DNA from: Dictyostelium discoideum
Taxonomy: Eukaryota
Direction of reading: 5' to 3'
Assembly: GCA_000004695.1 (NCBI GenBank)
Contig: CM000150.2
Coordinates: forward strand, 2,912,001 to 2,976,000
DNA: 64,000 bases
Translations under genes and position numbers: made by a program
Part shown: positions 1 to 64,000 of the stretch, in pieces
Layout of the letters: the number at the start of each line of letters is the position of its first letter
Position numbering within the stretch: position 1 is the stretch's first letter
The notes under the pieces: generated by a model
Told to the model about the DNA's origin: nothing
Database searches by the model: none
What the model saw: the letters and a program-made list of their open reading frames with translations, nothing else

Positions 1-904
1 AGAATAAATATAAAAAAAAAAAAAAAAAAGGCAAAATATATATATAAATTAAAAATACAATACAAAATTGGGTGTGTGAATTTTTTTTTTTTATTTTTTT
101 TTTTTTTTTATTATTTTTTTTTTTTTTCAATTTATTTTTTTTTTATTTTTTTACTTTTTTTTTTTTTTTATTTATTTTTTATTTTTGTTTTTTTTTTTTT
201 TTTTTGCACGAGTCAGAATCAACCAAAAAAAATAAGTTTTAAAAGAAAAATAATATTATAATTTTGTTTTGGGAATTCTTTTTTTTTTTTTTTTTTTTTA
301 CAAATTTAATTTAAAACTACACATTTTTTCTTTATTTTTTATTTTATAAAACTGAATGAATGAATTCCAATGTATGATTAATAATTATAAATATATTGAC
401 AGTATTGAGGAGAGAATTTTTTCTATTCTTGAAAAATGAAATAAATAATGGTGAGGATGTAATTAATTGTATTTTGGTTGTTGTAAATTATTATCAAAAT
501 TTAAATATTTGATATTTTTAAAAAACCTTAGGATGGGAATTCGCCTTGAGAGGAGCCATTCTCGATTGCATATGGAATAGATTTGATGTATTTGGTTTTG
601 AAACAGGCGAGGCAGAATATCTTGGAATTATAATACTTGGCATTTTTTTTTCTTTTTTTTAATTGTTATTTGTTTTTTAATGAAATAAAAATTATAAATT
701 TCCTTCATTTTATACTTGATAATATTGTGAATCAAATAACACTGACTATTTTAAAAACTGACACCGGCACTGACACCTCTTGAAAAACCAAAATTATTTT
801 TTTTTTTTAAAAAAACAAAATACACAACAAACATCTCACGATTTTTTTATAGTCTGGGACAAAATTTCATCAAATACATATGTAAAAGTCTAATAACGCA
901 TTTA

Positions 905-1106
905 AATGAGACCTTAGCAAATTGTATCACCCAATAAAAAAACATGACACCTTTGCAAAGTGTGTCATCCAGTTGGTTTTCAATGACACCTAAGCATGGA
1001 GGTTTATTGTAATTGTCTCCTAAAAATGGCGCCTTAAGAAAGTGTGTCATCCATTTTTTTTTCAATGACTCCTTAGCATAGTGGTTTATTGTAATTGTCT
1101 CCAAAA
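905..1106. repeat. Degenerate tandem repeat of about 80 bp, two to three copies, containing 'tgtgtcatcc...caatgacacctaagcatggaggtttattgtaattgtctcc'
   Basis: Direct reading: 961-1041 and 1042-1106 align almost base for base, and a weaker partial copy lies at about 905-960. It is non-coding; the ORF on 847-1104 is an artefact that starts at TTG. Confidence 0.6.
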
Positions 1107-1200
1107 CGTTAGAAGTTAGCAGTTGGTCCAGGGTTCAACTCCCTGAGGGGTCTTCCTTTTTGGGGGGGTAACAAAAGTAGATCGCATGTTCGATTCTTAA
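1107..1200 (+). other. tRNA-like fragment with D-arm-like and T-arm-like segments but no anticodon arm
   Basis: 'ttagcagttggtccagggttcaactccctgagggg' has an A-box-like 'TAGCAGTTGGT' directly followed by a perfect T-arm (stem CAGGG, loop TTCAACT, stem CCCTG). A second 'gcatgttcgattc' B-box-like motif lies at about 1183. No complete cloverleaf can be drawn. Confidence 0.3.
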
Positions 1201-1780
1201 AAAATACTGTTAGTATGATTTTTTTTTTTGTTTCTTGAAATATTTGGATTAATTTTCAATATTTAATGAGATTAAAAAGTTAAACAAATATCAGTATATA
1301 TTTTTAATTTCATTAAGTTGTTTTTATTTTTGTTTTATTGTAAAAAAAAAAAAAAAAAAATAGGATTTTGTAAAAAACAAAAAAAAAAACATATAACCTA
1401 ATTAAAAAAAAAAAAAGGGAAATAAATATTCAGAATTTAATTTTGGAATAATAAAATAATCTTGAATTGATTTCTAATAACAGGTAACTATTCCCTTTAG
1501 TTTTTTATATTCCAATATACCAACTCATTGAAATAAAAATGAAAAATTAAAATATTGTCCCCTTCCCAATAGCCAAACACTTGTGGATATTTTTTTAATT
1601 TTTTATTTTTTTTTTTTTTTTTTTTTTTTTGGGCCAATTTTCCATTTCAAAAAAAAACTTTTTTTTTTTTTTTTTTTTTGAATGGTTTTTTATTTTTTAT
1701 TTTTTTTATTTTTTATTTTTTATTTTTTCAATCTCGATGTTTTCGTTTTACCACATTCCAAATTTTAATAATAATTTCAA

Positions 1781-4700
1781 ATGATAAATAAAATTTCTCG
1801 TTTTAAAATATTATTATTGTTTATTTTTATTATTTCATTGACATGTGCTCAAGATGGTAAGTTTTTAATTATTTTCTTTTTTATAAAACATTTGCAAATA
1901 TTGACTTTTTTTTTGAAAAAAAAAAAAAAAAAAAAAAAATTTTAGAGGAATTAATATCAACACCTGAAGGGTATTACGATTTAAAACGGTTTAAAAGATT
2001 TCAACACTATAAAAATATCCAACCCAATGAAGAAGCAGGATATACAGATTTATATTATCCAGATGTTTGTAAAAATGCTATAAGGAATAGAGATGGAGCT
2101 CCAACATTTAATCAGAGAAGCTTTCCAGGTTATACAGGAGTATTCGACACTTTACTAATAACAAAGGGTATTTATCATTGTAAAATTCATAAAAATACAT
2201 CATTTTGAAAAACTTAACATTAACATTTCACCATTATCATTTCATTCAATCAAAGGTACCAATATGACATTGGATTCAACCGGTTTCCTTACTGGTCTGG
2301 GTATCTGGTCACTCTTGACTTTATGTGTTGAAGGAAATTTAACGGTACTTTATAATCCAGATGAATTTTCTTTCGTACCTGTTCATAGGTTAGTTATACT
2401 ACCAGGTGGAACTATAACATCCCATGCAAATTCATTTCTATTCTGGGATACTTACCAAGTTGATGAGAATTTTCAAGAAGAATTAAACAAAAGAGTAAAG
2501 ATTGATCCTTTTAATTTTTTCCCTGGTCTACTAGTCTTGGGAGGAAATTTAAATTTATTTGGTAATAGTCAATTGACTTATACTGCTAAACGATTGAACG
2601 ATACTACATTGGAACTATCAACTCCATTTTTAAATATGAAATTTCTATGGAATAAATATATAATTACAATCTTTACAGAATCAATACCACAAGGTGATGA
2701 TTGTCTTTTTAATATGGATTCAGATAAAAGAACTTTTTACTTAATTAAAACCAACTATGGTACTTGCAATCCATTACGGGAAACAGATAAACTCATGAAA
2801 GTAGTAATCTCATACAACCGATATGAGGATAATTACTCAAGCTATATATCTCTTTTTTCAGATTATTATGGTTTCGAACCAAATGAAGCTTCTATTTTTA
2901 TAACAGGTGATTCAAATGTCTATATTGAAAATTATCTTATTAAAAATTTAGGCAAAACAAAAAATAATGCATACAGTGATACAAAATTAATATTTTCACC
3001 AAATAATACAAGTGAAGTTATAGGGTTTATAAATGGTACCAATCAAAGATTTAGAAGTTCTTTATATATAGAGTTTTCAAATAATGTTATCATTAAAAAT
3101 TGTGTAATTATAGAATCTTCTTCAGAAACAAGATCACCGTTAGTATTTTTTGGTTCAAACGTATATTTATCAGATAATTTAATTTCAAGTAAATCTGGTT
3201 CAAGTTTAATAGCACAATATGGAACTGAAAATATTCAATCTATAAATAATTTTTATTTTCAAAAAGGTGTTTCACATCAAACTGCCTCTCAAATATTAAA
3301 TCCAATTAATATGGATTTTGGAAATGAAGGAAATGGCATTTATTCAGTATCACCAAATCTTTTATCAAGTGATGATTTTTTTATTGGTCAAAATTATTCA
3401 ATTACTTTTAACTTTATTGCCAATAGGTCAAAAATTACTGGTTTTGATCAAGATTGTTATGCACCATGTTTTAGTGATTCAATCAATTTTTCAAATAAAA
3501 TTCAGTATCCTGTAGATTTTAAAATTTTTAATCCAAAGTTTTTACCAACAAATAATACCAATAGCGATTGGTATATTTTAAATATAAATGATAATGGAAA
3601 TCAACCAGGTACCTATTATACAGTAAAAAATTTAACAACTTTAGATCCCGTACAGTTTTCATTGGATAATAGCGCTTTATCCTTTTTAGGTCTAGAAGCA
3701 AGTGAAAATTTTAAAATGAATGGTAATGCCAAAAGATTGGATATTGTTAATTCAATTATCAGTTCAAAAGCTTTAACCAACCAACAACAAATAATTTCAA
3801 AAGTTTCATCATCAGCTATTAGCTTTAAAAATTCTTATATATACAGTAAATTAGGTCAACAAATTACACCTATAGATAATCAGATTTATGGATCATTAAT
3901 TACACCATTTTATTATAATGATTCAGATATTTTAAATCAAGTTAAAATTTTATCAATTTTTCCCAATGTCCCTTTTCAAATTGTATCAGGTTCTATATTA
4001 AATGTTAGCATAAACCTTCAAATTATTTCAACGGCTGATATTTCATGCACTTTCTCTTCAGATAATTCTACTTTTAGTACAACAATTTTGGTTAACCCAT
4101 CAGACGGAAGTTGTGTTTTACCACTTGTTTTTGAAAAAGAAGGTTATTTTAATTTAAAAGTCACATTAAAGATTTCAACATCAAAGGATTATTATTATAT
4201 AGTTGATTTTCCAAAGATTACAGTATATAATGAATATTTATTTTATTCAGGATGGGTAATGATTGATTCAAGCACAGATGAATTTCTATTTGAAGGTAAA
4301 ATATTTAAATCAGGTTGCCAACAACAGGTATTAGGTAATTGTACAATATCAACAAATTCAAAGTTTATAAATGGCTTGCCAAATGTAACAGAAACAGATG
4401 AACTTAATAGATTATTTTCAAGTGGTATAACATCAATCAATCCATATGAACCTGTGACAATTACAATACCAATTGATAAAGAATCAAAAAAGAATCAAAT
4501 CCAATTATTTTTTACTCACCAACCAATTGATATAGAATATAGTCTATTATCAATATATGTAGAAAATCAACCAATATTCCTTTTAGAACAATTACAAAGT
4601 GGTTTAGGTTCAACATTTAAAAATTTAACATTTAATTATGAAAATTCAAAATCACTAGAAATAATCAACATTTCTTTCACAACAAGAGGTGATATCTATT

Positions 4701-5675
4701 TAACTTCAATGGCGGTTTATTCATCAGCCATCCCAATAATCGTTACACCAACACCAACATCAACAACATCAACACCAACACCAACATCAACAACAACATC
4801 AACACCAATTCCGACAACAACACCTACAACAACACCAAAAACATCAAAAACAACCTCCAAAAACAAATTAAAAATTGCTTTACCAATTTGCCTTTTTGCT
4901 CTTTTGGTTGCTGTTGGAGTTTTAATATGTTTTATTTTCAGAAAAAAAAAACAAAAGAAACAAAAATTAGATAATAATATGGAGGATGGAAGTGAGATGT
5001 CTTCAATTAAAATTAAAAAAGAAAATTATAATTCTTTTAACAAGTTTAAAGAGTCAACAGTATTTAAAAACGATGATTTTAAAAATTATTCCAATCCAAC
5101 CGAAACAACAATTTATAGCACTTCCGATTCACTTTTAAACTTTGTTGGCTCTGACTTTTTAAATTACTCTGACCCAAACATCCCCTTATCCTTTAGTAAA
5201 AATATTTTAGAATTTGGATTAAAAGGTTCAAAATGCGATATCAATACCTTCCTTTCCGATTCTTTACGAATAACAAATAACTCTAATATTATATTATGTA
5301 TTTGTACAGTTCTTCCAAGAAATGACTCTGGTGAAGTAAGAATTTTTTGTTTTTTTATTATTATTATAATGAATTTAATTAACTAATCAATAATGAATTT
5401 TTTTTTCAGGTAAATGTTAGTCCAGATTCTTTTGAATTAGATCCAAATCAATCAAGAGAGATAGAATTTTCTTTAAAGTTAAATTGCACAACAAGAGTAG
5501 GTTGAATTTTTATAATTGAATTATTATAATTTAGTTAATATATATACTAACTGCACATCTATTTATATCCTAGTTTTTTGAAAGATTTGCTATTGAGGCT
5601 AGACATACTCACAGTTTCAAGTCAATTCACACTCACCTTTTCATTCATGTTGAATCTAAGATTTCCTCTAAAGTA

Positions 5676-5713
<38 letters not shown>

Positions 5714-6690
5714 GATTTTAACTTAACTTTTCTTTAGTTGGATATAAAAGAGATTGAAGTTAAAGAATTGATTTCACAAAATAATTTATCAACTGTTAAT
5801 ATAGCAAATTATAGAGGTTTACAAGTTGTTTTGAGAAAGATTAAAACTCATAGCGCAAATTACACCAAAACTTACTCTCAAGCAATCAAAAAATTCTACA
5901 CAGAAATGGATATACTCTCAAAGTTAAAAAACAAAAATATTGTTTCATTTATTGGTTGCACTCACGACTCTTCTCACCTTTGGATTGTTACTGAATATGC
6001 ACCATTGGGATCTCTTAGTTCTCTTATCCATCAAAAGAAAGAAAAACTTTCATTAATTCAAAAAGTCAAGTAAGTAAAAAAAAAAAAAACAATAATATTA
6101 TAATTTAGTTCTTTTTTCTAATATTATTAATAGGTTAATGTTAGATACAGCAAAGGGGTGTGAATTTCTACACTCAAATGATATTACGAATTGTAATATA
6201 AAATCAAATAATTTATTACTCTTTTCAACAATGGAAAAAGATGATGTTTGTGTAAAAATTTCAGATTTTGGTATAAAAAGTAATTATTATTATTTTTTAA
6301 ACAATTGTTATTTTTTATACAATGATTATTTCTAACTTTTTACAAAAAAAAAAAAATAAATAAATAAAAATAGAATTTGAAGTACAAAACCAAAATGAAA
6401 AAGAAATTTTTAAAGATGAAAAAGATCAAAAGCTAATTGATGTTTATGAATTTGGAATTACATTCTATGAAACAATGCTTGAAGAAACTCCAGAAAACCT
6501 ATCTAATTTAATATTGGAAGGTGAGAGACCAACTCTTGATTTGGAAAAATTAGATGCAGACATTAGAAACATAATTGAAAGATGCTGGAACCAAAACAAA
6601 AGGTCAACATTTTCAGAGATTAGTATTTCACTAAAAGAAAAATATACAAAATTGTTGGAGAAAAATAATGAATTAATACAAGAGAATTAA
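1781..6690 (+). CDS. Receptor-like membrane protein, paralog A: signal peptide, beta-helix-like extracellular domain, Thr/Pro mucin-like stalk, one transmembrane helix, cytoplasmic degenerate (pseudo)kinase domain
   Basis: Eight exons inferred: 1781-1856, 1946-2167, 2256-5335, 5410-5496, 5574-5672, 5738-6069, 6134-6279, 6374-6690. Splice phases check out and the exons align with paralog C. The signal peptide is [23 protein letters not shown]. Repeated 'GxSNVxIxN' units resemble a parallel beta-helix. The stalk is [31 protein letters not shown] and the TM helix is [22 protein letters not shown]. The kinase-like region keeps VVLRKIK and ISDFG but has no Gly loop, has HRDLKPDN replaced by NCNIKSNN, and has no APE segment. 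Confidence 0.7.
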
Positions 6691-6699
6691 TTTAAAAAC

Positions 6700-6960
6700 T
6701 AACAATAAAAACAAGATAATTTATTATTATCTATGAAATTAGAAATATTTTTTTTTTTTAAATTATTGTTAATATTATTTGGATTACTACAAATGATATT
6801 AAAATAGAGATAGTAGATTTAGAGTTAATAGTAGGTGAAGCTGCAATTAAGTGTTAAACACTATTATTATTTGTTGTAGTTGTTGTCGATTTACTTGATT
6901 TTACAACTGGTTGGAACTCCAGATGTTGTACCGTTTGTAATGGAACAAGGAAAATAAAAA
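6700..6960 (-). pseudogene. Truncated 3' remnant of a GPI-anchored paralog (gene D-like), stranded after a segmental duplication
   Basis: 6661-6960 is about 90% identical to 10020-10330, which is the 3' UTR of the kinase gene plus the last ~80 codons and hydrophobic C-terminus of the minus-strand gene 10116-13271. No upstream body is present. Confidence 0.6.
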
Positions 6961-7137
6961 ATAAGATATTAACAAATGTTTTTATTGAAGATAATTTTGG
7001 TAAAAACCAATTAAAATTTTTTTTTTCTTTTTTTCAATCTCTTAGAAATATGCCTTATTTTTTTTTTTTTTTTTGGATGGCATTCGTTTTTTTTTTTTTG
7101 GAAGACATTTTTTTTTTTTTTCTTATATTCAACAAAA

Positions 7138-10050
7138 TGAAATTAGGACAAAGGATATTTATTTTGATATGCTTAGTTATCAACTCTTTCTCTAATTGTA
7201 AGTCAACAATTAATTAAATATTATTCATTTTTTTATTAAAAAAAAAAAAAAGACTAAAAAAAAAAAAAAAAAAGGCAGTCTTGTGGTTTCACCAAATGGT
7301 TATTATAACATTTATCGAGAAAATAATTTTGGGAATATTTTAAATTTAAAGCCAACAGCAGAAAACAAATTACAAGATTCATATTATCCAGGTGTTTGTA
7401 GCAATGCAGGAAAAAATAAAGATGGTGTGACTAGTTTTTTAATATCCTCTTTCTCTATTTTTTTTTATAAATTACATCAACGTTATTGTTACAAAAGGTA
7501 TGTAAAATTTTATTTTAAATAGAATCATATTATGAAATATAAAATATTAACCAAATGCAATTAATTAACCAATTAGGTTCACATATGGTATTGGGAGATT
7601 TGGAATATTCTAAAATGAGTAATGTTAGAACTTTATTGAATATAGTTTGTGTTGAAGGCTCATTATTATTTTCAACACAAAGTGTTTTATATATGAGTGT
7701 CTTGGTAATGTTACCTGGTGGTAGTTTTGAATGTTTAGATTGCACAATTCGTTTTCGTGAACTACATCCAGCAAGCTCTCAGATCGATCCATTTGGTTTT
7801 TTCCCTGGTGTACTTGCTTTAGGTGGCTCGTTATCTCTTATTGGGAAGCAAAAAACTACATATTCTGCGACCAATATTGGTGGAAATATATTAGAGGTTC
7901 CAGATCTTTCAACATTAGATAGTTTCAATGGTTACAGTTTATCAATATTTAGTGAATCATTTCCTTTGGGAAAATCTTCAACCTTTTCCCATTATTTAAA
8001 TCGAATAAGTGTATTAGATTTGGTTATTCCGAAAACAGATAAAAATATAAGAGTCTTCTTTAATCCAAATTTTTCATTTTTCAACTCAGACAAAATCAGA
8101 TACCGCTTCAATTCATATCACAGGAAATACCAATGTATATAGAAAATTTTTACATCAATTCTTTTGGAAAGACTTCAAATGATCAATATAGCGATACAGA
8201 ATTGGTATTCTCACCTGATGATCCAAATTTAATTACAGAGTTTATAAATGGTAACAAAGATTTAGAAATTCATTATATATAGAGCATTCAAATAATGTTA
8301 CTATAAAAAATAGCGTTATACTTGAAACAAAAGAAACAAGATCACCATTAGTAATTTTTGGTTCAAATGTAAATATATCAGGTAATATAATATCAAGTAA
8401 TTCTGGTTCAAGTATTACAGGATTTGATAAAGATTGCTATTCACCATGCTATAATGATTCGATAAGAGTTTCAAGTAAAGTTCAACATTTATTAGTTCAT
8501 CAAATTACTCTGAGTTTTCTTTTTAGAATCAGCGAAACAGGTAGTAAACAAAGTTCAATTTATAAAATAAAAAATTCAAATTTAAGTTATCCAATTTCAG
8601 TATTATTAGAAAACAACGCATTTATATTAGATAATGTTTATGGTTTTGGTGATTTTAGTAATAATGGTATGATTAAAAGATTTGATATAATAAACTCAAC
8701 ATTAGATCCTTCTGCATCATCATCAATAAGTTTAAACAATTTTTCAAAAGCAATTTGTATTCAAAACTCATTTATGGATTTTAAATCATTTCAAAAACAA
8801 AACAATCAATTATTACACCTTACCTATACTATTTCGAAAATACAATGAATCTTATAAAAGTATCAAAAATGTATCCAAATGTAAACCATCAAATTTTAGC
8901 AGGTACAGTACTAAATATGGGTATTGAAATTATAATTATAGCACCATTATTTGGGAAAATGGATTGCATATTTGAAGATGAAAGTAGTGTTCAAACAATA
9001 CCATTTGATAAATCAAGTAATTCATGTGTTTTACCATACACATTTAAAAATGAAGGTTCATTTAATGTACGAGTTACATTATCACTAAATAACTCTGGAG
9101 ATAGTGTATTTCAAGTATATTTTCCAATGGTTACAGTATTTAATATATTCATTTTATTCAGGATGGGCAATGATTGATTCAAATATAGAAAAAGAAATAA
9201 TAATAGATGGTAATATATTTAAAAAAGGTTGTCAACAACAGGTATTAGGTAATTGTACAATATCAACAAATTCAAAGTTAATAACAGGTTTACCAAATGT
9301 GACAGAATCAGATGAACTTAATAGATTATTTTCAAGTGGTATAACATCTATCAACCCATATGAACATGTAACAATAACAATACCAATTGATAAAGAATCA
9401 AAAAAGAATCAAATCCAATTATTTTTCACACTAACCAATTGATATAGAATCTAGTCTATTATCAATATATGTAGAAAATCAACCAATATTCCTTTTAGAA
9501 CCATTACAAAGTAATTTAGATTCAACATTTAAAAACTTAACATTTCATTATGAAAATTTAAAATCTCAAGAAATAATCAACATATCTTTCACAACAAGAG
9601 GTGATATCTATTTAACTTCAATGGCGGTTTATTCATCAGCCATACCAATAATCGTTACACCAACACCAAAAACATCAAAAACTACCTCCAAAAACAAATT
9701 AAAAATCGCTTTACCGATTTGCCTTTTTGCTCTTTTGGTTGCTGTTGGAGTTTTAATATGTTTTATTTTAAGAAAAAAAAAAAACAAAAATTAACTAATA
9801 TTATGGAAGATGGAAGTGAGATGTCTTCAATTAAAATTAGTGTTTCACCTTTATCCAACTTGGGATAAAAAATGTTTTTTTTTTTTTTTTTTGATTACTA
9901 CCTTTTCAGTCCTTATTTTTTTTTGCGATCCAAAAAAAAAATTAAAAAATAAAATTCGGATTACAAATTAAAAAGGAATTTGTTTATCTTAAAGAAAAAT
10001 ATATAAAACTGTTTGGGAAAAGTAATGAATTAACACAAGAGAATTATTTT
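7138..10050 (+). pseudogene. Mosaic, frameshifted pseudogene of the receptor-like family, paralog B
   Basis: The signal-peptide exon MKLGQRIFILICLVINSFSNC at 7138-7198 and a second exon at 7269-7500 are intact. The main body is then broken into ORFs 7555-8142, 8845-9177 and 9104-9442 by frameshifts and deletions. Its 5' half resembles paralog C and 8845-9440 is near-identical to C. Its 3' part (9420-9840) is near-identical to paralog A but has lost the Thr/Pro stalk. Only a short kinase-domain tail remnant survives at 9960-10050. Confidence 0.65.
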
Positions 10051-10115
10051 AAAACTAACAATAAAAACAAGATAATTTATTATTATCTATGAAATTAGAA
10101 ATATTTTTTTTTTTT

Positions 10116-13100
10116 TTAAATTATTGTTAATATTATTTGGATTACTACAAATGATATTAAAATAGAGATAGTGGATTTAGAGTTAATAATAGGTGAAGCT
10201 GCGCTTAAGTGTTCACCACTATTATTATTTGTTGTAGTTGTTGTCGAAGAGTCTGTTGATTTACTTGATGTTTCAACTGGTGCGCCAGTTGTTGTACCGC
10301 TTGTAATTGGAATTGAATAAGGAATTGTATTATTTGAAAAAACTTCAATACCGCACATTGGTATTGAGTACTTGAGATTATCAGATGCCCACTCAATCAT
10401 GAGTGTAACATCAGTTGAACCACTATTCCAATAGAATGGCCCAAATTTTTGATATTTTTGATAAGGTGAAGAAGGTCTTGAGTATGGATCTTGATATTTG
10501 CCATTAATCTTAATTGTGAAAATGGGTAGTGAGTTGACGATGTTGGCTCCAGTGTAATCTGCATTATAAGAGTAGATGAAAAACTTGTATTCTGCATTTG
10601 CTGGTAAAGTTAAATTTACTGAACTTTTAATTCCTAATGTAACATCATTTGATAAATAAGATGTTAACATTGATACTTCATCAGTTGCGCTTCTGATAGT
10701 TCCAGTTGTAGATTCAGTTACCGTTGATGGAATTGGTGATACTTTACTGTATTTACCAGTTACCTTACATATTCCACTAATCCAACCACATTTAGTCCAT
10801 TGGTTGCCTAAAATTGATAGTGCTTTGGAAGATGAACTAAAATCTGGAGTTAAATCTATACCAAGGTAAAACAATTGAACACCAGAATCAACTATATAGG
10901 TTTGAGCATAATATGGTCCAACAATAGATGGATCATTTGGAGCATATAATAGATTGGATGAAACAATAACTGTATAAGGTCCATTAGCTTTTGGGAAATT
11001 GGCAACCTTGGAAATAGGAGAAGCACTTGAAGGGTAATCTATTGATTGAATTACTTCGTTTACAATATATTCTATATTTTGATTTGAACCTAAAAGGTAA
11101 TCGACGTTTGGTTTAAATGATAATAAAAGTTGATTTGAAGTTATTGAATTTACCATTGGGTTAAAATTATATAATGGATATAAACCAAGGACCCCTTCAA
11201 ATATATCTAATTTTGTACCATTTACATTAGAAAGGTATAGCTGTGTGGTATATTTCTTTAAGAATAAAGATGAACTAGAATAATGAGAGAAGAGAGAGTT
11301 TTTAATTGATAAATAACCACACGAAAATGTTTCAGAAAAGAAAACATAATTTCCTTTGGCAATGGAATTAACAATTGATATCGCATTGTATTTGCCATTT
11401 AGAGTGTTTGGAGCATTAGTAAATACTTTCTCATTTGAAGATAGAGAGTTTGCAATATATGGAGAATCATAAAAGATTTCAATGTTTGCTTGGTTTCCGG
11501 TTGAACCAAGAGTTAATGATGGTTGCTGTCGAATATACCAACCAAATTTTATATTAATTTTTAGTGGGGGTTGAGTTCCAATTGGATATCTAACACGTAC
11601 TTCAGTTTCACCTGCAAAGAAATTACTCAAAAAAACAACATTGTTCCAAACATTATTAGTTTTGTAATCAGCAGTGTTATCTTGAGTTAATCCAGAGTGT
11701 ATACCTATCAGTTTATCTGATGCTAAACCCAATGTTGAATATCTACTTTGAATTGGGATTACATGAATTGCACCTCCTTTGAATTTACCTTCAAATGCAT
11801 TTCCTTCATATGTAGAGTAGGGTGATGATGTTATTATACCAACATTTATATAATCTATGTCTGGATAGGTTCTATATGATGAAACTATGCTGGTATCCGA
11901 GTATAAAGAAATGAACCCATTATAGCTAATATCAAATTGCTCTGTTCCATATAATAATGAAATACCACTGATACCTTTTCTCAATGCAAATGCATTACCA
12001 GATATTGTACCAAATGAACGTTTAGCACCAATAAAAGCTCTTGGGATTTCACTTTCTCTTAAAGTATCAATGTAGTCATAATCCATGAACATATTATTCT
12101 TAATATTTACTGCTTCTTTATTATGTAATAAAGTTATTGGATATCTATCAGGTATATTTTTTCCATATTTAAGAACATTATAGTTTGAATTTAATATATT
12201 ATCATCGAGAACATTGCTTGTTGTATGTCCAATATCATAAAAAACACTGTTTTGAATATTAACAATCGATCCAAGAGTAAAAGTCATTGAACTATTATAA
12301 AACCCTTTGATAAATACATTTTTAGACCAAGGTCTCATTACAATATAACCACTTCCACCAAATATTTCTCCTATTATTTCACTTGGGGATGCTGCGATAG
12401 CACTAGTATAATATTGATCCATTGAATAATTAATATTGTAATTTGGATCATAACTTCCACTCATTCTAAATAAAGGTAATCCTGGACTTGAATAAGAAAA
12501 AGGAGTACGGAGGAATGAACCTCCATAAGAACCAGATTTTGATGTGTTCCTTCCTGCCCATATTGACTCAGTGTTAAAACCAATAATGTTAACTGTACCG
12601 CCCAAGGAGATAAAAGGAGATGTTTGAAGAGGATCCCAAGATGGGAAATTCCAATATTCAAAAGCGGGTAAAAATATTGTGTGATTAAAACTTGAAGATG
12701 GTTTTGATTCAAATACACCAGTTGGGAATATAATTGTTTTGGAGACTGTGTAATATGTATTAGCATTTGGATCAAGAACCAATTTTCCTTTAATAATAAT
12801 TGTATAAAGCCAACTGACTCTTCCATAAAACGTAACTGTTACTCCTTCTGGAATAACCAAAACATTTTTTAACAATAATAAACTTCCTGAAGGGTTTTCG
12901 TTAATGTTTATTGGTGGTGTAAATAAATCAGTGGTAAGAAAGTTTGTGTCACTATATATTGTGCAACTTGATTTGAAAGTGTATTTTACTGTATTTGGAT
13001 TTGACTCCAAGTCTGGATAAAAATCACCTTTGTAGTTTGGGTTTTCTGGATAAAAATTAATCTTGAAATGTGGCTGCCCATTAATATTTACACGTGGAGA

Positions 13101-13271
13101 GTTCCAATCGAATGAATAAAGTTCTTGAGAGTAAGTTTCTTATTTTTTTAAATTTATTAAGATTAGTAAATCTATAGGGAAAAAAAAATAAAAAATAAAA
13201 ACAGAAAATTTTAAATAAAAGTATATACTCTGATATAATATAATGACCAGCGTAACTAATAACTTTATCAT
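10116..13271 (-). CDS. Secreted, probably GPI-anchored paralog D of the receptor-like family, with no kinase domain
   Basis: Two exons: 13271-13229 (MIKLLVTLVIILYQ signal peptide, phase 1, GTATAT donor) and 13138-10116. The extracellular domain shares blocks with A and C (for example FISLGGTVNIIGFN versus ITLGGSLSLLGKQ). It ends in a Ser/Thr-rich stretch plus the hydrophobic tail STISILISFVVIQIILTII, which is typical of a GPI signal. There is no TM helix or cytoplasmic domain. Confidence 0.65.
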
Positions 13272-13959
13272 TGTAAAGAATAAAATTAATTTCTTTAAAG
13301 CGAAATCTGAAAATCAGATATTGTAAATTGTCAAAGGAAATTAAATTAGTTATTTCTTTTCATTTAAATAATATAATTAAGGGGTATAGACTATATGTTT
13401 GAAAGGCATCTTTAAAATTAAAGGAAAAAATGAAGAATTAGTATATCATTTTAAATAACTGTTCAATATTTAAATGAAAAAAATATATTTGAATTTTGGT
13501 TTTTTAATTTTTAGTTTTTAAATTTTTTTTTATTTTAAAAACAACTTTTTTTAAAATAAAAAATTGCAATTATTAACCACCTATAGCAGAAATGAATATT
13601 TCCAGTTTTTAAACGTTTTTTTTTTTATTTTTTTTTTTTTTATTATATTTTTCTACATGATTTTGTGTATTTTTATGTTTTTTTTTTTTTATTTAAATTT
13701 TGAAAATTTAATTTTCACTTTTTTTTTTTTTTTTTTTTTTTATCTTGAAATTTTTTTATTTTGTTTTAAGATCAAAAAAAAAAAAAAAAAAAAAAAAATG
13801 TTAATTCAATGATTATAAACATCATTTCTGAAATTTAATTTATTTCTTTCCTATGAAATAATAATTAAACACCACACCCCAACCATTAATTTTTTTATTT
13901 TTATTTTTATTTTTTTTTTCAAAATCTTCGCATTTTTGATTTTTTTTTTCTGAAATCTT

Positions 13960-13994
<35 letters not shown>

Positions 13995-14041
13995 CACATA
14001 CGACATTTTTTTTTTTTTTTTCTTATATATTGCTCCACAAG

Positions 14042-17000
14042 ATGAAATTAGAACAAAGGATATTTTTTTTAATATGCCTAGTTATCAACTCTTTCTCTAA
14101 TTGTAAGTCTACAATAAATTTATTTAATATTTTTCACATTTTTACTAACCTTTTAAAATAAAAAATAAAAAAATAAAAAATAAAATAATAAAATAATAAA
14201 AAAAAGGTAGTCTTTTGGTTGCTCCAGATGGTTATTATAACATTTACCGAGAAAATAAAATTGAAAATATTTTAAATTTAAAACCAAATGGTAACAAATC
14301 ACAAGATTCATATTATCCAGATGTGTGTAGTAAAGCGGTAAAAAATAAAGAAGGTGTAAAAAGTTTTATCTTATCTTCATTCCCTCTTTCAACTAAAGAG
14401 TATGCTAACGTTATTGTAACAAAGGGTATGTAGATTTTATTTTTATTTTTTATAGTAAATTATAGTATATTTATAAATATTAACAATAAGCAATTAATTC
14501 CTAGGTTCACATATGACATTGGGTGATGGAGAATATCATCAAATATTTAATATCAATAGATTTTTGAATATAGTTTGTGTTGAGGGTTCACTTGTATTTA
14601 GTACAAAAGATGTTGTATATATGAGTGCGTTGGTAATATTACCTGGTGGTAATTTTGAATGTATAGATTGCACCATCAAATTTCGAGATCTATATCCAAC
14701 CAACTCATTAATTGACCCATTTGGTTTTTTACCTGGAATTATTACTTTGGGAGGTTCATTATCTCTTTTAGGAAAGCAAAAAACTGTGTATAGTGCAGTT
14801 TTAATAGATGAAAATATATTAGAGGTTCAGGATATTTCATCACTAGATATTTTCAATGGTTATAGTTTATTTATTTTTAGCGAATCATTTCCTTTGGGAA
14901 AGGCATCAACTTTTACTTTTAATTCAAATCAAATAAAAGTTTTGGAAATCAAAATACCAAAAACAGATAAAAGCATTAGAGTATTTTTTTATTCAAGATT
15001 TTCTACTTTCTCAACTTCAACTACTGCTTCAATTCATATCACAGGTAACTCAAATGTGCATATCGAAAACTTTTATATAGACTCTTTTGGGAGGACAACA
15101 AACGATCAATATAGCGATACAGAATTGATTTTCTCTCAAGATGATCCAAATTTAATTACTGGGTTTATAAATGGTAGCAATCAAAGATTTAGAAGTTCTT
15201 TATATATAGAGCATTCAAATAATGTTACCATAAAAAATAGTGTTATACTTGAAAATAGAGGAGAAACAAGATCACCATTAATATTCTTTGGTTCAAATGT
15301 AAATATATCAGGTAATATAATATCAAGTAAATCTGGCTCAAGTTTAATAGCGCAATATGGAACTGAAAATATTCAATCAACAAATAATTATTATTCATTA
15401 TCTTTACCACTTTTAAAATCATTAAATTCAACTCTTGATAGTATGGATTATGGAAATGAAGGAAATGGTATTTTTTCGATATCGCCAAAAATAAATTCTA
15501 TTAATGATATATTCAATGGGCAAATAATAGCAATCAATCATATAATATTATCAGATAGATCAAGTATTACAGGATTTGATAAAGATTGCTATTCACCATG
15601 CTATAATGATTCGATAAGAGTTTCAAGTAAAGTTCAACATTCAGTGGAATTTAAAATAACAGGATCAACATTTATTAGTTCATCAAATTACTCTGAAAGT
15701 AGTTTTCTTTTTAGAATCAGCGAAACAGGTAGTAAACAAAGTTCATTTTATAAAATAATAAATTCAAATTTAAGTTATCCAATTTCAGTATTGTTAGAAA
15801 ACAATGCATTTATATTAGATAATGTTTATGGTTTTGGTAATTTTACAATTAATGGTCTTATTAAAAGATTGGATATAATAAACTCAACATTAGATCCTTC
15901 TGTAACATCATCAATAAGTTTAAGCAATTTTTCAAAAGCAATTAGTATTCAAAATTCATTTATGGATTATAGATCATTTCAAAAACAAAACAATCAAATC
16001 TATGGATCAATTATTACACCTTACCTCTACTATTTCGAAAATACAATGAATCTTATAAAAGTATCAAAAATGTATCCAAATGTAAACCATCAAATTTTAG
16101 CAGGTACAGTACTAAATATGGGTATTGAAATTATAATTATAGCACCATTATTTGGGAAAATGGATTGCATATTTGAAGATGAAAGTGGTATTCAAACAAT
16201 ACCATTTAATAAATCAAGTAATTCATGTGTTTTACCATACTTATTTAAAAATGAAGGCTCATTTAATGTACGAGTTACATTATCACTAACGAAATCTTTA
16301 GATAATATTATATTTCAAGTATATTTTCCAATGGTTACAGTATTTAATATATATTCATTTTATTCAGGATGGGCAATGATTGATTCAAATATAGAAAAAG
16401 AAATAATAATAGATGGTAATATATTTAAAAAAGGTTGTCAACAACAGGTATTAGGTAATTGTACAATATCAACAAATTCAAAGTTAATAACAGGTTTACC
16501 AAGTGTAACAGAATCAGACAAACTTAATAGACTATTTTCAAGTGGTATAACATCTATCAACCCATATGAACCTGTAACAATAACAATACCAATTGATAAA
16601 GAATCAAAAAAGAATCAAATCCAATTATTTTTCACTCACCAACCAATTGATATAGAAACCAGTCTATTATCAATATATGTAGAGAATCAACCAATATTCC
16701 TTTTAGAACCATTACAAAGTAATTTAGATTCAACATTTAAAAATTTAACATTTCATTATGAAAATTCAAAATCATTAGAAAAAATCAAAATTACATTTAT
16801 AACAAGAGGCGATATTTATTTAACATCTACAGCGATTTATTCATCAACTAACCAACCTATATATAACGAAGTTATTGGTATAAATGAACAATTAAATATA
16901 TTAGCAATTGTACTACCAATAACGATTTCATTGTTTGCAGCGGCATCAATATTGGCTGGTTATTTAGTAATTAAAAAATATAAAAAACCAAACATGTATT

Positions 17001-18199
17001 ATAATAGAAATACCAATGGAAATATCGGAATGAAGGTTTTCTCAACAAAATTTAAAAGAAGACCCAAAAAGGTAATACCACTTTCAATCCCATTAAGTAC
17101 AAATAGAATTACAAAGAAATCATTACAATCTTTAGATTCAATGGCTGAAAACCCTGTGATATTACTTTCCATTCCAGAATTGGAGAAAGCCAATGAACCA
17201 GAATTTAATCCTGAAAAAACTTTCTTACAAGAATCAGAATTATTAGATTTACCAACACCAAAGGTAGAACCAGAAGAGCCAAGAATTAATATTGTTCCCC
17301 TCCCTCGTTTTCCAACCGTATATAAAAAAGAAGATAACGATAAATTATTAAAAGAATTGAATATAACTGGTCCTATCACCTCTGAAAATATTGAATCATT
17401 CTTTGAAGTTGATGTTGGTTTGCCATCTTTAATAATAAAGAATGAATCTGAAATCATTCTACAAGAAATTGATTATATTGAAACTGGTGAAATTCAAGAA
17501 ATGGAAGGTAGCTTTTTGGAAGATAAATCAACTGATACAACCGTTATAGTAACAAAAAGTGATGGTTTACCTAAATTTTTTCAAACCAAAGTCTTTTCCA
17601 AACGATTTAATGATATATCCAAATTTGATAATGATTTCTTTGATCTAAAGGAATACATAGTTGAACATCAAGAAGAATCTTTTGAAATACCTTTTATGAC
17701 CTCGGAAGATGAAGTAGATGAAACCAAAATTAATATAATAGACTTTTTACTCAGTCCCAAATCTAATAAAGTTGCACTAAATATGTATTTAAAATCATTT
17801 CAAAATAGAAACCATAAACTTTGTTATGGAAAGTATGGTTCAAATAAAAATTCTATTCTTGTTATTGAAGGCACATCTTATTATTATGATTGTACAGATG
17901 TTAGGTTACCAATATCAACACCTCGTAGTAATCTTAATTTTGGAATAACAGATGGTAATAAATGTATAGTTGATAGAAAATATAGAGAAAGGTTACAATA
18001 TATAAATGTTTATAGTGAACCATTTAGAATTTATACTCTTTTTCCAGATAGTAATGATAATGTAACAATTACAACTTCAGAATGTTGTAAAGAAATAGAC
18101 CCATTTGGTTCATTAGATGTAGATATATTTGTAACTTTAAAAACAACAACCAAAGTAAGTATTTTAAAAAAAAAAAAAAAAAAAAAAGAATTATAAACT

Positions 18200-18230
<31 letters not shown>

Positions 18231-19347
18231 CATAAAAAAAACATAATAATAGTTTAATGAAAAAGTTACAATTCGTTATGAAACTGATGATAAAGAATTA
18301 GCATTTTCAACATTTGTTTATTTAAATTTAGAGAGTCAAGTATCATCAAAAATTGATTTTGATGAAATAGTTCTCGAAAAATATTTATCTGAAGGTTCAT
18401 TTGGAGTTGTATATAGTGCTATTTGGAGATCATCATCAGTTGCGGTCAAATTATTCAAACATCATTATTCTAAAGATGAAATTGATAAAGAAACATCAAT
18501 TTTATCAAAAATAAAACATCCAAATATAGTTTCATTCATTGGAAGTTTAAATTTTTTAAATACATATGGTATTGTAATTGATTATCATCCAAGAGGTTCT
18601 TTAAATTATTATACTCGTAATCAAAATATTAAACTATCAATGGTACAAAATATTAGGTATGTAATAATTAAAATATTATTATTTATTATTATTATATTAT
18701 TTATTAATTTTTTTTTTTTTTTTAGGATTTCATTGGATATTTCAAGAGCTTGTTCATTTCTTCATAAAAATGGTATTATTCATCGAGATTTAAAACCAGA
18801 TAATGTTTTAATTGTTTCATTTGATCCAGATTCTTCAATTTGCGCAAAGATATCAGATTTTGGTACTTGCAGAGGTATGTTTTTTTTTTTTTTTTTTTTT
18901 GATATATTCAAATTTTTTTTTTTTTTTTTGAATTCAACTAACTATTTTTGTTTTAAATTAAAAAAAGAAATTAATGGAAAGCATGAATTAAACTCAAAAG
19001 CTGGAACAACACGTTATATGAGTCCAGAAATTTTAGAAGGTCTTCCATATACATATTCTACAGATGTTTATTCTTTTGCAATCCTTTTCTTTGAATTACT
19101 TTCCGGAAGAGTACCATTTAGAGAAATTCCAAAAAGAGAAATTCCAAGATTTGTACGTTTAGGAACAAGACCTCGTTTAGATCAAGATGTATTTGCCGAT
19201 AATGATATATCATTAATTTTATTAGCTTGTTGGAATCCAAATCCTCGTGGTAGACCAACATTTGATACTTTAATAGATTTATTAGAAAAATTATTAAAAA
19301 AATATAAAGAAAGAGCAAAAAGAAATAAAAAAAATCAAAATCAATAA
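14042..19347 (+). CDS. Receptor-like kinase, paralog C: signal peptide, beta-helix-like extracellular domain, transmembrane helix, long cytoplasmic linker, intact Ser/Thr-type (TKL-like) kinase domain
   Basis: Six exons: 14042-14102, 14207-14425, 14505-18154, 18253-18656, 18726-18874, 18968-19347. The TM helix is LAIVLPITISLFAAASILAGYLVI. The kinase has GSFGVVYSA, VAVK, HRDLKPDN, DFG and TTRYMSPE, with introns inside the catalytic domain. Confidence 0.75.
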
Positions 19348-19413
19348 TCGTTGGTTATTTTGTATAAATATACATTAAAATAGTGATATTTTATTAAATA
19401 AATAAATTGTTGT

Positions 19414-19464
<51 letters not shown>

Positions 19465-20514
19465 TTAATTACAAAAAGGAATTTTTAAAGTTGATCTTAA
19501 AATTAAATTACTTAATTGAACAATTACAACTTCAGGTTTTATTATTGGAATAAAATGAGTTGAATAAATTGAAAATTGAAAAGAGTTTTTTGATAATTTT
19601 GATAATTGATGTTGTCTTGAAACCCAAGATTCTGTATCATTAGAATTTGAAACAACCACCATTGGTAAATTACCTAATGGATTATTTGGAATTGATGAAG
19701 AATTAAATAATTCATCTAATCTTTGAGAACTTGATGTTAATGTAGACAATTCTTGATGTAAAGCTTTTAACATATTTTGATTTGGGTTTGTAATAATTTT
19801 TTGAGTAATTTCAATTGATGGAAATATTAATTTCGAATTATTTGTAAACCAACCTTGATCTTGAGTTAACATACCCTGACCACATATTAATTTAAACATA
19901 TCATTTGGTAAACTAATTACTGATTCTAATTGTTGAATTTGATTTTCAAGTTGACTATTGAATAAAGGATCGATATAATTTCTAAATGAACTATCAATAG
20001 TTAATATACCTTTTATTAATTGTGGATATTTCATAGAAAACATTTGAGCATTTAAACCACCATATGACCAACCAACATAAAAAAATCTTTTATTTTTTAA
20101 AAATGGTATTAAATCAATGGATTGTTTTAGCATTGAAACAAAATTTTCAACGCCAAGTGGTTCAGGTGAAAGATCTGACCATCCATAACCATATCTATCA
20201 AAGAAACATGCACTCTCGATACCCATTGCAGACATTACTTCTTTTTTTGACATTAATTCAATAACATTACCATATGCGGAAGAAAAGAAAGGAAATCCGG
20301 AATCAAAAATTGCAATTTCACCCTTTGAAAAATTTGGATCTTGATTTTTATAACATCTAAAATGCATTTTTAAACCATTAACCATTGGAAAGTAACTTAC
20401 ACCTTTATCATTTTTTCCAATTAAATTTGGTAATGGATAATTTTCATTCATTTGATTATTTGAAAAACAATATTTAATATTACAAATTAAAAATAAAAAT
20501 AAAATAATTATCAT
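19465..20514 (-). CDS. Secreted alpha/beta-hydrolase-fold protein
   Basis: ATG at 20514 with N-terminal signal peptide MIIILFLFLICNIKYCFS. GWSYGG nucleophile elbow (G-x-S-x-G). Read as a single exon. Confidence 0.6.
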   Translation of the reverse strand: MIIILFLFLICNIKYCFSNNQMNENYPLPNLIGKNDKGVSYFPMVNGLKMHFRCYKNQDPNFSKGEIAIFDSGFPFFSSAYGNVIELMSKKEVMSAMGIESACFFDRYGYGWSDLSPEPLGVENFVSMLKQSIDLIPFLKNKRFFYVGWSYGGLNAQMFSMKYPQLIKGILTIDSSFRNYIDPLFNSQLENQIQQLESVISLPNDMFKLICGQGMLTQDQGWFTNNSKLIFPSIEITQKIITNPNQNMLKALHQELSTLTSSSQRLDELFNSSSIPNNPLGNLPMVVVSNSNDTESWVSRQHQLSKLSKNSFQFSIYSTHFIPIIKPEVVIVQLSNLILRSTLKIPFCN

Positions 20515-21203
20515 TTTTTTTTTTTTATTACAAAAAAAAAAAAAAAAAAAATTAATATACAAATAAAATAAAATAAATAAATAAATAAATAAAATAAATA
20601 AAATTAATATATATAAATAAAAATTAATATATAGATGATTATATATATAAAATATACAAAAATAAATAAATTTTTAATTTAAACAATTACATAAAAATAA
20701 ATTAATTAAAATTAGTAATAATAAAAAAATAAATTTTAGATATTTTTTTTTTTTTTTTAAATAATAGATAAAATTTTAAAAATAAAAAAATAAATTATTA
20801 ATAATAATAAAAAAAAAAAAAAAAAAAAAAGAAAAAAAACTATTAATAGAATCTTTTAAATTATTTTGAACAGAAAGATTAAACAATGATTTTTTTATTA
20901 TTGTTATTGTTGGAAAGATTTATTTTTTTTTTTTTTAAAATTTGAGTGCATCTATTTTTGAAAATTTATGATTTTTTTTTTATTTATAAATTTACACAAA
21001 TATATTGATATAAAATGAAATTTAATTTGAATCATAATACTACCCCTTTAATAATTTTTTTTTTTTTTTTATTATCAGGGAATGATGATGCAATAAATAA
21101 CATTTAAAAAATTGGTGAGACCAGAAATAAAAAATTGAGAAACAAAACAGTGTATCTGTTAATGGGTGAGTGTGGTTTAAATTATTACTGTTAATATTTA
21201 TTT

Positions 21204-21265
<62 letters not shown>

Positions 21266-21711
21266 AAAATAAAAAAGAAATTGATTTATTAATTATTTCA
21301 TCCAATTCATTATTATTGCTATTTATTTTTATTATCATCTCTCAAAATTGTAAGTGGTTATTTTAAAAATACTATTTTATTTTTATAACGATATAATTAT
21401 AAAATCTTATTAAAAGTAAACAGGAAAAAATAAAAAAAAAATATATTGGCTCGATCACCAAACAGCGAACCAAATTTTTATAAAATAATAAAAGGAAGGA
21501 AAAGTATATATTTTTATTAATTTGTGTCGGTACAATTTAACTTTTTTTTTCTTTTTTTCTTCTTTCTTTTTTTCTATAAAAAAAAAATTAAAAAATATAA
21601 AATTAAAAAAATAAAAAGGTTGGAAAAAAAAAAAACAAAAAAAAAAAAAGATTAGGTTTTTTTTTTTTTTTTTCTTTGTCAAGGTAGTTGATGGGTGGTT
21701 GTTATTGATTA

Positions 21712-26961
<5,250 letters not shown>

Positions 26962-27435
26962 ATCTATGTTTTATAAAATATCCAATTAGTATCCATTTTT
27001 TTTTTTTTTTTTATTTTCTACCTATATTTATCCAAAATCTCTCTCTCTTCTCTATTTTTCTCTCTCTATTTTTTTCTTCTCTATTTTTTTTTTTATTATT
27101 ATTATTATTTTTTTTTTTTTTTTTTTTTTTTATTGTACATACCCTCATAAGGATTTTTTATTATAGATGTCTCCAGCTTTGAAAGCTGCGCCATTATATA
27201 TAAACGTCTTTTTTTTTTTTTTGTTTTTTTTTTCTTTACAGGTTTGAAGAAAAAAAAAAATAAAAATAAAAATAAAAATAATAATTACACAAAAAAGTAC
27301 GAAAAAATAATTTGTGATGTTTTAATAATAAGGTTTGTTAAAGATTGAAATTTTGTGTGTATATATATATATAATATGTATAAATTAAAAAAAAAAAATG
27401 GAGAATTTGATTGTATATATAATGATGAAAATAAA

Positions 27436-27467
<32 letters not shown>

Positions 27468-27475
27468 CTATGTGA

Positions 27476-27513
<38 letters not shown>

Positions 27514-27817
27514 TATGTGTGTGTTTTCTATACAGGTTAGAAAAAAAAAAAAAAAAGAGAAAAAAAAAAAAAAAATTTTTAAAAAAAAAAAAATAAAAAA
27601 AATAAAATAAAAAAAAAAAAATTAAAAAAAAATAAAATTTTTATTATTTTTTTTTATTTTTTTTTATTTTTTTATTTTTTTTTTAACCAAAACGACATTA
27701 TTTGATAACACTGTATTGGCAGTGTATATATTAAACAGGCATGTTTAAAATTTTTTTTTAAAAAAAAAAAATTATTTAATTATCGCACTGCGTTTGTATA
27801 TTTCGATTTAAAAATAC

Positions 27818-27856
<39 letters not shown>

Positions 27857-28067
27857 TGCTGGCAATAATTTAGGAAATATAAGTCCTCAACAATCGAATT
27901 CTTCTGAAATATCTCCAACCAATTGAACAATTAAAAAAAAAAAAAAAAAAATTAAAAAAAAAAAAAGATTTATTTATTCAAAAATAAGTTTTAAATTTAT
28001 TTTTTTAAATTTATTTTTTTAAAATTATTTTTTTAAAATTATTTTTTAAATTTTATTTTTAAATTTT

Positions 28068-29175
<1,108 letters not shown>

Positions 29176-29555
29176 TTGATTTTAAACTTTTATTTGAGAA
29201 GTTTTTGGAATGAAAAAATAAAAAAAAAAAAAAATGAAATGGAAAAAAAAAAATAAAAATATAATTTGTTTGCGACAGTAAAAATTTAAAAATAAAAAAA
29301 AAATAAAAAAAAAAATAAAAAAAAAATATTCCATGTTTTGACTTTTAAATTGAAAAAATAATAATATGTAAATAAAAAAAGAATTATTTTTTTTTTTTTA
29401 TTTTTTTTTTTTACAATTATAACCAAATATAGTAATAATATTGGTTTTTTTTTTTTTTTTTTTTTTTTATTTTAGGTTACACATAAATTGGAATTGAAAG
29501 TTTTTTTTTTTTTTTTTCAATTTAAAATTACAATAAAAAATGTGATTTCTTTTTT

Positions 29556-29915
29556 TTAACTATCGGCAGCCTTTGCTTTAATTTCACCTAATAATGCAGA
29601 GTGATTGTTTGGTTTAATTGTAGTATTTTCATTAATCTTTGGTGCAGATTTATCATCAGTCTCAGCGTGTTTTAATTTAGCACCTTGTTCAACCTCGGAA
29701 AGTAAACTTGCGTGATCGTTCTTCTTAATGTGGACATCTACGTTTTGGTAAAATATAAAAATTAAAAAATTAGTTTAAAATTTAATTTATTAATTTATTT
29801 ATATAACGGGATATTTACCAGAACCAATCTTTGGGGCACTCTTATCTTGGGTTTCGGTGTGTTTTAAATCAGCACCTTTGTTGATTTCAGCTAATAATGG
29901 ATTTGGGGCAGACAT
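29556..29915 (-). CDS. abnA: Actobindin-type protein with two WH2 repeats, divergent copy
   Basis: Two exons of 97 and 182 nt with a phase-1 intron. The protein is MSAPNPLLAEINKGADLKHTETQDKSAPKIGS/DVHIKKNDHASLLSEVEQGAKLKHAETDDKSAPKINENTTIKPNNHSALLGEIKAKAADS, about 92 aa. The repeated LKH(A/T)ET(Q/D)DKSAP motif is the actobindin signature. Confidence 0.7.
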
Positions 29916-30535
29916 TGTGTGTATATTTATATTTATTTATAATTTGTATGTTTGTGAGTTAATTAAAAAATTAATTTTTTTTTTGGGTTTTTATTAAAAA
30001 AAAAAAAAAATAATAAAAAATTAAAATTAAAAAAAAAAAATTAAATAAAAATTAAAATTAAAAAAATTAAAATTAAAATTAAATTCATTGAAAATCAAAA
30101 CAGTTGGCTTGATTTGTGTTATTAAAAAAAAAAATATTTTCTTTTTTTTTTTTTTTTTATTTTTTTAATTTTTTATTTTTTATTTTTTTGGTTTTTTTTT
30201 ATTATCAATTCAATTTGGAAATTCAGCCCCAGTTCAAAGAAAATTATTGACAATGAAAATAAGAAATAACAATTTTTTAAAATAAATGGAATTTTGTTTG
30301 GAAATTATAGTTACTATAAACCAAATTATTTTTAATAATTGATTTTTAAATAAAGAAAAAAAAAAAAAAAAAATATATATTTAGTAATAAAATTTTAAAT
30401 AAAGAAAAAAAATATTTAATAATTAATTTTTAAATAAAGCAAAAAAATAATTTTAACAATTTTTTTTTTTTTAATACAACATTTTTTTTTTATTTTATTT
30501 TTTTTTTTCGTTAATAAATAATTTAACATTATAAT

Positions 30536-30924
30536 TTATTCTTGAGCTTTTGATTTGATTTCGCCTAATAAAGCAGAGTGGTTGTTGGATTTGACGGTGG
30601 CACCTTCAGTGACTGGAGCTGAACGATCTTGAGTTTCAACATGTTTTAATTGAGCACCTTTTTCAACTTCACCAAGTAAAGAAGAGTGATCATTCTTTTT
30701 GATTGGAACGTCTGTTAATTTTATTATTTTGGATATTAATTATTTGGAAATATTTTTTTTAAAAAAAAAAATAAAAATAAAACAAAATAAATAAATAAAT
30801 ATAAAAAATTTTAAAATAAAATATTACTTTCAATTATTGGGGCACTCTTATCTTGGGTTTCAGCGTGTTTTAAGTCAGTACCTTTGTTGATTTCAGCTAA
30901 TAATGGATTGGCAGTGGTAGACAT
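30536..30924 (-). CDS. abnB: Actobindin-type protein with two WH2 repeats
   Basis: Exons 30924-30828 and 30711-30536. The protein is MSTTANPLLAEINKGTDLKHAETQDKSAPIIE N VPIKKNDHSSLLGEVEKGAQLKHVETQDRSAPVTEGATVKSNNHSALLGEIKSKAQE. Confidence 0.7.
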
Positions 30925-31010
30925 TATGTTAATTTATATTTATTTATTTATGATTTGTTGTTAAGGAAAATTAAAATAAAAATTTTTGAAATTTATATTA
31001 AATCAAAAAC

Positions 31011-31064
<54 letters not shown>

Positions 31065-31584
31065 AAAAAAAAGGCAACTGTTTCAAATAATAAAAAATTT
31101 AATTAAAATAATGTTTGATATTTTTAAAAAAAAAAATGATAAAAAATGAACTTCTGAAATAGATATTTTTTTTTTTTTTTTTAAAAAAAAATTTATTAGA
31201 AAAAAAAAAAAAAAAAAAAATTAATAATAAAAAAAAAAATGTATATGAAAAAAAATTTATATATAAAAAATTTTGAATACAAAAATGAATGAACGATTAT
31301 AAAATTATTTTAAATATTATTTATTAGTTATTATTTTATTTTTTTTTATTTTATTTTTTTTTTATTGATAATAGTATGGATTATTTGTTCATTTTCAACT
31401 AAAATAATTTTAAACCCACCCAAGATCCACAAAAAAAAATTTTCAACCCATTTTTTTTTTTCAAACCATCCAATTTTTTTTTTTTATTTTTTTTTTTTTT
31501 TGGTATAAAAACATTCACTTTTTTTTTTTTTATTTTATCAATCACAAACAAAAATAAATACAAATATAAATATAAATAAACATA

Positions 31585-31987
31585 ATGTCTACCACTGCCA
31601 ATCCATTATTAGCTGAAATCAACAAAGGTACTGATTTGAAACACGCTGAAACCCAAGATAAGAGTGCCCCAATAATTGAAAGTAATATTTTATTTTTTAA
31701 ATTTATTTAATATATTCCACCCTCTCCCCCCCCCCCACCCACACAAATAATATTAAAAAACTAATCCAATATTTTTTTTAATAAAATAAAAAATAATAAT
31801 AATAATTAACAGACGTTCCAATCAAAAAGAATGATCACTCTTCTTTACTTGGTGAAGTTGAAAAAGGTGCTCAATTAAAACATGTTGAAACTCAAGATCG
31901 TTCAGCTCCAGTCACTGAAGGTGCCACCGTCAAATCCAACAACCACTCTGCTTTATTAGGCGAAATCAAATCAAAAGCTCAAGAATA
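31585..31987 (+). CDS. abnC: Actobindin-type protein, inverted duplicate of the 30536-30924 gene with an identical protein
   Basis: Exons 31585-31681 and 31812-31987. Exon 2 is 100% identical at nucleotide level to the reverse complement of 30536-30711. Exon 1 differs by two synonymous changes. Confidence 0.7.
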
Positions 31988-32048
31988 AATTATGAAAATC
32001 GAATAATATAATTAAAATTATAATAAAAAGGGTTTTAATTAATGTATA

Positions 32049-32083
<35 letters not shown>

Positions 32084-32146
32084 ATTTATTTCTTTCTATT
32101 TATTTATTTCTTTTTTTAATAAATGTTTTATTAAAACTAAAATTGA

Positions 32147-32177
<31 letters not shown>

Positions 32178-32303
32178 ATTTGGATCAAATTGAATATTTC
32201 CAGGTTTTAACCCAATTTTGTGAAAGTCTTGGAAGAAAAAAAAAAAAATATAAAAAAAAAAAAAAAATAATAATTTAAAAAAAAAAAAAACTAATTTTAG
32301 AAT

Positions 32304-33241
32304 TTATTTTTTAGTCAAATTTACAGAGGGTCCCTTATTATCGATTGGTTGATTATCAATTGGAATTACAGAAGTGTTTGGATAATTGTAATAAGGTTGA
32401 TTAGACATTTGTTGTTGTTGTTGTTGTTGTGGTTGTTGTTGTGGTGGTGGTAATGGTTGACCATTACCTAATTGTTGGCCTTGACCAGGATATAAATATT
32501 GTTGTTGTTGTTGTTGTTGTTGTTGTGGATTAGTACCATTATTATTAGGTTGTGTAGAATAATAATAATTCATTGGAATATAATGAGAAGGTTGTTGAGT
32601 TTGATTTGGACCATATGGGTCAGGATGTGGAACTGGTTGTTGAATATTTGCGCTATTTGGAATTGTCAATTCACACCAAATCTTTTGTCTAGTTCTATTC
32701 TTTCTATTTCTAAAATCAACATATTTTAATGTCCAACCAATTCCATGTTCATTTGTATATTCAGTATGACATTTTTGGACTGCGTATGATAAATTTTTTA
32801 AATACTAAATAAAAATTATTAATTAATAAATTATTTATTTATTTATTTATTTAATTATATATTTAAACCTCTTACCTTTGATTTAATAGTTGCCAAAGCA
32901 ATTAAAATATAAATAAAAGAAATACCTAAAATAATTATACCAATATACCAATAAATTGGAGTGAAATCTGAATTTTTATGTCTTTTACTTTCACCAACAC
33001 CAAACATGATTGCTCCTACAACTACTGAAGGAATAAATGATACAATTTGACCAATATAGGTATATTTTGAAACGTTTTCTAAATATTTTATAGTTTTATG
33101 ATATTTTTCATTTGTTACATATGGTACTAGCTCAATTGGCATATCTCTTTGAAATCTTCTTTTCAAATATCCAATCCTTTTTGATTTTATTATAACTTGA
33201 TATGGTGATGATGTTGGATAAATAAATTTTTGTGGTTGCAT
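32304..33241 (-). CDS. Orphan two-TM protein with a Q/N/P/Y-rich (prion-like) C-terminal tail
   Basis: Exons 33241-32876 and 32804-32304, joined by a GTAAGA...TTTAG phase-0 intron. TM helices are IGQIVSFIPSVVVGAIMFGVG and IYWYIGIIILGISFIYILIALATI. The C-terminus has QQQQQQQQQ and PQQQPQQQQQQQ runs and is Tyr/Asn-rich. Confidence 0.55.
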
Positions 33242-34560
33242 TTTATTATTATTTTATTTATTTATTTATTTTTATTTTTCTTATTTCTTTCTTTTTTTTT
33301 TTTTTTTTCTTTTATACAAGTTTTTTTTTTTTTTTTTTTTTTTTTTTTCTTTTATATATAAAGAGTTATTTATTAAAAAAAAAAAAAAAAAAGATAATAA
33401 TAAAAATAATAAATAAACTTTATATGGAGTATGTGAGTGTTAAAGAGTGATTATATAATTTTTTTACTTTATTTTTTTTTTTTTTTTCTATCTTTTTTTT
33501 CTATCTCTTTTTTTCTATTTTTTTTTTTTTTTTTTTTTTTTTATTATTTATATATATAGTTTTGAATAGTTAAAAAAAAAGATAATATGATGTATTTGGA
33601 TAATCATAAAATATTTATATATAATTAAATTTTGAAAAATTTTTTATAAAGTTTAATAAAAATAAAATAAATTAAATTAAATTAAAATTATGTGTGAGTG
33701 AGTGTGGGTGGGGTTAACTTAAGGGTGGTGTAATTTATTGGTTTATTATAATATGTGCACATATGTATTATTAATGAGTATTTGAAAAATTGTGCCTTTT
33801 AAATTTCTTATATTCATATAGGATGATGTGTAATATATTAAAATATATTATTTTTATTATTACTATTTTTTTTTTTTTTTTAAACTATTAGTGCATTTGT
33901 TTTTTTTTTTTTTTTTTTTTTTTTATTTAATTTTATTTTTTTTAATTTTTTTTTTGTATTTTTTTTTTTGCCAGATAGGTTTGCAAAAAAAAACAAAATT
34001 TCAAGAAAAACTTTTTTTTTATTTTTTGACATTTTAATTTTTTTTTTTTTTTATTTATTTTTATTTTTTTTTTTATCTTTATCAATATTTTTGGATGTTT
34101 TTTTTCCATATTTTCGAAATAAAGACTCTCGAATTTAGCATCAAAAAAAAAAAAAAAAAAAAAAAAAAATCAATGCAAAATCAAAATCTTAAATCTTCAA
34201 CCATATCATCATTACCTTCATCCAACTTTGAATTTTGGTTTCTTTGGTAATTTTGTAGTTGTTTTTGATTTTTTAGTTGGTTTTTTTTCTTGTTCTTCAT
34301 TGTATAATTCATTTGTTTTTTTGATTAAAAAAATTTATAATAAAATAAAAAAAAAAAAAAAAAAAAGTAATAAATATTTAATTTAAAATTTTAATTCTAA
34401 AATAAATAAAAAAAAAAACAATAAAATAAATTAATAAAATAAGAAATTAATAAAATTTAAATAAAAAAACAGTTATAAAAAATGAATGATAAATAATTGA
34501 ATTATAAAAATAATATTTTTGACTAAAAAAAAAAACTCAAATATAATTTTTAAATTTAAT

Positions 34561-35922
34561 TTATTTTTTATTTGAATTAACTTTAATTAAATAATTTTTT
34601 AAAACTAATAATAATTGATCAATTTCTTGTTTCGTAATTGTTAAAGGTGGACAAAAACGAATTACATCATCACCAGCATTAATGATTAAAATTTTTTGAG
34701 ATTTAGCATATGAAACCAAATCACTTACATTGTGATCCAATTGAATACCAACAAATAGACCACCAACTGTTCTAATTTCTAAAATTGAATTTGGGAATTG
34801 ATCTTTTAATTTCTTTAAACCATCAGTTAAATATTTACCTTTTTCTTGAACCTCTTTTAAGAAGGATGGTTGTGAAATACGTTCAAAAACATATTTACCA
34901 ACTTCACAAACCAATGGACCACCACCAAAGGTTGTACCATGATCACCTGGTTTAATTTCAGAGGCTACTTTATCGCTGACTAAAACTGCACCAATTGGTA
35001 AACCACCAGCCAAAGGTTTTGCCAATGTCATTATGTCAGGTTTACACTTTTCAGTATCGAATCTGGTATGAGCCCACAATTGACCTGTTCTACCAATACC
35101 ACATTGAACCTCATCGACAATTAACAAACAGTCATTCTCTTTACAAAGTTTATAAAGTTGTTGCATGAATTCCACGGTGGCAGCTTCGAGACCACCTTCA
35201 CCTTGAACCGGTTCAATGATAACGGCACAGGTTTTACTCTTTGACATTAACTTTTTTACACTTTCAATATCGTTATACTCTGCAAAGTGCACACCTGGAA
35301 CCAAGGGACCATAGATTTCTCTATACTTGGATTTGTGTGTGCAACTAAGTGAGCCCATGGAACGACCAGAGAAACCATGTGAAAATGCTATGATTTCGTG
35401 TTTGTCAACTCCACCCTTGGCAATACCAATCTTTTTTGCAAATTTCAATGCTGCTTCATTTGCTTCAGTACCAGAATTTGCAAAGAAAACCTTATCGAAT
35501 ATTGGTGTACTTGCAATCATTGATTGTGCTAATTCAATCGCTGGTTGATTATAGTAGAGATTTGAAAGATGAGTTAACTTTTTCGATTGATTTGCTACAA
35601 CTTCACTCCAACCATCATTACTATGACCTAATGCATTCACTGCTATACCTGCACCAAAATCTAAATATTTATCACCTTTCATATCATATAACCAACTATC
35701 CTTACCATGAGTGAATACAATATCACTAACACGTCCATAGGTATTCATTATAACATTATCATGTAATTTAATATAATCTGATGTACCATCTTTATTATCT
35801 CTATCTAATTTAACATTTGTAATACCTTCTTTAAAAATTGGTTTACTTGAATAATTTATTTGATAAATTGATTTATTAAAACAATTTTTAATTTTATTAA
35901 TTTTATTTAATTTATTAAACAT
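34561..35922 (-). CDS. argD: Acetylornithine aminotransferase (class-III PLP aminotransferase), probable mitochondrial precursor
   Basis: Single exon of 453 aa. Motifs TYGRVSDIVFTHGKDSWLYDMKGDKYLDFGAGIAVNALGH and LLIVDEVQCGIGRTGQLWAH are characteristic of ArgD/OAT-class enzymes. The basic N-terminus is presequence-like. Confidence 0.8.
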   Translation of the reverse strand: MFNKLNKINKIKNCFNKSIYQINYSSKPIFKEGITNVKLDRDNKDGTSDYIKLHDNVIMNTYGRVSDIVFTHGKDSWLYDMKGDKYLDFGAGIAVNALGHSNDGWSEVVANQSKKLTHLSNLYYNQPAIELAQSMIASTPIFDKVFFANSGTEANEAALKFAKKIGIAKGGVDKHEIIAFSHGFSGRSMGSLSCTHKSKYREIYGPLVPGVHFAEYNDIESVKKLMSKSKTCAVIIEPVQGEGGLEAATVEFMQQLYKLCKENDCLLIVDEVQCGIGRTGQLWAHTRFDTEKCKPDIMTLAKPLAGGLPIGAVLVSDKVASEIKPGDHGTTFGGGPLVCEVGKYVFERISQPSFLKEVQEKGKYLTDGLKKLKDQFPNSILEIRTVGGLFVGIQLDHNVSDLVSYAKSQKILIINAGDDVIRFCPPLTITKQEIDQLLLVLKNYLIKVNSNKK

Positions 35923-36284
35923 TATTTAATTAATTAATAATTATTCTTTATTATTATATATATATTTGTTTAAAAAAAAAAAAAAAAAAAAATGAAAATA
36001 ATTTTTTTAAAAAAAAAAAAAAAAATTTCTTTCTAAAAAGTATGTATTAGGAGTGTTCACAAAAAAAATAAAAAAATAAAAAAATAAAAAAAAATAAAAA
36101 AAATAAAAATAAATAAAATTTAAAATAAAAAAAGATTTTCCAAAATAAAAAAAAAAAAAAAAAAAAAAAAAATCTTTGAAAACATCAATATTTTTATTTG
36201 TTTATTTTATTTTATTTTATTTTATTTTATTTTATTGCCAACAAATACATTGTTTTTTTTTTATTTATTTTTTATTTGTAAAAT

Positions 36285-38264
36285 TTAAATATCAATTGAA
36301 TCTAATTCAATTTCCATTTTATTATTATTATCATTATTATTGTTATTGGTAATTATTGTATTATCAGGTTGTGATAAATTTTTACTATTAAAATCATCAC
36401 CATAATTTTTTCTTGTACTATTATTATTATTACAAACACCACTATTACTACTACTACTACTACTTTTTATACCAGATGTATCACCACCACCACCACGAGT
36501 TGATGATGAAACAGTTGTGATTGATATTTTACTTTTAATTTTAGTAACAAAGAATGATTCAGTCCAAGCGTTTCTAGCAATTTCAGAAGTACCAAAAATT
36601 CCAAAAAATAAAATTCCAAAGAATCTAATTAAAAAGTAAAACATAAAGTAAGAATTAAAATTTGGACCAACTGTATAACATTCATCTAATGGATTTTCAC
36701 TAGTTAATAAACATAAAATATAATCTTCAACACCTTTTTTATAAAAATCATATTTTGATTCAGAATCAAAATAAAATACAAATAAGTAAATTAAAGATGC
36801 TGAAACTGTAACTACTAATACAAATGGTTTAAGTTCTCTAATTACAACTTTACTATCTTTTAATGATACATTTTTAGATATCTAAAATAAATGAAAAAAA
36901 TTAGTTTGTTAGTTATATATTTTATTATTTTTTTTTTTTATTTTTTTTTTACTTACTTTATAAATTTCAAAAATTACACCACAAATACTTAAAACACCTA
37001 ATAAAAGTGCAATACCACATGGTATCCAAAAGATTGCAACAACATACCATCTATCTCTCATCCAACATTCTAAGAAACCATTTCCACCTTGAAATTTTTT
37101 AGCTGATGCTAAAATTATTAAAGTTACTACAGTGAATGATAAATTACCAATCAAAAAATAACGAAAATTTGGTAATTTAAATTGCTTAATTTTTGAATAT
37201 AAAACAATTCCCATCGTCATTGACCAAAGAACACATAATGTTATACCAATATGAAAGATTGATCCTGTGAATCCACATAGTGAATCAACACGTTGTGTGG
37301 CAACTCTACCTGGTTCTGGACATAACTGTTTTTCAATTCCGACACCATAATTAATAATATCACTTAAATAGATAAACGAGCTTCCAATTGCCATTAATGC
37401 AATGCATACATTGTATTTTGATTTTTTTTTAATTAAGAGCCCAAATGTAATAACATTGAAAAGTGATAACACAAAACTTATTGATGACATTGCTTTTGAC
37501 ATATTAATAACACTATCCATTTGACGTTTTGTGTAATTTGGTATTGGACATGGCAATACACAATTGGTGGGCGTCAAATATGTGTAGCCCCTTTTCTCTG
37601 CATATTGGGGATCTGTGGAATTTTTCAATAGTAATGGGTACGGACATGATTCTAAAAATCCAACATTCTCTTGCACCTTATTCTTTTCATAATTTATTTC
37701 TGTGTCTATACATGGCACCATATACATACCGCCATTGGCAGTGTACCCATATTTAGTTAAATTATAGAAAGTTCCAATTTTTGGGAACAAAAAACTAATA
37801 GAACAGTCAATTTGTATAGCAAGTTGAGGACACCCAATTAACATTCTTTCACAAACTGATTTACACACTCTTTGTGGTAACGATATATTATAACCTGGTG
37901 TTATTTTTGGTGTTGTTTCAATACATGGTGATAATGCTGAATCACACATTCCAAATTCTATAAAATTTAAATCTTTACAAATTCCTTGTGAAAATGTTAA
38001 AGATTGAAACCCTTTTTGTAAAATTGGTAATGTTGAAATTTGTGATAATTTATCAATACCACCACCACCACCACCACCTGGTGTCGTATAAATACTTTCA
38101 CTATTAGATAATCTATTCTTACATAATTCATCACCTATATATGATGTACAAATTGAACTTTCGTCAACAATTCCAAATCCATAATCATTTAAACTATTTT
38201 GACAATTTACTAATATTAATATTAATTTTAAAAATATTAAATAAAATTTAAATTTATTAATCAT
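36285..38264 (-). CDS. Frizzled/Smoothened-like 7TM receptor with an N-terminal Cys-rich domain
   Basis: Exons 38264-36957 and 36881-36285, with the intron between TM6/7 and the tail. It has a signal peptide, a Cys-rich extracellular region (10+ Cys), seven hydrophobic segments, and a Ser/Asn-rich tail with a G5 run. Confidence 0.65.
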
Positions 38265-38364
38265 TTTTTATTTTTTATTTTTAAAAAATTTTAATAATAA
38301 AAATAAATAAATAATAGATTTATTAATTTTTTTTTCTTGTACTAGCAGGAAAATATTTGTATTC

Positions 38365-38414
<50 letters not shown>

Positions 38415-38992
38415 AAAAAAAAAAAATAATTAAAAAAAAAAAACCATTAAACCTTTAATTCGTACGATTAATCAAATACCAAGTTTTTTTTTTTTTTTTT
38501 TTTTTTCACAAGATTATGAATAAATCATCCATTATTATAAAGAGTAGCCATTGCAAGCCATAAAAAAGTGGAAAAAAAAAAAAATTTTTAAAATTAATAA
38601 AATCTTCTGAAAATTCCCAATTACTGGAAAATACTCTGCCCAATAATTTGTTTTTTTTTTTTTTTTTTTAAATTGAAATTAGTCTATTATCTGAGATTAA
38701 TATAAAGAATAATAATTGGAGGAGGGAAAAAAAAAAAAAAAACAAATAATTGGCACTTAAAATGAAGATATGATTGGTGACAAATCTAAAAGATAAAAGA
38801 AGAAAAAAAATTAAAATTAAAATTATTTGCTAATCCTTAACCAAAATAAAAAAAAAAAAAAAAAAAAAAAAATGGATTAGATTCGTAATTTTATATTCAT
38901 TTTAGCAAAAAAAAATCATTCTCAAAAACTTTACTGATTTTTTCTTAATTTTTTATTTTTTTTTTTTTTTCTTTATTTTTTTTTTTTTTTTT

Positions 38993-39027
<35 letters not shown>

Positions 39028-39186
39028 CATTTTCATCATTAATTAAACCAAATATTAATTTTCATTATTTTAATTTTAATTTTAATTTTTTTTTTTTTTT
39101 TTTTTTTACAATAACTGCAATTAATTTAACATTAGAAAAATAATAAAAATAATAAAAATTAAAAAATAAAAAATAAAAAATAAAAA

Positions 39187-41550
39187 ATGAAAAGAGTACC
39201 AATATTTAAATTATCAACATCAACTTTATTTCAACAAGATCATAAATTAGAGGTATTAACACATGGTTTAACATCAACACCAACTATTGTTAGTAGTAAT
39301 AATAATTTAACCTCACCAAATGGTAGTGATAATATAACAACTACCACCACCACTACAACAACAGATACATTACAATTACCACCAATATCATCATTATCAA
39401 TATCACCACCAACTACACCAAATAAAGTTAATAATAATAATAATAGTTTAACAGAAATACCATTATCATCATCACCAGGTGGTAGTTTAACATTTGATCA
39501 CTTTTGTAATACATGTTTATTAAGATTCACAGATAAAGAATTAAGAAATGTTCATTATAGATCAGGATTACATAGATATAATTTAAATTTACGTTTATCA
39601 CATTTACAACCAGTGACAGAGGAAGATTATAATGTATTAATTGAAAATGTTAAAAGATCATCAGAAGATAGTAGTAGTAGTGATGATAATTCAAGTGGTA
39701 GTGAAAAAGAGAATAATAATAATAACGATAGTGATAGTGATAGTAATTATGTATCAACTGATGAATCATCATCATCGTCAGATGAAGAATACTTATTAAG
39801 AAAAAGTAAATTATCAGAGAACCAAGATGTTTATGATGAAGAATATTATTATAAAACTCAAGGTTATCAATTTTTAGATTCATCAGTTGAAATGAATGAT
39901 CCAAAATTAAAGATAATTCAAAAGGATTTAAAATTACAATTATCAGTTTGGAAATGTTTATTAGGACCAACTACAATGTTTAAACAATTGTCATTACTTC
40001 CAGAGGGTTCAGATCAACAAAAACAATTATTGTCCACTATAATTGGCAATTTCAAACAGTATGTCTTGTCAAAGGATTTGAAATGGGTTGTACTACTTTG
40101 CTCGGGTGGTAGATTCGCAGGTGCCGTTTATTCAGGTGGTAAATGTATTGATCATAAGACTTTTCATCGTTACACTATGAGAAAGAAGCAAGGTGGTTCT
40201 CAATCTAAAAAAGACAGTGAAGGCGGTAATAAGAAATCCGCTGGTGCCGGTATACGTAGATACAATGAAAAACGTTTAAAAGAAGAGGTTGCTCAACTTT
40301 TGTCAACTTGGAAAGACGAAAATCACTTCAAACAATGTTCACACATTTTCGTATTCGCACCAAAAGGAAACACTCGTGATATCCTCTTCCCACCTGGCAG
40401 TTTCCTCTCACCAGATGATGAAAGAATAAGAGTTATCCCATTCCCAATCATTAGACCAACTTTCTCTGAAGCTCAAAGAGTTTCAACTTGGATTAGTTCA
40501 GTTGATATAGAATTATTTGATGAGGAGAAATTGGAATTGGAAAGAAAAGAACAAGAAAGAAAACTTAAAGAAAGACAAGATAAATTCGATCATGAACAAC
40601 GTTTAAAAGAAAAAGAAAAAAGAAGAAAAGAATTTGAATTACAACAACAACAATCTGTCGAAGATGATAAAGAAGATGAAGATGATCAAGATGAAAAACC
40701 AAATCAATTATTTTTAGCAATTAAAGAAAAAGATTTTGAAAAAGTTAAATATTTATTAGAAAAGGATGATAATTTTGAAATTCCATTACCATTTGAAGAG
40801 GAATCCACCACCACCACCTCGAGTAATAAGAGAAAACAAAATTTAAATTCACCAATATTTATAGCGGTTGAAAATGGTGATGTTAAAATGACATCTTATT
40901 TATTGAAACAATTATCAAATGATGATATTAATCAATTGAATCCACGTTGGGATTTCATTACACCATTACACAAAGCTGCAATCGATGGTAATTGTGATAT
41001 GATAGAATTGTTATTAAACAATGGTGCCGATCCAACATTATCAGGTGGTTTACGTTCTGATGTACCTTATGACTGTTCATCAAATCAAAAAACAAGAGAC
41101 ACATTTAGGGAATGGGCTGGTGACCATTTGACAACTTCGAAATGGGATTTCTCAAAAGCTCATATCGTGCCTCTAACTAAACAAATGAAACAAGAGAAAG
41201 AGGAAAAGATAAAACAAAAAAGAAAACAACAAAGAGAGAAAGACAAAATTAAAAAACAAAATGAAAAGGAATTACAACAACAACAGAAATTAGATGAATC
41301 TCAAAAACAACAAAAATTAGATGACCTAAATTTAGTCAATCAATTGGAACGTTCAAAACTTTCAAAAGAATCACAATTATCTCAAAGAGAGAAGCAAGCT
41401 CTAGCTGCTGAACGAAGGTATGGTGGAGTTACTTCCATTATTTGTGACAATTGTAAAAATTCTATACCTGGTACACCTTTTGAAAGATTGGTTTTTAAAT
41501 ATTGTTCAACTCAGTGTGTTTTATTACATAAAAAAACTTTAACAAAATAA
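39187..41550 (+). CDS. ANKZF1/Vms1 homolog (ribosome-quality-control peptidyl-tRNA hydrolase)
   Basis: Single exon of 787 aa. It has a C2H2-like finger FDHFCNTCLLRFTDKELRNVHYRSGLH, a VLRF1-type domain with the catalytic-loop GSQ (RKKQGGSQSKKD), ankyrin repeats (PLHKAAIDGNCDMIELLLNNGADP), a coiled coil and a C-terminal Cys cluster. Confidence 0.75.
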   Translation: MKRVPIFKLSTSTLFQQDHKLEVLTHGLTSTPTIVSSNNNLTSPNGSDNITTTTTTTTTDTLQLPPISSLSISPPTTPNKVNNNNNSLTEIPLSSSPGGSLTFDHFCNTCLLRFTDKELRNVHYRSGLHRYNLNLRLSHLQPVTEEDYNVLIENVKRSSEDSSSSDDNSSGSEKENNNNNDSDSDSNYVSTDESSSSSDEEYLLRKSKLSENQDVYDEEYYYKTQGYQFLDSSVEMNDPKLKIIQKDLKLQLSVWKCLLGPTTMFKQLSLLPEGSDQQKQLLSTIIGNFKQYVLSKDLKWVVLLCSGGRFAGAVYSGGKCIDHKTFHRYTMRKKQGGSQSKKDSEGGNKKSAGAGIRRYNEKRLKEEVAQLLSTWKDENHFKQCSHIFVFAPKGNTRDILFPPGSFLSPDDERIRVIPFPIIRPTFSEAQRVSTWISSVDIELFDEEKLELERKEQERKLKERQDKFDHEQRLKEKEKRRKEFELQQQQSVEDDKEDEDDQDEKPNQLFLAIKEKDFEKVKYLLEKDDNFEIPLPFEEESTTTTSSNKRKQNLNSPIFIAVENGDVKMTSYLLKQLSNDDINQLNPRWDFITPLHKAAIDGNCDMIELLLNNGADPTLSGGLRSDVPYDCSSNQKTRDTFREWAGDHLTTSKWDFSKAHIVPLTKQMKQEKEEKIKQKRKQQREKDKIKKQNEKELQQQQKLDESQKQQKLDDLNLVNQLERSKLSKESQLSQREKQALAAERRYGGVTSIICDNCKNSIPGTPFERLVFKYCSTQCVLLHKKTLTK

Positions 41551-42279
41551 ATTTTTAATTATCTTTTTTTTTTTTTTTTTTTTTTTTTCCTCTAATCTAA
41601 TAATCAACATCATTTTCCCATCCATTTTTATTTTTATTTTAATTTTAATTTTAATTTTAATTTTTATTTTTATTATTATTATTTATTATTCTCTTGGGAC
41701 TTTCCAATATTTTCATTAAATACAATTTTAGTAAAAAATGGATAACGCTTCCAAATATTAACAATTCCTCTTGAATTTTACCTATAAACTTTACATTTAT
41801 TTAATTATTTATTTAATAACAAAAAAAAAAAAAAGGTTAATAATTATTTTATTATTATTTTTTATTTTTTTATTTTTTTGTTTTTTAAAAAATTATATTA
41901 CCAATAACACCATTATTTTTATTTTTTTTATTATTTTTGGTTTTTTTTAAGAGGGTAGTAAGATATAAAAAATTAAGCACTAATGTGGTGAAAAGTAATT
42001 TCATGTGGAGCTGGTTGGTTGGTAATCTATTTTTTAATTTTCTAACCCAAAAAGGAAGAAAGAAAGGTATAAAAGAATGTTTTAAATTTAGAAACCAAAA
42101 AAGTTTCAATATAAATACAAAAAAAAAAAAAAAAAAAAAAGTTTTTTCATTCACTCATTCATTCATTTAAAAAATAAATAAATAAAAAAAAAAACAAATA
42201 AATAAAATTATTTTTCAACTCAAACAATTAATATTAATAATATTAATAATAAAAATAATAATAAAACTAAATAAATAAA

Positions 42280-42993
42280 ATGTCATTATGTAATAGATCA
42301 AATTTAGAAGCAATTGTTAAAGGTATTCAAACCAATAAAATATTAGAAGTATTTGATAAATATTATCATGATGAAATTGTAATGTATGAAAATGGTGATT
42401 CAACAAATCGTGTTGGTAAAGCTGCAAATCGTATAGCTGAAGAATCTTTTGTAAATAATTCAATTATTCATGAAGCAAGATTAATAAAGTTAATCGCTGA
42501 TGGTGACAATACAGCATATGAAATGTTCATGGATTTCACAAATAGTGGACACCGTATCAAAGAAAATCAATGGGCATTCCAACATTGGTCAAATGGTTTA
42601 GTCATTAAAGAAGAGTTTGTCAAAATTAAAACACCACCAACACCAGAACCAACAAATAATATAAAATCAAATTTAGAAGCAATTATTGAAGGTACTCGAG
42701 ATAATAGAATATTAGAAGTATTCGATAAATATTATCATCCAGATGTAATTATGTATGAAAAAGGTGATCCAACTAATCGTGTTGGTAAAGCTGCTAATCG
42801 TAAAGCTAAAGAATCTTTTGTAAAAAAAGGAAGAATCAATGAAGCAAAAGTATTACAATTAATAATTGATGGTAATGATACAGCATATCAAATGTATATT
42901 GATTTTACATATTGCGGAAATCGTATTCAAAAGACTCAATGGGCTGTTCAACAATGGTCAAATGGTTTAGTTATCAAGGAAGAGTTTTATTAA
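42280..42993 (+). CDS. SnoaL/NTF2-like fold protein with an internal 2x tandem duplication; divergent copy 1 of a 5-member array
   Basis: 237 aa. The two halves (about 110 aa each) are about 65% identical to each other and share NLEAI(V/I)KGIQ...ILEVFDKYYH...VIMYE(N/K)GD...NRVGKAANR...DGDNTAYEMF...QW..Q.WSNGLVIKEEF. This is consistent with SnoaL_2/DUF4440-type alpha+beta barrels. Confidence 0.55.
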   Translation: MSLCNRSNLEAIVKGIQTNKILEVFDKYYHDEIVMYENGDSTNRVGKAANRIAEESFVNNSIIHEARLIKLIADGDNTAYEMFMDFTNSGHRIKENQWAFQHWSNGLVIKEEFVKIKTPPTPEPTNNIKSNLEAIIEGTRDNRILEVFDKYYHPDVIMYEKGDPTNRVGKAANRKAKESFVKKGRINEAKVLQLIIDGNDTAYQMYIDFTYCGNRIQKTQWAVQQWSNGLVIKEEFY

Positions 42994-43283
42994 ACATTTT
43001 TTTAAAAAATGTTCACAACCCTAAAAATAAAGAATATACATATTTTTTATCAACTTATTTAAATATATTTTTAATTATTAATTTCATTGATTTTATATTT
43101 ATGATTTAATTATTTATCATTCATTTTTTGTAATTCTTTTTTATTCTGAGTAAGAACAAGAGGAATATATTTTATATAAAAGAGATTTAAAAAAAAAAAA
43201 AAAAAAATAAAACAAAAAAAAATTTTTTTATAAAAAAATCTAATAAAAATTAAAAAAAAGAATTTTATTTTTATATTTAAAGA

Positions 43284-44203
43284 ATGCCCAAAACTTCAAA
43301 TTGGTCTCCAGCTGAAGATAATTATATTAAAAGCGAATTATTAAAAAAACCTTCTTTGGTTGCCGACGATATTCTCAATAATTTAAATATTAATTTCCAA
43401 CAAAAAAGAACCAAAACTGCGTTAACCCAAAGGATAAAGAAAATTTCATCAGATTTAAAAAGTCACACAATCACCGTTCAAGTCCCTTCTGCATCTACTG
43501 CACAGACAATACCAACAATAACACCACCACAACCACAATTACCAAACCCAAATGACAATGAGGAAGAATATTCAGATCCATCAGAATCGGAGTCAGATGA
43601 AGATTCAAAATCCAACTCTAGCCTCAAAAGAAAGTCACCACTAAAGAAACAAAAACTACATGATTTGAGTAAAGCTTACCAAGGTAAACTATTATTATTA
43701 TTATTATTATTTTTAATTAATTAATTAAATTCTCTCTTTTTTTATTTATAAACAAAACTATAGAACCAACTGAACATCTTCATACTCCATTGGAATTCTT
43801 CGGCACTCAGAGATTAAAATTAAATGATCCCATCATTTTACCATTAGAAGATGGATCGTTTAAACTTGTTTTTGGTTATCCACCTTTTGATATTGAAATA
43901 ATTGAGGTTAAATATTTGGGTGATGGTAGAATTGGAATAAGATACCATGTCTTATTACCATCAAGAGAAGATCTAGAAACAATAGTTGGTTATGATTATT
44001 CATCCAGATGGTATATTAAATATGATTGTCTACCACTCAAAACCACAAGCTTTCACTTTCTTCATCACTCTGCCTCTACAAAAGAACAAGAAAAATATCA
44101 AAGTTGTAAAATCGATATTGAAAAAGATATAAAATATTTTTCAATAACAGTTACTCCAAAAGCAGTTGAGAAAATAGATTTAGATGAATGGATTGACTCC
44201 TAA
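43284..44203 (+). CDS. Small Myb/SANT-like domain protein
   Basis: Exons 43284-43683 and 43764-44203 with a phase-1 intron. The N-terminus NWSPAEDNYIKSELLKK is Myb-like, followed by an acidic Ser-rich linker and a basic KRK patch (nuclear-localisation-like). Confidence 0.5.
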
Positions 44204-44742
44204 AATAAATATAAATTAATTTAAAAAAAAAATAAAAAAAATAAAAAAAATAAAAAAAAACAATTTTTTTTTTTTTTTTGCCAAATTTTTTTTTTTTTTT
44301 TTTTTTTATTTTTTTTTCATTTCCAGCATCTCTATTTTTAAATTTTTCTTTAATGTCAAATTTGAATGTTTGAAAAATAATACTAAATAAAAAACAAAAA
44401 AAAATATTCAAGATTTAGTTCATTTATTTTATTTGATTAAAAAAAAAAAATAGAAATTAAATCTTTCAGTTTATTCTTAGTTTTTTTTTTTTTTTTTTTT
44501 TTAAATCTCTTGTGGTCCCATAAAATTTTTTTTAAAAACTTTTTTTAAGGCCTTCAGGTGTTTTTCATTTTTTTTCATTTTTTTTTTTCAAATCAAAATT
44601 TATTTATAAACACAAGAATGGTTGAGAACGACAACCAGATAACAATAAAAACTATAAAATGTAAAAAAAAATTTATTCATTCATTAAATTATCAAATTAA
44701 AAATACATATAAAGCAAACAAATAAATAAACAAATAAATAAA

Positions 44743-45453
44743 ATGTCATCAAATAATAGATCAAATTTAGAAGCAGTTATTAAAGGTATTCAAACCAATA
44801 AAATATTAGAAGTATTTGATAAATATTATCATGATGAAGTTGTAATGTACGAAAATGGTGATTCAACTAATCGTGTTGGTAAATCTGCAAATCGTAAAGC
44901 TGAAGAATCTTTTGTAAATAATGCAACTATCCATGAAGCAAAATTATTAAAAACAATCGTAGATGGTGATAATACAGCATATGAAATGTATATGGATTTC
45001 ACATATGGTGAACATCGTATTAAAAAGAATCAATGGGCATTCCAACAATGGTCAAATGGTTTAATTATTAAAGAGGAGTTTGTTGAAATTAAAACACCAA
45101 CACCAGAACCATCAACTAATATCAAATCAAATTTAGAATCAATTATTAAAGGTATTCAAGATAATAAAATATTAGAAGTATTTGATAAATTCTATCATCA
45201 AGATGTAATTATGTATGAAAAAGGTGATTCGACTAATCGTGTTGGTAAAGCTGCAAATCGTAAAGCTGAAGAATCCTTTGTTAATAATGCAACAATTCAT
45301 GAAGCAAAATTATTAAAATTACTCGTTGATGGTAATAATACAGCATATGAAATGTATATGGATTTCACATATGGCGAACATCGTATCAAAAAGAATCAAT
45401 GGGCCGTTCAACAATGGTCAAATGATTTAGTTATCAAAGAAGAATTTTATTAA
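44743..45453 (+). CDS. SnoaL/NTF2-like duplicated-domain protein, array copy 2
   Basis: 236 aa and more than 93% identical to copies 3-5. It has the same upstream promoter block, ending in 'ctataaaatgtaaaa' about 80-100 bp 5' of the ATG. Confidence 0.55.
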   Translation: MSSNNRSNLEAVIKGIQTNKILEVFDKYYHDEVVMYENGDSTNRVGKSANRKAEESFVNNATIHEAKLLKTIVDGDNTAYEMYMDFTYGEHRIKKNQWAFQQWSNGLIIKEEFVEIKTPTPEPSTNIKSNLESIIKGIQDNKILEVFDKFYHQDVIMYEKGDSTNRVGKAANRKAEESFVNNATIHEAKLLKLLVDGNNTAYEMYMDFTYGEHRIKKNQWAVQQWSNDLVIKEEFY

Positions 45454-46177
45454 ATAAACTTTTTATTTTTTAAAAATGTACAATAAATTTTAAATAAAAC
45501 AAAGAATTTACATATTTTTTAATCTATTAATTTTTTTTTTATTTATTTAATAATTCATTTTTTGTTGATAATATATAGAGTGTATTTTTTTTTTTTTTTT
45601 CCAGATTTTTAATCATTTTCCAATATTAAATTTCACAAAATCTTTAAAAATAATTTTAAAAAATTTCATCTTCTTCAAATTTTGCATTAAAAATTTCTTA
45701 TTTTCATTTATTTATTTATTGTTTTTTAAAGATACACTTTTCTTAAAAATAAAAAAACCCACAAAAATGAATGGTAAGAAATTAAATTCTAAAACAGAAT
45801 AACATTCATTTTTTATATTTTATTTCATTTTATGTATTTTTGAGTGCTCTATTTTTATTTCTACCAAATTCATATCAAAAAAAAAAAAAATTTGATACTT
45901 CTTTTAAAATAAAAAAAAAAAAAGATAGTATTTTGTTTGTCCCATAAAATTTTGAAAATTTTTTTTTTTGTTCTGGTGTTTTAAAATTTTTCTTTTTTTT
46001 TTTTCAGATTAAAATTTATTAACAAGAATACCAAACTCAAGAATACTTGAGAATGATAGCGAGTTGTTTTACATAATGATAAAAACTATAAAATGTAAAA
46101 TAATAAAAAAAAATAATCATTCATTAAAAAATAATCAACAAAAATAAATATAAAATTTAAATATAAAAACAAATATA

Positions 46178-46222
<45 letters not shown>

Positions 46223-46223
46223 A

Positions 46224-46937
46224 ATGTCATCAAATAATAAATTAATTTTAGAAGCAGTTATTAAAGGTATTCAAACCAATAAAATATTAGAAGTATTTGA
46301 TAAATATTATCATGATGAAATTGTAATGTATGAAAATGGTGATTCAACTAATCGTGTGGGTAAATCTGCAAATCGTAAAGCTGAAGAATCTTTTGTAAAT
46401 AATGCAACAATCCATGAAGCAAAATTATTAAAAACAATCATTGATGGTGATAATACAGCATACGAAATGTATATGGATTTCACATATGGCGAACATCGTA
46501 TCAAAAAGAATCAATGGGCATTCCAACAATGGTCAAATGGTTTAATTATTAAAGAAGAATTCGTTGAAATTAAAACACCACCAACACCAGAACCATCAAC
46601 TAACATCAAATCAAATTTAGAATCAATTATTAAAGGTATTCAAGATAATAAAATATTAGAAGTATTCGATAAATTTTACCATCAAGATGTAATTATGTAT
46701 GAAAAAGGTGATTCGACTAATCGTGTTGGTAAATCTGCAAATCGTAAAGCTGAAGAATCCTTTGTTAATAATGCAATAATTCATGAAGCAAAATTATTAA
46801 AATTACTCGTTGATGGTAATAATACAGCATATGAAATGTATATGGATTTCACATATGGCGAACATCGTATCAAAAAGAATCAATGGGCCGTTCAACAATG
46901 GTCAAATGATTTAGTTATCAAAGAAGAATTTTATTAA
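46224..46937 (+). CDS. SnoaL/NTF2-like duplicated-domain protein, array copy 3
   Basis: 237 aa and near-identical to copies 2, 4 and 5. Confidence 0.55.
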   Translation: MSSNNKLILEAVIKGIQTNKILEVFDKYYHDEIVMYENGDSTNRVGKSANRKAEESFVNNATIHEAKLLKTIIDGDNTAYEMYMDFTYGEHRIKKNQWAFQQWSNGLIIKEEFVEIKTPPTPEPSTNIKSNLESIIKGIQDNKILEVFDKFYHQDVIMYEKGDSTNRVGKSANRKAEESFVNNAIIHEAKLLKLLVDGNNTAYEMYMDFTYGEHRIKKNQWAVQQWSNDLVIKEEFY

Positions 46938-47477
46938 ATAAAATTTCTCTTTTTTAAAAATGTACAATAAATTTTAAATAAAACAAAGAATATACATATT
47001 TTTTAATCTATTAATTGGTTTTTTATTTTATTTCTGATATTTTTTTAATTTTAATTTTTATTTTTTTTAGATTTTTAATCATTTTCTAAAATAATATTTC
47101 ATCTTTATAAAAATTAATCTGAACTTCTCCAAATTTTATTACTGCACAATAAATTTCTTATTTTCATTTATTTATTTTTTTGTTTTTATAAAAAAAAGAT
47201 AAATGAGTAAAATAATTTAAATAATTAAATTAAATAAATGAATTAAATAAATTTTTTTTTTTTTTTTTTCATAATTTTAATTTTCAAATCAAAAAATAAA
47301 AAGGTAAATTTATTAAGTCTTGAATAATTTTATATGTTTTTTTTTTAAAATTATATTTATTCAAACACTCAAATTTTACATTAAAAAAAACAAATAAAAA
47401 ATATCCAATTTAATAAATTTTTATTACATTTAAAAATAAAAAATAAATTGTAATATAATTAAATTTTAAAACTAAAA

Positions 47478-47512
<35 letters not shown>

Positions 47513-47763
47513 TGAAAATGTTTTTTTTAATTTCCATCCCATAAATTTTTTTTAAAAAAACTTGTTTTGTTCTGGTGTTTTCATTTTTTTTTTTTTTCTG
47601 AATAAAATTTATTAATAGGCCCAGAATACTTGAGAATGGTAGTAAGTTATTTAAGATAACAATAAAAACTATAAAATGTAAAAAAAAAAAAAAATAATAA
47701 TCATTCATTAAAATAAAATCAACGATAATCAAAAATAAATAAATAAATAAATTAATAAATAAA

Positions 47764-48474
47764 ATGTCATCAAATAACAAATTAAATTTAGAAGCAGTTA
47801 TTAAAGGTATTCAAACCAATAAAATATTAGAAGTATTTGATAAATATTATCATGATGAAGTTGTAATGTACGAAAATGGTGATTCAACTAATCGTGTTGG
47901 TAAATCTGCAAATCGTAAAGCTGAAGAATCCTTTGTAAATAATGCAACAATTCATGAAGCAAAATTATTAAAAACAATCGTAGATGGTGATAATACAGCA
48001 TATGAAATGTATATGGATTTCACATATGGCGAACATCGTATTAAAAAGAGTCAATGGGCATTCCAACAATGGTCAAATGGTTTAATTATTAAAGAGGAGT
48101 TTGTTGAAATTAAAACACCAACACCAGAACCATCAACTAACATCAAATCAAATTTAGAATCAATTATTAAAGGTATTCAAGATAATAAAATATTAGAAGT
48201 ATTTGATAAATATTACCATCAAGATATAATTATGTATGAAAAAGGTGATTCGACTAATCGTGTTGGTAAATCTGCAAATCGTAAAGCTGAAGAATCTTTT
48301 GTTAATAATGCAACAATTCATGAAGCAAAACTATTAAAAGTACTTGTAGATGGTAATAATACAGCATATGAAATGTATATGGATTTCACATATGGCGAAC
48401 ATCGTATCAAAAAGAATCAATGGGCCGTTCAACAATGGTCAAATGATTTAGTTATCAAAGAAGAATTTTATTAA
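47764..48474 (+). CDS. SnoaL/NTF2-like duplicated-domain protein, array copy 4
   Basis: 236 aa and near-identical to copies 2, 3 and 5. Confidence 0.55.
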   Translation: MSSNNKLNLEAVIKGIQTNKILEVFDKYYHDEVVMYENGDSTNRVGKSANRKAEESFVNNATIHEAKLLKTIVDGDNTAYEMYMDFTYGEHRIKKSQWAFQQWSNGLIIKEEFVEIKTPTPEPSTNIKSNLESIIKGIQDNKILEVFDKYYHQDIIMYEKGDSTNRVGKSANRKAEESFVNNATIHEAKLLKVLVDGNNTAYEMYMDFTYGEHRIKKNQWAVQQWSNDLVIKEEFY

Positions 48475-49357
48475 ATAAAATTTTTATTTTTTAAAAATGT
48501 ACAATAAAATTTAAATAAAAGAATTTTACATACTTGTTTATCTATTAATTTTTTTTTAAAACTATGTTGTATTTTTTTATTTATTTAAATATTCATTTTT
48601 TGTTGATAACATATAGAGTGTATTTTTTTTTTAAAGATTTTTAATCATTTTCCAATATTAAATTTCATATTGATAAAATTGTTCTGAACTTCTTCAAAAT
48701 TTCAATTATATATTTCTTATTTTATTTTATTGTTTTTTAAAAAAAAGATAAATGAGAGGGCAGAATAAAATAATTAAAAAGTTATTACCTTTTTAATTTT
48801 AGAACCAAAAAAAAAAAATCTTTATTTTTTTATTTTTTTTTTTTTTTTTACATAAAAAAAAAAAATATCAATTTAATCAAATAAAATTTTTTTTTCCTTG
48901 CTCGTTGTTTTTAAAAATAAAAAAAAAATTACAAAAATGATTAAATACTAAAACAGAAAAATATTCATTTATTGTTATAATTTATTTCATTTTGTGTATT
49001 TTTTGAGTGCTCTATTTTTATCAAAAACACCTCCAAAAAAAAAAAAATATTTTTCGTGTCCCATAAAATTTTTTTAAAATTTTTTTTTGTTCTGGTGTTT
49101 TAATATTTTTCTTTTTTTTTTTTCGGATTAAAATTTATTAACAAGAATACCAAACCCAAGAATACTTGAGAATGATAGCGAGTTGTTTTACATAATGATA
49201 AAAACTATAAAATGTAAAATAAAAAATAAAAATAATCATTCATTAAAAAAATATCAACAATAACCAAAAATAAATATAAAATTCTTTCTTTTTTTTTAAA
49301 AACAAATAAATTAAAAATAAAAAAATAAAAAAACAAATAAATAAATTAATAAATAAA

Positions 49358-50071
49358 ATGTCATCAAATAATAAATTAAATTTAGAAGCAGTTATTAAAG
49401 GTATTCAAACCAATAAAATATTAGAAGTATTTGATAAATATTATCATGATGAAGTTGTAATGTACGAAAATGGTGATTCAACTAATCGTGTTGGTAAATC
49501 TGCAAATCGTAAAGCTGAAGAATCTTTTGTAAATAATGCAACAATCCATGAAGCAAAATTATTAAAAACAATCGTAGATGGTGATAATACAGCATACGAA
49601 ATGTATATGGATTTCACATATGGCGAACATCGTATCAAAAAGAATCAATGGGCATTCCAACAATGGTCAAATGGTTTAATTATTAAAGAAGAATTCGTTG
49701 AAATTAAAACACCACCAACACCAGAACCATCAACTAACATCAAATCAAATTTAGAATCAATTATTAAAGGTATTCAAGATAATAAAATATTAGAAGTATT
49801 TGATAAATTCTATCATCAAGATGTAATTATGTATGAAAAAGGTGATTCGACTAATCGTGTTGGTAAATCTGCAAATCGTAAAGCTGAAGAATCTTTTGTT
49901 AATAATGCAACTATTCATGAAGCAAAACTATTAAAAGTACTTGTAGATGGTAATAATACAGCATATGAAATGTATATGGATTTCACATATGGCGAACATC
50001 GTATCAAAAAGAATCAATGGGCCGTTCAACAATGGTCAAATGATTTAGTTATCAAAGAAGAATTTTATTAA
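49358..50071 (+). CDS. SnoaL/NTF2-like duplicated-domain protein, array copy 5
   Basis: 237 aa and near-identical to copies 2-4. Confidence 0.55.
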   Translation: MSSNNKLNLEAVIKGIQTNKILEVFDKYYHDEVVMYENGDSTNRVGKSANRKAEESFVNNATIHEAKLLKTIVDGDNTAYEMYMDFTYGEHRIKKNQWAFQQWSNGLIIKEEFVEIKTPPTPEPSTNIKSNLESIIKGIQDNKILEVFDKFYHQDVIMYEKGDSTNRVGKSANRKAEESFVNNATIHEAKLLKVLVDGNNTAYEMYMDFTYGEHRIKKNQWAVQQWSNDLVIKEEFY

Positions 50072-50330
50072 ATACAATAAAATTTTTATTTTTTAAAAAT
50101 GTACAATAAAATTTAAATTTAACTTTTTTTTTTTTAAATATTGATTAATCATAGTTTATCCATTTGAGGAAATAAGCAATATTTAATAGTTTTATTTATG
50201 AATTTTAATTTTAAAAAGAAATTTAACACACATATTTTTTTTTTTTTTTGTTTTTATTTTTAAAAATTGGTCAGTGTTAGGCAATATTTAATATGGTTTA
50301 TATTAATCAAAGATCAGATGCAGACCGGAA

Positions 50331-50332
50331 CT

Positions 50333-50345
<13 letters not shown>
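50331..50345. repeat. Target-site duplication, left copy: cagaccggaactgtt
   Basis: Identical 15-mer at 55038-55052. It directly abuts the element's poly(A) tail. Confidence 0.8.
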
Positions 50346-50374
<29 letters not shown>

Positions 50375-50492
50375 TAAAAGCGGTGTATTGTTATATTTTA
50401 TTACATTTTTAAATTTTTAGATTTTTAAATTTTTAAATTTTTATATTGTTATATGTTGATATTTTTGGTTATATTATGATTACTACTACTTG

Positions 50493-50519
<27 letters not shown>

Positions 50520-50523
<4 letters not shown>

Positions 50524-53500
50524 TCTAATGGAATTGGGTTTGGAGTGTTCGGGTTATGCCATGATGTGTTGAAGTTGATTATTAATTGGTCTCTGTTATT
50601 TAATTTGTATATTGTTTCATTCCTTTCGATCTTCTTTATTAAAATGAATTTCTCTATTTTAATTAAGTTGGTTAGTTCTTTTTCAATTAATGTTGGATCA
50701 AATGAGGGTGGAGATTTAGATTCGTCTTGATTGAATAGTTTGTGACAAATTATTCTCCATAGTTGATGTATAATTATGCCGATTAAATTTGGGTAGATTC
50801 TTTCTTTTTTATTTGTTTTGCTAATATCTAGTGAATTGAGATCCCAATTTCTGATCTTGAAGAATGAGAGATTGTTGAATGTTGAAATTATTATGTTTTC
50901 TATTTCTTTTACTTGCATACAGTCTATAAAAAGGTGAGTGTATGGGTCACGGATTATATTGTTACAGATTTTGCATGGTACGTTACGTTCATAGTTGATT
51001 CCAGGAAGTGACCTTGAGAAAAATCTGAATAGTGTATTTCTACCTTTTTGATGTGATATGTGGTTGATATGTTGGAAGATGGATGGTATGTTGATGTTAT
51101 TTATTGAAATTAGATTTTTTTGTCCATCTGTTTTTCTTATTGATTTGTATTTGTGAGTGATTAACATGTTATAGATTTCTTTAAGTTGAAGTGGCTTTTT
51201 GTTTTGACCTTTGATACAATCAGGTAGTGATTTTAGTTTATTGTGTTGTGGTGAAAAGTTGTTTCTAAAATCTTTCCATCTGTCTACCATCTCTCTTAAT
51301 CCAATTGATATATATTTGCTGTTGCTGATTTGTTCCATATACCATTCTTGTAGTATGTTGCATGCTTTTATCTTGATAATGTGTAATAATCTATTCATGT
51401 TCCAAACTTTGAATGCTATTTGTCTGATACCTAAGTCCCACATCTTAATTCCACCTTCTTTCCAATCACCATATGCTCTATCCATTGTCATTAATGTTCT
51501 ATATTTATGTTCTTCTGTGTATGTATTTTTAATTGCGGAGAAGAGGAACCATTTAATGATATTGTTTAGTTCAGTAATGTGTGATTCATTTAGTGAGTCT
51601 AGATATTGATGGTAGGATAATCTCGATAGCGCATATGTTTTGACAATTGTCATCTTTGCTCTTATTGTAGTTGCTTGACTTTTCCAATTGTTTAAGCTAT
51701 CTTTGATTGAGTTGATGATTGATGTGATTTTTGAATTGAGGCCCACTTTCGTGAAATTGAGACCCAAGTATCTTTCTGGAGCTTCACTAATCTTAAATGG
51801 GAGGTTTGGTGGTATATTACCAATGCATATCATAACAGTTTTCTCTTGATTAAGTTTTGAAGATGTACCTAGACAGTAGTTGTTGATTTTATCCAATACT
51901 AATTTTAATTCTTCTGCTGAGTTGTTGAAAGTTGACATATCATCTGCGAATGCTGTTAGCTTGATTCTTTTCTGGTCTGATCATTTAAATCCTTTAATTT
52001 CGTTTTCTTTAAGTATATCAATTAGTAGTGCTTCCATTACAAGTGCAAATATTGTTGGTGATAATGGATCTCCTTGTTTTGTGCCTCTGTTAACTGTAAT
52101 GTGTCCCACCAGGAAGTCATTTATCTTGATCTTATTCGTTGTTTCTTTTAATAGATTCATTATTAATTCTACTATCGTTTTTGGTATGCCAATGTGGCTC
52201 AATGTTCTTCTGATACTTTTGTGGCTAATTGAGTCGAAAGCTTTGTTGAAATCGAAGAATGTGATTAACGTAGTACTGTTTCTTGATTTGTTTGCTCTTT
52301 CGATTACCTCCTTCATTATTTGAATATTATCTTGGATGTAACGATTTGGAACAAACCCATTTTGAAATTTGTTTATTATTTTCTTTGTAACTGCAAGTAA
52401 ACGGTTGTTGATGATCTTACTTAATAGTTTGTAGTCCGTATTGAGTAGAGTAATTGGTCTTCTATTAGCTATTTGTAGTTCATCTCCTTTCTTGAATAGT
52501 GTTGTGATAAATCCTTCTTTGAATTTTGGATTGATTTCTTTTTGATTAGTTAATGTATCATTAAATACTTTTGCTAAGATTGTTGAAAGTGATGCAGAGT
52601 GGTTTCTATATAATGCAGCATTGATTCCATCTAGTCCTGGAGATTTGTGTGGATTAGAATTTTTAATTGCATTATTGACTTCTTTTGGTGTGATTGCACT
52701 ATCTAATGATAGTCTGGAAATGTATTGTTTGTCCACTATCCATTTATCCAATAGTTCCTTGTGTTTACTTTCATTATCTGGTTTTTCATCGTATTGTTCT
52801 TGATAGAATTCTAAGAAGCATTTGGCTATTTCAACTTTTTCTGATACAATTGTTCCATCTTTGTTTTTAATTTGGAATATGGATCTGTCCTTTTTCCTTT
52901 TCTTTAGTTTACTTGTTAGATATCTACTTGGAGTTTCTTGGTTTAAGTGAAGTTTCAATTTGGTTTCCCATTGTTTATTTGCTTCTTCTTCTTTCAATAA
53001 CTCTTCCATTTCGTCTTCTAGTTGCTTTCTTTGACCAGGGTATAAATCTTCTCTTTCAATTAATCTATGTAATCTACTCTTCTTTTTGTTTTTTTCCTTT
53101 TTTATCAAGTTCTGTTGCTTTTTGAGATGGTGCCTGATTGTATAATTCTTAAAGTGGATCCAGTCATCTAGTGTGTTGATGTATTGTTTGTTGTTTTCTA
53201 TGATTTGCGAGATTTCTTCATGAATTGTTGGATCAGCCAATGTTTCTTTGCATAATGTCCACGGGAGTTTTTCAATTTTGATGTTGTTGATGTTGATATC
53301 GTTTGCGCTATTGTTATTCATTTTTAAATCTATTGAAATAGGTGTGTGGTCAGATTTGTTGTAAATATCTTCATGCACCCTTAGCGGGTTTGAACCCACC
53401 ATTGTTGGTTTACAATAAATTCTGTCCAATCTGCTATTAGATCTTGAAAAAGTTGCGATATTGTTGTTTGCACCTATATCTTTCAGGTTGCTTTCTTCAA

Positions 53501-53972
53501 TTATACTTCTGATACCAATACCATAGTGTGAATTGTTGTTGTGGTCTGCATTAAAGTCACCTGCAATGATGTCATGTTTGATTTTTTGATCTTTAATGAG
53601 ATTCTTTGCTGCTATAATGAATGCATTTCTTCTAGGTATTGATGCTGGGGCATAAATTAAAAGGATGTTGATGTTGATATACGAATTGAACTTAACTGAT
53701 AATATTCTACCTTCTGTATCTTTGAAATTTACTGTTAGATAGCCAGTGCTTAAATTTCTATTCTCTATTGATACACCAGTGCCTTTACCGTTTCCATGAT
53801 CTATCCTTTCATAGTTGAACATTGATTTATAATGATTGAATGTTGAACCGTTTGTTTCTGTAAGTAATGTGATTTGGGGACCTATTCTCTTGATCGTTTC
53901 TTCAGCTTTTTTATTTGAGAGAGGGCTTGAACTACCTCTGCAATTCCATAATAAAATTTTTAATTTTTCCAT
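50520..53972 (-). pseudogene. TRE3 ORF2 (EN-RT) interrupted by a single in-frame TGA just upstream of the FADD motif
   Basis: Minus-strand reading gives ...KGFK-TGA-SDQKRIKLTAFADDMSTFN. The stop is at about 51978-51980 and the same frame continues on both sides. Confidence 0.6.
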
Positions 53973-54179
53973 CCTCTTGATAGGGTTGGGTTACCATTTG
54001 GTGGTTGACCACCACTTGGTTTTGTTTGTGTAGTAATATTGTTTGTTGTATTTGAGTTGTTTAATTTATTTGTGATGATTGTTTTGTTGTTGTTGTTGAG
54101 ATTTTTGTCGTTGTTATTATTGCTGTTGTTATTATTATTGTTGTTGTTGTTGGAGTTATTGGAGTTATTGGAGTTATTG

Positions 54180-54259
<80 letters not shown>

Positions 54260-54907
54260 TTGTATTATATTTGTATTATTGATAGCTTGATTGGTTGTTG
54301 TTTGTTTTTTGTTTTTCTTTTTAGCTTCCTCCCTATCTTCTCTACTAATAGATTCACAGAAGTATACTTTAATTTGATTGTTGTTGTTTTTATATGACTG
54401 AATTTGATTATTGATTATATTTGTATTTGTTGATTTGTTGAATAGTATTATTGCTGAATATCTGTGCACATCATTCATAATTTTAACGTTGCATTCATCA
54501 ACTTCCACTGCTTCTACTCCCATGTTTGTTTGTACATCTTCTTTTGTTATTGCTTTTGTTATATTTTTTGTGAAGGTATAGAAGTGGAGGTAGTGGTGAT
54601 TAGGAAAGTATGGGATGAATCTTTGAATTCTATATATTCCATCCTCATCCTTTATTTGAAATGTGCAAAATGAATCGTGTAGATGTTTCAAATTTTCTTT
54701 TAGAATTCTACCCAACACTGTTATACCTTTTGATTTTCTAATTATTGTTTTATCTTTGAGGAGTGTATTGTCAATGAATTTGAGAGTATTACTATTTAAT
54801 TCTGCTGTATTTGGGTAGTATAGTCTGATTTTATATGTTGAGTTATTTAGTAATTCTTCATTGAATACAAATTTGTTACTGATGAGATTGAAAAAGTTAT
54901 TGTTCAT
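53960..54907 (-). CDS. TRE3 ORF1 (Gag-like, nucleic-acid-binding)
   Basis: 315 aa, overlapping ORF2 by about 13 nt. It has a basic poly-N/basic C-terminus. Confidence 0.6.
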
Positions 54908-54938
54908 TTTTTTTTTTTTTTTTTTTTTTTATTTTTTT

Positions 54939-54982
<44 letters not shown>

Positions 54983-55037
54983 TATTTTATTACGTGATTG
55001 TTAATTATTTGTTGATAGTTTGTTGATTGATTGTGCT

Positions 55038-55052
55038 CAGACCGGAACTGTT
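55038..55052. repeat. Target-site duplication, right copy: cagaccggaactgtt
   Basis: Identical to 50331-50345. It lies about 20 bp downstream (minus sense) of the tRNA terminator. Confidence 0.8.
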
Positions 55053-55070
55053 GACATATGGTTCCTAAGT

Positions 55071-55076
55071 AAAAAA
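55071..55076 (-). terminator. Pol III terminator (T6 on the minus strand) immediately 3' of tRNA-Ser
   Basis: Plus-strand 'aaaaaa' at 55071-55076 is TTTTTT in the tRNA sense, 4 nt after the discriminator base. Confidence 0.7.
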
Positions 55077-55079
55077 GAT

Positions 55080-55161
55080 CGACATCGGCAGGGTTCGAAC
55101 CTGCGCCTCCTAGGAGATTTGATTTCAAGTCAAACGCGTTAGACCACTTCGCTACGATGTC
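55080..55161 (-). tRNA. tRNA-Ser (anticodon UGA), 82 nt with a long variable arm
   Basis: Minus strand: GACATCG-TA-GCG-AAGTGGTCTAA-CGC-G-TTTGA-CTTGAAA-TCAAA-TCTCCTAGGAGGC-GCAGG-TTCGAAC-CCTGC-CGATGTC-G. It has A and B boxes, a 7/7 acceptor stem, and an extra arm typical of Ser. Confidence 0.85.
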
Positions 55162-55349
55162 TTTTGATGATATTTTGAGTTGATAGCAAAAAAAATTAGT
55201 AAAATTTCAAAAATGTATTTGAACACTAAAAAAGGTTCAGAATTGAAAATTAAGATAAAAAAGAAAGAAAATATTAAATTCTGAAATGATTATAATTTTA
55301 AAATATTTCCTTTTATTGTTAAATCCATTATTATAATAATAAATGTTTA

Positions 55350-56528
55350 TTATGAATTCATAAAATAGTTCTGTTTACTGTTTACAATTTGTGGTCCATA
55401 TTCATCATAATCTTCAAGTGATATCCAATGATGTCTGAAAGTTGATAATGAAGAAAATATTGAACCACCAATCCATGATAGATTTCTTCTATCTGGAATT
55501 TCAAAGATATTGAATTTTAAAGAAGAAGGGGATAAATTTGATAATTCATTTGATAATCTCTCTGAAAAACCTTTAAATAATGTTGAACCACCAGTTATAA
55601 CTATACTATTTTGTAATTGAATACGTTCTTGAACATCACATTTTAAGAATGAATTATAAATATGTTCATGAATACCACCAACTGATGATGATTCACAACC
55701 AACTAATGATGGTTGAAATAATGGTTCAGTTGATTGAAATAGTTCATTAGTTAATGATATAACCCTACCATCTACTAATTCATATTCCTTAATACTACTA
55801 ATATTAGTTGCTGCTTTTTGCATATCCAAATTATAATTTAATGATACGTAACCTAACTTTTCTTTAATATCATTAACAATTAAATTTTCATTATACGTAT
55901 TGAATTTATAATCGCGGTTTTTTAAAAACTCCATTAAAAAATTAGATAAATCGTTACCACCCAATGGTAAATGTGACATTGCTTTGGTGATTATTTTACC
56001 TTGATAAATGGGTACTGTATAGCTTTCACCAAAACCACAATGAGCAATGATAGCACTTTCTTTACCAGAGCCAATTAATGATAGTGACGCTCTATTTGTG
56101 ACACTTGCTAATTTTGAATTATAAGTTTCAAATAAAAGTTGAGTCAAACGTTCTCTATTCATCTTTGAATTAAATGGTGAATCCGTAATTAATATTGGAT
56201 ATTCGTCACATGATATATTCAATACTTGATGAAATGAATAATTTAAAAGTTTCTCCATATCATCCCAATTTATGATTGAACCACGTTCAATTGGATGTTT
56301 GATTGATATATTGGTTTTTTGAGTTTCAACTTCGTGTCCTGCAAATATAACTTTTTTATTTGGTGCACCATATAATACTTCATAATATTTGGTTCTACCA
56401 ATAATAGTTGGAAATTCATTTCTTGGTGTTAATTCTTCATTTGAAAATCCAACCTTTGTAAAACCTGATCCACAATCAATTATAACTGAGTTTCTAATTT
56501 CTTCATTATTATTATTAATATCATTCAT
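55350..56528 (-). CDS. Divergent actin-related protein, most similar to Arp11/ACTR10 (dynactin pointed-end subunit)
   Basis: Single exon of 392 aa. VIIDCGSGFTKVGFSNEELTPRNEFPTIIGR resembles ACTR10 VVIDLGEAFTKCGFAGE. IIAHCGFGESYTVPIYQGKIITKAMSHLPLGG resembles ACTR10 [21 protein letters not shown]...LPLGG. It has the actin-fold phosphate loops. Confidence 0.55.
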   Translation of the reverse strand: MNDINNNNEEIRNSVIIDCGSGFTKVGFSNEELTPRNEFPTIIGRTKYYEVLYGAPNKKVIFAGHEVETQKTNISIKHPIERGSIINWDDMEKLLNYSFHQVLNISCDEYPILITDSPFNSKMNRERLTQLLFETYNSKLASVTNRASLSLIGSGKESAIIAHCGFGESYTVPIYQGKIITKAMSHLPLGGNDLSNFLMEFLKNRDYKFNTYNENLIVNDIKEKLGYVSLNYNLDMQKAATNISSIKEYELVDGRVISLTNELFQSTEPLFQPSLVGCESSSVGGIHEHIYNSFLKCDVQERIQLQNSIVITGGSTLFKGFSERLSNELSNLSPSSLKFNIFEIPDRRNLSWIGGSIFSSLSTFRHHWISLEDYDEYGPQIVNSKQNYFMNS

Positions 56529-56825
56529 TTTATTTTATATATTTATTTTAAAAAAAAAAAAATAAAAAATAAAAAAAAAAAAACTAATAGTTTTTGATAA
56601 CTTTTTTTTTTTTTTTTTTTTTTTTTTTCCTTGAAAAAATTTATTAATAAAACCAAAATCTAATTTCAATCAAAATTTTTTTATTGATAATAATTATTTG
56701 TTCAAATTCAAATTCAAATTCAGTTTTAAATTCAAATCCGAATTTAGAAATAAAAGAAAAAAAAAAAAAAAAAAAAAAAAAAATATTTTGTGTAAATATG
56801 GCAAAATTTTCGTTTTGGAGTGAAA

Positions 56826-56861
<36 letters not shown>

Positions 56862-57016
56862 AAAAAAAAAAAAAAAAAAAAGATTTTTTTTTTTATTTTT
56901 TTTTTTTTATTTTTTTTTTTTTATTTTTTTTTTTGTTTTATTATTTTTATTAAAATATATGAATAATATATTATTCTTTTTCTACAATTTATACATATAA
57001 ATAAAAACAAATTAAA

Positions 57017-57924
57017 ATGCCTTCTATATTAAAAGTTCGAATTATAGAAGGTAGAGATCTACCAATTATGGATAGAAGCTCAGCTTTAGCAGATGCTTTT
57101 GTTGAAGTAGGTATTTTCTTTTTTTTTTTTTATAATTATGATCATAATGAATCATAATTATAAAAAATAGATTGTTTTATTTTATTTTATTTTATTTTAT
57201 ATTAATATATTTCTTTTTATTTTAATTATAATAAAAAAAAAAAAAAAAAATAGATAAGGTGTGGTCAGAATGATCCACAAAAAACCGATATTCAAAAGAA
57301 AACATTAAATCCAGTATGGAATCAAGATTTTAGATTTGATTTTCCAAATGATGTTGATATTCAGGATAATCCATTAGATATCAGAGTTTGGGATTATGAT
57401 TTAGTTTCAAAGAATGATGTCATTGGTTCAGTTTTAATCGATTTAAATGTATTATTAGATGGTGAAACACCAACTTCTCAAATTAATGGTTGGTTCCCAA
57501 TCTATGATACTTTACGTGGTATCAGAGGTGAATTATTAATAACAGTTAAATTAGAGAAATTCCAAAATGCTAATCCTTTTAAAGAATCTTCTGATGGTGT
57601 TCAATTCTTTTCAAGTATATATATTTACTTTCTAAAAAAAAAAAAAAAAAATTTATTTATTTATTTATATATTTTAATTATTAATTTTTTTTTTTTTTTA
57701 AATTAATTCTAGTATCAACACCATTTTCAAATTATAGAATTAATACAATTCATTCATTTGTTGAAGAATTAATTGTAGAGAACGATCCTGAATATCATTG
57801 GACTGATACTTTTAGAGCATCAAGATTATCAAATTTTGAAAGACAATATTTATTATATACATTATCAGGGTATGTAATATATATATATATAATATATAAT
57901 ATTTTATTATCAAATATTAATTTT

Positions 57925-57991
<67 letters not shown>

Positions 57992-59632
57992 TTAAATAAA
58001 ATTATAGTAAATTAAGAAGACAAATGGGTAAAAAAGTATTAGATATGGGTGGTAATGCAGTATTAGGATATAAACAACATTTTGATTTAGAAGGTGATTC
58101 TGGTATTGTTGCAAGAGGTTATGGTACAGCAGTTACATTAAGAAAAGTTGTTGAATCAGATTTAATTTATTCACCAAAGAATAATTCAAACTCTTCTTCA
58201 TCTTCCTCTTCATCATCTTCTTCATCTTCCTCTTCTTCAGATTCAGATTCAGATGATTCAGATGACCCAACTGATGATTTAACAGAAACAAGTAGTAGTA
58301 GCAGTGATTCATCATCAAATAGTATATTAAAAGAAAATAGAAGAAAAAGAAGAAATAAATTATTAAATCTTCATTCAGATGTACAACTTTTAACATTAAA
58401 TTCATTTCAATCAAATATTGTAGTTCATTTAGGTGGTGTAGTTGCAACTAAATCTGTTAAAATTTTAAAGAAATCAAATACTCAAGAGATGAGAGATCAA
58501 TATTGGACAGAGATTCGTAATGAAATTAAAAATCATGCAAAATCATTAGGTTGTAATTATATCATTGGTTATTCGGAAACTACTACCATTCAACAAGATG
58601 AGGATCTTTGTATATTTAGTGCAACTGGTACAGCAGCAATTTTAGATCTTTTAGATGGTGGTGGAGGTGGTGTTAATTTAACTGTAAATAACCCAAGTAA
58701 ACGTGCATTATTATATAATAATAAACAACAACAACAACAAGTTGTTGGTAGTAGTGGTGGTGATATTGAATCAAGTGAAGATATTAACCCAGGTAGTTTT
58801 AAAAAAAATAGTTTAGGTGGTCCAGGTAGTACTGGTATGATACCAATGCAACAAAATAGAAAGAAATCAAATGTTGGCTCACTATCAGGTTCTATAGAAG
58901 ATCAATCACATTATTTAAATAGTGATAATAATCAACAATTAATGAGTACTAGTAATGGTGGAATTTATGATTCAAGAAAGAATTTAAATTTTGGTGTTGG
59001 TAGTAAAAAGAATCAAAAAGCGAAATTAGGTTGTCATATTTGTCATATACCATATCACCCATCATCATCAACATCAAATTCACCACCTGCAAAATGTTCA
59101 GTATGTAAAAAGAAATATGTACCAGAGGTACTTTTAGCAACTATAGAGCCACCACCAGGTACACCAATTACAGGTGGAGGTTGTTTGATTCAAGCAAGAG
59201 CATGTAAATTGAAAAAGAAATCACAAGGTGAAGAATCAAATGCAATTCAATTATCAGAGAGTATCCCATTCGTAGAGTATGATTTACATAATCAAATTAT
59301 GTACAAGTTGAAATTGTTGGGTATGAATGCTGCATTTAGTTTTAAAACTCAAATTACATTTAGTGATACATTGGTTATTGGTGTTGCCACAGCAACTGCA
59401 GTTTTCCTAACACCATTACCTTCACCACCAATCTTACAAATTTCTCGTTCTTTAGAGATTACCGATGAAAAAACTAGACGTCTTCATGAATTACAAACTA
59501 AAATCGAGAAAAAGAGTCATCAAAATCATAATCAATTATCAAAAGCTTCAAATCATTTTCAACCTGATCCAATGTTTTTATATTTACAATATAATCAATA
59601 TCAACAACAACATCAACAACATTATCATAATC

Positions 59633-59666
<34 letters not shown>

Positions 59667-62040
59667 TGGTCACCATGGTCACCACGGTCATCATAGTCAT
59701 AGTCATAGTCATCATGGTTATCAAAATAAAAGAGGTAAATCACCAATATCACCAAGTGGTTCAGTTTTACCAAATGCTCTAATTTCAAATAGTGAAAGTG
59801 AAGATAATAGAAATAAAAATAGAAATAATAATAATAATAATACCGATAAAGATCATGATGATTATTTATTAGATAGTTCTTATGATTTATCAAGGTCCGA
59901 TAATAATAGTATAAATACACCACATAAAAAGAAATCAAGTGGTAGGGATAAAAAGAAATCTTCATCATCATCTAAAAAATCAAAGAAACCTTCTTCTTCT
60001 TCAAAAAGTAAATCACATAAACATGAAACCTCAAGTGATGATGATGAACATTATAGAAGGAGATCATCAAAATCAAAAAGTTCAAGTAAAAAGAGTAGTG
60101 GTAGTAGGGATAAAAAGAAATCAAGTAGTACTACTAGAAAAAGAAGTCATACAAGTGATAATATTTCACCATTATCAGATGGTGCATATAATGAGGAGAA
60201 TAGTGACTATGATGAATCTGGTCCAGATTTAGAAGGTAATGAAACAAATAACGATACTACTGATTATGATACTGATGTTGATACTTCTGATGATGATTTA
60301 GCAAATAATACTGAACATAAACGAAGACAACAATTAAAGAAATCATCATTAAATGTTAGAAGAAAAAGATCATCAGTTTCAAATTTATCAAGTTTAACAA
60401 CCACCACCACCACAACAACAACTTCAACATCTTTAAATGATCATCAAGATCAACTTAGTAATAAAAATAGTAGCAGTAGTGGTACAATACCAATTCCATT
60501 AAATAATAATGTTTTAAAGAAAACAATTGCAGCATCAAATGTTGGTGTATCATTATCAAGTTCTGGTGAATCTGATAATCCATTATTATTAAACTATCAA
60601 CCAGAGAATATAAATGAATCAAACAATGCCTATATCGTTGAGATTGATGATAAATTGGATGAAGATAAAATGAGAACTTTATTGGATTTCGATTTATTAC
60701 CAGGTTTTTCAATTTGTAATACTGAAGTATTACCAGGTCAAACCAAACCAGTTACAAACGTTCAATTAATTACTGCAATTAGAAGAGTAGAATGGGATGC
60801 TGTCGATCCAAACTATTTAAATACTCAATTATCTTCAATTTTTAATAGTCTTTATGAAAGTATTATGTTTAAACTTCGTGAACTATCACCATGTTGTATT
60901 TGTGGTATTAAATTGGATATTAAAATACCGGAAGATGATCAAGTTCAAATCGTTTTAACAGCAATGGTTACAATTCAAATGGAAGATTTTGATACAAGTT
61001 TAATTTCAACTCCATTATTATTAGATCAACAACAACAACAACAACAACAACAATTACAACATCAACAATTATTACAACAAATTCAACAAGGTTCATCCTC
61101 CATTGTTAACAGTAGTGGTAGTATAAATATTGTTAACAATGGTAGCGTCATCAATAATAGTAGTGGTAATATTGGTGATTTAATTAATAATAGTGGTAAT
61201 TCTTCCATTGCTAATCCATTAATACCACCACCAATGAATCTATCATCAAATAAACTTTCAATTCCTTCAACTATAACTGTACCACAATTACCAATTGCAA
61301 ATTCACCATTTAGTAATATTAATAATATTAATATTAATAATAATAATAATATTATACAACAAAAGAATGAAATTTCAACAACAACAACAACAACAAATAT
61401 ATTAAAACCTCAAACATCTTCATCACAATTATCACCAAATGTAATGGCATCAGCTTTACCAAATGATTTACAATTTGATATGTCTCCACCAAAATCACCA
61501 ATGAAAAAAACTTCAGATTCAATATCCAATAATAATAATAATAGTAATAATAATAATAATGTACCATATTATCATAGTAATGAAAGAATTAAAGAATTAT
61601 TAGGATCAAGAAATGTTGAACAAAGACATGTTGAATTAACTCCACTATCTTATTTACCTGGTAGTAAATTGGAGAAATATTTAGGTCGTATTAATATTCA
61701 TTTGATTAAAGAAAGTTTTAGTGTTAGAGATCAAGGTGGTCTTGGTGTATTTGGTCATGTTTTCTTAAGAGAAGCAAATGCTATCGCAAGAGCTCATGTT
61801 ATGGGTATGGGTGGTAATGCTTTAATTGGTTATCATATTGACGAGTTCACTTTAATTTTAGATTCTGGTCCAAAAGGTCAAGCCTATTCTTTAATTAGTA
61901 TTAGTGGTGATGCTTATAGTTCTACAAATGATCTTTATGGTTTAAACCCTCAAAAACAATTACAACAAAATTTATCGCAACAACAAACTTTACCACAACA
62001 ACAATATAATTATAGTTCTTCAAATTTACAATATAATTAG
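57017..62040 (+). CDS. C2CD5 (CDP138)-like C2-domain protein with a long low-complexity middle and conserved C-terminal domain
   Basis: Four exons: 57017-57106, 57254-57614, 57713-57869, 58008-62040. The N-terminus MPSILKVRIIEGRDLPIMDRSSALADAFVE.. and GWFPIYDTLRGIRGEL, then FVEELIVENDPEYHWTD, then KVLDMGGNAVLGYKQHFDLEGDSGIVARGYGTAVTL, match human C2CD5 nearly motif for motif. The C-terminus has MGMGGNALIGYHIDEF (a YbjQ/UPF0145-like second half). Confidence 0.75.
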
Positions 62041-62163
62041 AACTTTTTATTAGTTTTAAAAAAATAATAATAATATTAAAAAATAATAATAAAATATTTT
62101 TATTATTCATTAACAATTTTATTTATTTTTTCATTTATTATCGATTGTTTTATCTATTTTTCA

Positions 62164-62214
<51 letters not shown>

Positions 62215-62418
62215 TGTTTAAATAAATATCCATTATTTTGACCATTATATCAATGAAAATGCTGTTAAACAAAAATAAAGATTTTAATAATAACCATTAT
62301 AGTTTAAAATAAAAAAATTACTAAAAAAACACAATCACCTTAAAAAAAACAAATAAAAATCTTTTTAAAGTTTTTAAAATACAAGAGAATACATTTTTTT
62401 TTTTTTTTTTTTATTTTT

Positions 62419-63425
62419 TTACCATCTACCATTTGGTCTTGCACCTTTTCCATTTGAATAAGCAAATGTACGAGTTTGTGGTTGAGTAAAAGTTGCTGCA
62501 CATTTTCCACACACTGGGCCATCCTTTTCGATATATCCTTTCTCTAAACTTCCTTTACATTGAGAACAAACAAAACACTATTTTTTTTTTTTTTTATTTG
62601 AAAAATAATTAATTATTTATTTATTTTAATAAAAATAATAATAATAATAATTACTTACATTTGGATGATATTTATTACCACTAACAACAGTAAAAGTTGA
62701 ATCAATTGGTTTTTTACAAGCAAAACAATTTACTTGTTTAGATTTATCTGAACATGATTTACAAATTGCAGAACCGTCAGAACCTGTAACAAATTGATTT
62801 TTACCAATTGATGATGAACATTTTGAGCATGTAAAACAATTACTATGATAAATATTACCACCAAATGAAACTGCTTCATTATCTGGGTCTGCTTGAATCT
62901 GATTTCTACACCATGTACAAATATCTTTACCTTTTTGTAAATTATTATATAAGTTGGTTTTCATTTCAAATTTTTCTTTGGTTTTTTCATCATTTTGAGT
63001 TATTGCACTTGCTGATCCAAATTTGGAAATTGCAAAATTTGGATTAAATTTAATTTCAGTAAAACACTTTAATAATTAATAAAATTTTTTTAATAAATTA
63101 AATAATAATAAAAACAAAAAGTAAATATAAATAGAATCACACATACACTTTTACAACAAGGAATACCTGAAATTTCTGAAAAATCGTTATCTGATAAAAC
63201 TTTTGAACAAGATGCACATGTAAAACATTTTGAATGATAAATTTTACCCAATACTTGTTTATGTTCTGCTGATGCAATGATTGGTCCTGAACATTTTGAA
63301 CAGTTTAAATCTTGACTAAAACATTGTTCATGATATTTTTTAAAATTTGATGTCTTTATATTATCTGTTGATTTGAATGGTTTATTACATCCAATACATA
63401 AATTATTATTTGTTTCAGTGGACAT
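62419..63425 (-). CDS. Multi-LIM-domain protein (at least 4 LIM zinc fingers)
   Basis: Three exons, 63425-63147, 63066-62659 and 62577-62419, with splice sites between Zn-ligand half-sites (...PCCKS|CFTE..., ...YHPN|CFVCSQC...). Repeated C-x2-C-x17-H-x2-C-x2-C-x2-C-x17-C patterns are present. Confidence 0.65.
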
Positions 63426-63700
63426 TTTCTATATGGATTTGTATTATATATTAAAATATTAATTTTTTTTTTTTTTGATTTTTTAATTTTTTTTTTTTTT
63501 TTTTTTTTTTTTTCAAATAATCAAAATGGGTTTTTTTTTTTTTTTCATCGAATAAACAAAAAAATAAAAACACAAATAAAATTTTTATTTTTAGTTTGAC
63601 TAGATATTTTATTTTTTTTTTTTACCAAAAAGTTTTTTTTTATTTTATTTTTTTTCGTTTCGCCTTTTTTTAATTTTTAATTTTTAATTTTTTAATTTTT

Positions 63701-63741
<41 letters not shown>

Positions 63742-63743
63742 AA

Positions 63744-64000
63744 ATGAAAGAAAAAACAATGGATGATGATGATATAAAAATTAAATTTGTAAATATAAAA
63801 TCAGAAAATGTGTTTTTAATAGAAACATATTTTAAAGGATTTGAAAAATTACCAAGAAGAGATTGGGAAAGAGGATTAGAATATATAGTTGGTCAAATGG
63901 AAAATGATCATGTAGTAACAAAAGGTGACTTTGAAATAGATCCACAAACAAATGAAATCACTGTAATATCAAAAGAACGTGGTATATCATTTGGTGTATC
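63744..64000 (+). CDS. 5' part of an unidentified gene, truncated by the window end
   Basis: ATG at 63744 after a poly(T) promoter-like tract. It reads MKEKTMDDDDIKIKFVNIKSENVFLIETYFKGFEKLPRRDWERGLEYIVGQMENDHVVTKGDFEIDPQTNEITVISKERGISFGV in an open frame to the edge. Confidence 0.35.
   Translation, partial: MKEKTMDDDDIKIKFVNIKSENVFLIETYFKGFEKLPRRDWERGLEYIVGQMENDHVVTKGDFEIDPQTNEITVISKERGISFGV

Follow-up and report, generated by a model that had tools for sequence, protein, structure and literature searches.

Do an active receptor kinase, a pseudokinase receptor and a kinase-less surface protein that are encoded side by side form one receptor system, or does their linkage only record a history of duplications? 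The window analysed here, a stretch of 64,000 nucleotides, lies on chromosome 1 of Dictyostelium discoideum AX4. Between positions 1781 (the gdt6 ATG) and 19347 (the gdt4 stop codon) it carries a cluster in the order gdt6, gdt pseudogene B, DG1041 and gdt4. These genes and the small relic D' between gdt6 and B all lie where the first-pass annotation had placed them, and the proteins of gdt4, gdt6 and DG1041 match known entries exactly. Together, gdt6, DG1041 and gdt4 are one copy of a conserved triad that was duplicated as a unit; on balance, we lean towards the view, with modest confidence, that its products work as one surface receptor system.

Gene products of the cluster

The two kinase-type genes of the cluster encode type-I membrane proteins, Gdt4 and Gdt6, which belong to the TKL receptor-like kinases of the GDT family. 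The spliced exons of gdt4 (DDB_G0270550; 14042..19347, + strand; six exons, 14042-14102, 14207-14425, 14505-18154, 18253-18656, 18726-18874 and 18968-19347) reproduce the 1620-aa protein. It consists of a signal peptide, the Gdt ectodomain, a transmembrane helix read directly from the sequence (aa 890-916; 16892..16972, + strand), a long cytoplasmic region and an active-type TKL kinase (aa 1350-1598; 18370..19278, + strand, introns included). The kinase has the motifs SEGSFG, VAVK, HRDLKPDN, DFG and SPE, and the solved kinases closest to it are TKL enzymes (MLK1, CTR1, TAK1, DLK, Roco4 and LRRK2).

The eight-exon model of gdt6 (DDB_G0270544; 1781..6690, + strand; 1781-1856, 1946-2167, 2256-5335, 5410-5496, 5574-5672, 5738-6069, 6134-6279 and 6374-6690, with GT-AG introns) yields exactly the 1452-aa RefSeq protein, which is also Q55DV2 (P0029 in our set), 'Probable inactive serine/threonine-protein kinase gdt6'. 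A signal peptide and the Gdt ectodomain are followed by a transmembrane helix, again read directly from the sequence (aa 973-994; 4874..4939, + strand), and a pseudokinase (aa 1214-1431; 5813..6624, + strand, introns included). The pseudokinase lacks the Gly loop and reads VVLR for VAVK and NCN for HRD, but keeps DFG; its activation segment is 13 residues shorter and APE is absent. The motif alignment thus bears out the earlier claim of an active kinase beside a pseudokinase, and the kinase part of the HMM check proposed with it gave Pfam matches on both proteins (169.6 bits for gdt4; 97.6 bits, PK_Tyr_Ser-Thr, for gdt6). Because the same degenerate motifs are found in five orthologues from five genomes and dN/dS is 0.39-0.45, we consider the gdt6 pseudokinase to be maintained. 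Receptor pairs of an active kinase and a pseudokinase exist elsewhere, ErbB2/ErbB3 being an example. The likeness lies in a complete receptor accompanied by a conserved kinase-fold paralogue without catalytic residues, and in gdt6 this degenerate state is conserved across species. Gdt4 and Gdt6 may be likened to such a pair by analogy, with heterodimerisation as a hypothetical extension.

DG1041 (DDB_G0269126; 10116..13271, - strand; exons 13271-13229 and 13138-10116) is listed as uncharacterized. Its 1021-aa product, identical to XP_646033.1, has a signal peptide, a G8-like domain with beta-helix, CBM/malectin-like sandwiches, an S/T-rich linker and a GPI-type C-terminal signal, in which the linker leads to SAAS and a 17-residue hydrophobic tail that ends the protein. 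From this signal, read by eye, we predict that DG1041 is GPI-anchored, in agreement with the first-pass annotation.

The same annotation took a system of this kind to be undescribed, which is not correct. The GDT family of six receptor kinases (Gdt1, Gdt2, Gdt4, Gdt6, Gdt8 and Gdt9), of which the two kinase genes of the cluster are members, was published with a 'gdt_ex' ectodomain common to all, and in the accompanying table Gdt4 is entered as active (VAVK/HRDLKPDN/DFG), Gdt6 as inactive ('R instead of K72') (Goldberg et al., 2006; PMC1420674). The shared layout is a signal peptide, the gdt_ex ectodomain, one transmembrane helix and a C-terminal TKL kinase. In the literature searched, we found no account of the gdt_ex fold, of kinase-less GPI-anchored or secreted gdt_ex paralogues (the DG1041 family), of gene triads or of a divergent haplotype block. 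The homology of DG1041 to the Gdt ectodomain, the triad at three loci and the divergent block therefore appear to be undescribed so far.

Ectodomain fold and the relation of DG1041 to Gdt

In the Gdt4/Gdt6 ectodomain, a G8-like domain and a right-handed beta-helix come first, and beta-sandwich domains of CBM/malectin-like type follow them. The beta-helix had been proposed before on the strength of a repeated motif, G-x-S-N-V-x-I-x-N, of which gdt4 and gdt6 contain only two or three literal copies and DG1041 none. Pfam Beta_helix has no match on any of these proteins, and Pfam G8 stays below threshold on the Dictyostelium proteins themselves. The fold is supported instead by structural neighbours and by the profile of the DG1041 family, which retrieves bona fide G8-domain proteins (E 1e-17 to 1e-10); all nine of the retrieved proteins that were scanned exceed the Pfam G8 cut-off, and five also match CEMIP_beta-hel. 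The predicted model of the gdt4 ectodomain is of moderate confidence only (pLDDT 69).

DG1041 and the Gdt ectodomain are related at the profile level only: BLASTP gives an E-value of 0.46, and hhalign aligns 762 collinear columns with a probability of 97.5% and an E-value of 5.6e-12. Judging by these profiles, DG1041 is an ancient, remote kinase-less paralogue of the Gdt ectodomain. Both resemble CEMIP/KIAA1199, TMEM2/CEMIP2 and PKHD1/fibrocystin, extracellular proteins in which an N-terminal G8-like region precedes a right-handed beta-helix. They differ from these proteins in the weaker G8 signal, in the GG domain, which was not found in the Dictyostelium proteins, and in the cytoplasmic kinase of Gdt proteins; to our knowledge, no CEMIP or PKHD1 protein has such a kinase.

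For the DG1041 model, Foldseek ranks first the malectin-like ectodomains of ANXUR1 and FERONIA (E 7e-6 and 1e-5), together with CBMs. The TM-scores are low (0.27-0.33), and the resemblance is therefore one of beta-sandwiches only. Plant CrRLK1L kinases such as FERONIA and ANXUR do share with the cluster the logic of a receptor kinase with a GPI-anchored partner (LLG/LORELEI). However, the small LLG proteins bear no relation to the receptor ectodomain, and CrRLK1L proteins have no beta-helix, which makes this an analogy and not a homology.

An ancestral triad and its recent local products

An active-kinase Gdt gene, head-to-head with a DG1041-like gene that is itself tail-to-tail with a degenerate-kinase Gdt gene, is an ancestral unit. 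It is present at three loci: gdt4/DG1041/gdt6, gdt2/DDB_G0269850/gdt8 and gdt3/D-like/gdt5. At the latter two (L001/L003 and L002), order and orientations equal those of the cluster; their partners were named Gdt2/Gdt8 and Gdt3/gdt5 from kinome-supplement sequences and ectodomain identity. The head-to-head Gdt partners have intact GxGxFG, VAxK, HRD and DFG, and the tail-to-tail partners are without Gly loop. The recurrence of the trio at two other loci strengthens the earlier suggestion that the three forms go together. In D. firmibasis, gdt4, DG1041 and gdt6 follow one another as in the cluster, and B is absent. The head-to-head pair also occurs in D. purpureum, without a tail-to-tail partner at the locus examined, and gdt9 forms only a head-to-head pair, with a secreted D-like protein. 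The intergenic region between DG1041 and gdt4 (13272..14041, from the gene models) is a putative shared divergent promoter; the head-to-head arrangement is also seen in D. firmibasis, D. purpureum and the gdt2 and gdt9 loci, and at the gdt3 locus a DDE_1 transposase-like gene sits between the pair.

The gene trees of the three positions are congruent: ((gdt4, gdt2) 85, gdt3) 51 for the head-to-head genes, ((gdt6, gdt8) 75, gdt5) 55 for the tail-to-tail genes and (((DG1041, locus 2) 94, locus 3) 100, gdt9 partner) 90 for the D genes, with bootstrap values of only 51-55% at the deepest nodes of the Gdt trees. As far as such trees can tell, duplication of the triad as a unit gave rise to the three loci.

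Local amplification, as first proposed for the whole cluster, holds only for B and D', since D. firmibasis already has the three other genes, and gdt6 shares only ~50% identity with gdt4, at a dS close to saturation. The mosaic pseudogene and the recent rearrangement, by comparison, are borne out by self-BLAST, tblastn and the D' alignments. B (7137..9865, + strand) is a chimera whose 5' part matches gdt4 (77-91% nucleotide identity) and whose 3' part, from ~9650 onward, matches gdt6 (86-92%). Compared with intact orthologues, which occur in two other D. discoideum genomes (P0006 and P0030; 957-960 aa, without kinase), the AX4 copy shows six or more frame changes, stops within the frame and the loss of ~89 codons. 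Downstream lies a remnant of the final kinase exon with its 3' UTR (9988..10115, + strand), inherited by B from gdt6, with whose 3' end (6631-6756) it aligns. D' (~6757..6945, - strand; about 190 bp) copies the last ~63 codons of DG1041 with an in-frame TAA; 6631-6945 aligns to 9988-10312 in the same orientation with 88-90% identity. B and D' alone are probably recent local products of unequal crossover. The duplication pattern suggests that, in the D. discoideum lineage, a single crossover between gdt4 and gdt6 would have duplicated DG1041 and created B; the additional DG1041 copy would later have been deleted down to D', and B would have lost its kinase exons and decayed further to a pseudogene in AX4.

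Proposed joint reception and its alternatives

In the model we lean towards, Gdt4, Gdt6 and DG1041 would work together in a single surface receptor system whose ligand is a glycan or polymer. Catalysis would come from Gdt4, Gdt6 would be a non-catalytic partner or regulator, and DG1041, co-regulated with gdt4 via the shared promoter, would be a membrane-tethered co-receptor, decoy or ligand. The output would help to control whether cells grow or differentiate, as does that of Gdt1 and Gdt2. A published passage on Gdt function speaks for this model, as does the reduced sensitivity of gdt4-null cells to polyphosphate (PMC8262924). The three genes probably share a function.

Passive segmental duplication could also explain the conserved linkage. 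The triads would then merely record old duplications, and proteins of the DG1041 family, as adhesins or matrix proteins for instance, would do their work independently of the Gdt proteins encoded next to them, with no joint receptor system. Congruent trees are exactly what block duplication alone predicts, a D-like subgroup (L008) has no kinase-bearing gdt gene directly adjacent, the third member is absent at the D. purpureum locus examined, and B demonstrates how readily these genes are reshuffled and lost. We nevertheless regard passive linkage as unlikely, though a serious contender, because order and orientation are held at three paralogous loci despite ectodomain identities down to 40-50%, gdt9 and D. 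purpureum still have the head-to-head pair, every triad keeps the pairing of active and degenerate kinase, and a divergent block covers both 5' ends as a single unit.

This block (11900..15300; ~3.3 kb), delimited by sliding identity, dS and protein identity matrices, takes in the whole space between the two genes, one third of DG1041 at its 5' end and ~300 codons at the start of gdt4, and encodes the G8-like, membrane-distal part of both proteins. It occurs as two haplotypes that have diverged deeply. AX4 and L006 are 64-79% identical within it versus 93-99% in the flanks; with L009, the identity in the block is 92-95%. The block has a dS of 0.7-1.07, compared with 0.056 in the neighbouring hydrolase gene, and its allele classes are as divergent from each other as from D. 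firmibasis. AX4 groups with a 'D. cf. discoideum' genome when the block is compared, which it does not do in the flanks; ACTFIZ has a third gdt4 N-terminal type, and the split between types 1 and 2 predates the origin of B. Of the "fast-evolving" system proposed at first, only this unusual 5' block of DG1041 and gdt4 remains, and its signal is deep synonymous divergence (dN/dS 0.2-0.3), not rapid amino-acid change.

Such a block over two head-to-head genes would fit a matched ligand-receptor pair, with ancient alleles of the membrane-distal domains under balancing selection and a role in kin, mate or partner discrimination. The model is TgrB1/TgrC1, the D. discoideum allorecognition pair, whose genes likewise stand head-to-head, encode surface proteins that are anchored or cross the membrane once, were duplicated as pairs and differ sharply between strains. 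Yet the folds are unrelated (IPT/TIG versus beta-helix), DG1041 and gdt4 are paralogues of each other, one with a kinase, and they have no known recognition phenotype; known Gdt phenotypes concern growth versus differentiation timing. Far fewer alleles were seen (two or three haplotype classes in five genomes), dN/dS is not elevated and diversifying selection is not seen, the paralogous gdt2 locus has no comparable block, and gdt goes unmentioned in a ten-genome study of 2025. The same pattern could come from gene conversion involving the B/D' copy or from introgression out of an unsampled species, and we consider a recognition pair improbable.

That the ectodomains are instead surface polysaccharide lyases or hydrolases acting on bacterial or matrix glycans is very improbable. 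Enzymes, too, typically have the beta-helix fold, which speaks against a joint system. Among the best structural matches are GH28, GH87 and GH110 hydrolases, PL6 lyases, the AlgG epimerase and phage depolymerases; the helix is followed by CBM-like domains, and published work ties related G8/CEMIP-type proteins to hyaluronan degradation. But identity to any enzyme is only 8-14% with no catalytic motif identified, the non-enzymatic beta-helix proteins Vag8, PfbA and pertactin score equally well, the hyaluronidase activity of the TMEM2 ectodomain is itself disputed (PMC10206443), and the fusion to a cytoplasmic kinase suggests signalling.

Gene models, kinase domains and published background

Within the window, which has a G+C content of 18-32%, spliced mapping gave the exact RefSeq proteins of two Gdt genes with GT-AG introns, gdt6 (1781-6690, + strand, eight exons) and gdt4 (14042-19347, + strand, six exons). 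The ORF at 14513-18196 is 100% identical to DDB_G0270550 in the 4.92-Mb chromosome 1 record of D. discoideum AX4. In a cluster look-up both proteins were found at 100% identity, gdt4 as "Probable serine/threonine-protein kinase gdt4" (DDB_G0270550, Q55DU7, 1620 aa) and gdt6 as "Probable inactive serine/threonine-protein kinase gdt6" (DDB_G0270544, Q55DV2, 1452 aa), and their sequences agree with those that the kinome supplement gives for Gdt4 and Gdt6. The region delimited in the first-pass annotation starts at the gdt6 ATG and ends at the gdt4 stop codon. On the - strand, gene D (exons 13271-13229 and 13138-10116) encodes 1021 residues identical to XP_646033.1, the "Uncharacterized protein DG1041" (DDB_G0269126, O15733). 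No further gdt or D copies were found elsewhere within the window.

Both gdt4 and gdt6 encode, in one gene, a signal peptide, the gdt_ex ectodomain, a single TM helix (residues 890-916 in gdt4 and 973-994 in gdt6) and a C-terminal TKL kinase; a single gdt4 exon contains the ectodomain, the TM helix and some 400 residues of the cytoplasmic part. The first-pass annotation had paired a catalytically complete kinase with a kinase-shaped domain devoid of Gly loop, HRD and APE, and this description was borne out. The gdt4 kinase domain (Pfam kinase, 169.6 bits) has SEGSFG, VAVK, HRDLKPDN, DFG and SPE, which a motif alignment also places in its orthologues, and its closest solved kinases in a PDB comparison are of the TKL type (MLK1, CTR1, TAK1, DLK, Roco4 and LRRK2). 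The gdt6 domain (97.6 bits) has VVLR for VAVK, NCNIKSNN for HRDLKPDN and SQNNLS at the Gly loop, keeps DFG, lacks APE, and has an activation segment that is 13 residues shorter. Judged by these motifs, gdt6 is a probable pseudokinase that keeps the kinase fold and has lost the beta3 Lys, the HRD Asp and the Gly loop. The recurrence of the same degenerate motifs in its orthologues, across five genomes, argues for a pseudokinase state that is old and conserved.

Two cytoplasmic segments deserve mention. The linker of gdt4 between TM helix and kinase (16750-18100, big-exon codons ~751-1200) has a dN/dS of 0.9-1.6 at the very low dS of 0.03-0.08 between AX4 and the D. discoideum locus L006, so that this region appears to be under little constraint. 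Ahead of the kinase, all Gdt proteins conserve a Cys-containing, beta-rich segment (18000-18300, residues ~1200-1340 of gdt4; 5150-5700 in gdt6; example ...LKTTTKF.EK....ES..SSK.D). With no match in Pfam, it may represent a cytoplasmic domain that is not yet characterised.

Some of this was already in print. In 2006, Goldberg et al. described nine TKL kinases with classic receptor architecture and, in their supplement, defined the gdt_ex domain and tabulated the Gdt family (PMC1420674). Their table lists Gdt2 (VAVK, HRDLKPEN, DFG), Gdt4 (VAVK, HRDLKPDN, DFG) and Gdt9 (VAIK, HRDLKPDN, DFG) as active, Gdt1 (ALLK, QKTLRARN, DLT) and Gdt6 as inactive, Gdt8 as questionable (HGD, lacking G52), and Gdt3_ps as a pseudogene with "a" in the kinase column (PMC1420674). 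A receptor family with adjacent active kinase and pseudokinase, which the first-pass annotation had presented as apparently undescribed, is therefore found in the literature as well as in UniProt names. A 2021 study found a lower polyphosphate sensitivity in gdt4-null cells and stated that Gdt4 function had not been reported on before (PMC8262924). According to papers that cite the original work, a role of Gdt1 and Gdt2 in regulating the Dictyostelium growth-to-development switch has been on record since 2000-2004, and the literature searched, which reached them through such citing papers, names no ligand or partner for either. Our search for gdt4, gdt6, DG1041 and the DDB_G identifiers, which covered the Gdt1 and Gdt2 work through citing papers, returned one relevant paper and nothing on the fold, on DG1041 or on the gene arrangement. 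What our analysis adds to the first-pass annotation is a DG1041 family of kinase-less paralogues of the Gdt ectodomain, a triplicated triad of active, tethered and degenerate members that includes the experimentally studied Gdt2, and, where DG1041 meets gdt4, two haplotypes that have diverged deeply.

DG1041 and the fold of the ectodomain

Pairwise BLASTP does not connect D to gdt4 significantly (E 0.46). Profile-profile alignment of the Gdt family (21 members) with the D family (27 members) gave a probability of 97.5% and an E-value of 5.6e-12 over 762 collinear columns, which stretch from the Cys-containing segment near the N-terminus as far as the last domain. By this measure D is a remote paralogue of the Gdt ectodomain.

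The first-pass annotation had read the ectodomains as beta-helices built of repeated G-x-S-N-V-x-I-x-N strands. Taken literally, the motif turns up no more than two or three times in gdt4 and gdt6 and is absent from D, and the assignment by profile HMM succeeded for the kinases and not for the helix: Pfam Beta_helix had no match on gdt4, gdt6, B or D at E-values up to 1, and direct Pfam scans of the ectodomains returned neither PbH1 nor malectin. The fold itself stood up. AlphaFold2 with family alignments predicts an all-beta gdt4 ectodomain (pLDDT 69, pTM 0.60) and gives a better model for DG1041 (pLDDT 78, pTM 0.82), with a right-handed parallel beta-helix at the level of the predicted three-dimensional fold. 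In Foldseek, the DG1041 model is closest to the tandem malectin-like ectodomains of ANXUR1 (E 7e-6) and FERONIA (E 1e-5), followed by several CBMs; because the TM-scores are low, we read this only as suggesting CBM/malectin-like beta-sandwiches behind the helix.

A search of PDB sequences with the D-family profile found nothing. Run by HMMER over 1.84 billion representatives, the profile retrieved 14 full-length or partial relatives at E <= 1e-30, those identified being dictyostelid, and about 120 weaker matches over profile positions ~105-440. All nine of the weaker matches that were scanned carry Pfam G8 above cut-off, five carry CEMIP_beta-hel, and three carry Beta_helix (two above cut-off). 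On the D family itself G8 is sub-threshold, appearing in 5 of 27 members with a best E-value of 0.0031; in the protein P0054, for example, residues 109-213 score 13.2 bits against a cut-off of 22.9 bits. The C-terminal half of the ectodomain resembles CBM/malectin-like sandwiches, and no GG (PANDER-like) domain was matched by Pfam in Gdt or D proteins. From the G8 and CEMIP_beta-hel domains on the D-profile matches, together with the models, we conclude that the ectodomain probably combines a divergent G8 and beta-helix module, as in CEMIP, TMEM2 and PKHD1, with sandwich domains behind it. The beta-helix was thus called correctly, though HMMs run on the proteins themselves stay silent. One family member, P0093 (ACTFIY_011529, 1901 aa), contains two full D-family stretches; either the annotation has fused a tandem pair here, or the protein truly has a double ectodomain.

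A signal peptide combined with a small-residue omega site, a spacer and a terminal hydrophobic tail devoid of cytoplasmic residues is the classical design of a GPI signal. DG1041 has the N-terminus MIKLLVTLVIILYQ and the C-terminus ...GEHLSAASPIINSKSTISILISFVVIQIILTII; its tail passes from an S/T-rich linker to SAAS, a short spacer and, at the very end, 17 hydrophobic residues with a mean Kyte-Doolittle value of about 2.8. By this design DG1041 carries a predicted GPI-type signal and no cytoplasmic part, as the first-pass annotation had proposed. The orthologues of DG1041 and its paralogues at two further loci (loci 2 and 3, see below) share the tail design. A separate D-like subgroup has no tail, ends just past the last domain and is presumably secreted.

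The triad at several loci and the history of B

The first-pass annotation had explained the cluster by local amplification, which the comparison genomes do not support. In D. firmibasis (L005) the order is hydrolase, gdt4, D, gdt6, with gdt4 and D head-to-head, D and gdt6 tail-to-tail, and B absent; two other D. discoideum-group genomes (L006 and L009) have gdt4, D, B, gdt6. In AX4, DG1041 (-) and gdt4 (+) start 770 bp apart and are divergently transcribed. Locus-tag numbers in the comparison genomes are not positional, and a placement of D about 20 genes away from gdt4 was rejected, as the fetched loci show both genes adjacent.

The same triad, an active Gdt gene (H) head-to-head with a D-like gene that is itself tail-to-tail with a degenerate-kinase Gdt gene (T), recurs at other loci, whose AX4 names were taken from the protein sequences printed in the kinome supplement. 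At locus 2 (L001 and L003), H (1648 and 1602 aa, respectively; SEGTFG, VAVK, HRDLKPEN, DFG) and T (1496 and 1499 aa; no Gly loop, HGD) are orthologues of Gdt2 (82-86% identity) and Gdt8 (81%), and the AX4 member of the D-like gene is DDB_G0269850. At locus 3 (L002), H (GEGTFG, IAIK, HRD, DFG) corresponds to Gdt3 (87% identity) and T, without Gly loop, to AX4 gdt5 (86-87%). At this locus, in "D. cf. discoideum", a DDE_1 transposase-like gene (L002 8335-9673) lies between the gdt3 orthologue and its D-like partner and splits the head-to-head promoter region. The D. firmibasis gdt9 orthologue is head-to-head with a D-like protein gene of the presumably secreted type, and in D. purpureum an active-type gdt gene is head-to-head with a D-like gene; no T partner was found at the D. 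purpureum locus examined. The D-like subgroup at L008 has no direct pairing, and a kinase-less Gdt8-like gene lies about 5 kb off.

Neighbour-joining trees with bootstrap agree in topology for the three positions: ((gdt4, gdt2) 85, gdt3) 51 for H, ((gdt6, gdt8) 75, gdt5 group) 55 for T, and (((DG1041, locus 2) 94, locus 3) 100, gdt9 partner) 90 for the D family. Such agreement is what block duplication of the whole triad predicts, with the deepest Gdt nodes weakly supported. The arrangement is a conserved triad rather than a product of local amplification. A 1691-aa ORF beside the cluster was tested as a relative of large neighbours at the other loci and is unrelated.

B (7137-9865, +) was described in the first-pass annotation as a mosaic pseudogene with a D fragment, D' (~6757-6945, -), nearby, and this reading, like the rest of its sequence description, proved accurate. 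Compared with an intact 957-aa orthologue (P0006), AX4 B has at least six frame changes, stops and about 89 missing codons, and in an independent AX2-lineage assembly only a 459-aa fragment (P0062) is predicted at its position; B has become a pseudogene in AX4. Its 5' part is gdt4-like (7054-8413 against gdt4 13957-15343, 77% nucleotide identity; 8408-9648 against 15560-16855, 90.7%) and its 3' part gdt6-like (9025-9682 against gdt6 4112-4767, 86.5%; 9656-9839 against 4825-5015, 91.6%). The segment 6631-6945, comprising the gdt6 last exon, intergenic DNA and D' (with an in-frame TAA), aligns in the same orientation and at 88-90% identity to 9988-10312, which contains, downstream of B, what is left of a last exon of gdt6 type, together with intergenic DNA and the 3' end of D.

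The pattern of duplicated segments suggests how this came about. gdt6 and gdt4 point the same way, and where the ectodomain approaches the membrane a stretch of gdt6 (4112-4726) is 85% identical to one of gdt4 (16226-16846). One unequal crossover in this stretch would have produced the order gdt6, D, chimera (gdt4 5' and gdt6 3'), D, gdt4. This would explain why B is a mosaic with its junction near 9650-9680, why the segment of gdt6 3' end, intergenic DNA and D 3' end is duplicated, and why D' is there, as the rest of the extra D. B would afterwards have shed nearly all cytoplasmic exons and decayed further in AX4; the intact B forms of other strains, such as P0006, end shortly past the TM helix. 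B orthologues include an intact one at L006 (13285-16330, 960 aa) and one with internal deletions at L009 (13470-15907, 733 aa). Kinase-less Gdt8-like genes are found at L003 (21894-23111; P0017, 948 aa, 95% identical to the ectodomain of the Gdt8 orthologue) and L008 (1753-5092, 1057 aa), so that truncated, TM-only Gdt copies like B have arisen repeatedly.

Possible functions and the divergent block

The sequence comparisons show who the genes are, their domain architecture and kinase status, the remote homology of DG1041, the conservation of the triad, its duplication history and a divergent block; function is inferred from them. We lean towards a model in which Gdt4, Gdt6 and DG1041 work at the cell surface as a single receptor system that binds a glycan or polymer. 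Catalysis would fall to Gdt4, with Gdt6 as a conserved non-catalytic partner and DG1041 as a tethered co-receptor, decoy or ligand expressed from a divergent promoter common with gdt4. The output would feed into growth/differentiation control, as reported for Gdt1 and Gdt2, and would also fit the weaker polyphosphate response of gdt4-null cells. The fold itself, with its G8, beta-helix and CBM-like parts, points to a ligand of this class, again in line with the lower polyphosphate sensitivity. Passive synteny, in which the genes would merely have stayed neighbours, is a rather unlikely but serious alternative.

A hyper-divergent block marks the DG1041/gdt4 junction. Between AX4 and L006, identity is 93-99% over most of 1.8-23 kb and drops to 64-79% at ~12.0-15.0 kb, a block that takes in one third of DG1041 at its 5' end, the intergenic DNA of the head-to-head pair and the opening ~300 codons of gdt4. 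By the Nei-Gojobori method, dS is 0.97-1.07 for codons 1-300 of the compared DG1041 exon-2 segment (10119-13010), 0.71 and 0.44 for codons 1-150 and 151-300 of the gdt4 big exon, and 0.03-0.14 for the rest of gdt4; dN/dS within the block is 0.2-0.3. The adjacent alpha/beta-hydrolase gene (19465-20562, -; dS 0.056, dN/dS 0.06, 99.1% identity) served as local divergence background.

Across genomes, the N-terminal 250 residues of the AX4 gdt4 ORF (protein ~97-346) match those of "D. cf. discoideum" ACTFIY at 95% identity and those of D. discoideum ACTFIW at 74%, a value equal to that between AX4 and D. firmibasis. Over the remaining gdt4 ectodomain, identity is 92-96% inside the discoideum group, with D. 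firmibasis at 72-73%. DG1041 follows the same pattern (N-terminus 92% versus 70%; C-terminus 91-94%). A three-genome comparison gave two haplotype classes, AX4 with ACTFIY and ACTFIR with ACTFIW, and in the flanks ACTFIR is if anything nearer AX4 than ACTFIY. ACTFIZ has a third gdt4 N-terminal type, so that among five genomes there are two classes for D and three for gdt4. The source genomes stem from a 2025 study of ten isolates, which treats two of them as conspecific with AX2 and two as possible cryptic species, and in which gdt is not mentioned (PMC12745789). The 5' end of AX4 B is of the non-AX4 type (91% to P0006, 88% nucleotide identity to L006 gdt4, 77% to AX4 gdt4), so that the split between the types is older than the origin of B. 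At the gdt2 locus, two genomes show no comparable divergent coding block between them. With five genomes sampled, the block could go back to alleles of long standing, to introgression out of a lineage outside the sample, or to an earlier exchange with the lost D'/B copy. B is intact in two genomes with the non-AX4 block haplotype and degraded in two with the AX4 haplotype, a match that could be coincidence among four genomes.

Adjacent, divergently transcribed surface-protein genes such as DG1041 (-) and gdt4 (+) recall the polymorphic Tgr recognition pair, but a Tgr-like role is improbable. In the five genomes sampled, dS in the block is 0.7-1.07 but dN/dS only 0.2-0.3. The folds differ as well: Tgr ectodomains are of the IPT/TIG (Ig-like E-set) type, whereas DG1041 and Gdt proteins have beta-helix and CBM-like domains and no TIG match. 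We hold it similarly doubtful that DG1041 and Gdt4 are a co-evolving, allele-matched pair of ligand and receptor kinase, with G8-like membrane-distal domains kept as ancient haplotypes across D. discoideum and cryptic sister lineages, and with the Gdt2/DDB_G0269850/Gdt8 and Gdt3/D-like/Gdt5 triads as non-polymorphic relatives whose input, at the growth-to-development switch, is cell density or a self-derived cue at the surface. If true, this would be a second recognition system, unlike Tgr in fold and wired directly to a kinase. Enzymatic ectodomains are very improbable.

For the receptor system that we favor, the gene arrangement names the candidates. Beside the gene of each active Gdt kinase, Gdt2 included, lies one for a tethered or secreted version of that kinase's ectodomain, and in three of four cases (gdt4, gdt2 and gdt3) a degenerate-kinase paralogue lies beside the D-like gene; both kinds of neighbour are candidate co-receptors, decoys or ligands. 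Should the DG1041/gdt4 block reflect balancing selection, an organism used as a model of kin recognition would have a second surface system that is polymorphic. Should all of these leads fail, the region is simply a cluster, already annotated, of a known kinase family that is lineage-specific.

Further along the window, five tandem ORFs of 236-237 aa on the + strand (42280-50071; starts at 42280, 44743, 46224, 47764 and 49358) form a separate, locally amplified gene array; the two that were scanned have two SnoaL-like (NTF2-fold) domains each. Adjoining it, three consecutive ORFs of 472, 663 and 315 aa on the - strand (50520-54907) look like a non-LTR retrotransposon: the 472-aa ORF has no Pfam match, and the 663-aa ORF (51981-53972) combines an endonuclease/exonuclease/phosphatase domain with a reverse transcriptase.

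Follow-up and report, generated by a model that had tools for sequence, protein, structure and literature searches.

Introduction

Dictyostelium has few receptor-kinase-like proteins. The GDT receptors belong to these and have been connected with the growth-to-development switch and with sensing of polyphosphate as a density signal. Outside the amoebozoans, HER3/ErbB3 is a single-pass receptor in which the Asp of the HRD motif is replaced by Asn and which functions non-catalytically, as an allosteric partner to its active paralogs, and mammalian KSR1/2 have Arg at the site of the beta3 Lys. Both HER3 and KSR retain nucleotide binding and trace activity despite these same individual substitutions. 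In kinome surveys, a kinase domain is counted as a pseudokinase when at least one of the residues corresponding to PKA K72, D166 and D184 is missing.

In the Dictyostelium kinome of Goldberg et al. 2006, six receptor-like kinases form the Dictyostelium-specific GDT family in the TKL group (PMC1420674). Table S2 of that paper lists Gdt6 (DDB0220634) as 'kmc' with activity 'i', motifs VVLR / NCNIKSNN / DFG and the remark 'R instead of K72'; Gdt1 is also 'kmc' and 'i' (ALLK / QKTLRARN / DLT), Gdt4 (DDB0220632) is 'kd' and 'a' (VAVK / HRDLKPDN / DFG), and Gdt8 is rated 'active, qualified' (PMC1420674). The label 'kmc' denotes a kinase-motif-containing domain that lacks at least three of six canonical motifs and was given to just 3 of 255 domains (PMC1420674). 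The pseudokinase status of Gdt6, alongside an intact Gdt4, is therefore already published and annotated. With respect to function, Gdt1 is described as regulating the growth-differentiation transition negatively; gdt1/gdt2, gdt2 and gdt4 mutants have an altered response to polyphosphate (PMC8262924). A literature search on gdt6, DDB_G0270544 and Dictyostelium pseudokinases returned no functional, expression, biochemical or genetic data for gdt6.

Results

The gdt6 gene and its product

The window, i.e. the whole stretch of D. discoideum DNA that was analysed, is 64,000 nucleotides long; it has ~20-30% G+C and its introns are short and extremely AT-rich, a composition that is typical of Dictyostelium. 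A first-pass annotation of this DNA had assigned 5738-6690 to a paralog A with a pseudokinase and had compared it with a paralog C that keeps its catalytic motifs. We translated 5200-6750 in three frames and recovered every peptide quoted for A; those quoted for C (GSFGVVYSA, VAVK, HRDLKPDN, DFG and TTRYMSPE) are likewise present. All GT/AG pairs around the seven suspected introns were then enumerated, leaving two open models that differ only in the last donor (6271 or 6280). Donor 6271 yields 'DFEFEV', with loss of DFG, and was rejected because the public protein and every ortholog model use donor 6280. By exact-sequence look-up, the spliced 1452-aa model (ATG at 1781, TAA at 6688-6690, + strand) is identical, letter for letter, to UniProt Q55DV2 / EAL72622.1 / XP_646029.1, which has the database name "Probable inactive serine/threonine-protein kinase gdt6" (DDB_G0270544, D. 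discoideum AX4). Paralog A is gdt6, its reading frame is open through eight exons as originally described, and 5738-6690 corresponds exactly to exons 6-8. The gene, its introns and kinase exons, and the two gdt copies of the same cluster are as follows.

1781-6690, + strand: gdt6 gene, 8 exons, 1452 aa (GT/AG enumeration and identity with Q55DV2)
1857-1945, 2168-2255, 5336-5409, 5497-5573, 5673-5737, 6070-6133 and 6280-6373, + strand: gdt6 introns (splice enumeration)
5738-6069, + strand: exon 6, N-lobe of the predicted pseudokinase, residues 1189-1299 (a 332-nt exon of equal length in three other species)
6134-6279, + strand: exon 7, alphaE, catalytic loop and DFG (most constrained part of the domain)
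6374-6690, + strand: exon 8, shortened activation segment, alphaF-alphaI of the C-lobe and stop codon (alignments)
7137-9865, + strand: paralog B, a gdt copy that is frameshifted and has no kinase domain; member of the same tandem cluster (tblastn with P0041)
14042-19347, + strand: gdt4 gene (DDB_G0270550, paralog C), 6 exons, 1620 aa, all canonical kinase motifs (identical to Q55DU7, database name "Probable serine/threonine-protein kinase gdt4")

The pseudokinase reading of the first-pass annotation would have failed if a canonical HRD-containing exon were concealed in the introns of A. Such an exon is ruled out: six frames of 4900-7100 contain no HRD-like motif, and the three introns are 64-94 nt long with 10-11% G+C.

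The layout of Gdt6 comprises a signal peptide, a large gdt ectodomain, a single transmembrane (TM) helix, a cytoplasmic linker and the pseudokinase domain. Its topology was read from a hydrophobic N-terminus and a single hydrophobic stretch that is followed by RKKKQKK, and Gdt6 is on these features predicted to be a type-I transmembrane, receptor-like protein.

Ahead of the kinase domain lies a conserved segment of ~110 residues (gdt6 residues ~1080-1185, positions ~5190-5672, exons 3-5) with the pattern …LEFGL.G.KC…I.N.S…FEL.P……SL.L.CTT.F.E.F…H.F..VES. It is common to all GDT proteins and to the non-GDT TKL proteins P0067 and P0079, and gdt6 residues ~1080-1185 gave no Pfam match. It could represent an uncharacterised module, rich in beta structure, that is coupled to this kinase subfamily.

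Kinase homology and predicted fold

Gdt6 matches the Pfam profile PF07714 (PK_Tyr_Ser-Thr) with E=9.5e-28 over profile positions 33-255, so that the Gly-loop end of the profile is unmatched, and PF00069 with E=1.9e-21; the kinase-domain match covers residues 1214-1431. Gdt4 matches PK_Tyr_Ser-Thr with E=1e-49 over the whole profile, and both proteins thus have kinase homology well above what chance would give. The best PDB sequence match of the Gdt6 pseudokinase in phmmer was the kinase domain of Arabidopsis CTR1, with ~26-30% identity. Against Gdt6, the engineered, kinase-dead CTR1 mutant D676N (3p86) scored 74.8 bits and wild-type CTR1 (3ppz) 72.6 bits; the mutant scores higher because D676N is the Asp-to-Asn change that is present in Gdt6.

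An AlphaFold2 model of the pseudokinase, built from a 13-sequence family alignment, had a mean pLDDT of 81.6 and a pTM of 0.83, and contains a five-strand N-lobe, alphaC and a helical C-lobe. Its pLDDT falls below 50 only in the N-terminal eight residues and in the activation segment (model residues 170-179). Among PDB structures, the top fold matches in Foldseek were the kinase domains of D. discoideum Roco4, B-Raf and JAK with TM-scores of ~0.7-0.76. Based on this model, the Gdt6 pseudokinase is predicted to retain the bilobal kinase fold.

The ectodomain of Gdt6 aligns over ~900 residues with those of gdt4, gdt8, gdt9, gdt5 and gdt7. Because of the kinase profile match, the gdt ectodomain with receptor topology and the grouping in the kinase-domain tree (see below), we assign Gdt6 by sequence to the GDT family in the TKL group of the protein kinase superfamily, the family under which PMC1420674 also lists it.

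Motif lesions and retained residues

Motif states were read from the CTR1 alignment and from an L-INS-i alignment of 29 GDT-type kinase-domain sequences, and the four diagnostic sites map as follows.

5771-5797, + strand: degenerate Gly-rich loop ISQNNLSTV, with 0 of the 3 Gly of GxGxxG (aligns with CTR1 GAGSFGTV and gdt-family GEGSFGVV)
5834-5836, + strand: codon AGA of Arg1221 at the beta3 Lys (PKA K72) site, followed by Lys1222 (CTR1 and family alignments)
6189-6212, + strand: degenerate catalytic loop NCNIKSNN in place of HRDLKPDN (CTR1 and family alignments)
6264-6272, + strand: DFG motif, retained and invariant (D166-F167-G168 of the family alignment)

In the Gly-rich loop, GxGxxG is replaced by SQNNLS. 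In beta3, VAVK is replaced by VVLR, with Arg at the K72 site in all four orthologs. The beta3 Lys had been described as retained; this has to be corrected, since Arg1221 occupies its site in the CTR1 alignment, in the family alignment and in the kinome table, and the Lys lies one residue downstream. In the HRD motif, His, Arg and Asp are all substituted while the Lys and Asn of the loop are retained; the loss of the catalytic Asp, which was seen from the outset, results from an Asn codon (AAT, 6195-6197). DFG is present, also as first noted. Moreover, the alphaC Glu is retained, and no variation occurs at the subdomain IX Asp, the CW Trp or the subdomain XI Arg. The structural core of a kinase, made up of the alphaC Glu, the Lys and Asn of the catalytic loop, DFG, the subdomain IX Asp and the subdomain XI Arg, is present in Gdt6.

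The activation segment differs from its initial description, in which an acidic insert replaced the APE region. From DFG to the subdomain IX Asp there are 24 residues in Gdt6 vs 35 in gdt4 and gdt8, i.e. 11 fewer, and the change is therefore a deletion, not an insertion; it takes out the GT..YM P+1 loop. The charge of the supposed insert is mixed, with 6 acidic and 5 basic residues and a net charge of -1. The paralogs have 'NEVF'/'PEIL' opposite 'KEIF' of Gdt6, which makes it probable that the Glu of APE persists; at this site, D. citrinum has Asp.

With respect to the three residues that define pseudokinases, K72 and D166 are absent from Gdt6 and D184, the Asp of DFG, is present. Because any one of the three losses suffices, retention of DFG leaves membership intact. 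In total, these motif states classify Gdt6 as a pseudokinase that is predicted to be inactive, in line with the first-pass reading of paralog A, and the public annotation and the kinome paper agree on the predicted inactivity. The corresponding reading of paralog C also holds: gdt4 has all canonical motifs, and kinome Table S2 scores it as 'kd' and active.

Orthologs and selection

A homolog search with full-length Gdt6 as query in newly deposited genomes identified orthologs in D. cf. discoideum (P0027, 90% identity), D. citrinum (P0028, 75%) and D. firmibasis (P0029, 64%), as well as a protein from a second D. discoideum strain (P0025) with 100% identity over 93% of the query. The ortholog loci are syntenic, with an APH-domain gene and an Arf-like gene upstream, and a ~1000-aa gene on the opposite strand and a gdt4 ortholog downstream. 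Exact spliced alignment gave the same eight exons in all four species, the first two kinase exons being 332 and 146 nt in each. The lesions are shared as well. Beta3 reads V[VA][LV]RK across the orthologs; the catalytic loop follows the pattern [NR]CNIK[SP]NN, with NCN in D. discoideum, D. cf. discoideum and D. citrinum and RCNIKPNN in D. firmibasis; the DFG region reads DFG[IF]K[KE]F; and the short activation segment is common to all.

In pairwise Nei-Gojobori comparisons among these four closely related taxa with very AT-rich codons, dN/dS was 0.25-0.38 for the pseudokinase domain, 0.00-0.23 for exon 7 (catalytic loop to DFG), 0.42-0.52 for exon 8 and 0.35-0.42 for the ectodomain. For the same species pairs, the kinase domain of the active paralog gdt4 gave 0.15-0.60. 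In 1000 codon bootstraps, the fraction of replicates in which dN/dS of the pseudokinase was at least 1 was 0.000 in five species pairs and 0.008 in the closest pair. We conclude that the pseudokinase is under purifying selection, with a constraint similar to that of the active gdt4 kinase domain, and that the lesions and the exon structure have been maintained by purifying selection since before the split of D. discoideum and D. firmibasis. The comparison with other Dictyostelium species that the first-pass annotation had called for thus gave dN/dS values with bootstrap intervals below 1. Its argument that the frame has stayed open through selection for a non-catalytic role is supported by the syntenic orthologs with the same degenerate motifs, by these dN/dS values and by the public 'probable inactive' annotation.

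These data bear on three other explanations of the domain. First, gdt6 could be a decaying duplicate or incipient pseudogene with a frame that is open by chance. Several of its catalytic motifs are degenerate, the adjoining copy B is clearly frameshifted in AX4, and the literature search returned no gdt6 transcript data, all of which would fit such decay. This explanation is contradicted by the selection data: dN/dS of the pseudokinase is as low as in the active paralog with intervals below 1, the eight-exon frame is intact in four species with the first two kinase exons equal in length, the degenerate motifs are themselves conserved without drift, and the second-strain copy P0025 is identical over the part of the query that it covers. 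We regard decay as extremely improbable.

Second, Gdt6 could be a weak or unconventional kinase that binds ATP via Arg1221 or Lys1222, DFG and the loop Asn, and carries out transfer without the canonical catalytic base. Unconventional catalysis has been claimed for HER3 or CASK. In Gdt6, the invariance of the alphaC Glu, of the Lys and Asn of the catalytic loop and of DFG would be expected of such an enzyme, as would the strongest constraint falling on the exon for the catalytic loop and DFG and a beta3 Arg that is the same in all four species, without drift. However, its nucleotide-positioning loop is without any Gly, all three residues of HRD are substituted, the activation segment that is 11 residues shorter is without the P+1 substrate-binding loop, and the published prediction is 'inactive' (PMC1420674). 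Catalysis by Gdt6 is in our judgement unlikely.

Third, Gdt6 could act as a ligand sink, or decoy receptor, via its ectodomain only, the cytoplasmic pseudokinase being dispensable. A kinase domain is absent from the gdt members gdt5 and gdt7 and from the intact version of B (P0041), which shows that ectodomain-only forms are tolerated. However, the constraint on the cytoplasmic domain is no weaker than that on the ectodomain (dN/dS 0.25-0.38 vs 0.35-0.42). This would not be expected of a dispensable part and argues against a role as a decoy only, to which we give a low probability.

Paralogs and placement in the kinase-domain tree

We placed Gdt6 in a neighbour-joining tree of kinase domains other than those of Gdt1 and Gdt2 (Kimura distances, 283 columns, 200 bootstraps). 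Gdt6 and Gdt8 group with 88% bootstrap support, {Gdt6, Gdt8, GdtX} with 100%, and Gdt4 is on a separate branch. On this tree, the closest kinase-domain paralog of Gdt6 is Gdt8, not Gdt4, and the original comparison of A with C is consequently not one between sisters. Adjacency in the genome had made gdt4 a candidate progenitor of gdt6; for the kinase domain, the tree rejects this candidate.

Gdt8 resembles Gdt6 in being without a Gly-rich loop and in many C-lobe motifs; by contrast, its beta3 Lys (VAVKK) and catalytic Asp (HGD) are both in place and its activation segment has the full length. Because loss of the Gly-rich loop is common to the Gdt6, Gdt8 and GdtX clades, it predates Gdt6. The lesions specific to Gdt6 are the Lys-to-Arg change at beta3, the loss of HRD and the activation-loop deletion.

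The GdtX clade (P0030-P0035), which is sister to Gdt6 and Gdt8, has HRDLKLDN and VVIK and no Gly-rich loop. Its members are from a D. discoideum strain (ACTFIW_013119), D. cf. discoideum, D. citrinum and D. dimigraforme, and it matched none of the AX4 gdt names met in the analysis. The copy in the D. discoideum strain has HCD instead of HRD.

Tandem neighbours and probable sequence exchange

In the membrane-proximal ectodomain, gdt6 ~4150-4650 (residues ~761-920) and gdt4 ~16500-17000 share 88-92% protein identity vs 27-55% over most of the ectodomain. Synonymous differences per site between the two genes are 0.13-0.30 in this part vs 0.40-0.78 over most of the rest, and the similarity of the paralogs within a species equals or exceeds that of the orthologs between species. 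Because identity is locally high, synonymous differences are low and paralogs are as alike as orthologs, the pattern suggests that gdt6 and gdt4, which lie in tandem, undergo gene conversion or evolve in concert.

With the intact 957-aa protein P0041 as tblastn query, paralog B shows repeated frame changes, and residues 363-451 (~90 residues) are missing. For these two reasons, B is scored as a pseudogene in AX4. The intact copy P0041 is from another D. discoideum strain (ACTFIW_009942); its ectodomain is gdt4-like while its TM and juxtamembrane parts are gdt6-like. Paralog B is, judging from these similarities, a chimera that is intact or disrupted depending on the strain.

Elsewhere in the window, a tandem paralog array at 42280-50071 (+ strand) consists of five ORFs of ~236 aa with starts at 42280, 44743, 46224, 47764 and 49358. 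The two that were scanned against Pfam, 42280 and 44743, have SnoaL-like (NTF2-fold) matches, the product of 44743 in both halves. A tRNA-Trp (CCA) lies at 1067-1153; ahead of it, its 5' flank is repeated as two near-duplicate ~60-bp segments at ~940-1020 and ~1030-1100. A tRNA-Ser (TGA) is located at 55080-55161 on the minus strand.

Discussion

The C-terminal pseudokinase of Gdt6 is encoded by 5738-6690. We consider it likely that this domain keeps the kinase fold, has lost catalysis, as predicted, and would partner an active TKL kinase through docking or allostery. From its motifs, Gdt6 would phosphorylate no substrate. Its ectodomain would sense the same class of extracellular cue as the other Gdt receptors, and its pseudokinase would, by analogy, provide a docking surface or an allosteric dimerisation surface for the active TKL kinase. 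The partner would most plausibly be another Gdt, e.g. Gdt4 or Gdt8. Such pairing would parallel that of HER3 with active ErbB receptors or of KSR with RAF. There is a precedent in the family for a non-catalytic role, because Gdt1 is rated inactive and yet is reported as a regulator. This reading is tempered by HER3 and KSR, which keep nucleotide binding and trace activity: the strong conservation of DFG, of the Lys and Asn of the loop and of the alphaC Glu in Gdt6 could likewise be a sign of residual nucleotide-dependent function.

A more specific proposal can be made by analogy with HER3/EGFR, namely that Gdt6 and Gdt4 are a dedicated pseudokinase/kinase receptor pair. Recurrent gene conversion would keep their membrane-proximal ectodomains near-identical for pairing, and Gdt6 would allosterically control Gdt4 in growth-to-development or cell-density (polyphosphate) signalling. 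Circumstantial evidence for heterodimers comes from the tandem location of gdt6 beside gdt4 and from the 88-92% identity of these ectodomain parts. We put this forward as a speculation and consider it unlikely.

If a GDT receptor is a conserved pseudokinase, non-catalytic receptor signalling would have arisen in amoebozoans independently of animals and plants, a point that is implicit in the published kinome and annotation. To this, the present analysis adds evidence for purifying selection, drawn from newly deposited genomes of sister species; it also corrects the list of lesions and points to an exchange of membrane-proximal ectodomain sequence between gdt6 and gdt4. These additions are useful for planning a gdt6 knockout; they open no new question.

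Of the described systems, the Gdt6 record in PMC1420674 is the closest, as it concerns the identical protein with the same motif calls and the same prediction of inactivity; it is a table entry only, without orthologs, selection analysis, the activation-loop deletion or functional data. Gdt1 is similar to Gdt6 in its receptor-like architecture, in its gdt ectodomain and in having a degenerate kinase domain that is rated 'kmc', inactive. The two differ in their lesions: Gdt1 keeps the beta3 Lys (ALLK) and has lost DFG (DLT) and HRD (QKT), whereas Gdt6 has lost the Lys and HRD and keeps DFG. As a query, Gdt1 residues 1-399 from the kinome supplement matched a single fragment only, which is unrelated.

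KSR shares with Gdt6 the Arg at the beta3 Lys site, and the CTR1 mutant D676N shares the Asp-to-Asn change; however, KSR and CTR1 are cytoplasmic RAF-like proteins and not receptors, and the likeness is at the level of the TKL group with ~26-30% identity. HER3, like Gdt6, is a single-pass receptor with Asn in place of the HRD Asp; unlike Gdt6, it belongs to an unrelated, metazoan family in the TK group and still has its Gly-rich loop, its beta3 Lys and an activation loop of full length.

Follow-up and report, generated by a model that had tools for sequence, protein, structure and literature searches.

A kinase-less gdt4/gdt6 hybrid gene in Dictyostelium discoideum, probably formed by unequal crossing-over

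Hybrid genes produced by unequal crossing-over between neighbouring paralogues are classical, as exemplified by haemoglobin Lepore and anti-Lepore, the red-green opsin hybrids and CYP21A2/CYP21A1P. The gene analysed here, which we call B, resembles these systems in several respects: tandem paralogues, a single switch within a high-identity tract, a duplicated flank, continuing gene conversion and a possible reciprocal deletion product (here in the assembly designated L007). It differs from them in that its parents are only ~45% identical as proteins and offer essentially one recombination-competent tract, which conversion has maintained across species.

The parents of B belong to the GDT family of Dictyostelium receptor-like TKL kinases, which includes gdt1, gdt2, gdt4 and gdt6 (PMC1420674). 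B has the signal peptide, conserved Gdt ectodomain and single transmembrane segment of this family, but it lacks any kinase domain and is for that reason absent from the kinome catalogue (PMC1420674). The same paper includes a gdt-family kinase pseudogene, Gdt3_ps (PMC1420674, Figure 6 legend and supplementary table), and observes that pseudogenes of this sort have introns in common with their parents and exceed 90% identity in places (PMC1420674). Like Gdt3_ps, B is an unprocessed, duplication-derived member of the family that carries frameshifts. However, Gdt3_ps keeps its kinase motifs (IAVK, HRDLKPEN, DFG), whereas B has lost the domain, is a chimera of two parents and is intact in other lineages. 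Other members without a kinase are the 1176-aa gdt5 (DDB_G0285895, 'Growth-differentiation transition protein 5') and the proteins P0022-P0024 (947-959 aa), each an ectodomain plus membrane anchor with no Pfam kinase match, and kinase loss thus recurs in the GDT family. These proteins come from different loci, share only 37-45% identity with A or B, and are not gdt4/gdt6 hybrids. We found no paper text naming DDB_G0270544/546/548/550, and a literature search on Dictyostelium gene conversion or tandem duplication returned nothing on the gdt4/gdt6 locus.

The window, a 64,000-nucleotide stretch of D. discoideum AX4 chromosome 1, holds a gene cluster of receptor kinases in which B lies between gdt6 (gene A) and gdt4 (gene C), together with a fourth gene, D (Table 1). 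The translation of the spliced gdt6 model is 100% identical to ACTFIT_007820, which shares a 90% cluster with AX4 Q55DV2, and its kinase motifs are degenerate, in agreement with the table of the kinome paper (PMC1420674). The gdt4 product is 100% identical to AX4 Q55DU7 across 1217 aa, with a Pkinase domain match at E 1e-47.

Table 1. Features of the gdt6-gdt4 cluster, numbered from the first nucleotide of the window.
Feature	Position	Strand	Remarks
gdt6 (gene A, DDB_G0270544)	1781..6690	+	'probable inactive serine/threonine-protein kinase gdt6'
gdt6 exons	1781-1867, 1945-2169, 2252-5335, 5410-5496, 5574-5672, 5738-6069, 6134-6279, 6374-6690		
Gene-conversion hot spot, gdt6 copy	4315..4631	+	membrane-proximal ectodomain coding
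Junction J1	6631..6945		gdt6 3' end 6631-6690; intergenic 6691-6757; D' relic 6758-6945, minus strand
AT-rich scar	6946..7016		between D' relic and gdt4-type upstream sequence
Gene B	7017..9870	+	kinase-less gdt4/gdt6 hybrid; decayed pseudogene in AX4; ATG 7137
B, 5' part	to ~8270		'beta' gdt4 type
B, middle part	8270-9546		gdt4-like (93-100%)
AX4-specific ~220-bp deletion in B	8407..8408	+	corresponds to gdt4 ~15343-15560
Gene-conversion hot spot, B copy	9228..9546	+	C-to-A switch at its 3' edge
B, switch	9546-9567		
B, 3' part	9567-9839		gdt6-like (95%); includes transmembrane segment
B, new tail	9840-9868		SVSPLSNLG, then stop
Filler at kinase-deletion site	9840..9987	+	149 bp; same in L001, shorter in L004
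Junction J2	9988..10312		degenerate gdt6-type 3' end 9988-10047; intergenic; intact-D tail 10116-10312, minus strand
Gene D	10116..13250	-	uncharacterised ~1000-aa putative surface protein; upstream end (~13250) approximate; holds 964-aa ORF
gdt4 (gene C, DDB_G0270550)	14042..19347	+	'probable serine/threonine-protein kinase gdt4'; kinase domain intact
Gene-conversion hot spot, gdt4 copy	16434..16754	+	

Gene D faces B tail-to-tail and gdt4 head-to-head. On inspection, its product combines a Ser/Thr-rich stretch with two hydrophobic ends, of which the C-terminal tail resembles a GPI signal; read by eye, it begins MIKLLVTLVIILYQ and ends SGEHLSAASPIINSKSTISILISFVVIQIILTII before the stop. Homologues are found in dictyostelids only. 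One of them bears the UniRef name 'G8 domain-containing', a label that exists as a UniRef name only, as neither gene D nor its D. purpureum homologue gave a Pfam match even at E 5. The best BLASTP match between D and the gdt4 ectodomain (27% over 201 aa, E 0.46) is not significant, and we therefore claim no homology. As a separate observation, P0022 of assembly L005 belongs to a cluster that contains a truncated D-like relic of its own.

The composition of B changes abruptly along its length. At the 509 sites that distinguish A from C, B makes a single C-to-A switch at 9546-9567: to the left it shares the state of C at 374 sites and that of A at 30, and to the right that of A at 104 and that of C at one. 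The maximum chi-square for this switch is 361, a value reached in none of 1000 permutations, which bears out the original prediction that B is a mosaic with a C-like 5' and middle part and an A-like 3' part. Two details of that prediction require amendment. The middle part was described as nearly identical to C at 8845-9440; the similarity is there, but at 96.6% identity the description is slightly overstated. The 5' part, for its part, reaches only 72-79% identity to C of AX4, compared with 91-93% to the gdt4 allele of other lineages. Among the other family members retrieved, none exceeds 50% identity to the 5' part of B, so that no ectopic donor was found there.

B is an unprocessed duplicate, since it retains introns and upstream sequence. 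Specifically, the layout of exon 1, exon 2 and the long exon is kept, the upstream segment 7017-7137 aligns to the gdt4 upstream region, and TBLASTN of P0017, an intact B protein, covers exons 1-3 and the long exon on the window. Along 98-99% of its length, P0017 shows 80-86% identity to gdt4 proteins, in keeping with a conserved Gdt ectodomain. Following the Thr/Pro-rich stalk, a transmembrane stretch at 9650-9780, read from the sequence and from homology, is 95% identical in DNA to gdt6, and intact B ends ~30 residues beyond the membrane segment. There is no kinase-like sequence at 9840-9987, and P0017 lacks a Pkinase match. No AX4 protein model for B occurs in the protein collection searched.

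The loss that defines B is that of the entire ~1.6 kb for the cytoplasmic part and kinase (A 5016 to ~6615), which is replaced by the 149-bp filler. The kinase-deletion junction, ...SSIKI/SVSPLSN, is common to the window, L001 and L004. An internal deletion of the stalk had been noted; the Thr/Pro-rich run of B is indeed ~84 bp shorter than that of A, but this is minor slippage in a low-complexity sequence. Local alignment of the filler with the gdt6 and gdt4 cytoplasmic regions and with the first 21 kb recovered only poly-T/poly-A matches (best score 45, against a shuffle maximum of 41).

The sequences flanking B reveal what was duplicated along with it. In a self-BLASTN of the window, J1 recurs as J2 in direct orientation 3358 bp away (87.9% identity over 330 alignment columns, E ~1e-115; 93% identity at aligned, ungapped positions), confirming a repeat that had been noticed at 6661-6960 and 10020-10330 and shifting it ~30 bp to the left. 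Each copy consists of the final ~60 bp of coding sequence of the gdt6 type, a 3' intergenic stretch and the minus-strand C-terminal tail of D. In J1 this tail is a relic, D', in which the final ~60 codons of a copy of D survive with an in-frame stop and small deletions. Its right-hand breakpoint is identical in the window, L001 and L004, and the junction and relic are also present in L007. Beyond the relic, the scar matches neither D nor the D-gdt4 intergenic region, and homology with the gdt4 upstream region begins at ~7017-7054.

Comparison with other dictyostelids establishes the ancestral order. D. citrinum, D. firmibasis and D. dimigraforme all lack B and have just one junction, in the order gdt6-> <-D gdt4->, an arrangement that bears out the proposal that the duplicated unit was a convergent gene pair. 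Each of J1 and J2 is just 76-83% identical to the sole D. citrinum junction, and the two cluster together to its exclusion. Four other D. discoideum-complex assemblies carry B, and in L001, L004 and L006 the order is A-D'-B-D-C; a fifth, L007, has a B/C fusion-type gene. Because B and J2 recur in four other independent assemblies, we reject the idea that B is an assembly artefact.

By these data the hybrid event is younger than the D. citrinum split but older than the divergence of the D. discoideum-complex lineages. In lineages that differ from AX4 by dS ~0.09-0.19, common breakpoints are seen for the hybrid, for the truncation of D' and for the loss of the kinase region, and the 'recent' date first proposed is thus not supported. 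Similar ages are indicated across B: identity is 95% between its 3' part and gdt6, 93% between the junctions and 91-92% between its 5' part and beta-type gdt4, compared with 71-84% when these parts are aligned to D. citrinum. The near-identity of the middle of B to C reflects continuing gene conversion rather than youth.

This conversion centres on a tract of ~320 bp that is kept alike among A, B and C. Only in this hot spot do A and C reach 84-87% identity, compared with 74% or no detectable similarity elsewhere, and within one genome A, B and C are 92-99% alike in the tract. In D. citrinum, the identity of A to C is 100% in the core of the tract and 96.3% over 409 bp, whereas A of AX4 and A of D. 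citrinum are 88% identical. Between-species quartet counts in the tract yield 20-24 sites for concerted evolution against 0-1 for orthology. Furthermore, B and C of AX4 share substitution-free tracts of 191, 160 and 151 bp, inside which AX4 B and L004 B are nevertheless distinct; the chance of three such gaps reaching this summed length is P < 5e-5. The suggestion that unequal crossing-over or gene conversion acts among the cluster members holds for both processes.

We consider B to be most probably the product of unequal crossing-over (non-allelic homologous recombination) between gdt4 and gdt6. Starting from gdt6-> <-D gdt4->, the two kinase genes would have had in common one membrane-proximal ectodomain tract of ~320-400 bp, nearly identical through gene conversion. 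A crossover in this tract or at its 3' edge would have fused the promoter and 5' two-thirds of a 'beta' gdt4 allele to the 3' part of gdt6, and would have put a second gdt6-3'-end/D-tail junction downstream of the hybrid to give gdt6 - D' - B - D - gdt4. Two deletions found in all B-bearing lineages would then have removed most of D', leaving 188 bp of its tail, and the ~1.6-kb cytoplasmic/kinase region of B, leaving a predicted product of signal peptide, Gdt ectodomain, transmembrane segment and ~30-residue tail. Afterwards, B would have kept exchanging sequence with gdt4 and gdt6 by gene conversion. The crossover may have preceded both deletions, as given here. This model has its costs. It calls for at least three events, namely the crossover and two deletions, and the 72-79% identity between the 5' part of B and gdt4 of the same genome fits a crossover only together with a separate, very old haplotype difference at gdt4.

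A different order of events, which we regard as possible but clearly less likely, is suggested by L007, where gdt6 and the same D' relic are followed by one full-length gdt4-like gene and no D. If D had been deleted first on a beta chromosome, the result would be gdt6 - D' - gdt4(beta), exactly the arrangement of L007, and unequal crossing-over between this gdt4 and the gdt6 of a normal gdt6 - D - gdt4 chromosome would then yield the order around B in one step, with the kinase deletion following later. This scheme uses one event fewer and directly explains why the 5' part of B is of beta type while the downstream gdt4 of AX4 and L001 is of another, gamma type. It also agrees with the position of the L007 gene, whose 5' part is sister to the B clade and outside it, with 21 sites uniting all four B copies without L007. 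However, both D and gdt4 downstream of B are of beta type in L004 and L006, so that an extra exchange is needed here too. In addition, the L007 gene has 8 + 6 derived sites in common with subsets of the B copies and is nearest to L001 B (94-96%), a pattern that an origin of L007 through a B x gdt4 deletion would equally predict. Its long exon is interrupted at ~10887, by assembly error or decay, which limits inference from L007; its arrangement may represent either such a later deletion or a parental haplotype that would reorder the events.

Unequal crossing-over also has to be weighed against a single replication-based rearrangement by template switching (FoSTeS/MMBIR), in which the junction was copied together with the 5' part of gdt4 and a short transmembrane piece of gdt6, and neither a full D' nor a kinase-bearing B ever existed. 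Both 'deletions' are indeed present in every B-bearing genome, no intermediate (kinase-bearing B or full D') occurs among seven assemblies, and the locus holds both a 70-bp scar and the 149-bp filler, the latter of which could point to a more complex, replication-based event. Just past the kinase-deletion junction, the 9-base GTGTTTCAC weakly resembles GTATTTCAC near the gdt6 3' end and may be a templated insertion. Against this, filler and scar are AT-rich, low-complexity sequences with no significant match, and the switch falls exactly at the edge of the sole long high-identity A/C tract, as predicted by homologous recombination and not by microhomology. We therefore judge template switching improbable. 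Finally, that B is an old third paralogue predating the D. citrinum split and lost in other species, with all of its likeness to gdt4 and gdt6 due to later patchy conversion, might seem to follow from the demonstrable activity of conversion in the cluster and from a 5' divergence from AX4 gdt4 (75%) about as great as that of gdt4 from its orthologues in D. citrinum and D. firmibasis (72-74%), but this idea is very hard to credit and is rejected on the evidence of B's absence from three otherwise collinear outgroup loci, the occurrence of the same 5' type at gdt4 itself in L004 and L006 (91-92% identical to B), the clustering of J1 with J2 to the exclusion of D. citrinum, and the non-coding sequence and D tail of the junction, which conversion between gdt genes would not create.

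Whether B is a pseudogene depends on the lineage. The designation is correct for AX4 and L001; in L004 and L006 it does not apply. Measured against the intact ORF of L004, the long exon of AX4 B has nine frameshifting deletions (2, 2, 4, 31, 5, 13, 2, 2 and 7 bp), one in-frame stop at 9432 and the ~220-bp deletion, a segment that is present in B of L001, L004 and L006 and is flanked in undeleted copies by the 6-bp direct repeat TCAAGT. None of its disabling lesions is shared with L001, and B decayed independently in the two. L004 and L006 retain an intact ORF of 957/960 aa, although such ORF and lesion calls rest on the indel accuracy of the comparison assemblies, which are GenBank records of unpublished style. 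For these intact ORFs dN/dS is 0.27 (Fisher p 9.5e-6), comparable to 0.23 for gdt4; thus B is under purifying selection in L004 and L006. The low ratio could in part come from constrained gdt4 sequence imported by conversion. Intact B may have a function, for example as a kinase-less decoy or co-receptor.

The mismatch between the 5' end of B and AX4 gdt4 (~75% identity) arises because AX4 has a different, very old haplotype over the head-to-head D/gdt4 region, and gdt4 of L004 and L006 has the same 5' sequence type as B. Within a block at ~11960-15212, which spans the N-terminal coding regions of D and gdt4 and their shared promoter, dS is 0.5-1.2, compared with ~0.1-0.2 outside. This divergence equals the D. 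citrinum split in depth and defines two, perhaps three, very old allelic classes. It is tempting to speculate, although we think it rather unlikely, that long-term balancing selection acts on a co-evolving pair of surface protein and receptor kinase in the manner of tgrB1/tgrC1, and that B is a kinase-less decoy receptor built from one class, selected in some lineages and discarded in others.

B is a new instance of known, textbook mechanisms, and its wider significance is modest. Of the observations made here, the D/gdt4 haplotype block is the one likeliest to reward further work. For those who work with AX4, the laboratory strain is without a gene that related strains appear to retain, and this gene adjoins two members of a family implicated in the switch from growth to differentiation. 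The locus provides a fully resolved example of GDT family evolution, in which unequal crossing-over would have generated a new domain combination, a kinase-less receptor, and in which a hybrid gene born at a conversion-maintained tract survives in some lineages and dies in others.

The translation of the spliced gene A model is 100% identical to one D. discoideum protein, which clusters with AX4 Q55DV2, the 'probable inactive serine/threonine-protein kinase gdt6' (DDB_G0270544). Similarly, over 1217 residues gene C matches AX4 DDB_G0270550 ('probable serine/threonine-protein kinase gdt4') at 100% identity. The window, with a GC content of ~20-30% and long poly-A/T runs, is therefore AX4-type D. 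discoideum chromosome 1, and A and C (gdt6 and gdt4 below) are members of the GDT family of receptor-like TKL kinases. Proteins of this family carry a signal peptide, a conserved ectodomain, a single membrane segment and a C-terminal kinase (PMC1420674). In the kinome table, Gdt4 is entered as an active kinase and Gdt6, which has the motifs VVLR and NCNIKSNN, as an inactive one (PMC1420674). The gdt6 kinase domain has no glycine loop or APE motif and carries NCN in place of HRD, a state that is consistent with this 'inactive' call. Despite its inactive-type kinase, gdt6 has been kept across four species with a dN/dS of 0.36-0.54.

Gene D lies on the opposite strand, between gdt4 and the kinase-less gene B. 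Its homologues are restricted to dictyostelids, and a Pfam search found no domain in it. The protein is hydrophobic at its N-terminus and in its C-terminal tail, which follows a Ser/Thr-rich region; judging from its sequence, 'GPI gene' would be a reasonable reading. An alignment of D (10116-13010) with gdt4 residues 268-454, around ...IKN...ISGN...SG.S...YGTE, reaches 27% identity over 201 aa with a non-significant E value of 0.46. This similarity, not significant in itself, may hint at a common beta-helix-like fold in D and the Gdt ectodomain.

Features of the gdt6-gdt4 locus and other elements of the window
Feature	Position	Strand	Description
gdt6 kinase domain	5738-6690		inactive-type motifs
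Junction copy beside gdt6	6631-6945		matches the copy beside D
Scar	6946-7016		between the relic of the D tail and gdt4-type upstream sequence
Filler	9840-9987		at the kinase-deletion site of B
Junction copy beside D	9988-10312		matches the copy beside gdt6
Gene D	10116 to ~13250	minus	uncharacterised protein, ~1000 residues
Conversion tract	B 9228-9546; gdt6 ~4315-4631; gdt4 ~16434-16754		same-genome paralogues more alike than orthologues
Divergent block	~11960-15212		N-terminal ~480 codons of D (minus), D/gdt4 head-to-head intergenic region, first ~300 codons of gdt4
Repeat cluster	29568-32155		direct and inverted repeats, 69-78% identity over 200-700 bp
Tandem array	42159-50118		five ~1.5-kb units, 82-89% identical, each with a 236-237-aa ORF of two SnoaL-like halves that form an internal ~350-bp repeat
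Non-LTR retrotransposon-like element	50520-54907	minus	directly downstream of the SnoaL array; ORF with endonuclease/exonuclease/phosphatase and reverse-transcriptase domains

The original prediction held that the convergent 3' ends of gdt6 and D occur twice, once beside gdt6 and once beside D. Self-BLASTN of the window establishes that this duplication is real (87.9% over 330 columns, E ~1e-115), with boundaries ~30 bp from those first proposed. Both copies comprise ~60 bp from the 3' end of a gdt6-type coding sequence, the intergenic stretch 3' of it and, on the opposite strand, the final ~60 codons of D. The copies are 93% identical at aligned positions and 76-83% identical to the single junction of D. 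citrinum. The D part of the copy beside gdt6, which we call the D' relic, is disrupted by an in-frame stop and by small deletions; in the copy beside D, it is the gdt6 part that is degenerate.

The proposal that the duplicated unit was a convergent gene pair is supported at the family level. D-family paralogues adjoin gdt paralogues elsewhere (ACTFIY_000498/499, ACTFIY_006882/883 and ACTFIZ_008345/346), and a second cluster in a D. cf. discoideum assembly (L005 1-23229, ACTFIZ) contains three gdt copies that are 90-94% identical, the middle one kinase-less (948 aa). This cluster also carries duplicated M1-peptidase fragments and a truncated D-like tail (6966-8034) that is 95.8% identical to that of the full paralogue (21908-23080). 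Its history parallels that of the gdt6-gdt4 locus. Thus, the gdt/D convergent pair is a recurrent duplication unit.

Gene B retains the exon/intron layout of the GDT family and, as predicted, is a mosaic of gdt4-type sequence on the left and gdt6-type sequence on the right. Its upstream region is gdt4-type from ~7017, with the ATG at 7137. Left of 9546, B agrees with gdt4 at 374 sites that distinguish gdt4 from gdt6 and with gdt6 at 30; right of 9567, the counts are 1 and 104. The maximum chi-square of 361 was reached in none of 1000 permutations, and B therefore has one clean switch. From the stalk through the membrane segment to the first residues on the cytoplasmic side (9567-9839), B matches gdt6 at 95% identity, gdt4 at ~47% and D. 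citrinum gdt6 at 81-84%. After ...SSIKI, the gdt6 frame gives way to SVSPLSNLG-stop; a filler of 149 bp comes next and leads into the final ~60 bp of gdt6 coding sequence. The stalk deletion noted originally exists, in that the Thr/Pro run is shorter by ~84 bp (~72 bp common to other B copies and 12 bp AX4-specific), but the emphasis on it was misplaced: the entire ~1.6-kb cytoplasmic and kinase region (gdt6 5016 to ~6615) is also missing. The kinase-less state is shared with GDT relatives elsewhere, namely gdt5 and the proteins P0022-P0024.

The switch in B sits on the 3' edge of the conversion tract, which would be expected of a homologous gdt4 x gdt6 crossover. Within this tract, gdt6 and gdt4 of D. 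citrinum are 100% identical in the core and 96.3% over 409 bp, and elsewhere only 74% or not alignable; gdt6, B and gdt4 of L001 ('D. cf. discoideum') are 98-99% identical. Between species, 20-24 sites favor same-genome grouping versus 0-1 for orthology. Conversion also extends to the middle of B (8408-9546), where B and gdt4 within one genome have derived sites in common that arose after the lineage split (6-10 concerted versus 0 orthologous per segment for AX4 versus L001 and L001 versus L004). In AX4, B and gdt4 share substitution-free runs of 191, 160 and 151 bp that still contain differences between AX4 B and L004 B; three gaps with this sum arose in 0 of 20,000 simulations. Therefore, the near-identity of B and gdt4 at 8845-9440 (96.6%) is a signal of conversion and not a date.

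The age of B was assessed by comparing the orthologous locus in seven other assemblies. D. firmibasis, D. citrinum and D. dimigraforme have gdt6, convergent D and then gdt4 with a single junction, and B is absent from this locus in all three. The order gdt6, D' relic, B, D and gdt4 is found in L001 and in two assemblies labelled D. discoideum (L004 and L006), whose BLASTN identity to the window is nevertheless only ~88-92%. The right-hand breakpoint of the relic and the kinase-deletion junction are each identical in the window, L001 and L004, so the hybrid and both large deletions predate the split of the B-bearing lineages (dS ~0.09-0.19). They are younger than the split from D. citrinum (dS ~0.44). 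The 3' part of B, the two junction copies and the 5' part (91-92% identical to L004 gdt4) agree on this age. The events were originally called recent, a term that fits only when they are set against the age of the family, as they are older than these lineages.

Over 7000-8100, the B copies of AX4 and L001 share just 72-79% identity with gdt4 from their own genome, and 90-93% with the gdt4 of L004 and L006. A locus-wide comparison of AX4 with L004 and L006 reveals a sharply bounded block of 65-79% identity with flanks at 90-98%; AX4 and L001 are uniformly 91-97% identical across the locus. Inside the block, dS reaches 0.8-1.2 in D and 0.47-0.75 in gdt4, compared with ~0.1-0.25 outside, and omega is 0.1-0.3. 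Divergence of this depth is at least as great as that from D. citrinum and thus marks two haplotype classes of very old age: gamma, carried by AX4 and L001, and beta, represented by L004, L006, the L007 gene described below and all B copies. Neither class has a close match among other family members in the retrieved proteins. B was built from a beta-type gdt4 and is the sole trace of this class in AX4.

Another D. cf. discoideum assembly (L007, 9460-15274) carries gdt6, the same D' relic and then one full-length kinase-bearing gene, with neither D nor a second junction at the locus. The 5' part of this gene resembles beta/B sequence, and from ~9550 onward the gene is gdt4-like; its long exon is interrupted near 10887 by either real decay or an assembly indel. 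At 21 sites the four B copies all stand together without it, and at 29 it groups with B rather than with the gdt4 of L004/L006, which makes it sister to the B clade. L007 could be a reciprocal-type B x gdt4 deletion or a surviving D-deleted beta chromosome, one of the crossover parents, and the sister position allows both histories.

Together, we consider it probable that B arose when a beta-type gdt4 and gdt6 underwent an unequal homologous crossover, and the original prediction was correct in its core interpretation. The exchange would have occurred at the conversion tract, followed by loss of most of the D' copy and of the B kinase region, and later by continuing conversion and by survival or decay of B according to lineage. 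A variant nested within this same mechanism, in which an L007-like D-deleted beta chromosome was a crossover parent, would save one event and is possible, if rather unlikely. A single-step replicative rearrangement could be invoked for the filler and scar, which are otherwise unexplained, but no switch at a homology tract would be expected from it, and it is improbable. That B is an ancient third paralogue homogenised by conversion is very improbable, being contradicted by outgroup synteny, the beta alleles and the duplicated non-coding junction.

Whether B is a pseudogene, as first claimed, depends on the lineage. In AX4 it is: compared with the intact L004 ORF, the long exon carries nine frameshifting deletions (2, 2, 4, 31, 5, 13, 2, 2 and 7 bp), one in-frame stop and a ~220-bp deletion at 8407/8408, a site flanked by a 6-bp TCAAGT repeat in undeleted copies. 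L001 B is also broken, by a 2-bp deletion and then 447-bp and 29-bp deletions, and since these lesions differ, decay was independent. The claim fails for L004 and L006, in which the long exon of 864-867 codons is uninterrupted (models of 957 and 960 residues). Their B copies differ by 26.5 synonymous and 27.5 non-synonymous changes (dN/dS 0.27, Fisher p 9.5e-6), compared with dN/dS values of 0.23 for gdt4 and 0.54 for gdt6. The intact ORFs and this ratio suggest that, in at least one lineage, B was a functional membrane-anchored protein with a Gdt ectodomain and no kinase, although part of the constraint could be gdt4 sequence imported by conversion.

The locus is a new, well-resolved case of known processes, namely hybrid genes formed by NAHR, concerted evolution and differential pseudogenisation. 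Its most unusual observation is the old D/gdt4 haplotype block, for which balancing selection or introgression acting on a divergently transcribed surface-protein/receptor pair is a possible cause.

Follow-up and report, generated by a model that had tools for sequence, protein, structure and literature searches.

A retrotransposon with TRE3 features and a nonsense codon in its reverse transcriptase downstream of a Dictyostelium discoideum tRNA-Ser(UGA) gene

What kind of element has inserted beside the tRNA-Ser(UGA) gene in a 64-kb stretch of Dictyostelium discoideum DNA (the window in what follows), how would it have chosen this site, and can it still move by itself? An earlier note had read it as a young insertion of TRE3 type with an intact target-site duplication. 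Since the window matches the AX4 gene models exactly, the element is already known, and the locus represents an ordinary, already catalogued Dictyostelium TRE3 element. Its exact limits, its coding capacity and its relation to the neighbouring tRNA gene are considered here.

The insertion and its target tRNA gene

The targeted Pol III gene, tRNA-Ser(UGA), was located by ARAGORN and from the sequence at positions 55080..55161 of the minus strand and is one of the two tRNA genes that ARAGORN finds in the window. Its internal B box, read in the sequence as GGTTCGAACCC, runs from 55101 to 55091 on the minus strand, and a T6 run read as the Pol III terminator (55071..55076, minus) follows 3 nt past the end of the tRNA. 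The retrotransposon lies on the 3' side of this gene, as had been noted before, and both are encoded on the minus strand. The 3' end of the tRNA is separated by 27 nt from the target-site duplication and by 42 nt from the first base of the element; counted from the terminator these distances are 18 and 33 nt, respectively, and replace the previously given value of about 25 nt for the element's 5' end. Such a downstream, co-oriented position is described for TRE3 elements, which are found 40-150 bp downstream of tRNA genes and whose ORF2 is in a -1 frameshift (PMC5911963), and for TRE3-C a distance range of 14-305 bp has been published (PMC5006619 Table 1). [quoted passage not shown] With 42 nt the insertion is close to the tRNA-proximal limit of the '~100 bp downstream' zone that is commonly cited. 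An actin-like gene neighbours the tRNA gene and a SnoaL-like gene also flanks the locus; Logan short-read contigs that carry the actin-like gene end within the tRNA gene, at window position 55135.

Including its tail the element measures 4,702 bp and runs on the minus strand from 55037 to 50336 (50336..55037), limits that are read from the sequence and that agree with the earlier estimate of about 4.7 kb. A repeat search placed the proximal (5') copy of the duplication, which reads AACAGTTCCGGTCTG on the element strand, at 55038..55052 and the distal (3') copy at 50321..50335 (both minus); the previously given start coordinate of 50331 is thus a position inside the distal copy, which begins at 50321. 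On the plus strand the window contains the 15-mer CAGACCGGAACTGTT at these two places and nowhere else, even with two mismatches allowed. It is the sole direct repeat that flanks the element; there were no matches in 100 shuffles, and none is expected by chance. Both copies are identical, which confirms the claim of an intact duplication, with the proviso that its length is 13-15 bp because its last two bases (TT on the plus strand, AA on the element strand) could be part of the tail. The correct plus-strand empty site accordingly reads ...gatcagatg-CAGACCGGAACTGTT-gacatatgg..., whereas the string proposed earlier had the flanks in the wrong order and included, as 'ttt', the tail of the element.

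The 36-nt poly(A) tail (50336..50371, minus; 31 nt in a second assembly, GCA_054883475.1) directly adjoins the distal copy, as had also been noted. It is preceded by the 3' UTR (50372..50519, minus), which consists of an A run right after the ORF2 stop and of about 120 nt ending in ...CACCGCTTTTAGGT; a relative from D. citrinum also ends in CACCGC...AGGT(A)n. The 5' UTR (54908..55037, minus), defined by sequence and assembly comparison, is 130 nt long and contains A runs of 36 and 24 nt, the lengths of which vary between assemblies. The second assembly shows the same insertion structure and within the element differs in homopolymer lengths only. No LTRs were found in a terminal-repeat search of the element, which together with the A tail and the exact 15-bp duplication gives it the structure of a non-LTR retrotransposon. 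The missing LTRs speak against an LTR element, the shuffles against a repeat that arose by chance and the second assembly against an artefact of assembly, and all three readings were rejected.

Coding capacity and subfamily

ORF1 (53960..54907, minus) encodes a protein of 315 aa that includes a long stretch rich in Asn and has no match in Pfam; its identity to the ORF1 of another, related element of D. discoideum (P0007, L011) is 48-50%. ORF2 (50520..53972, minus) comprises 1,150 codons with one in-frame stop and overlaps the end of ORF1 by 13 nt in the -1 frame, the offset between the two starts (54907 vs 53972) being 935 nt, or 2 modulo 3. Its N-terminal region (aa 8-212; 53337..53951, minus) is an apurinic/apyrimidinic-type (APE) endonuclease (Pfam Exo_endo_phos, E=4.5e-9), the motifs TETN, GDFN and SDH of which are kept in the alignment of relatives, and is followed by a reverse transcriptase (RT) domain that is split by the stop (aa 497-739; 51756..52484, minus; Pfam RVT_1, E=1.3e-27, and 3.2e-5 for the C-terminal part). 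A CCHC zinc knuckle, C-X2-C-X9-H-X4-C, is located at aa 1000-1018 (50919..50975, minus) and is kept in all eight aligned relatives; no zinc-finger family of Pfam matches the C-terminus of ORF2, so that the CCHC call rests on the alignment. Pfam likewise gave no RNase H match in ORF2. The resulting order of APE, RT and zinc finger is the architecture of the TRE elements. Together with the two ORFs and their -1 overlap, the poly(A) tail, the duplication and the downstream co-oriented site, it makes it very probable that the element is a full-length copy of a TRE3-type tRNA-gene-targeted non-LTR retrotransposon, as the earlier note had maintained.

As to the subfamily, Dd_TRE3-C is the likely assignment, reached by elimination from length and copy number. 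This subfamily is reportedly covered in the work of Szafranski 1999, Gloeckner 2001 and Spaller 2016. The element resembles it in its two ORFs, the APE-RT-ZF order of ORF2, the poly(A) tail and an insertion site within the published range, and we found no conflicting feature, the window copy being distinguished by its RT nonsense codon. Consensus lengths are 4,734 bp for TRE3-C, 5,229 bp for TRE3-A (Tdd-3) and 5,279 bp for TRE3-B (PMC5006619 Table 1), and there is no full-length copy of TRE3-D (PMC5006619). A length of 4,702 bp fits TRE3-C and neither A nor B; these two agree with the window element in their architecture, in lying co-oriented on the same side of tRNA genes and in the -1 frame of ORF2, but are about 500 bp longer. 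TRE3-C is also a low-copy element, with about 29 copies in AX4 of which 2 are full length. Similarly, AX4 gene models in the 90% cluster of the ORF2 described here are few and mostly 5'-truncated: the cluster holds one model of 1,099 aa, the split copy of the window and several 5'-truncated fragments, so that within the ORF2 cluster the copy number is low too. No identical protein was found for the AX4 models P0001 and P0070 or for the SnoaL-like gene that flanks the locus.

In its RT domain the element is 44% identical to a TRE5-A-like element (L011) and 44-49% identical to TRE3-A/B-like elements, and pairwise identities alone do not separate the latter two. These similar values fit the ambiguous placement that has been published for TRE3-C on the basis of its RT (PMC5006619). 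That the element is of TRE3 type but belongs to another subfamily, be it TRE3-A, -B, -D or an unnamed lineage, is unlikely but has some points in its favour: the TRE3-like ORF2 sequences of D. discoideum fall into at least four lineages (those of the window element, of P0007 and of P0008, and one in L010 that is 40% identical to the P0008 type), to which the subfamily letters are tentatively assigned. However, only TRE3-C is compatible with the length of the element. Moreover, the abundant cluster P0008, which is TRE3-A/B-like and includes GenBank AAD43057 'pol', differs from it in having an ORF2 of 1,275 aa that is only 32-35% identical overall (45% in the RT domain), and the one P0008-type element measured is 5,239 bp long.

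The stop codon in the reverse transcriptase

What does not hold is the intactness that the earlier note had implied. Translation and alignment reveal an in-frame TGA at codon 664 of ORF2 (51981..51983, minus; plus-strand base 51982), within the RT domain and 11 codons ahead of the catalytic FADD motif. In the alignment sister copies have TTA (Leu) at this codon and all relatives have Leu or Ile. As judged from this comparison, the TGA is a private nonsense mutation of this copy. Being located inside the RT domain, it means that the copy cannot make its own RT or a complete ORF2 protein. Movement of the disabled copy would then depend on protein supplied by intact sister copies, and such copies exist.

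Could the copy nevertheless be autonomous, the TGA being a sequencing error or read through? Only one base is changed (TTA to TGA), the frame of 1,150 codons is open apart from it, and elsewhere the copy shows 99.8% identity to an ORF2 that is intact. Yet the same base is present in the second assembly, which was built from long and short reads, the AX4 annotators divided the ORF at the TGA into DDB_G0270886 and DDB_G0269542, all relatives have Leu or Ile, and nothing suggests recoding. We therefore regard autonomy of this copy as very improbable and take the TGA to be a nonsense mutation.

Relatives, age and site choice

Three further insertions resemble the one in the window. The first, L006, is a 5'-truncated copy that is 99.5% identical; its duplication measures 14-16 bp, and about 50 nt separate it from the tRNA gene that precedes it, which has an intron. 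This tRNA gene is missed by default ARAGORN but found with introns allowed, and the anticodon that ARAGORN assigns, Thr CGU, looks doubtful, as the gene by eye resembles a class II Ser(CGA). The D. citrinum relative (L007; 65% ORF2 identity) has a duplication of 16 bp and follows tRNA-Ile(AAU) at a distance of 71 nt. Finally, an internally deleted D. discoideum relative (L011; 50-58% identical) is found less than 95 nt after tRNA-Phe. In all three, as in the window, element and tRNA gene are co-oriented. An unrelated LINE, or a TRE5 or NLTR element, set beside the tRNA gene by chance could point to the comparable RT identity to a TRE5-A-like element and to the 13-bp ORF1/ORF2 overlap that NLTR-A of D. 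purpureum also has (PMC5911963), but this reading is very improbable. The upstream side of tRNA genes is the one occupied by TRE5, in opposite orientation, and by NLTR elements, and in NLTR an RNase H replaces the zinc finger (PMC5911963). The window element and the three relatives, by contrast, are all found on the downstream side and co-oriented with the tRNA gene, ORF2 has a conserved CCHC and no RNase H match, and adjacency within 42 nt is unlikely to arise by chance with 2 tRNA genes per 64 kb.

TRE3 type thus remains the reading, and the known tRNA-targeting systems can be set off against it. Dd_TRE5-A shares the L1-like superfamily, APE-RT-ZF architecture, two ORFs and tRNA targeting, yet its UTRs are built of A, B and C modules and it inserts about 50 bp upstream of the tRNA gene, in opposite orientation; both features are absent from the window element. 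The LTR retrotransposon Skipper-2 of dictyostelids uses the region downstream of tRNA genes as well (8-23 bp in D. discoideum) but possesses LTRs, an integrase and a chromodomain, none of which is present in the window element with its poly(A) tail and APE-type endonuclease.

That the insertion is young, as previously proposed, is supported by the perfect duplication, the pure A tail, the 0.2-0.5% divergence from sister copies and its absence from a divergent isolate. An intact copy (L005) differs from the window element by 8 mismatches in 3,704 bp, and the window copy has 4 private substitutions in about 2.3 kb. In a divergent D. discoideum isolate (L008) the orthologous tRNA-Ser site is without the element and the alignment is continuous across the insertion point. 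The two assemblies that carry insertion and TGA (AX4-like and AX2-like) probably descend from the same wild isolate and are thus not independent evidence on age.

The junctions, read in the light of LINE biology, suggest that the element entered its site close behind tRNA-Ser(UGA) through target-primed reverse transcription. The endonuclease of the element would nick the plus strand of the window between ...ACTGTT and GACAT..., the freed 3' TT would pair with the poly(A) of the RNA and prime cDNA synthesis, and a second nick on the opposite strand, 15 nt away, would give rise to the duplication. According to the literature the site may be chosen via Pol III factors (TFIIIC) at the tRNA B box, a mode of targeting that has been tested experimentally for TRE5-A only.

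The proximal duplication contains a degenerate external B (ex-B) motif, AGTTCCGGTCT (55049->55039, minus), at the exact offset where relatives, including the divergent isolate, show an external B box, GGTTCGATTCC (comparison of L008 and L009). In addition, the orthologous tRNA-Ser of D. citrinum has received an independent and unrelated TRE3-like insertion, which duplicated GTTCGATTC, that is, the ex-B box itself, and both insertions begin 38-42 nt after the internal B box. It is conceivable, if doubtful, that the staggered nicks of TRE3-type integration bracket the position of the external B box. Across copies the spacing from the internal B box is about 38, 42, 62 and 84 nt, which does not support a constant distance.

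The locus illustrates tRNA-gene-targeted retrotransposition well, with little import beyond annotation. What is gained are the exact boundaries of the element and its empty site, a full-length copy rendered non-autonomous by an RT nonsense mutation, an insertion that is missing from a divergent D. discoideum isolate, and a tRNA-Ser gene that was hit independently in D. citrinum. If bracketing of the ex-B box were general, it would point to one of two mechanisms, a fixed ruler that starts at TFIIIC bound to the internal B box, or direct recognition of ex-B DNA, and TRE3 insertion would duplicate or separate ex-B boxes. The coincidence of both duplications with the ex-B box may thus offer a small lead on TRE3 site choice; experiments on this question have so far dealt with TRE5-A only.

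The insertion 3' of tRNA-Ser(UGA)

The tRNA-Ser(UGA) gene (55080-55161, minus strand, ARAGORN) is followed downstream, as the earlier note had claimed, by a retrotransposon on the same strand (55037-50336), whose measured 4,702 bp agree with the length of about 4.7 kb given there. By reading of the sequence, atc and then a T6 run (55076-55071), the terminator, stand 3' of the tRNA on the minus strand, and 18 bases past this run lies the proximal copy of AACAGTTCCGGTCTG (55052-55038), directly after which the element begins. The element ends in 36 A, immediately followed by the identical distal copy (50335-50321), which bears out both the intact 15-bp target-site duplication and the poly(A) abutting its second copy. 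Counted from the tRNA end, the duplication thus lies 27 nt away and the first base of the element 42 nt away. The distance past the terminator, formerly put at about 25 nt, was only approximate (18 nt to the duplication, 33 nt to the element), and the start coordinate 50331 was misplaced, as it falls inside the distal duplication. There are exactly two occurrences of the plus-strand 15-mer CAGACCGGAACTGTT in the window, a count that holds when two mismatches are allowed, as compared to none expected from shuffles; this 15-mer is the sole long-range direct repeat flanking the region of the element, and a search for LTRs at the element's flanks found none. The duplication could be 13-15 bp long, since the terminal TT/AA may be part of the tail.

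As read from the junctions, the plus strand would be nicked first, between ...ACTGTT and GACAT..., where the terminal TT could base-pair with the poly(A) of the RNA, and the other strand second, 15 nt away. We infer that target-primed reverse transcription of the standard type operated at this site. According to the literature, targeting would proceed via TFIIIC and the B box, a mechanism tested for TRE5-A only.

Coding regions and a nonsense codon in ORF2

An A-rich 5' UTR of 130 nt precedes ORF1 (54907->53960, minus strand), which codes for a 315-aa protein containing a long Asn tract and without a match in Pfam. ORF2 (53972->50520, minus strand, 1,150 codons) starts 13 nt before the ORF1 stop in the -1 frame and is followed by a 3' UTR of about 150 nt. 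It contains the Pfam domains Exo_endo_phos (E=4.5e-9) and RVT_1 (E=1.3e-27), and the endonuclease motifs TETN, GDFN and SDH, the RT motif FADD and the knuckle C-X2-C-X9-H-X4-C are kept across every aligned relative. The annotated NCBI models P0001, P0002, P0004 and P0005 begin at Met51 (MFNYE...) and therefore miss the N-terminal 50 residues of the endonuclease domain, which both the window and read-assembled copies encode in the open frame; the late start probably arose in annotation, from the overlap of ORF1 and ORF2.

The copy is not intact, owing to an in-frame TGA at ORF2 codon 664 (51983-51981), 11 codons upstream of FADD. This residue is Leu in another AX4 model (P0001) and Leu or Ile in all relatives, and the codon is TTA in two other DNA copies. 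The TGA is also found at the same locus in an independent long-read assembly (GCA_054883475.1), which is probably, by our assignment, the AX2-214 genome of a 2025 preprint. In the AX4 annotation ORF2 is broken at the TGA into two models, DDB_G0270886 of 663 aa and DDB_G0269542 of 437 aa; both are 100% identical to the window, which therefore matches AX4 chromosome 1 gene models.

TRE3 membership and relatives

[quoted passage not shown] Together with its co-oriented relatives downstream of tRNA genes, they support the TRE3-type classification made earlier. The best ORF2 matches are exclusively from Dictyostelium: copies in D. discoideum share 99% identity, the D. citrinum match 65%, those from D. 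dimigraforme and D. cf. discoideum 58-60%, and an abundant cluster of D. discoideum sequences, among them GenBank AAD43057 'pol', 33%. The AX4 members of the element's own ORF2 cluster are mostly C-terminal fragments, as 5' truncation typically leaves of LINE-like elements. A 99.5% identical copy, 5'-truncated at about element position 2280 (L006), lies co-oriented about 50 nt past an intron-containing tRNA gene with a 14-16 bp duplication; a D. citrinum relative (L007) is co-oriented 71 nt past tRNA-Ile(AAU), with the 16-bp duplication TTTGTTAATTGTGTGT.

Published consensus lengths, copy numbers and distances 3' of tRNA genes are 5,229 bp, 67 copies (13 full length) and 14-228 bp for TRE3-A; 5,279 bp, 43 (9) and 34-188 bp for TRE3-B; 4,734 bp, 29 (2) and 14-305 bp for TRE3-C; and 1,559 bp (partial only), 11 (0) and 49-285 bp for TRE3-D (Spaller et al. 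2016, Table 1, PMC5006619). For the window element, two assemblies of this one copy disagree by 25 bp in the internal A runs. We distinguish four TRE3-like lineages in D. discoideum: the window type, the P0008 type (5,239 bp at locus L010, in the cluster containing AAD43057), its L010 tandem partner and the P0007 type. Of these, the window type alone agrees with a length of 4.7 kb. Moreover, its RT is 44% identical to that of a TRE5-A-like element and 44-49% to those of TRE3-A/B-like elements, in agreement with the ambiguous grouping of the TRE3-C RT (Spaller et al. 2016, PMC5006619). Length and RT ambiguity therefore lead us to call the element, by elimination rather than by comparison to a named consensus, most likely TRE3-C. 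An internally deleted D. discoideum relative lacking the RT, 50-58% identical, 3' of tRNA-Phe(GAA) (L011), is possibly TRE3-D.

Two further arrangements of such elements were also observed. L010 1-8774 is a head-to-tail tandem of two distinct TRE3-like elements with ORF2s 40% identical, the second being the P0008-type element. The tRNA-Phe(GAA) gene is occupied on both sides (3700-4830 and 4838-7460 of L011), upstream by a TRE5-A-like element with at least 5 tandem copies of a ~200-bp module facing the tRNA.

Empty site, age and the external B box

Through the 95% identical ortholog of an actin-like neighbour gene, the same locus was examined in a divergent D. discoideum isolate (L008); there, 465 bp of intergenic DNA (9449-9913) directly link tRNA-Ser to the first SnoaL-like gene. 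The element is absent from this orthologous site, and the alignment to the reconstructed empty site spans the insertion point, with a diverged spacer; the empty-site comparison in another strain that had been proposed thus shows an unoccupied site. On the plus strand the empty site reads ...aagatcagatg-CAGACCGGAACTGTT-gacatatggttcc...; the earlier note had moved the right-hand flank to the left side and taken the element's tail for the other flank. Against an intact 1,149-aa read-assembled copy (L005) the window copy shows 8 mismatches in 3,704 bp, and 4 substitutions in ~2.3 kb, one of them the nonsense change, are private to it. With divergence this low, to call the insertion young is reasonable. 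The two assemblies sharing the insertion probably descend from one wild ancestor, which limits the evidence on age.

At ~42100-50100 of the window lies a tandem array of about six ~1.45-kb units, each encoding a 237-aa protein of two SnoaL-like halves and 85-97% identical to each other. The divergent isolate has four units, and at the corresponding locus of D. citrinum (L009) there are none.

Thirty nt past tRNA-Ser the divergent isolate carries an external B box, GGTTCGATTCC (9479-9489), as does D. citrinum at the same place (GGTTCGATTCA, 9730-9740). In the window a degenerate motif, AGTTCCGGTCT (55039-55049, minus strand; 6/11 matching), stands at exactly this offset, and the duplication consists of the motif with 3 further bases on one side and 1 on the other. 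The D. citrinum tRNA-Ser is itself followed by a 5'-truncated LINE fragment of ~690 bp with poly(A) (L009 9741-10430), weakly similar to the C-terminal end of P0008-type ORF2 (25% identical at the aa level); its 9-bp duplication, GTTCGATTC, is the external B box. This is a separate insertion, and the same tRNA gene was thus struck independently in two species. Both insertions start 38-42 nt past the internal B box; other copies examined lie at ~62 and ~84 nt, so a fixed distance ruler is unsupported. Elsewhere in the window, tRNA-Trp(CCA) (1067-1153) has a good external B box, GTTCGATTC, ~33 nt downstream, and within the window no TRE flanks it; repeated partial copies upstream (900-1200) resemble the tRNA 5' half and read GACACCT(T/A)AGCA...TGTCATCCA.

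Taken together, the original observation is confirmed, and its interpretation is supported with the corrections made here. Both the element and the kind of site that it occupies are already known, and the genome is a reference genome.
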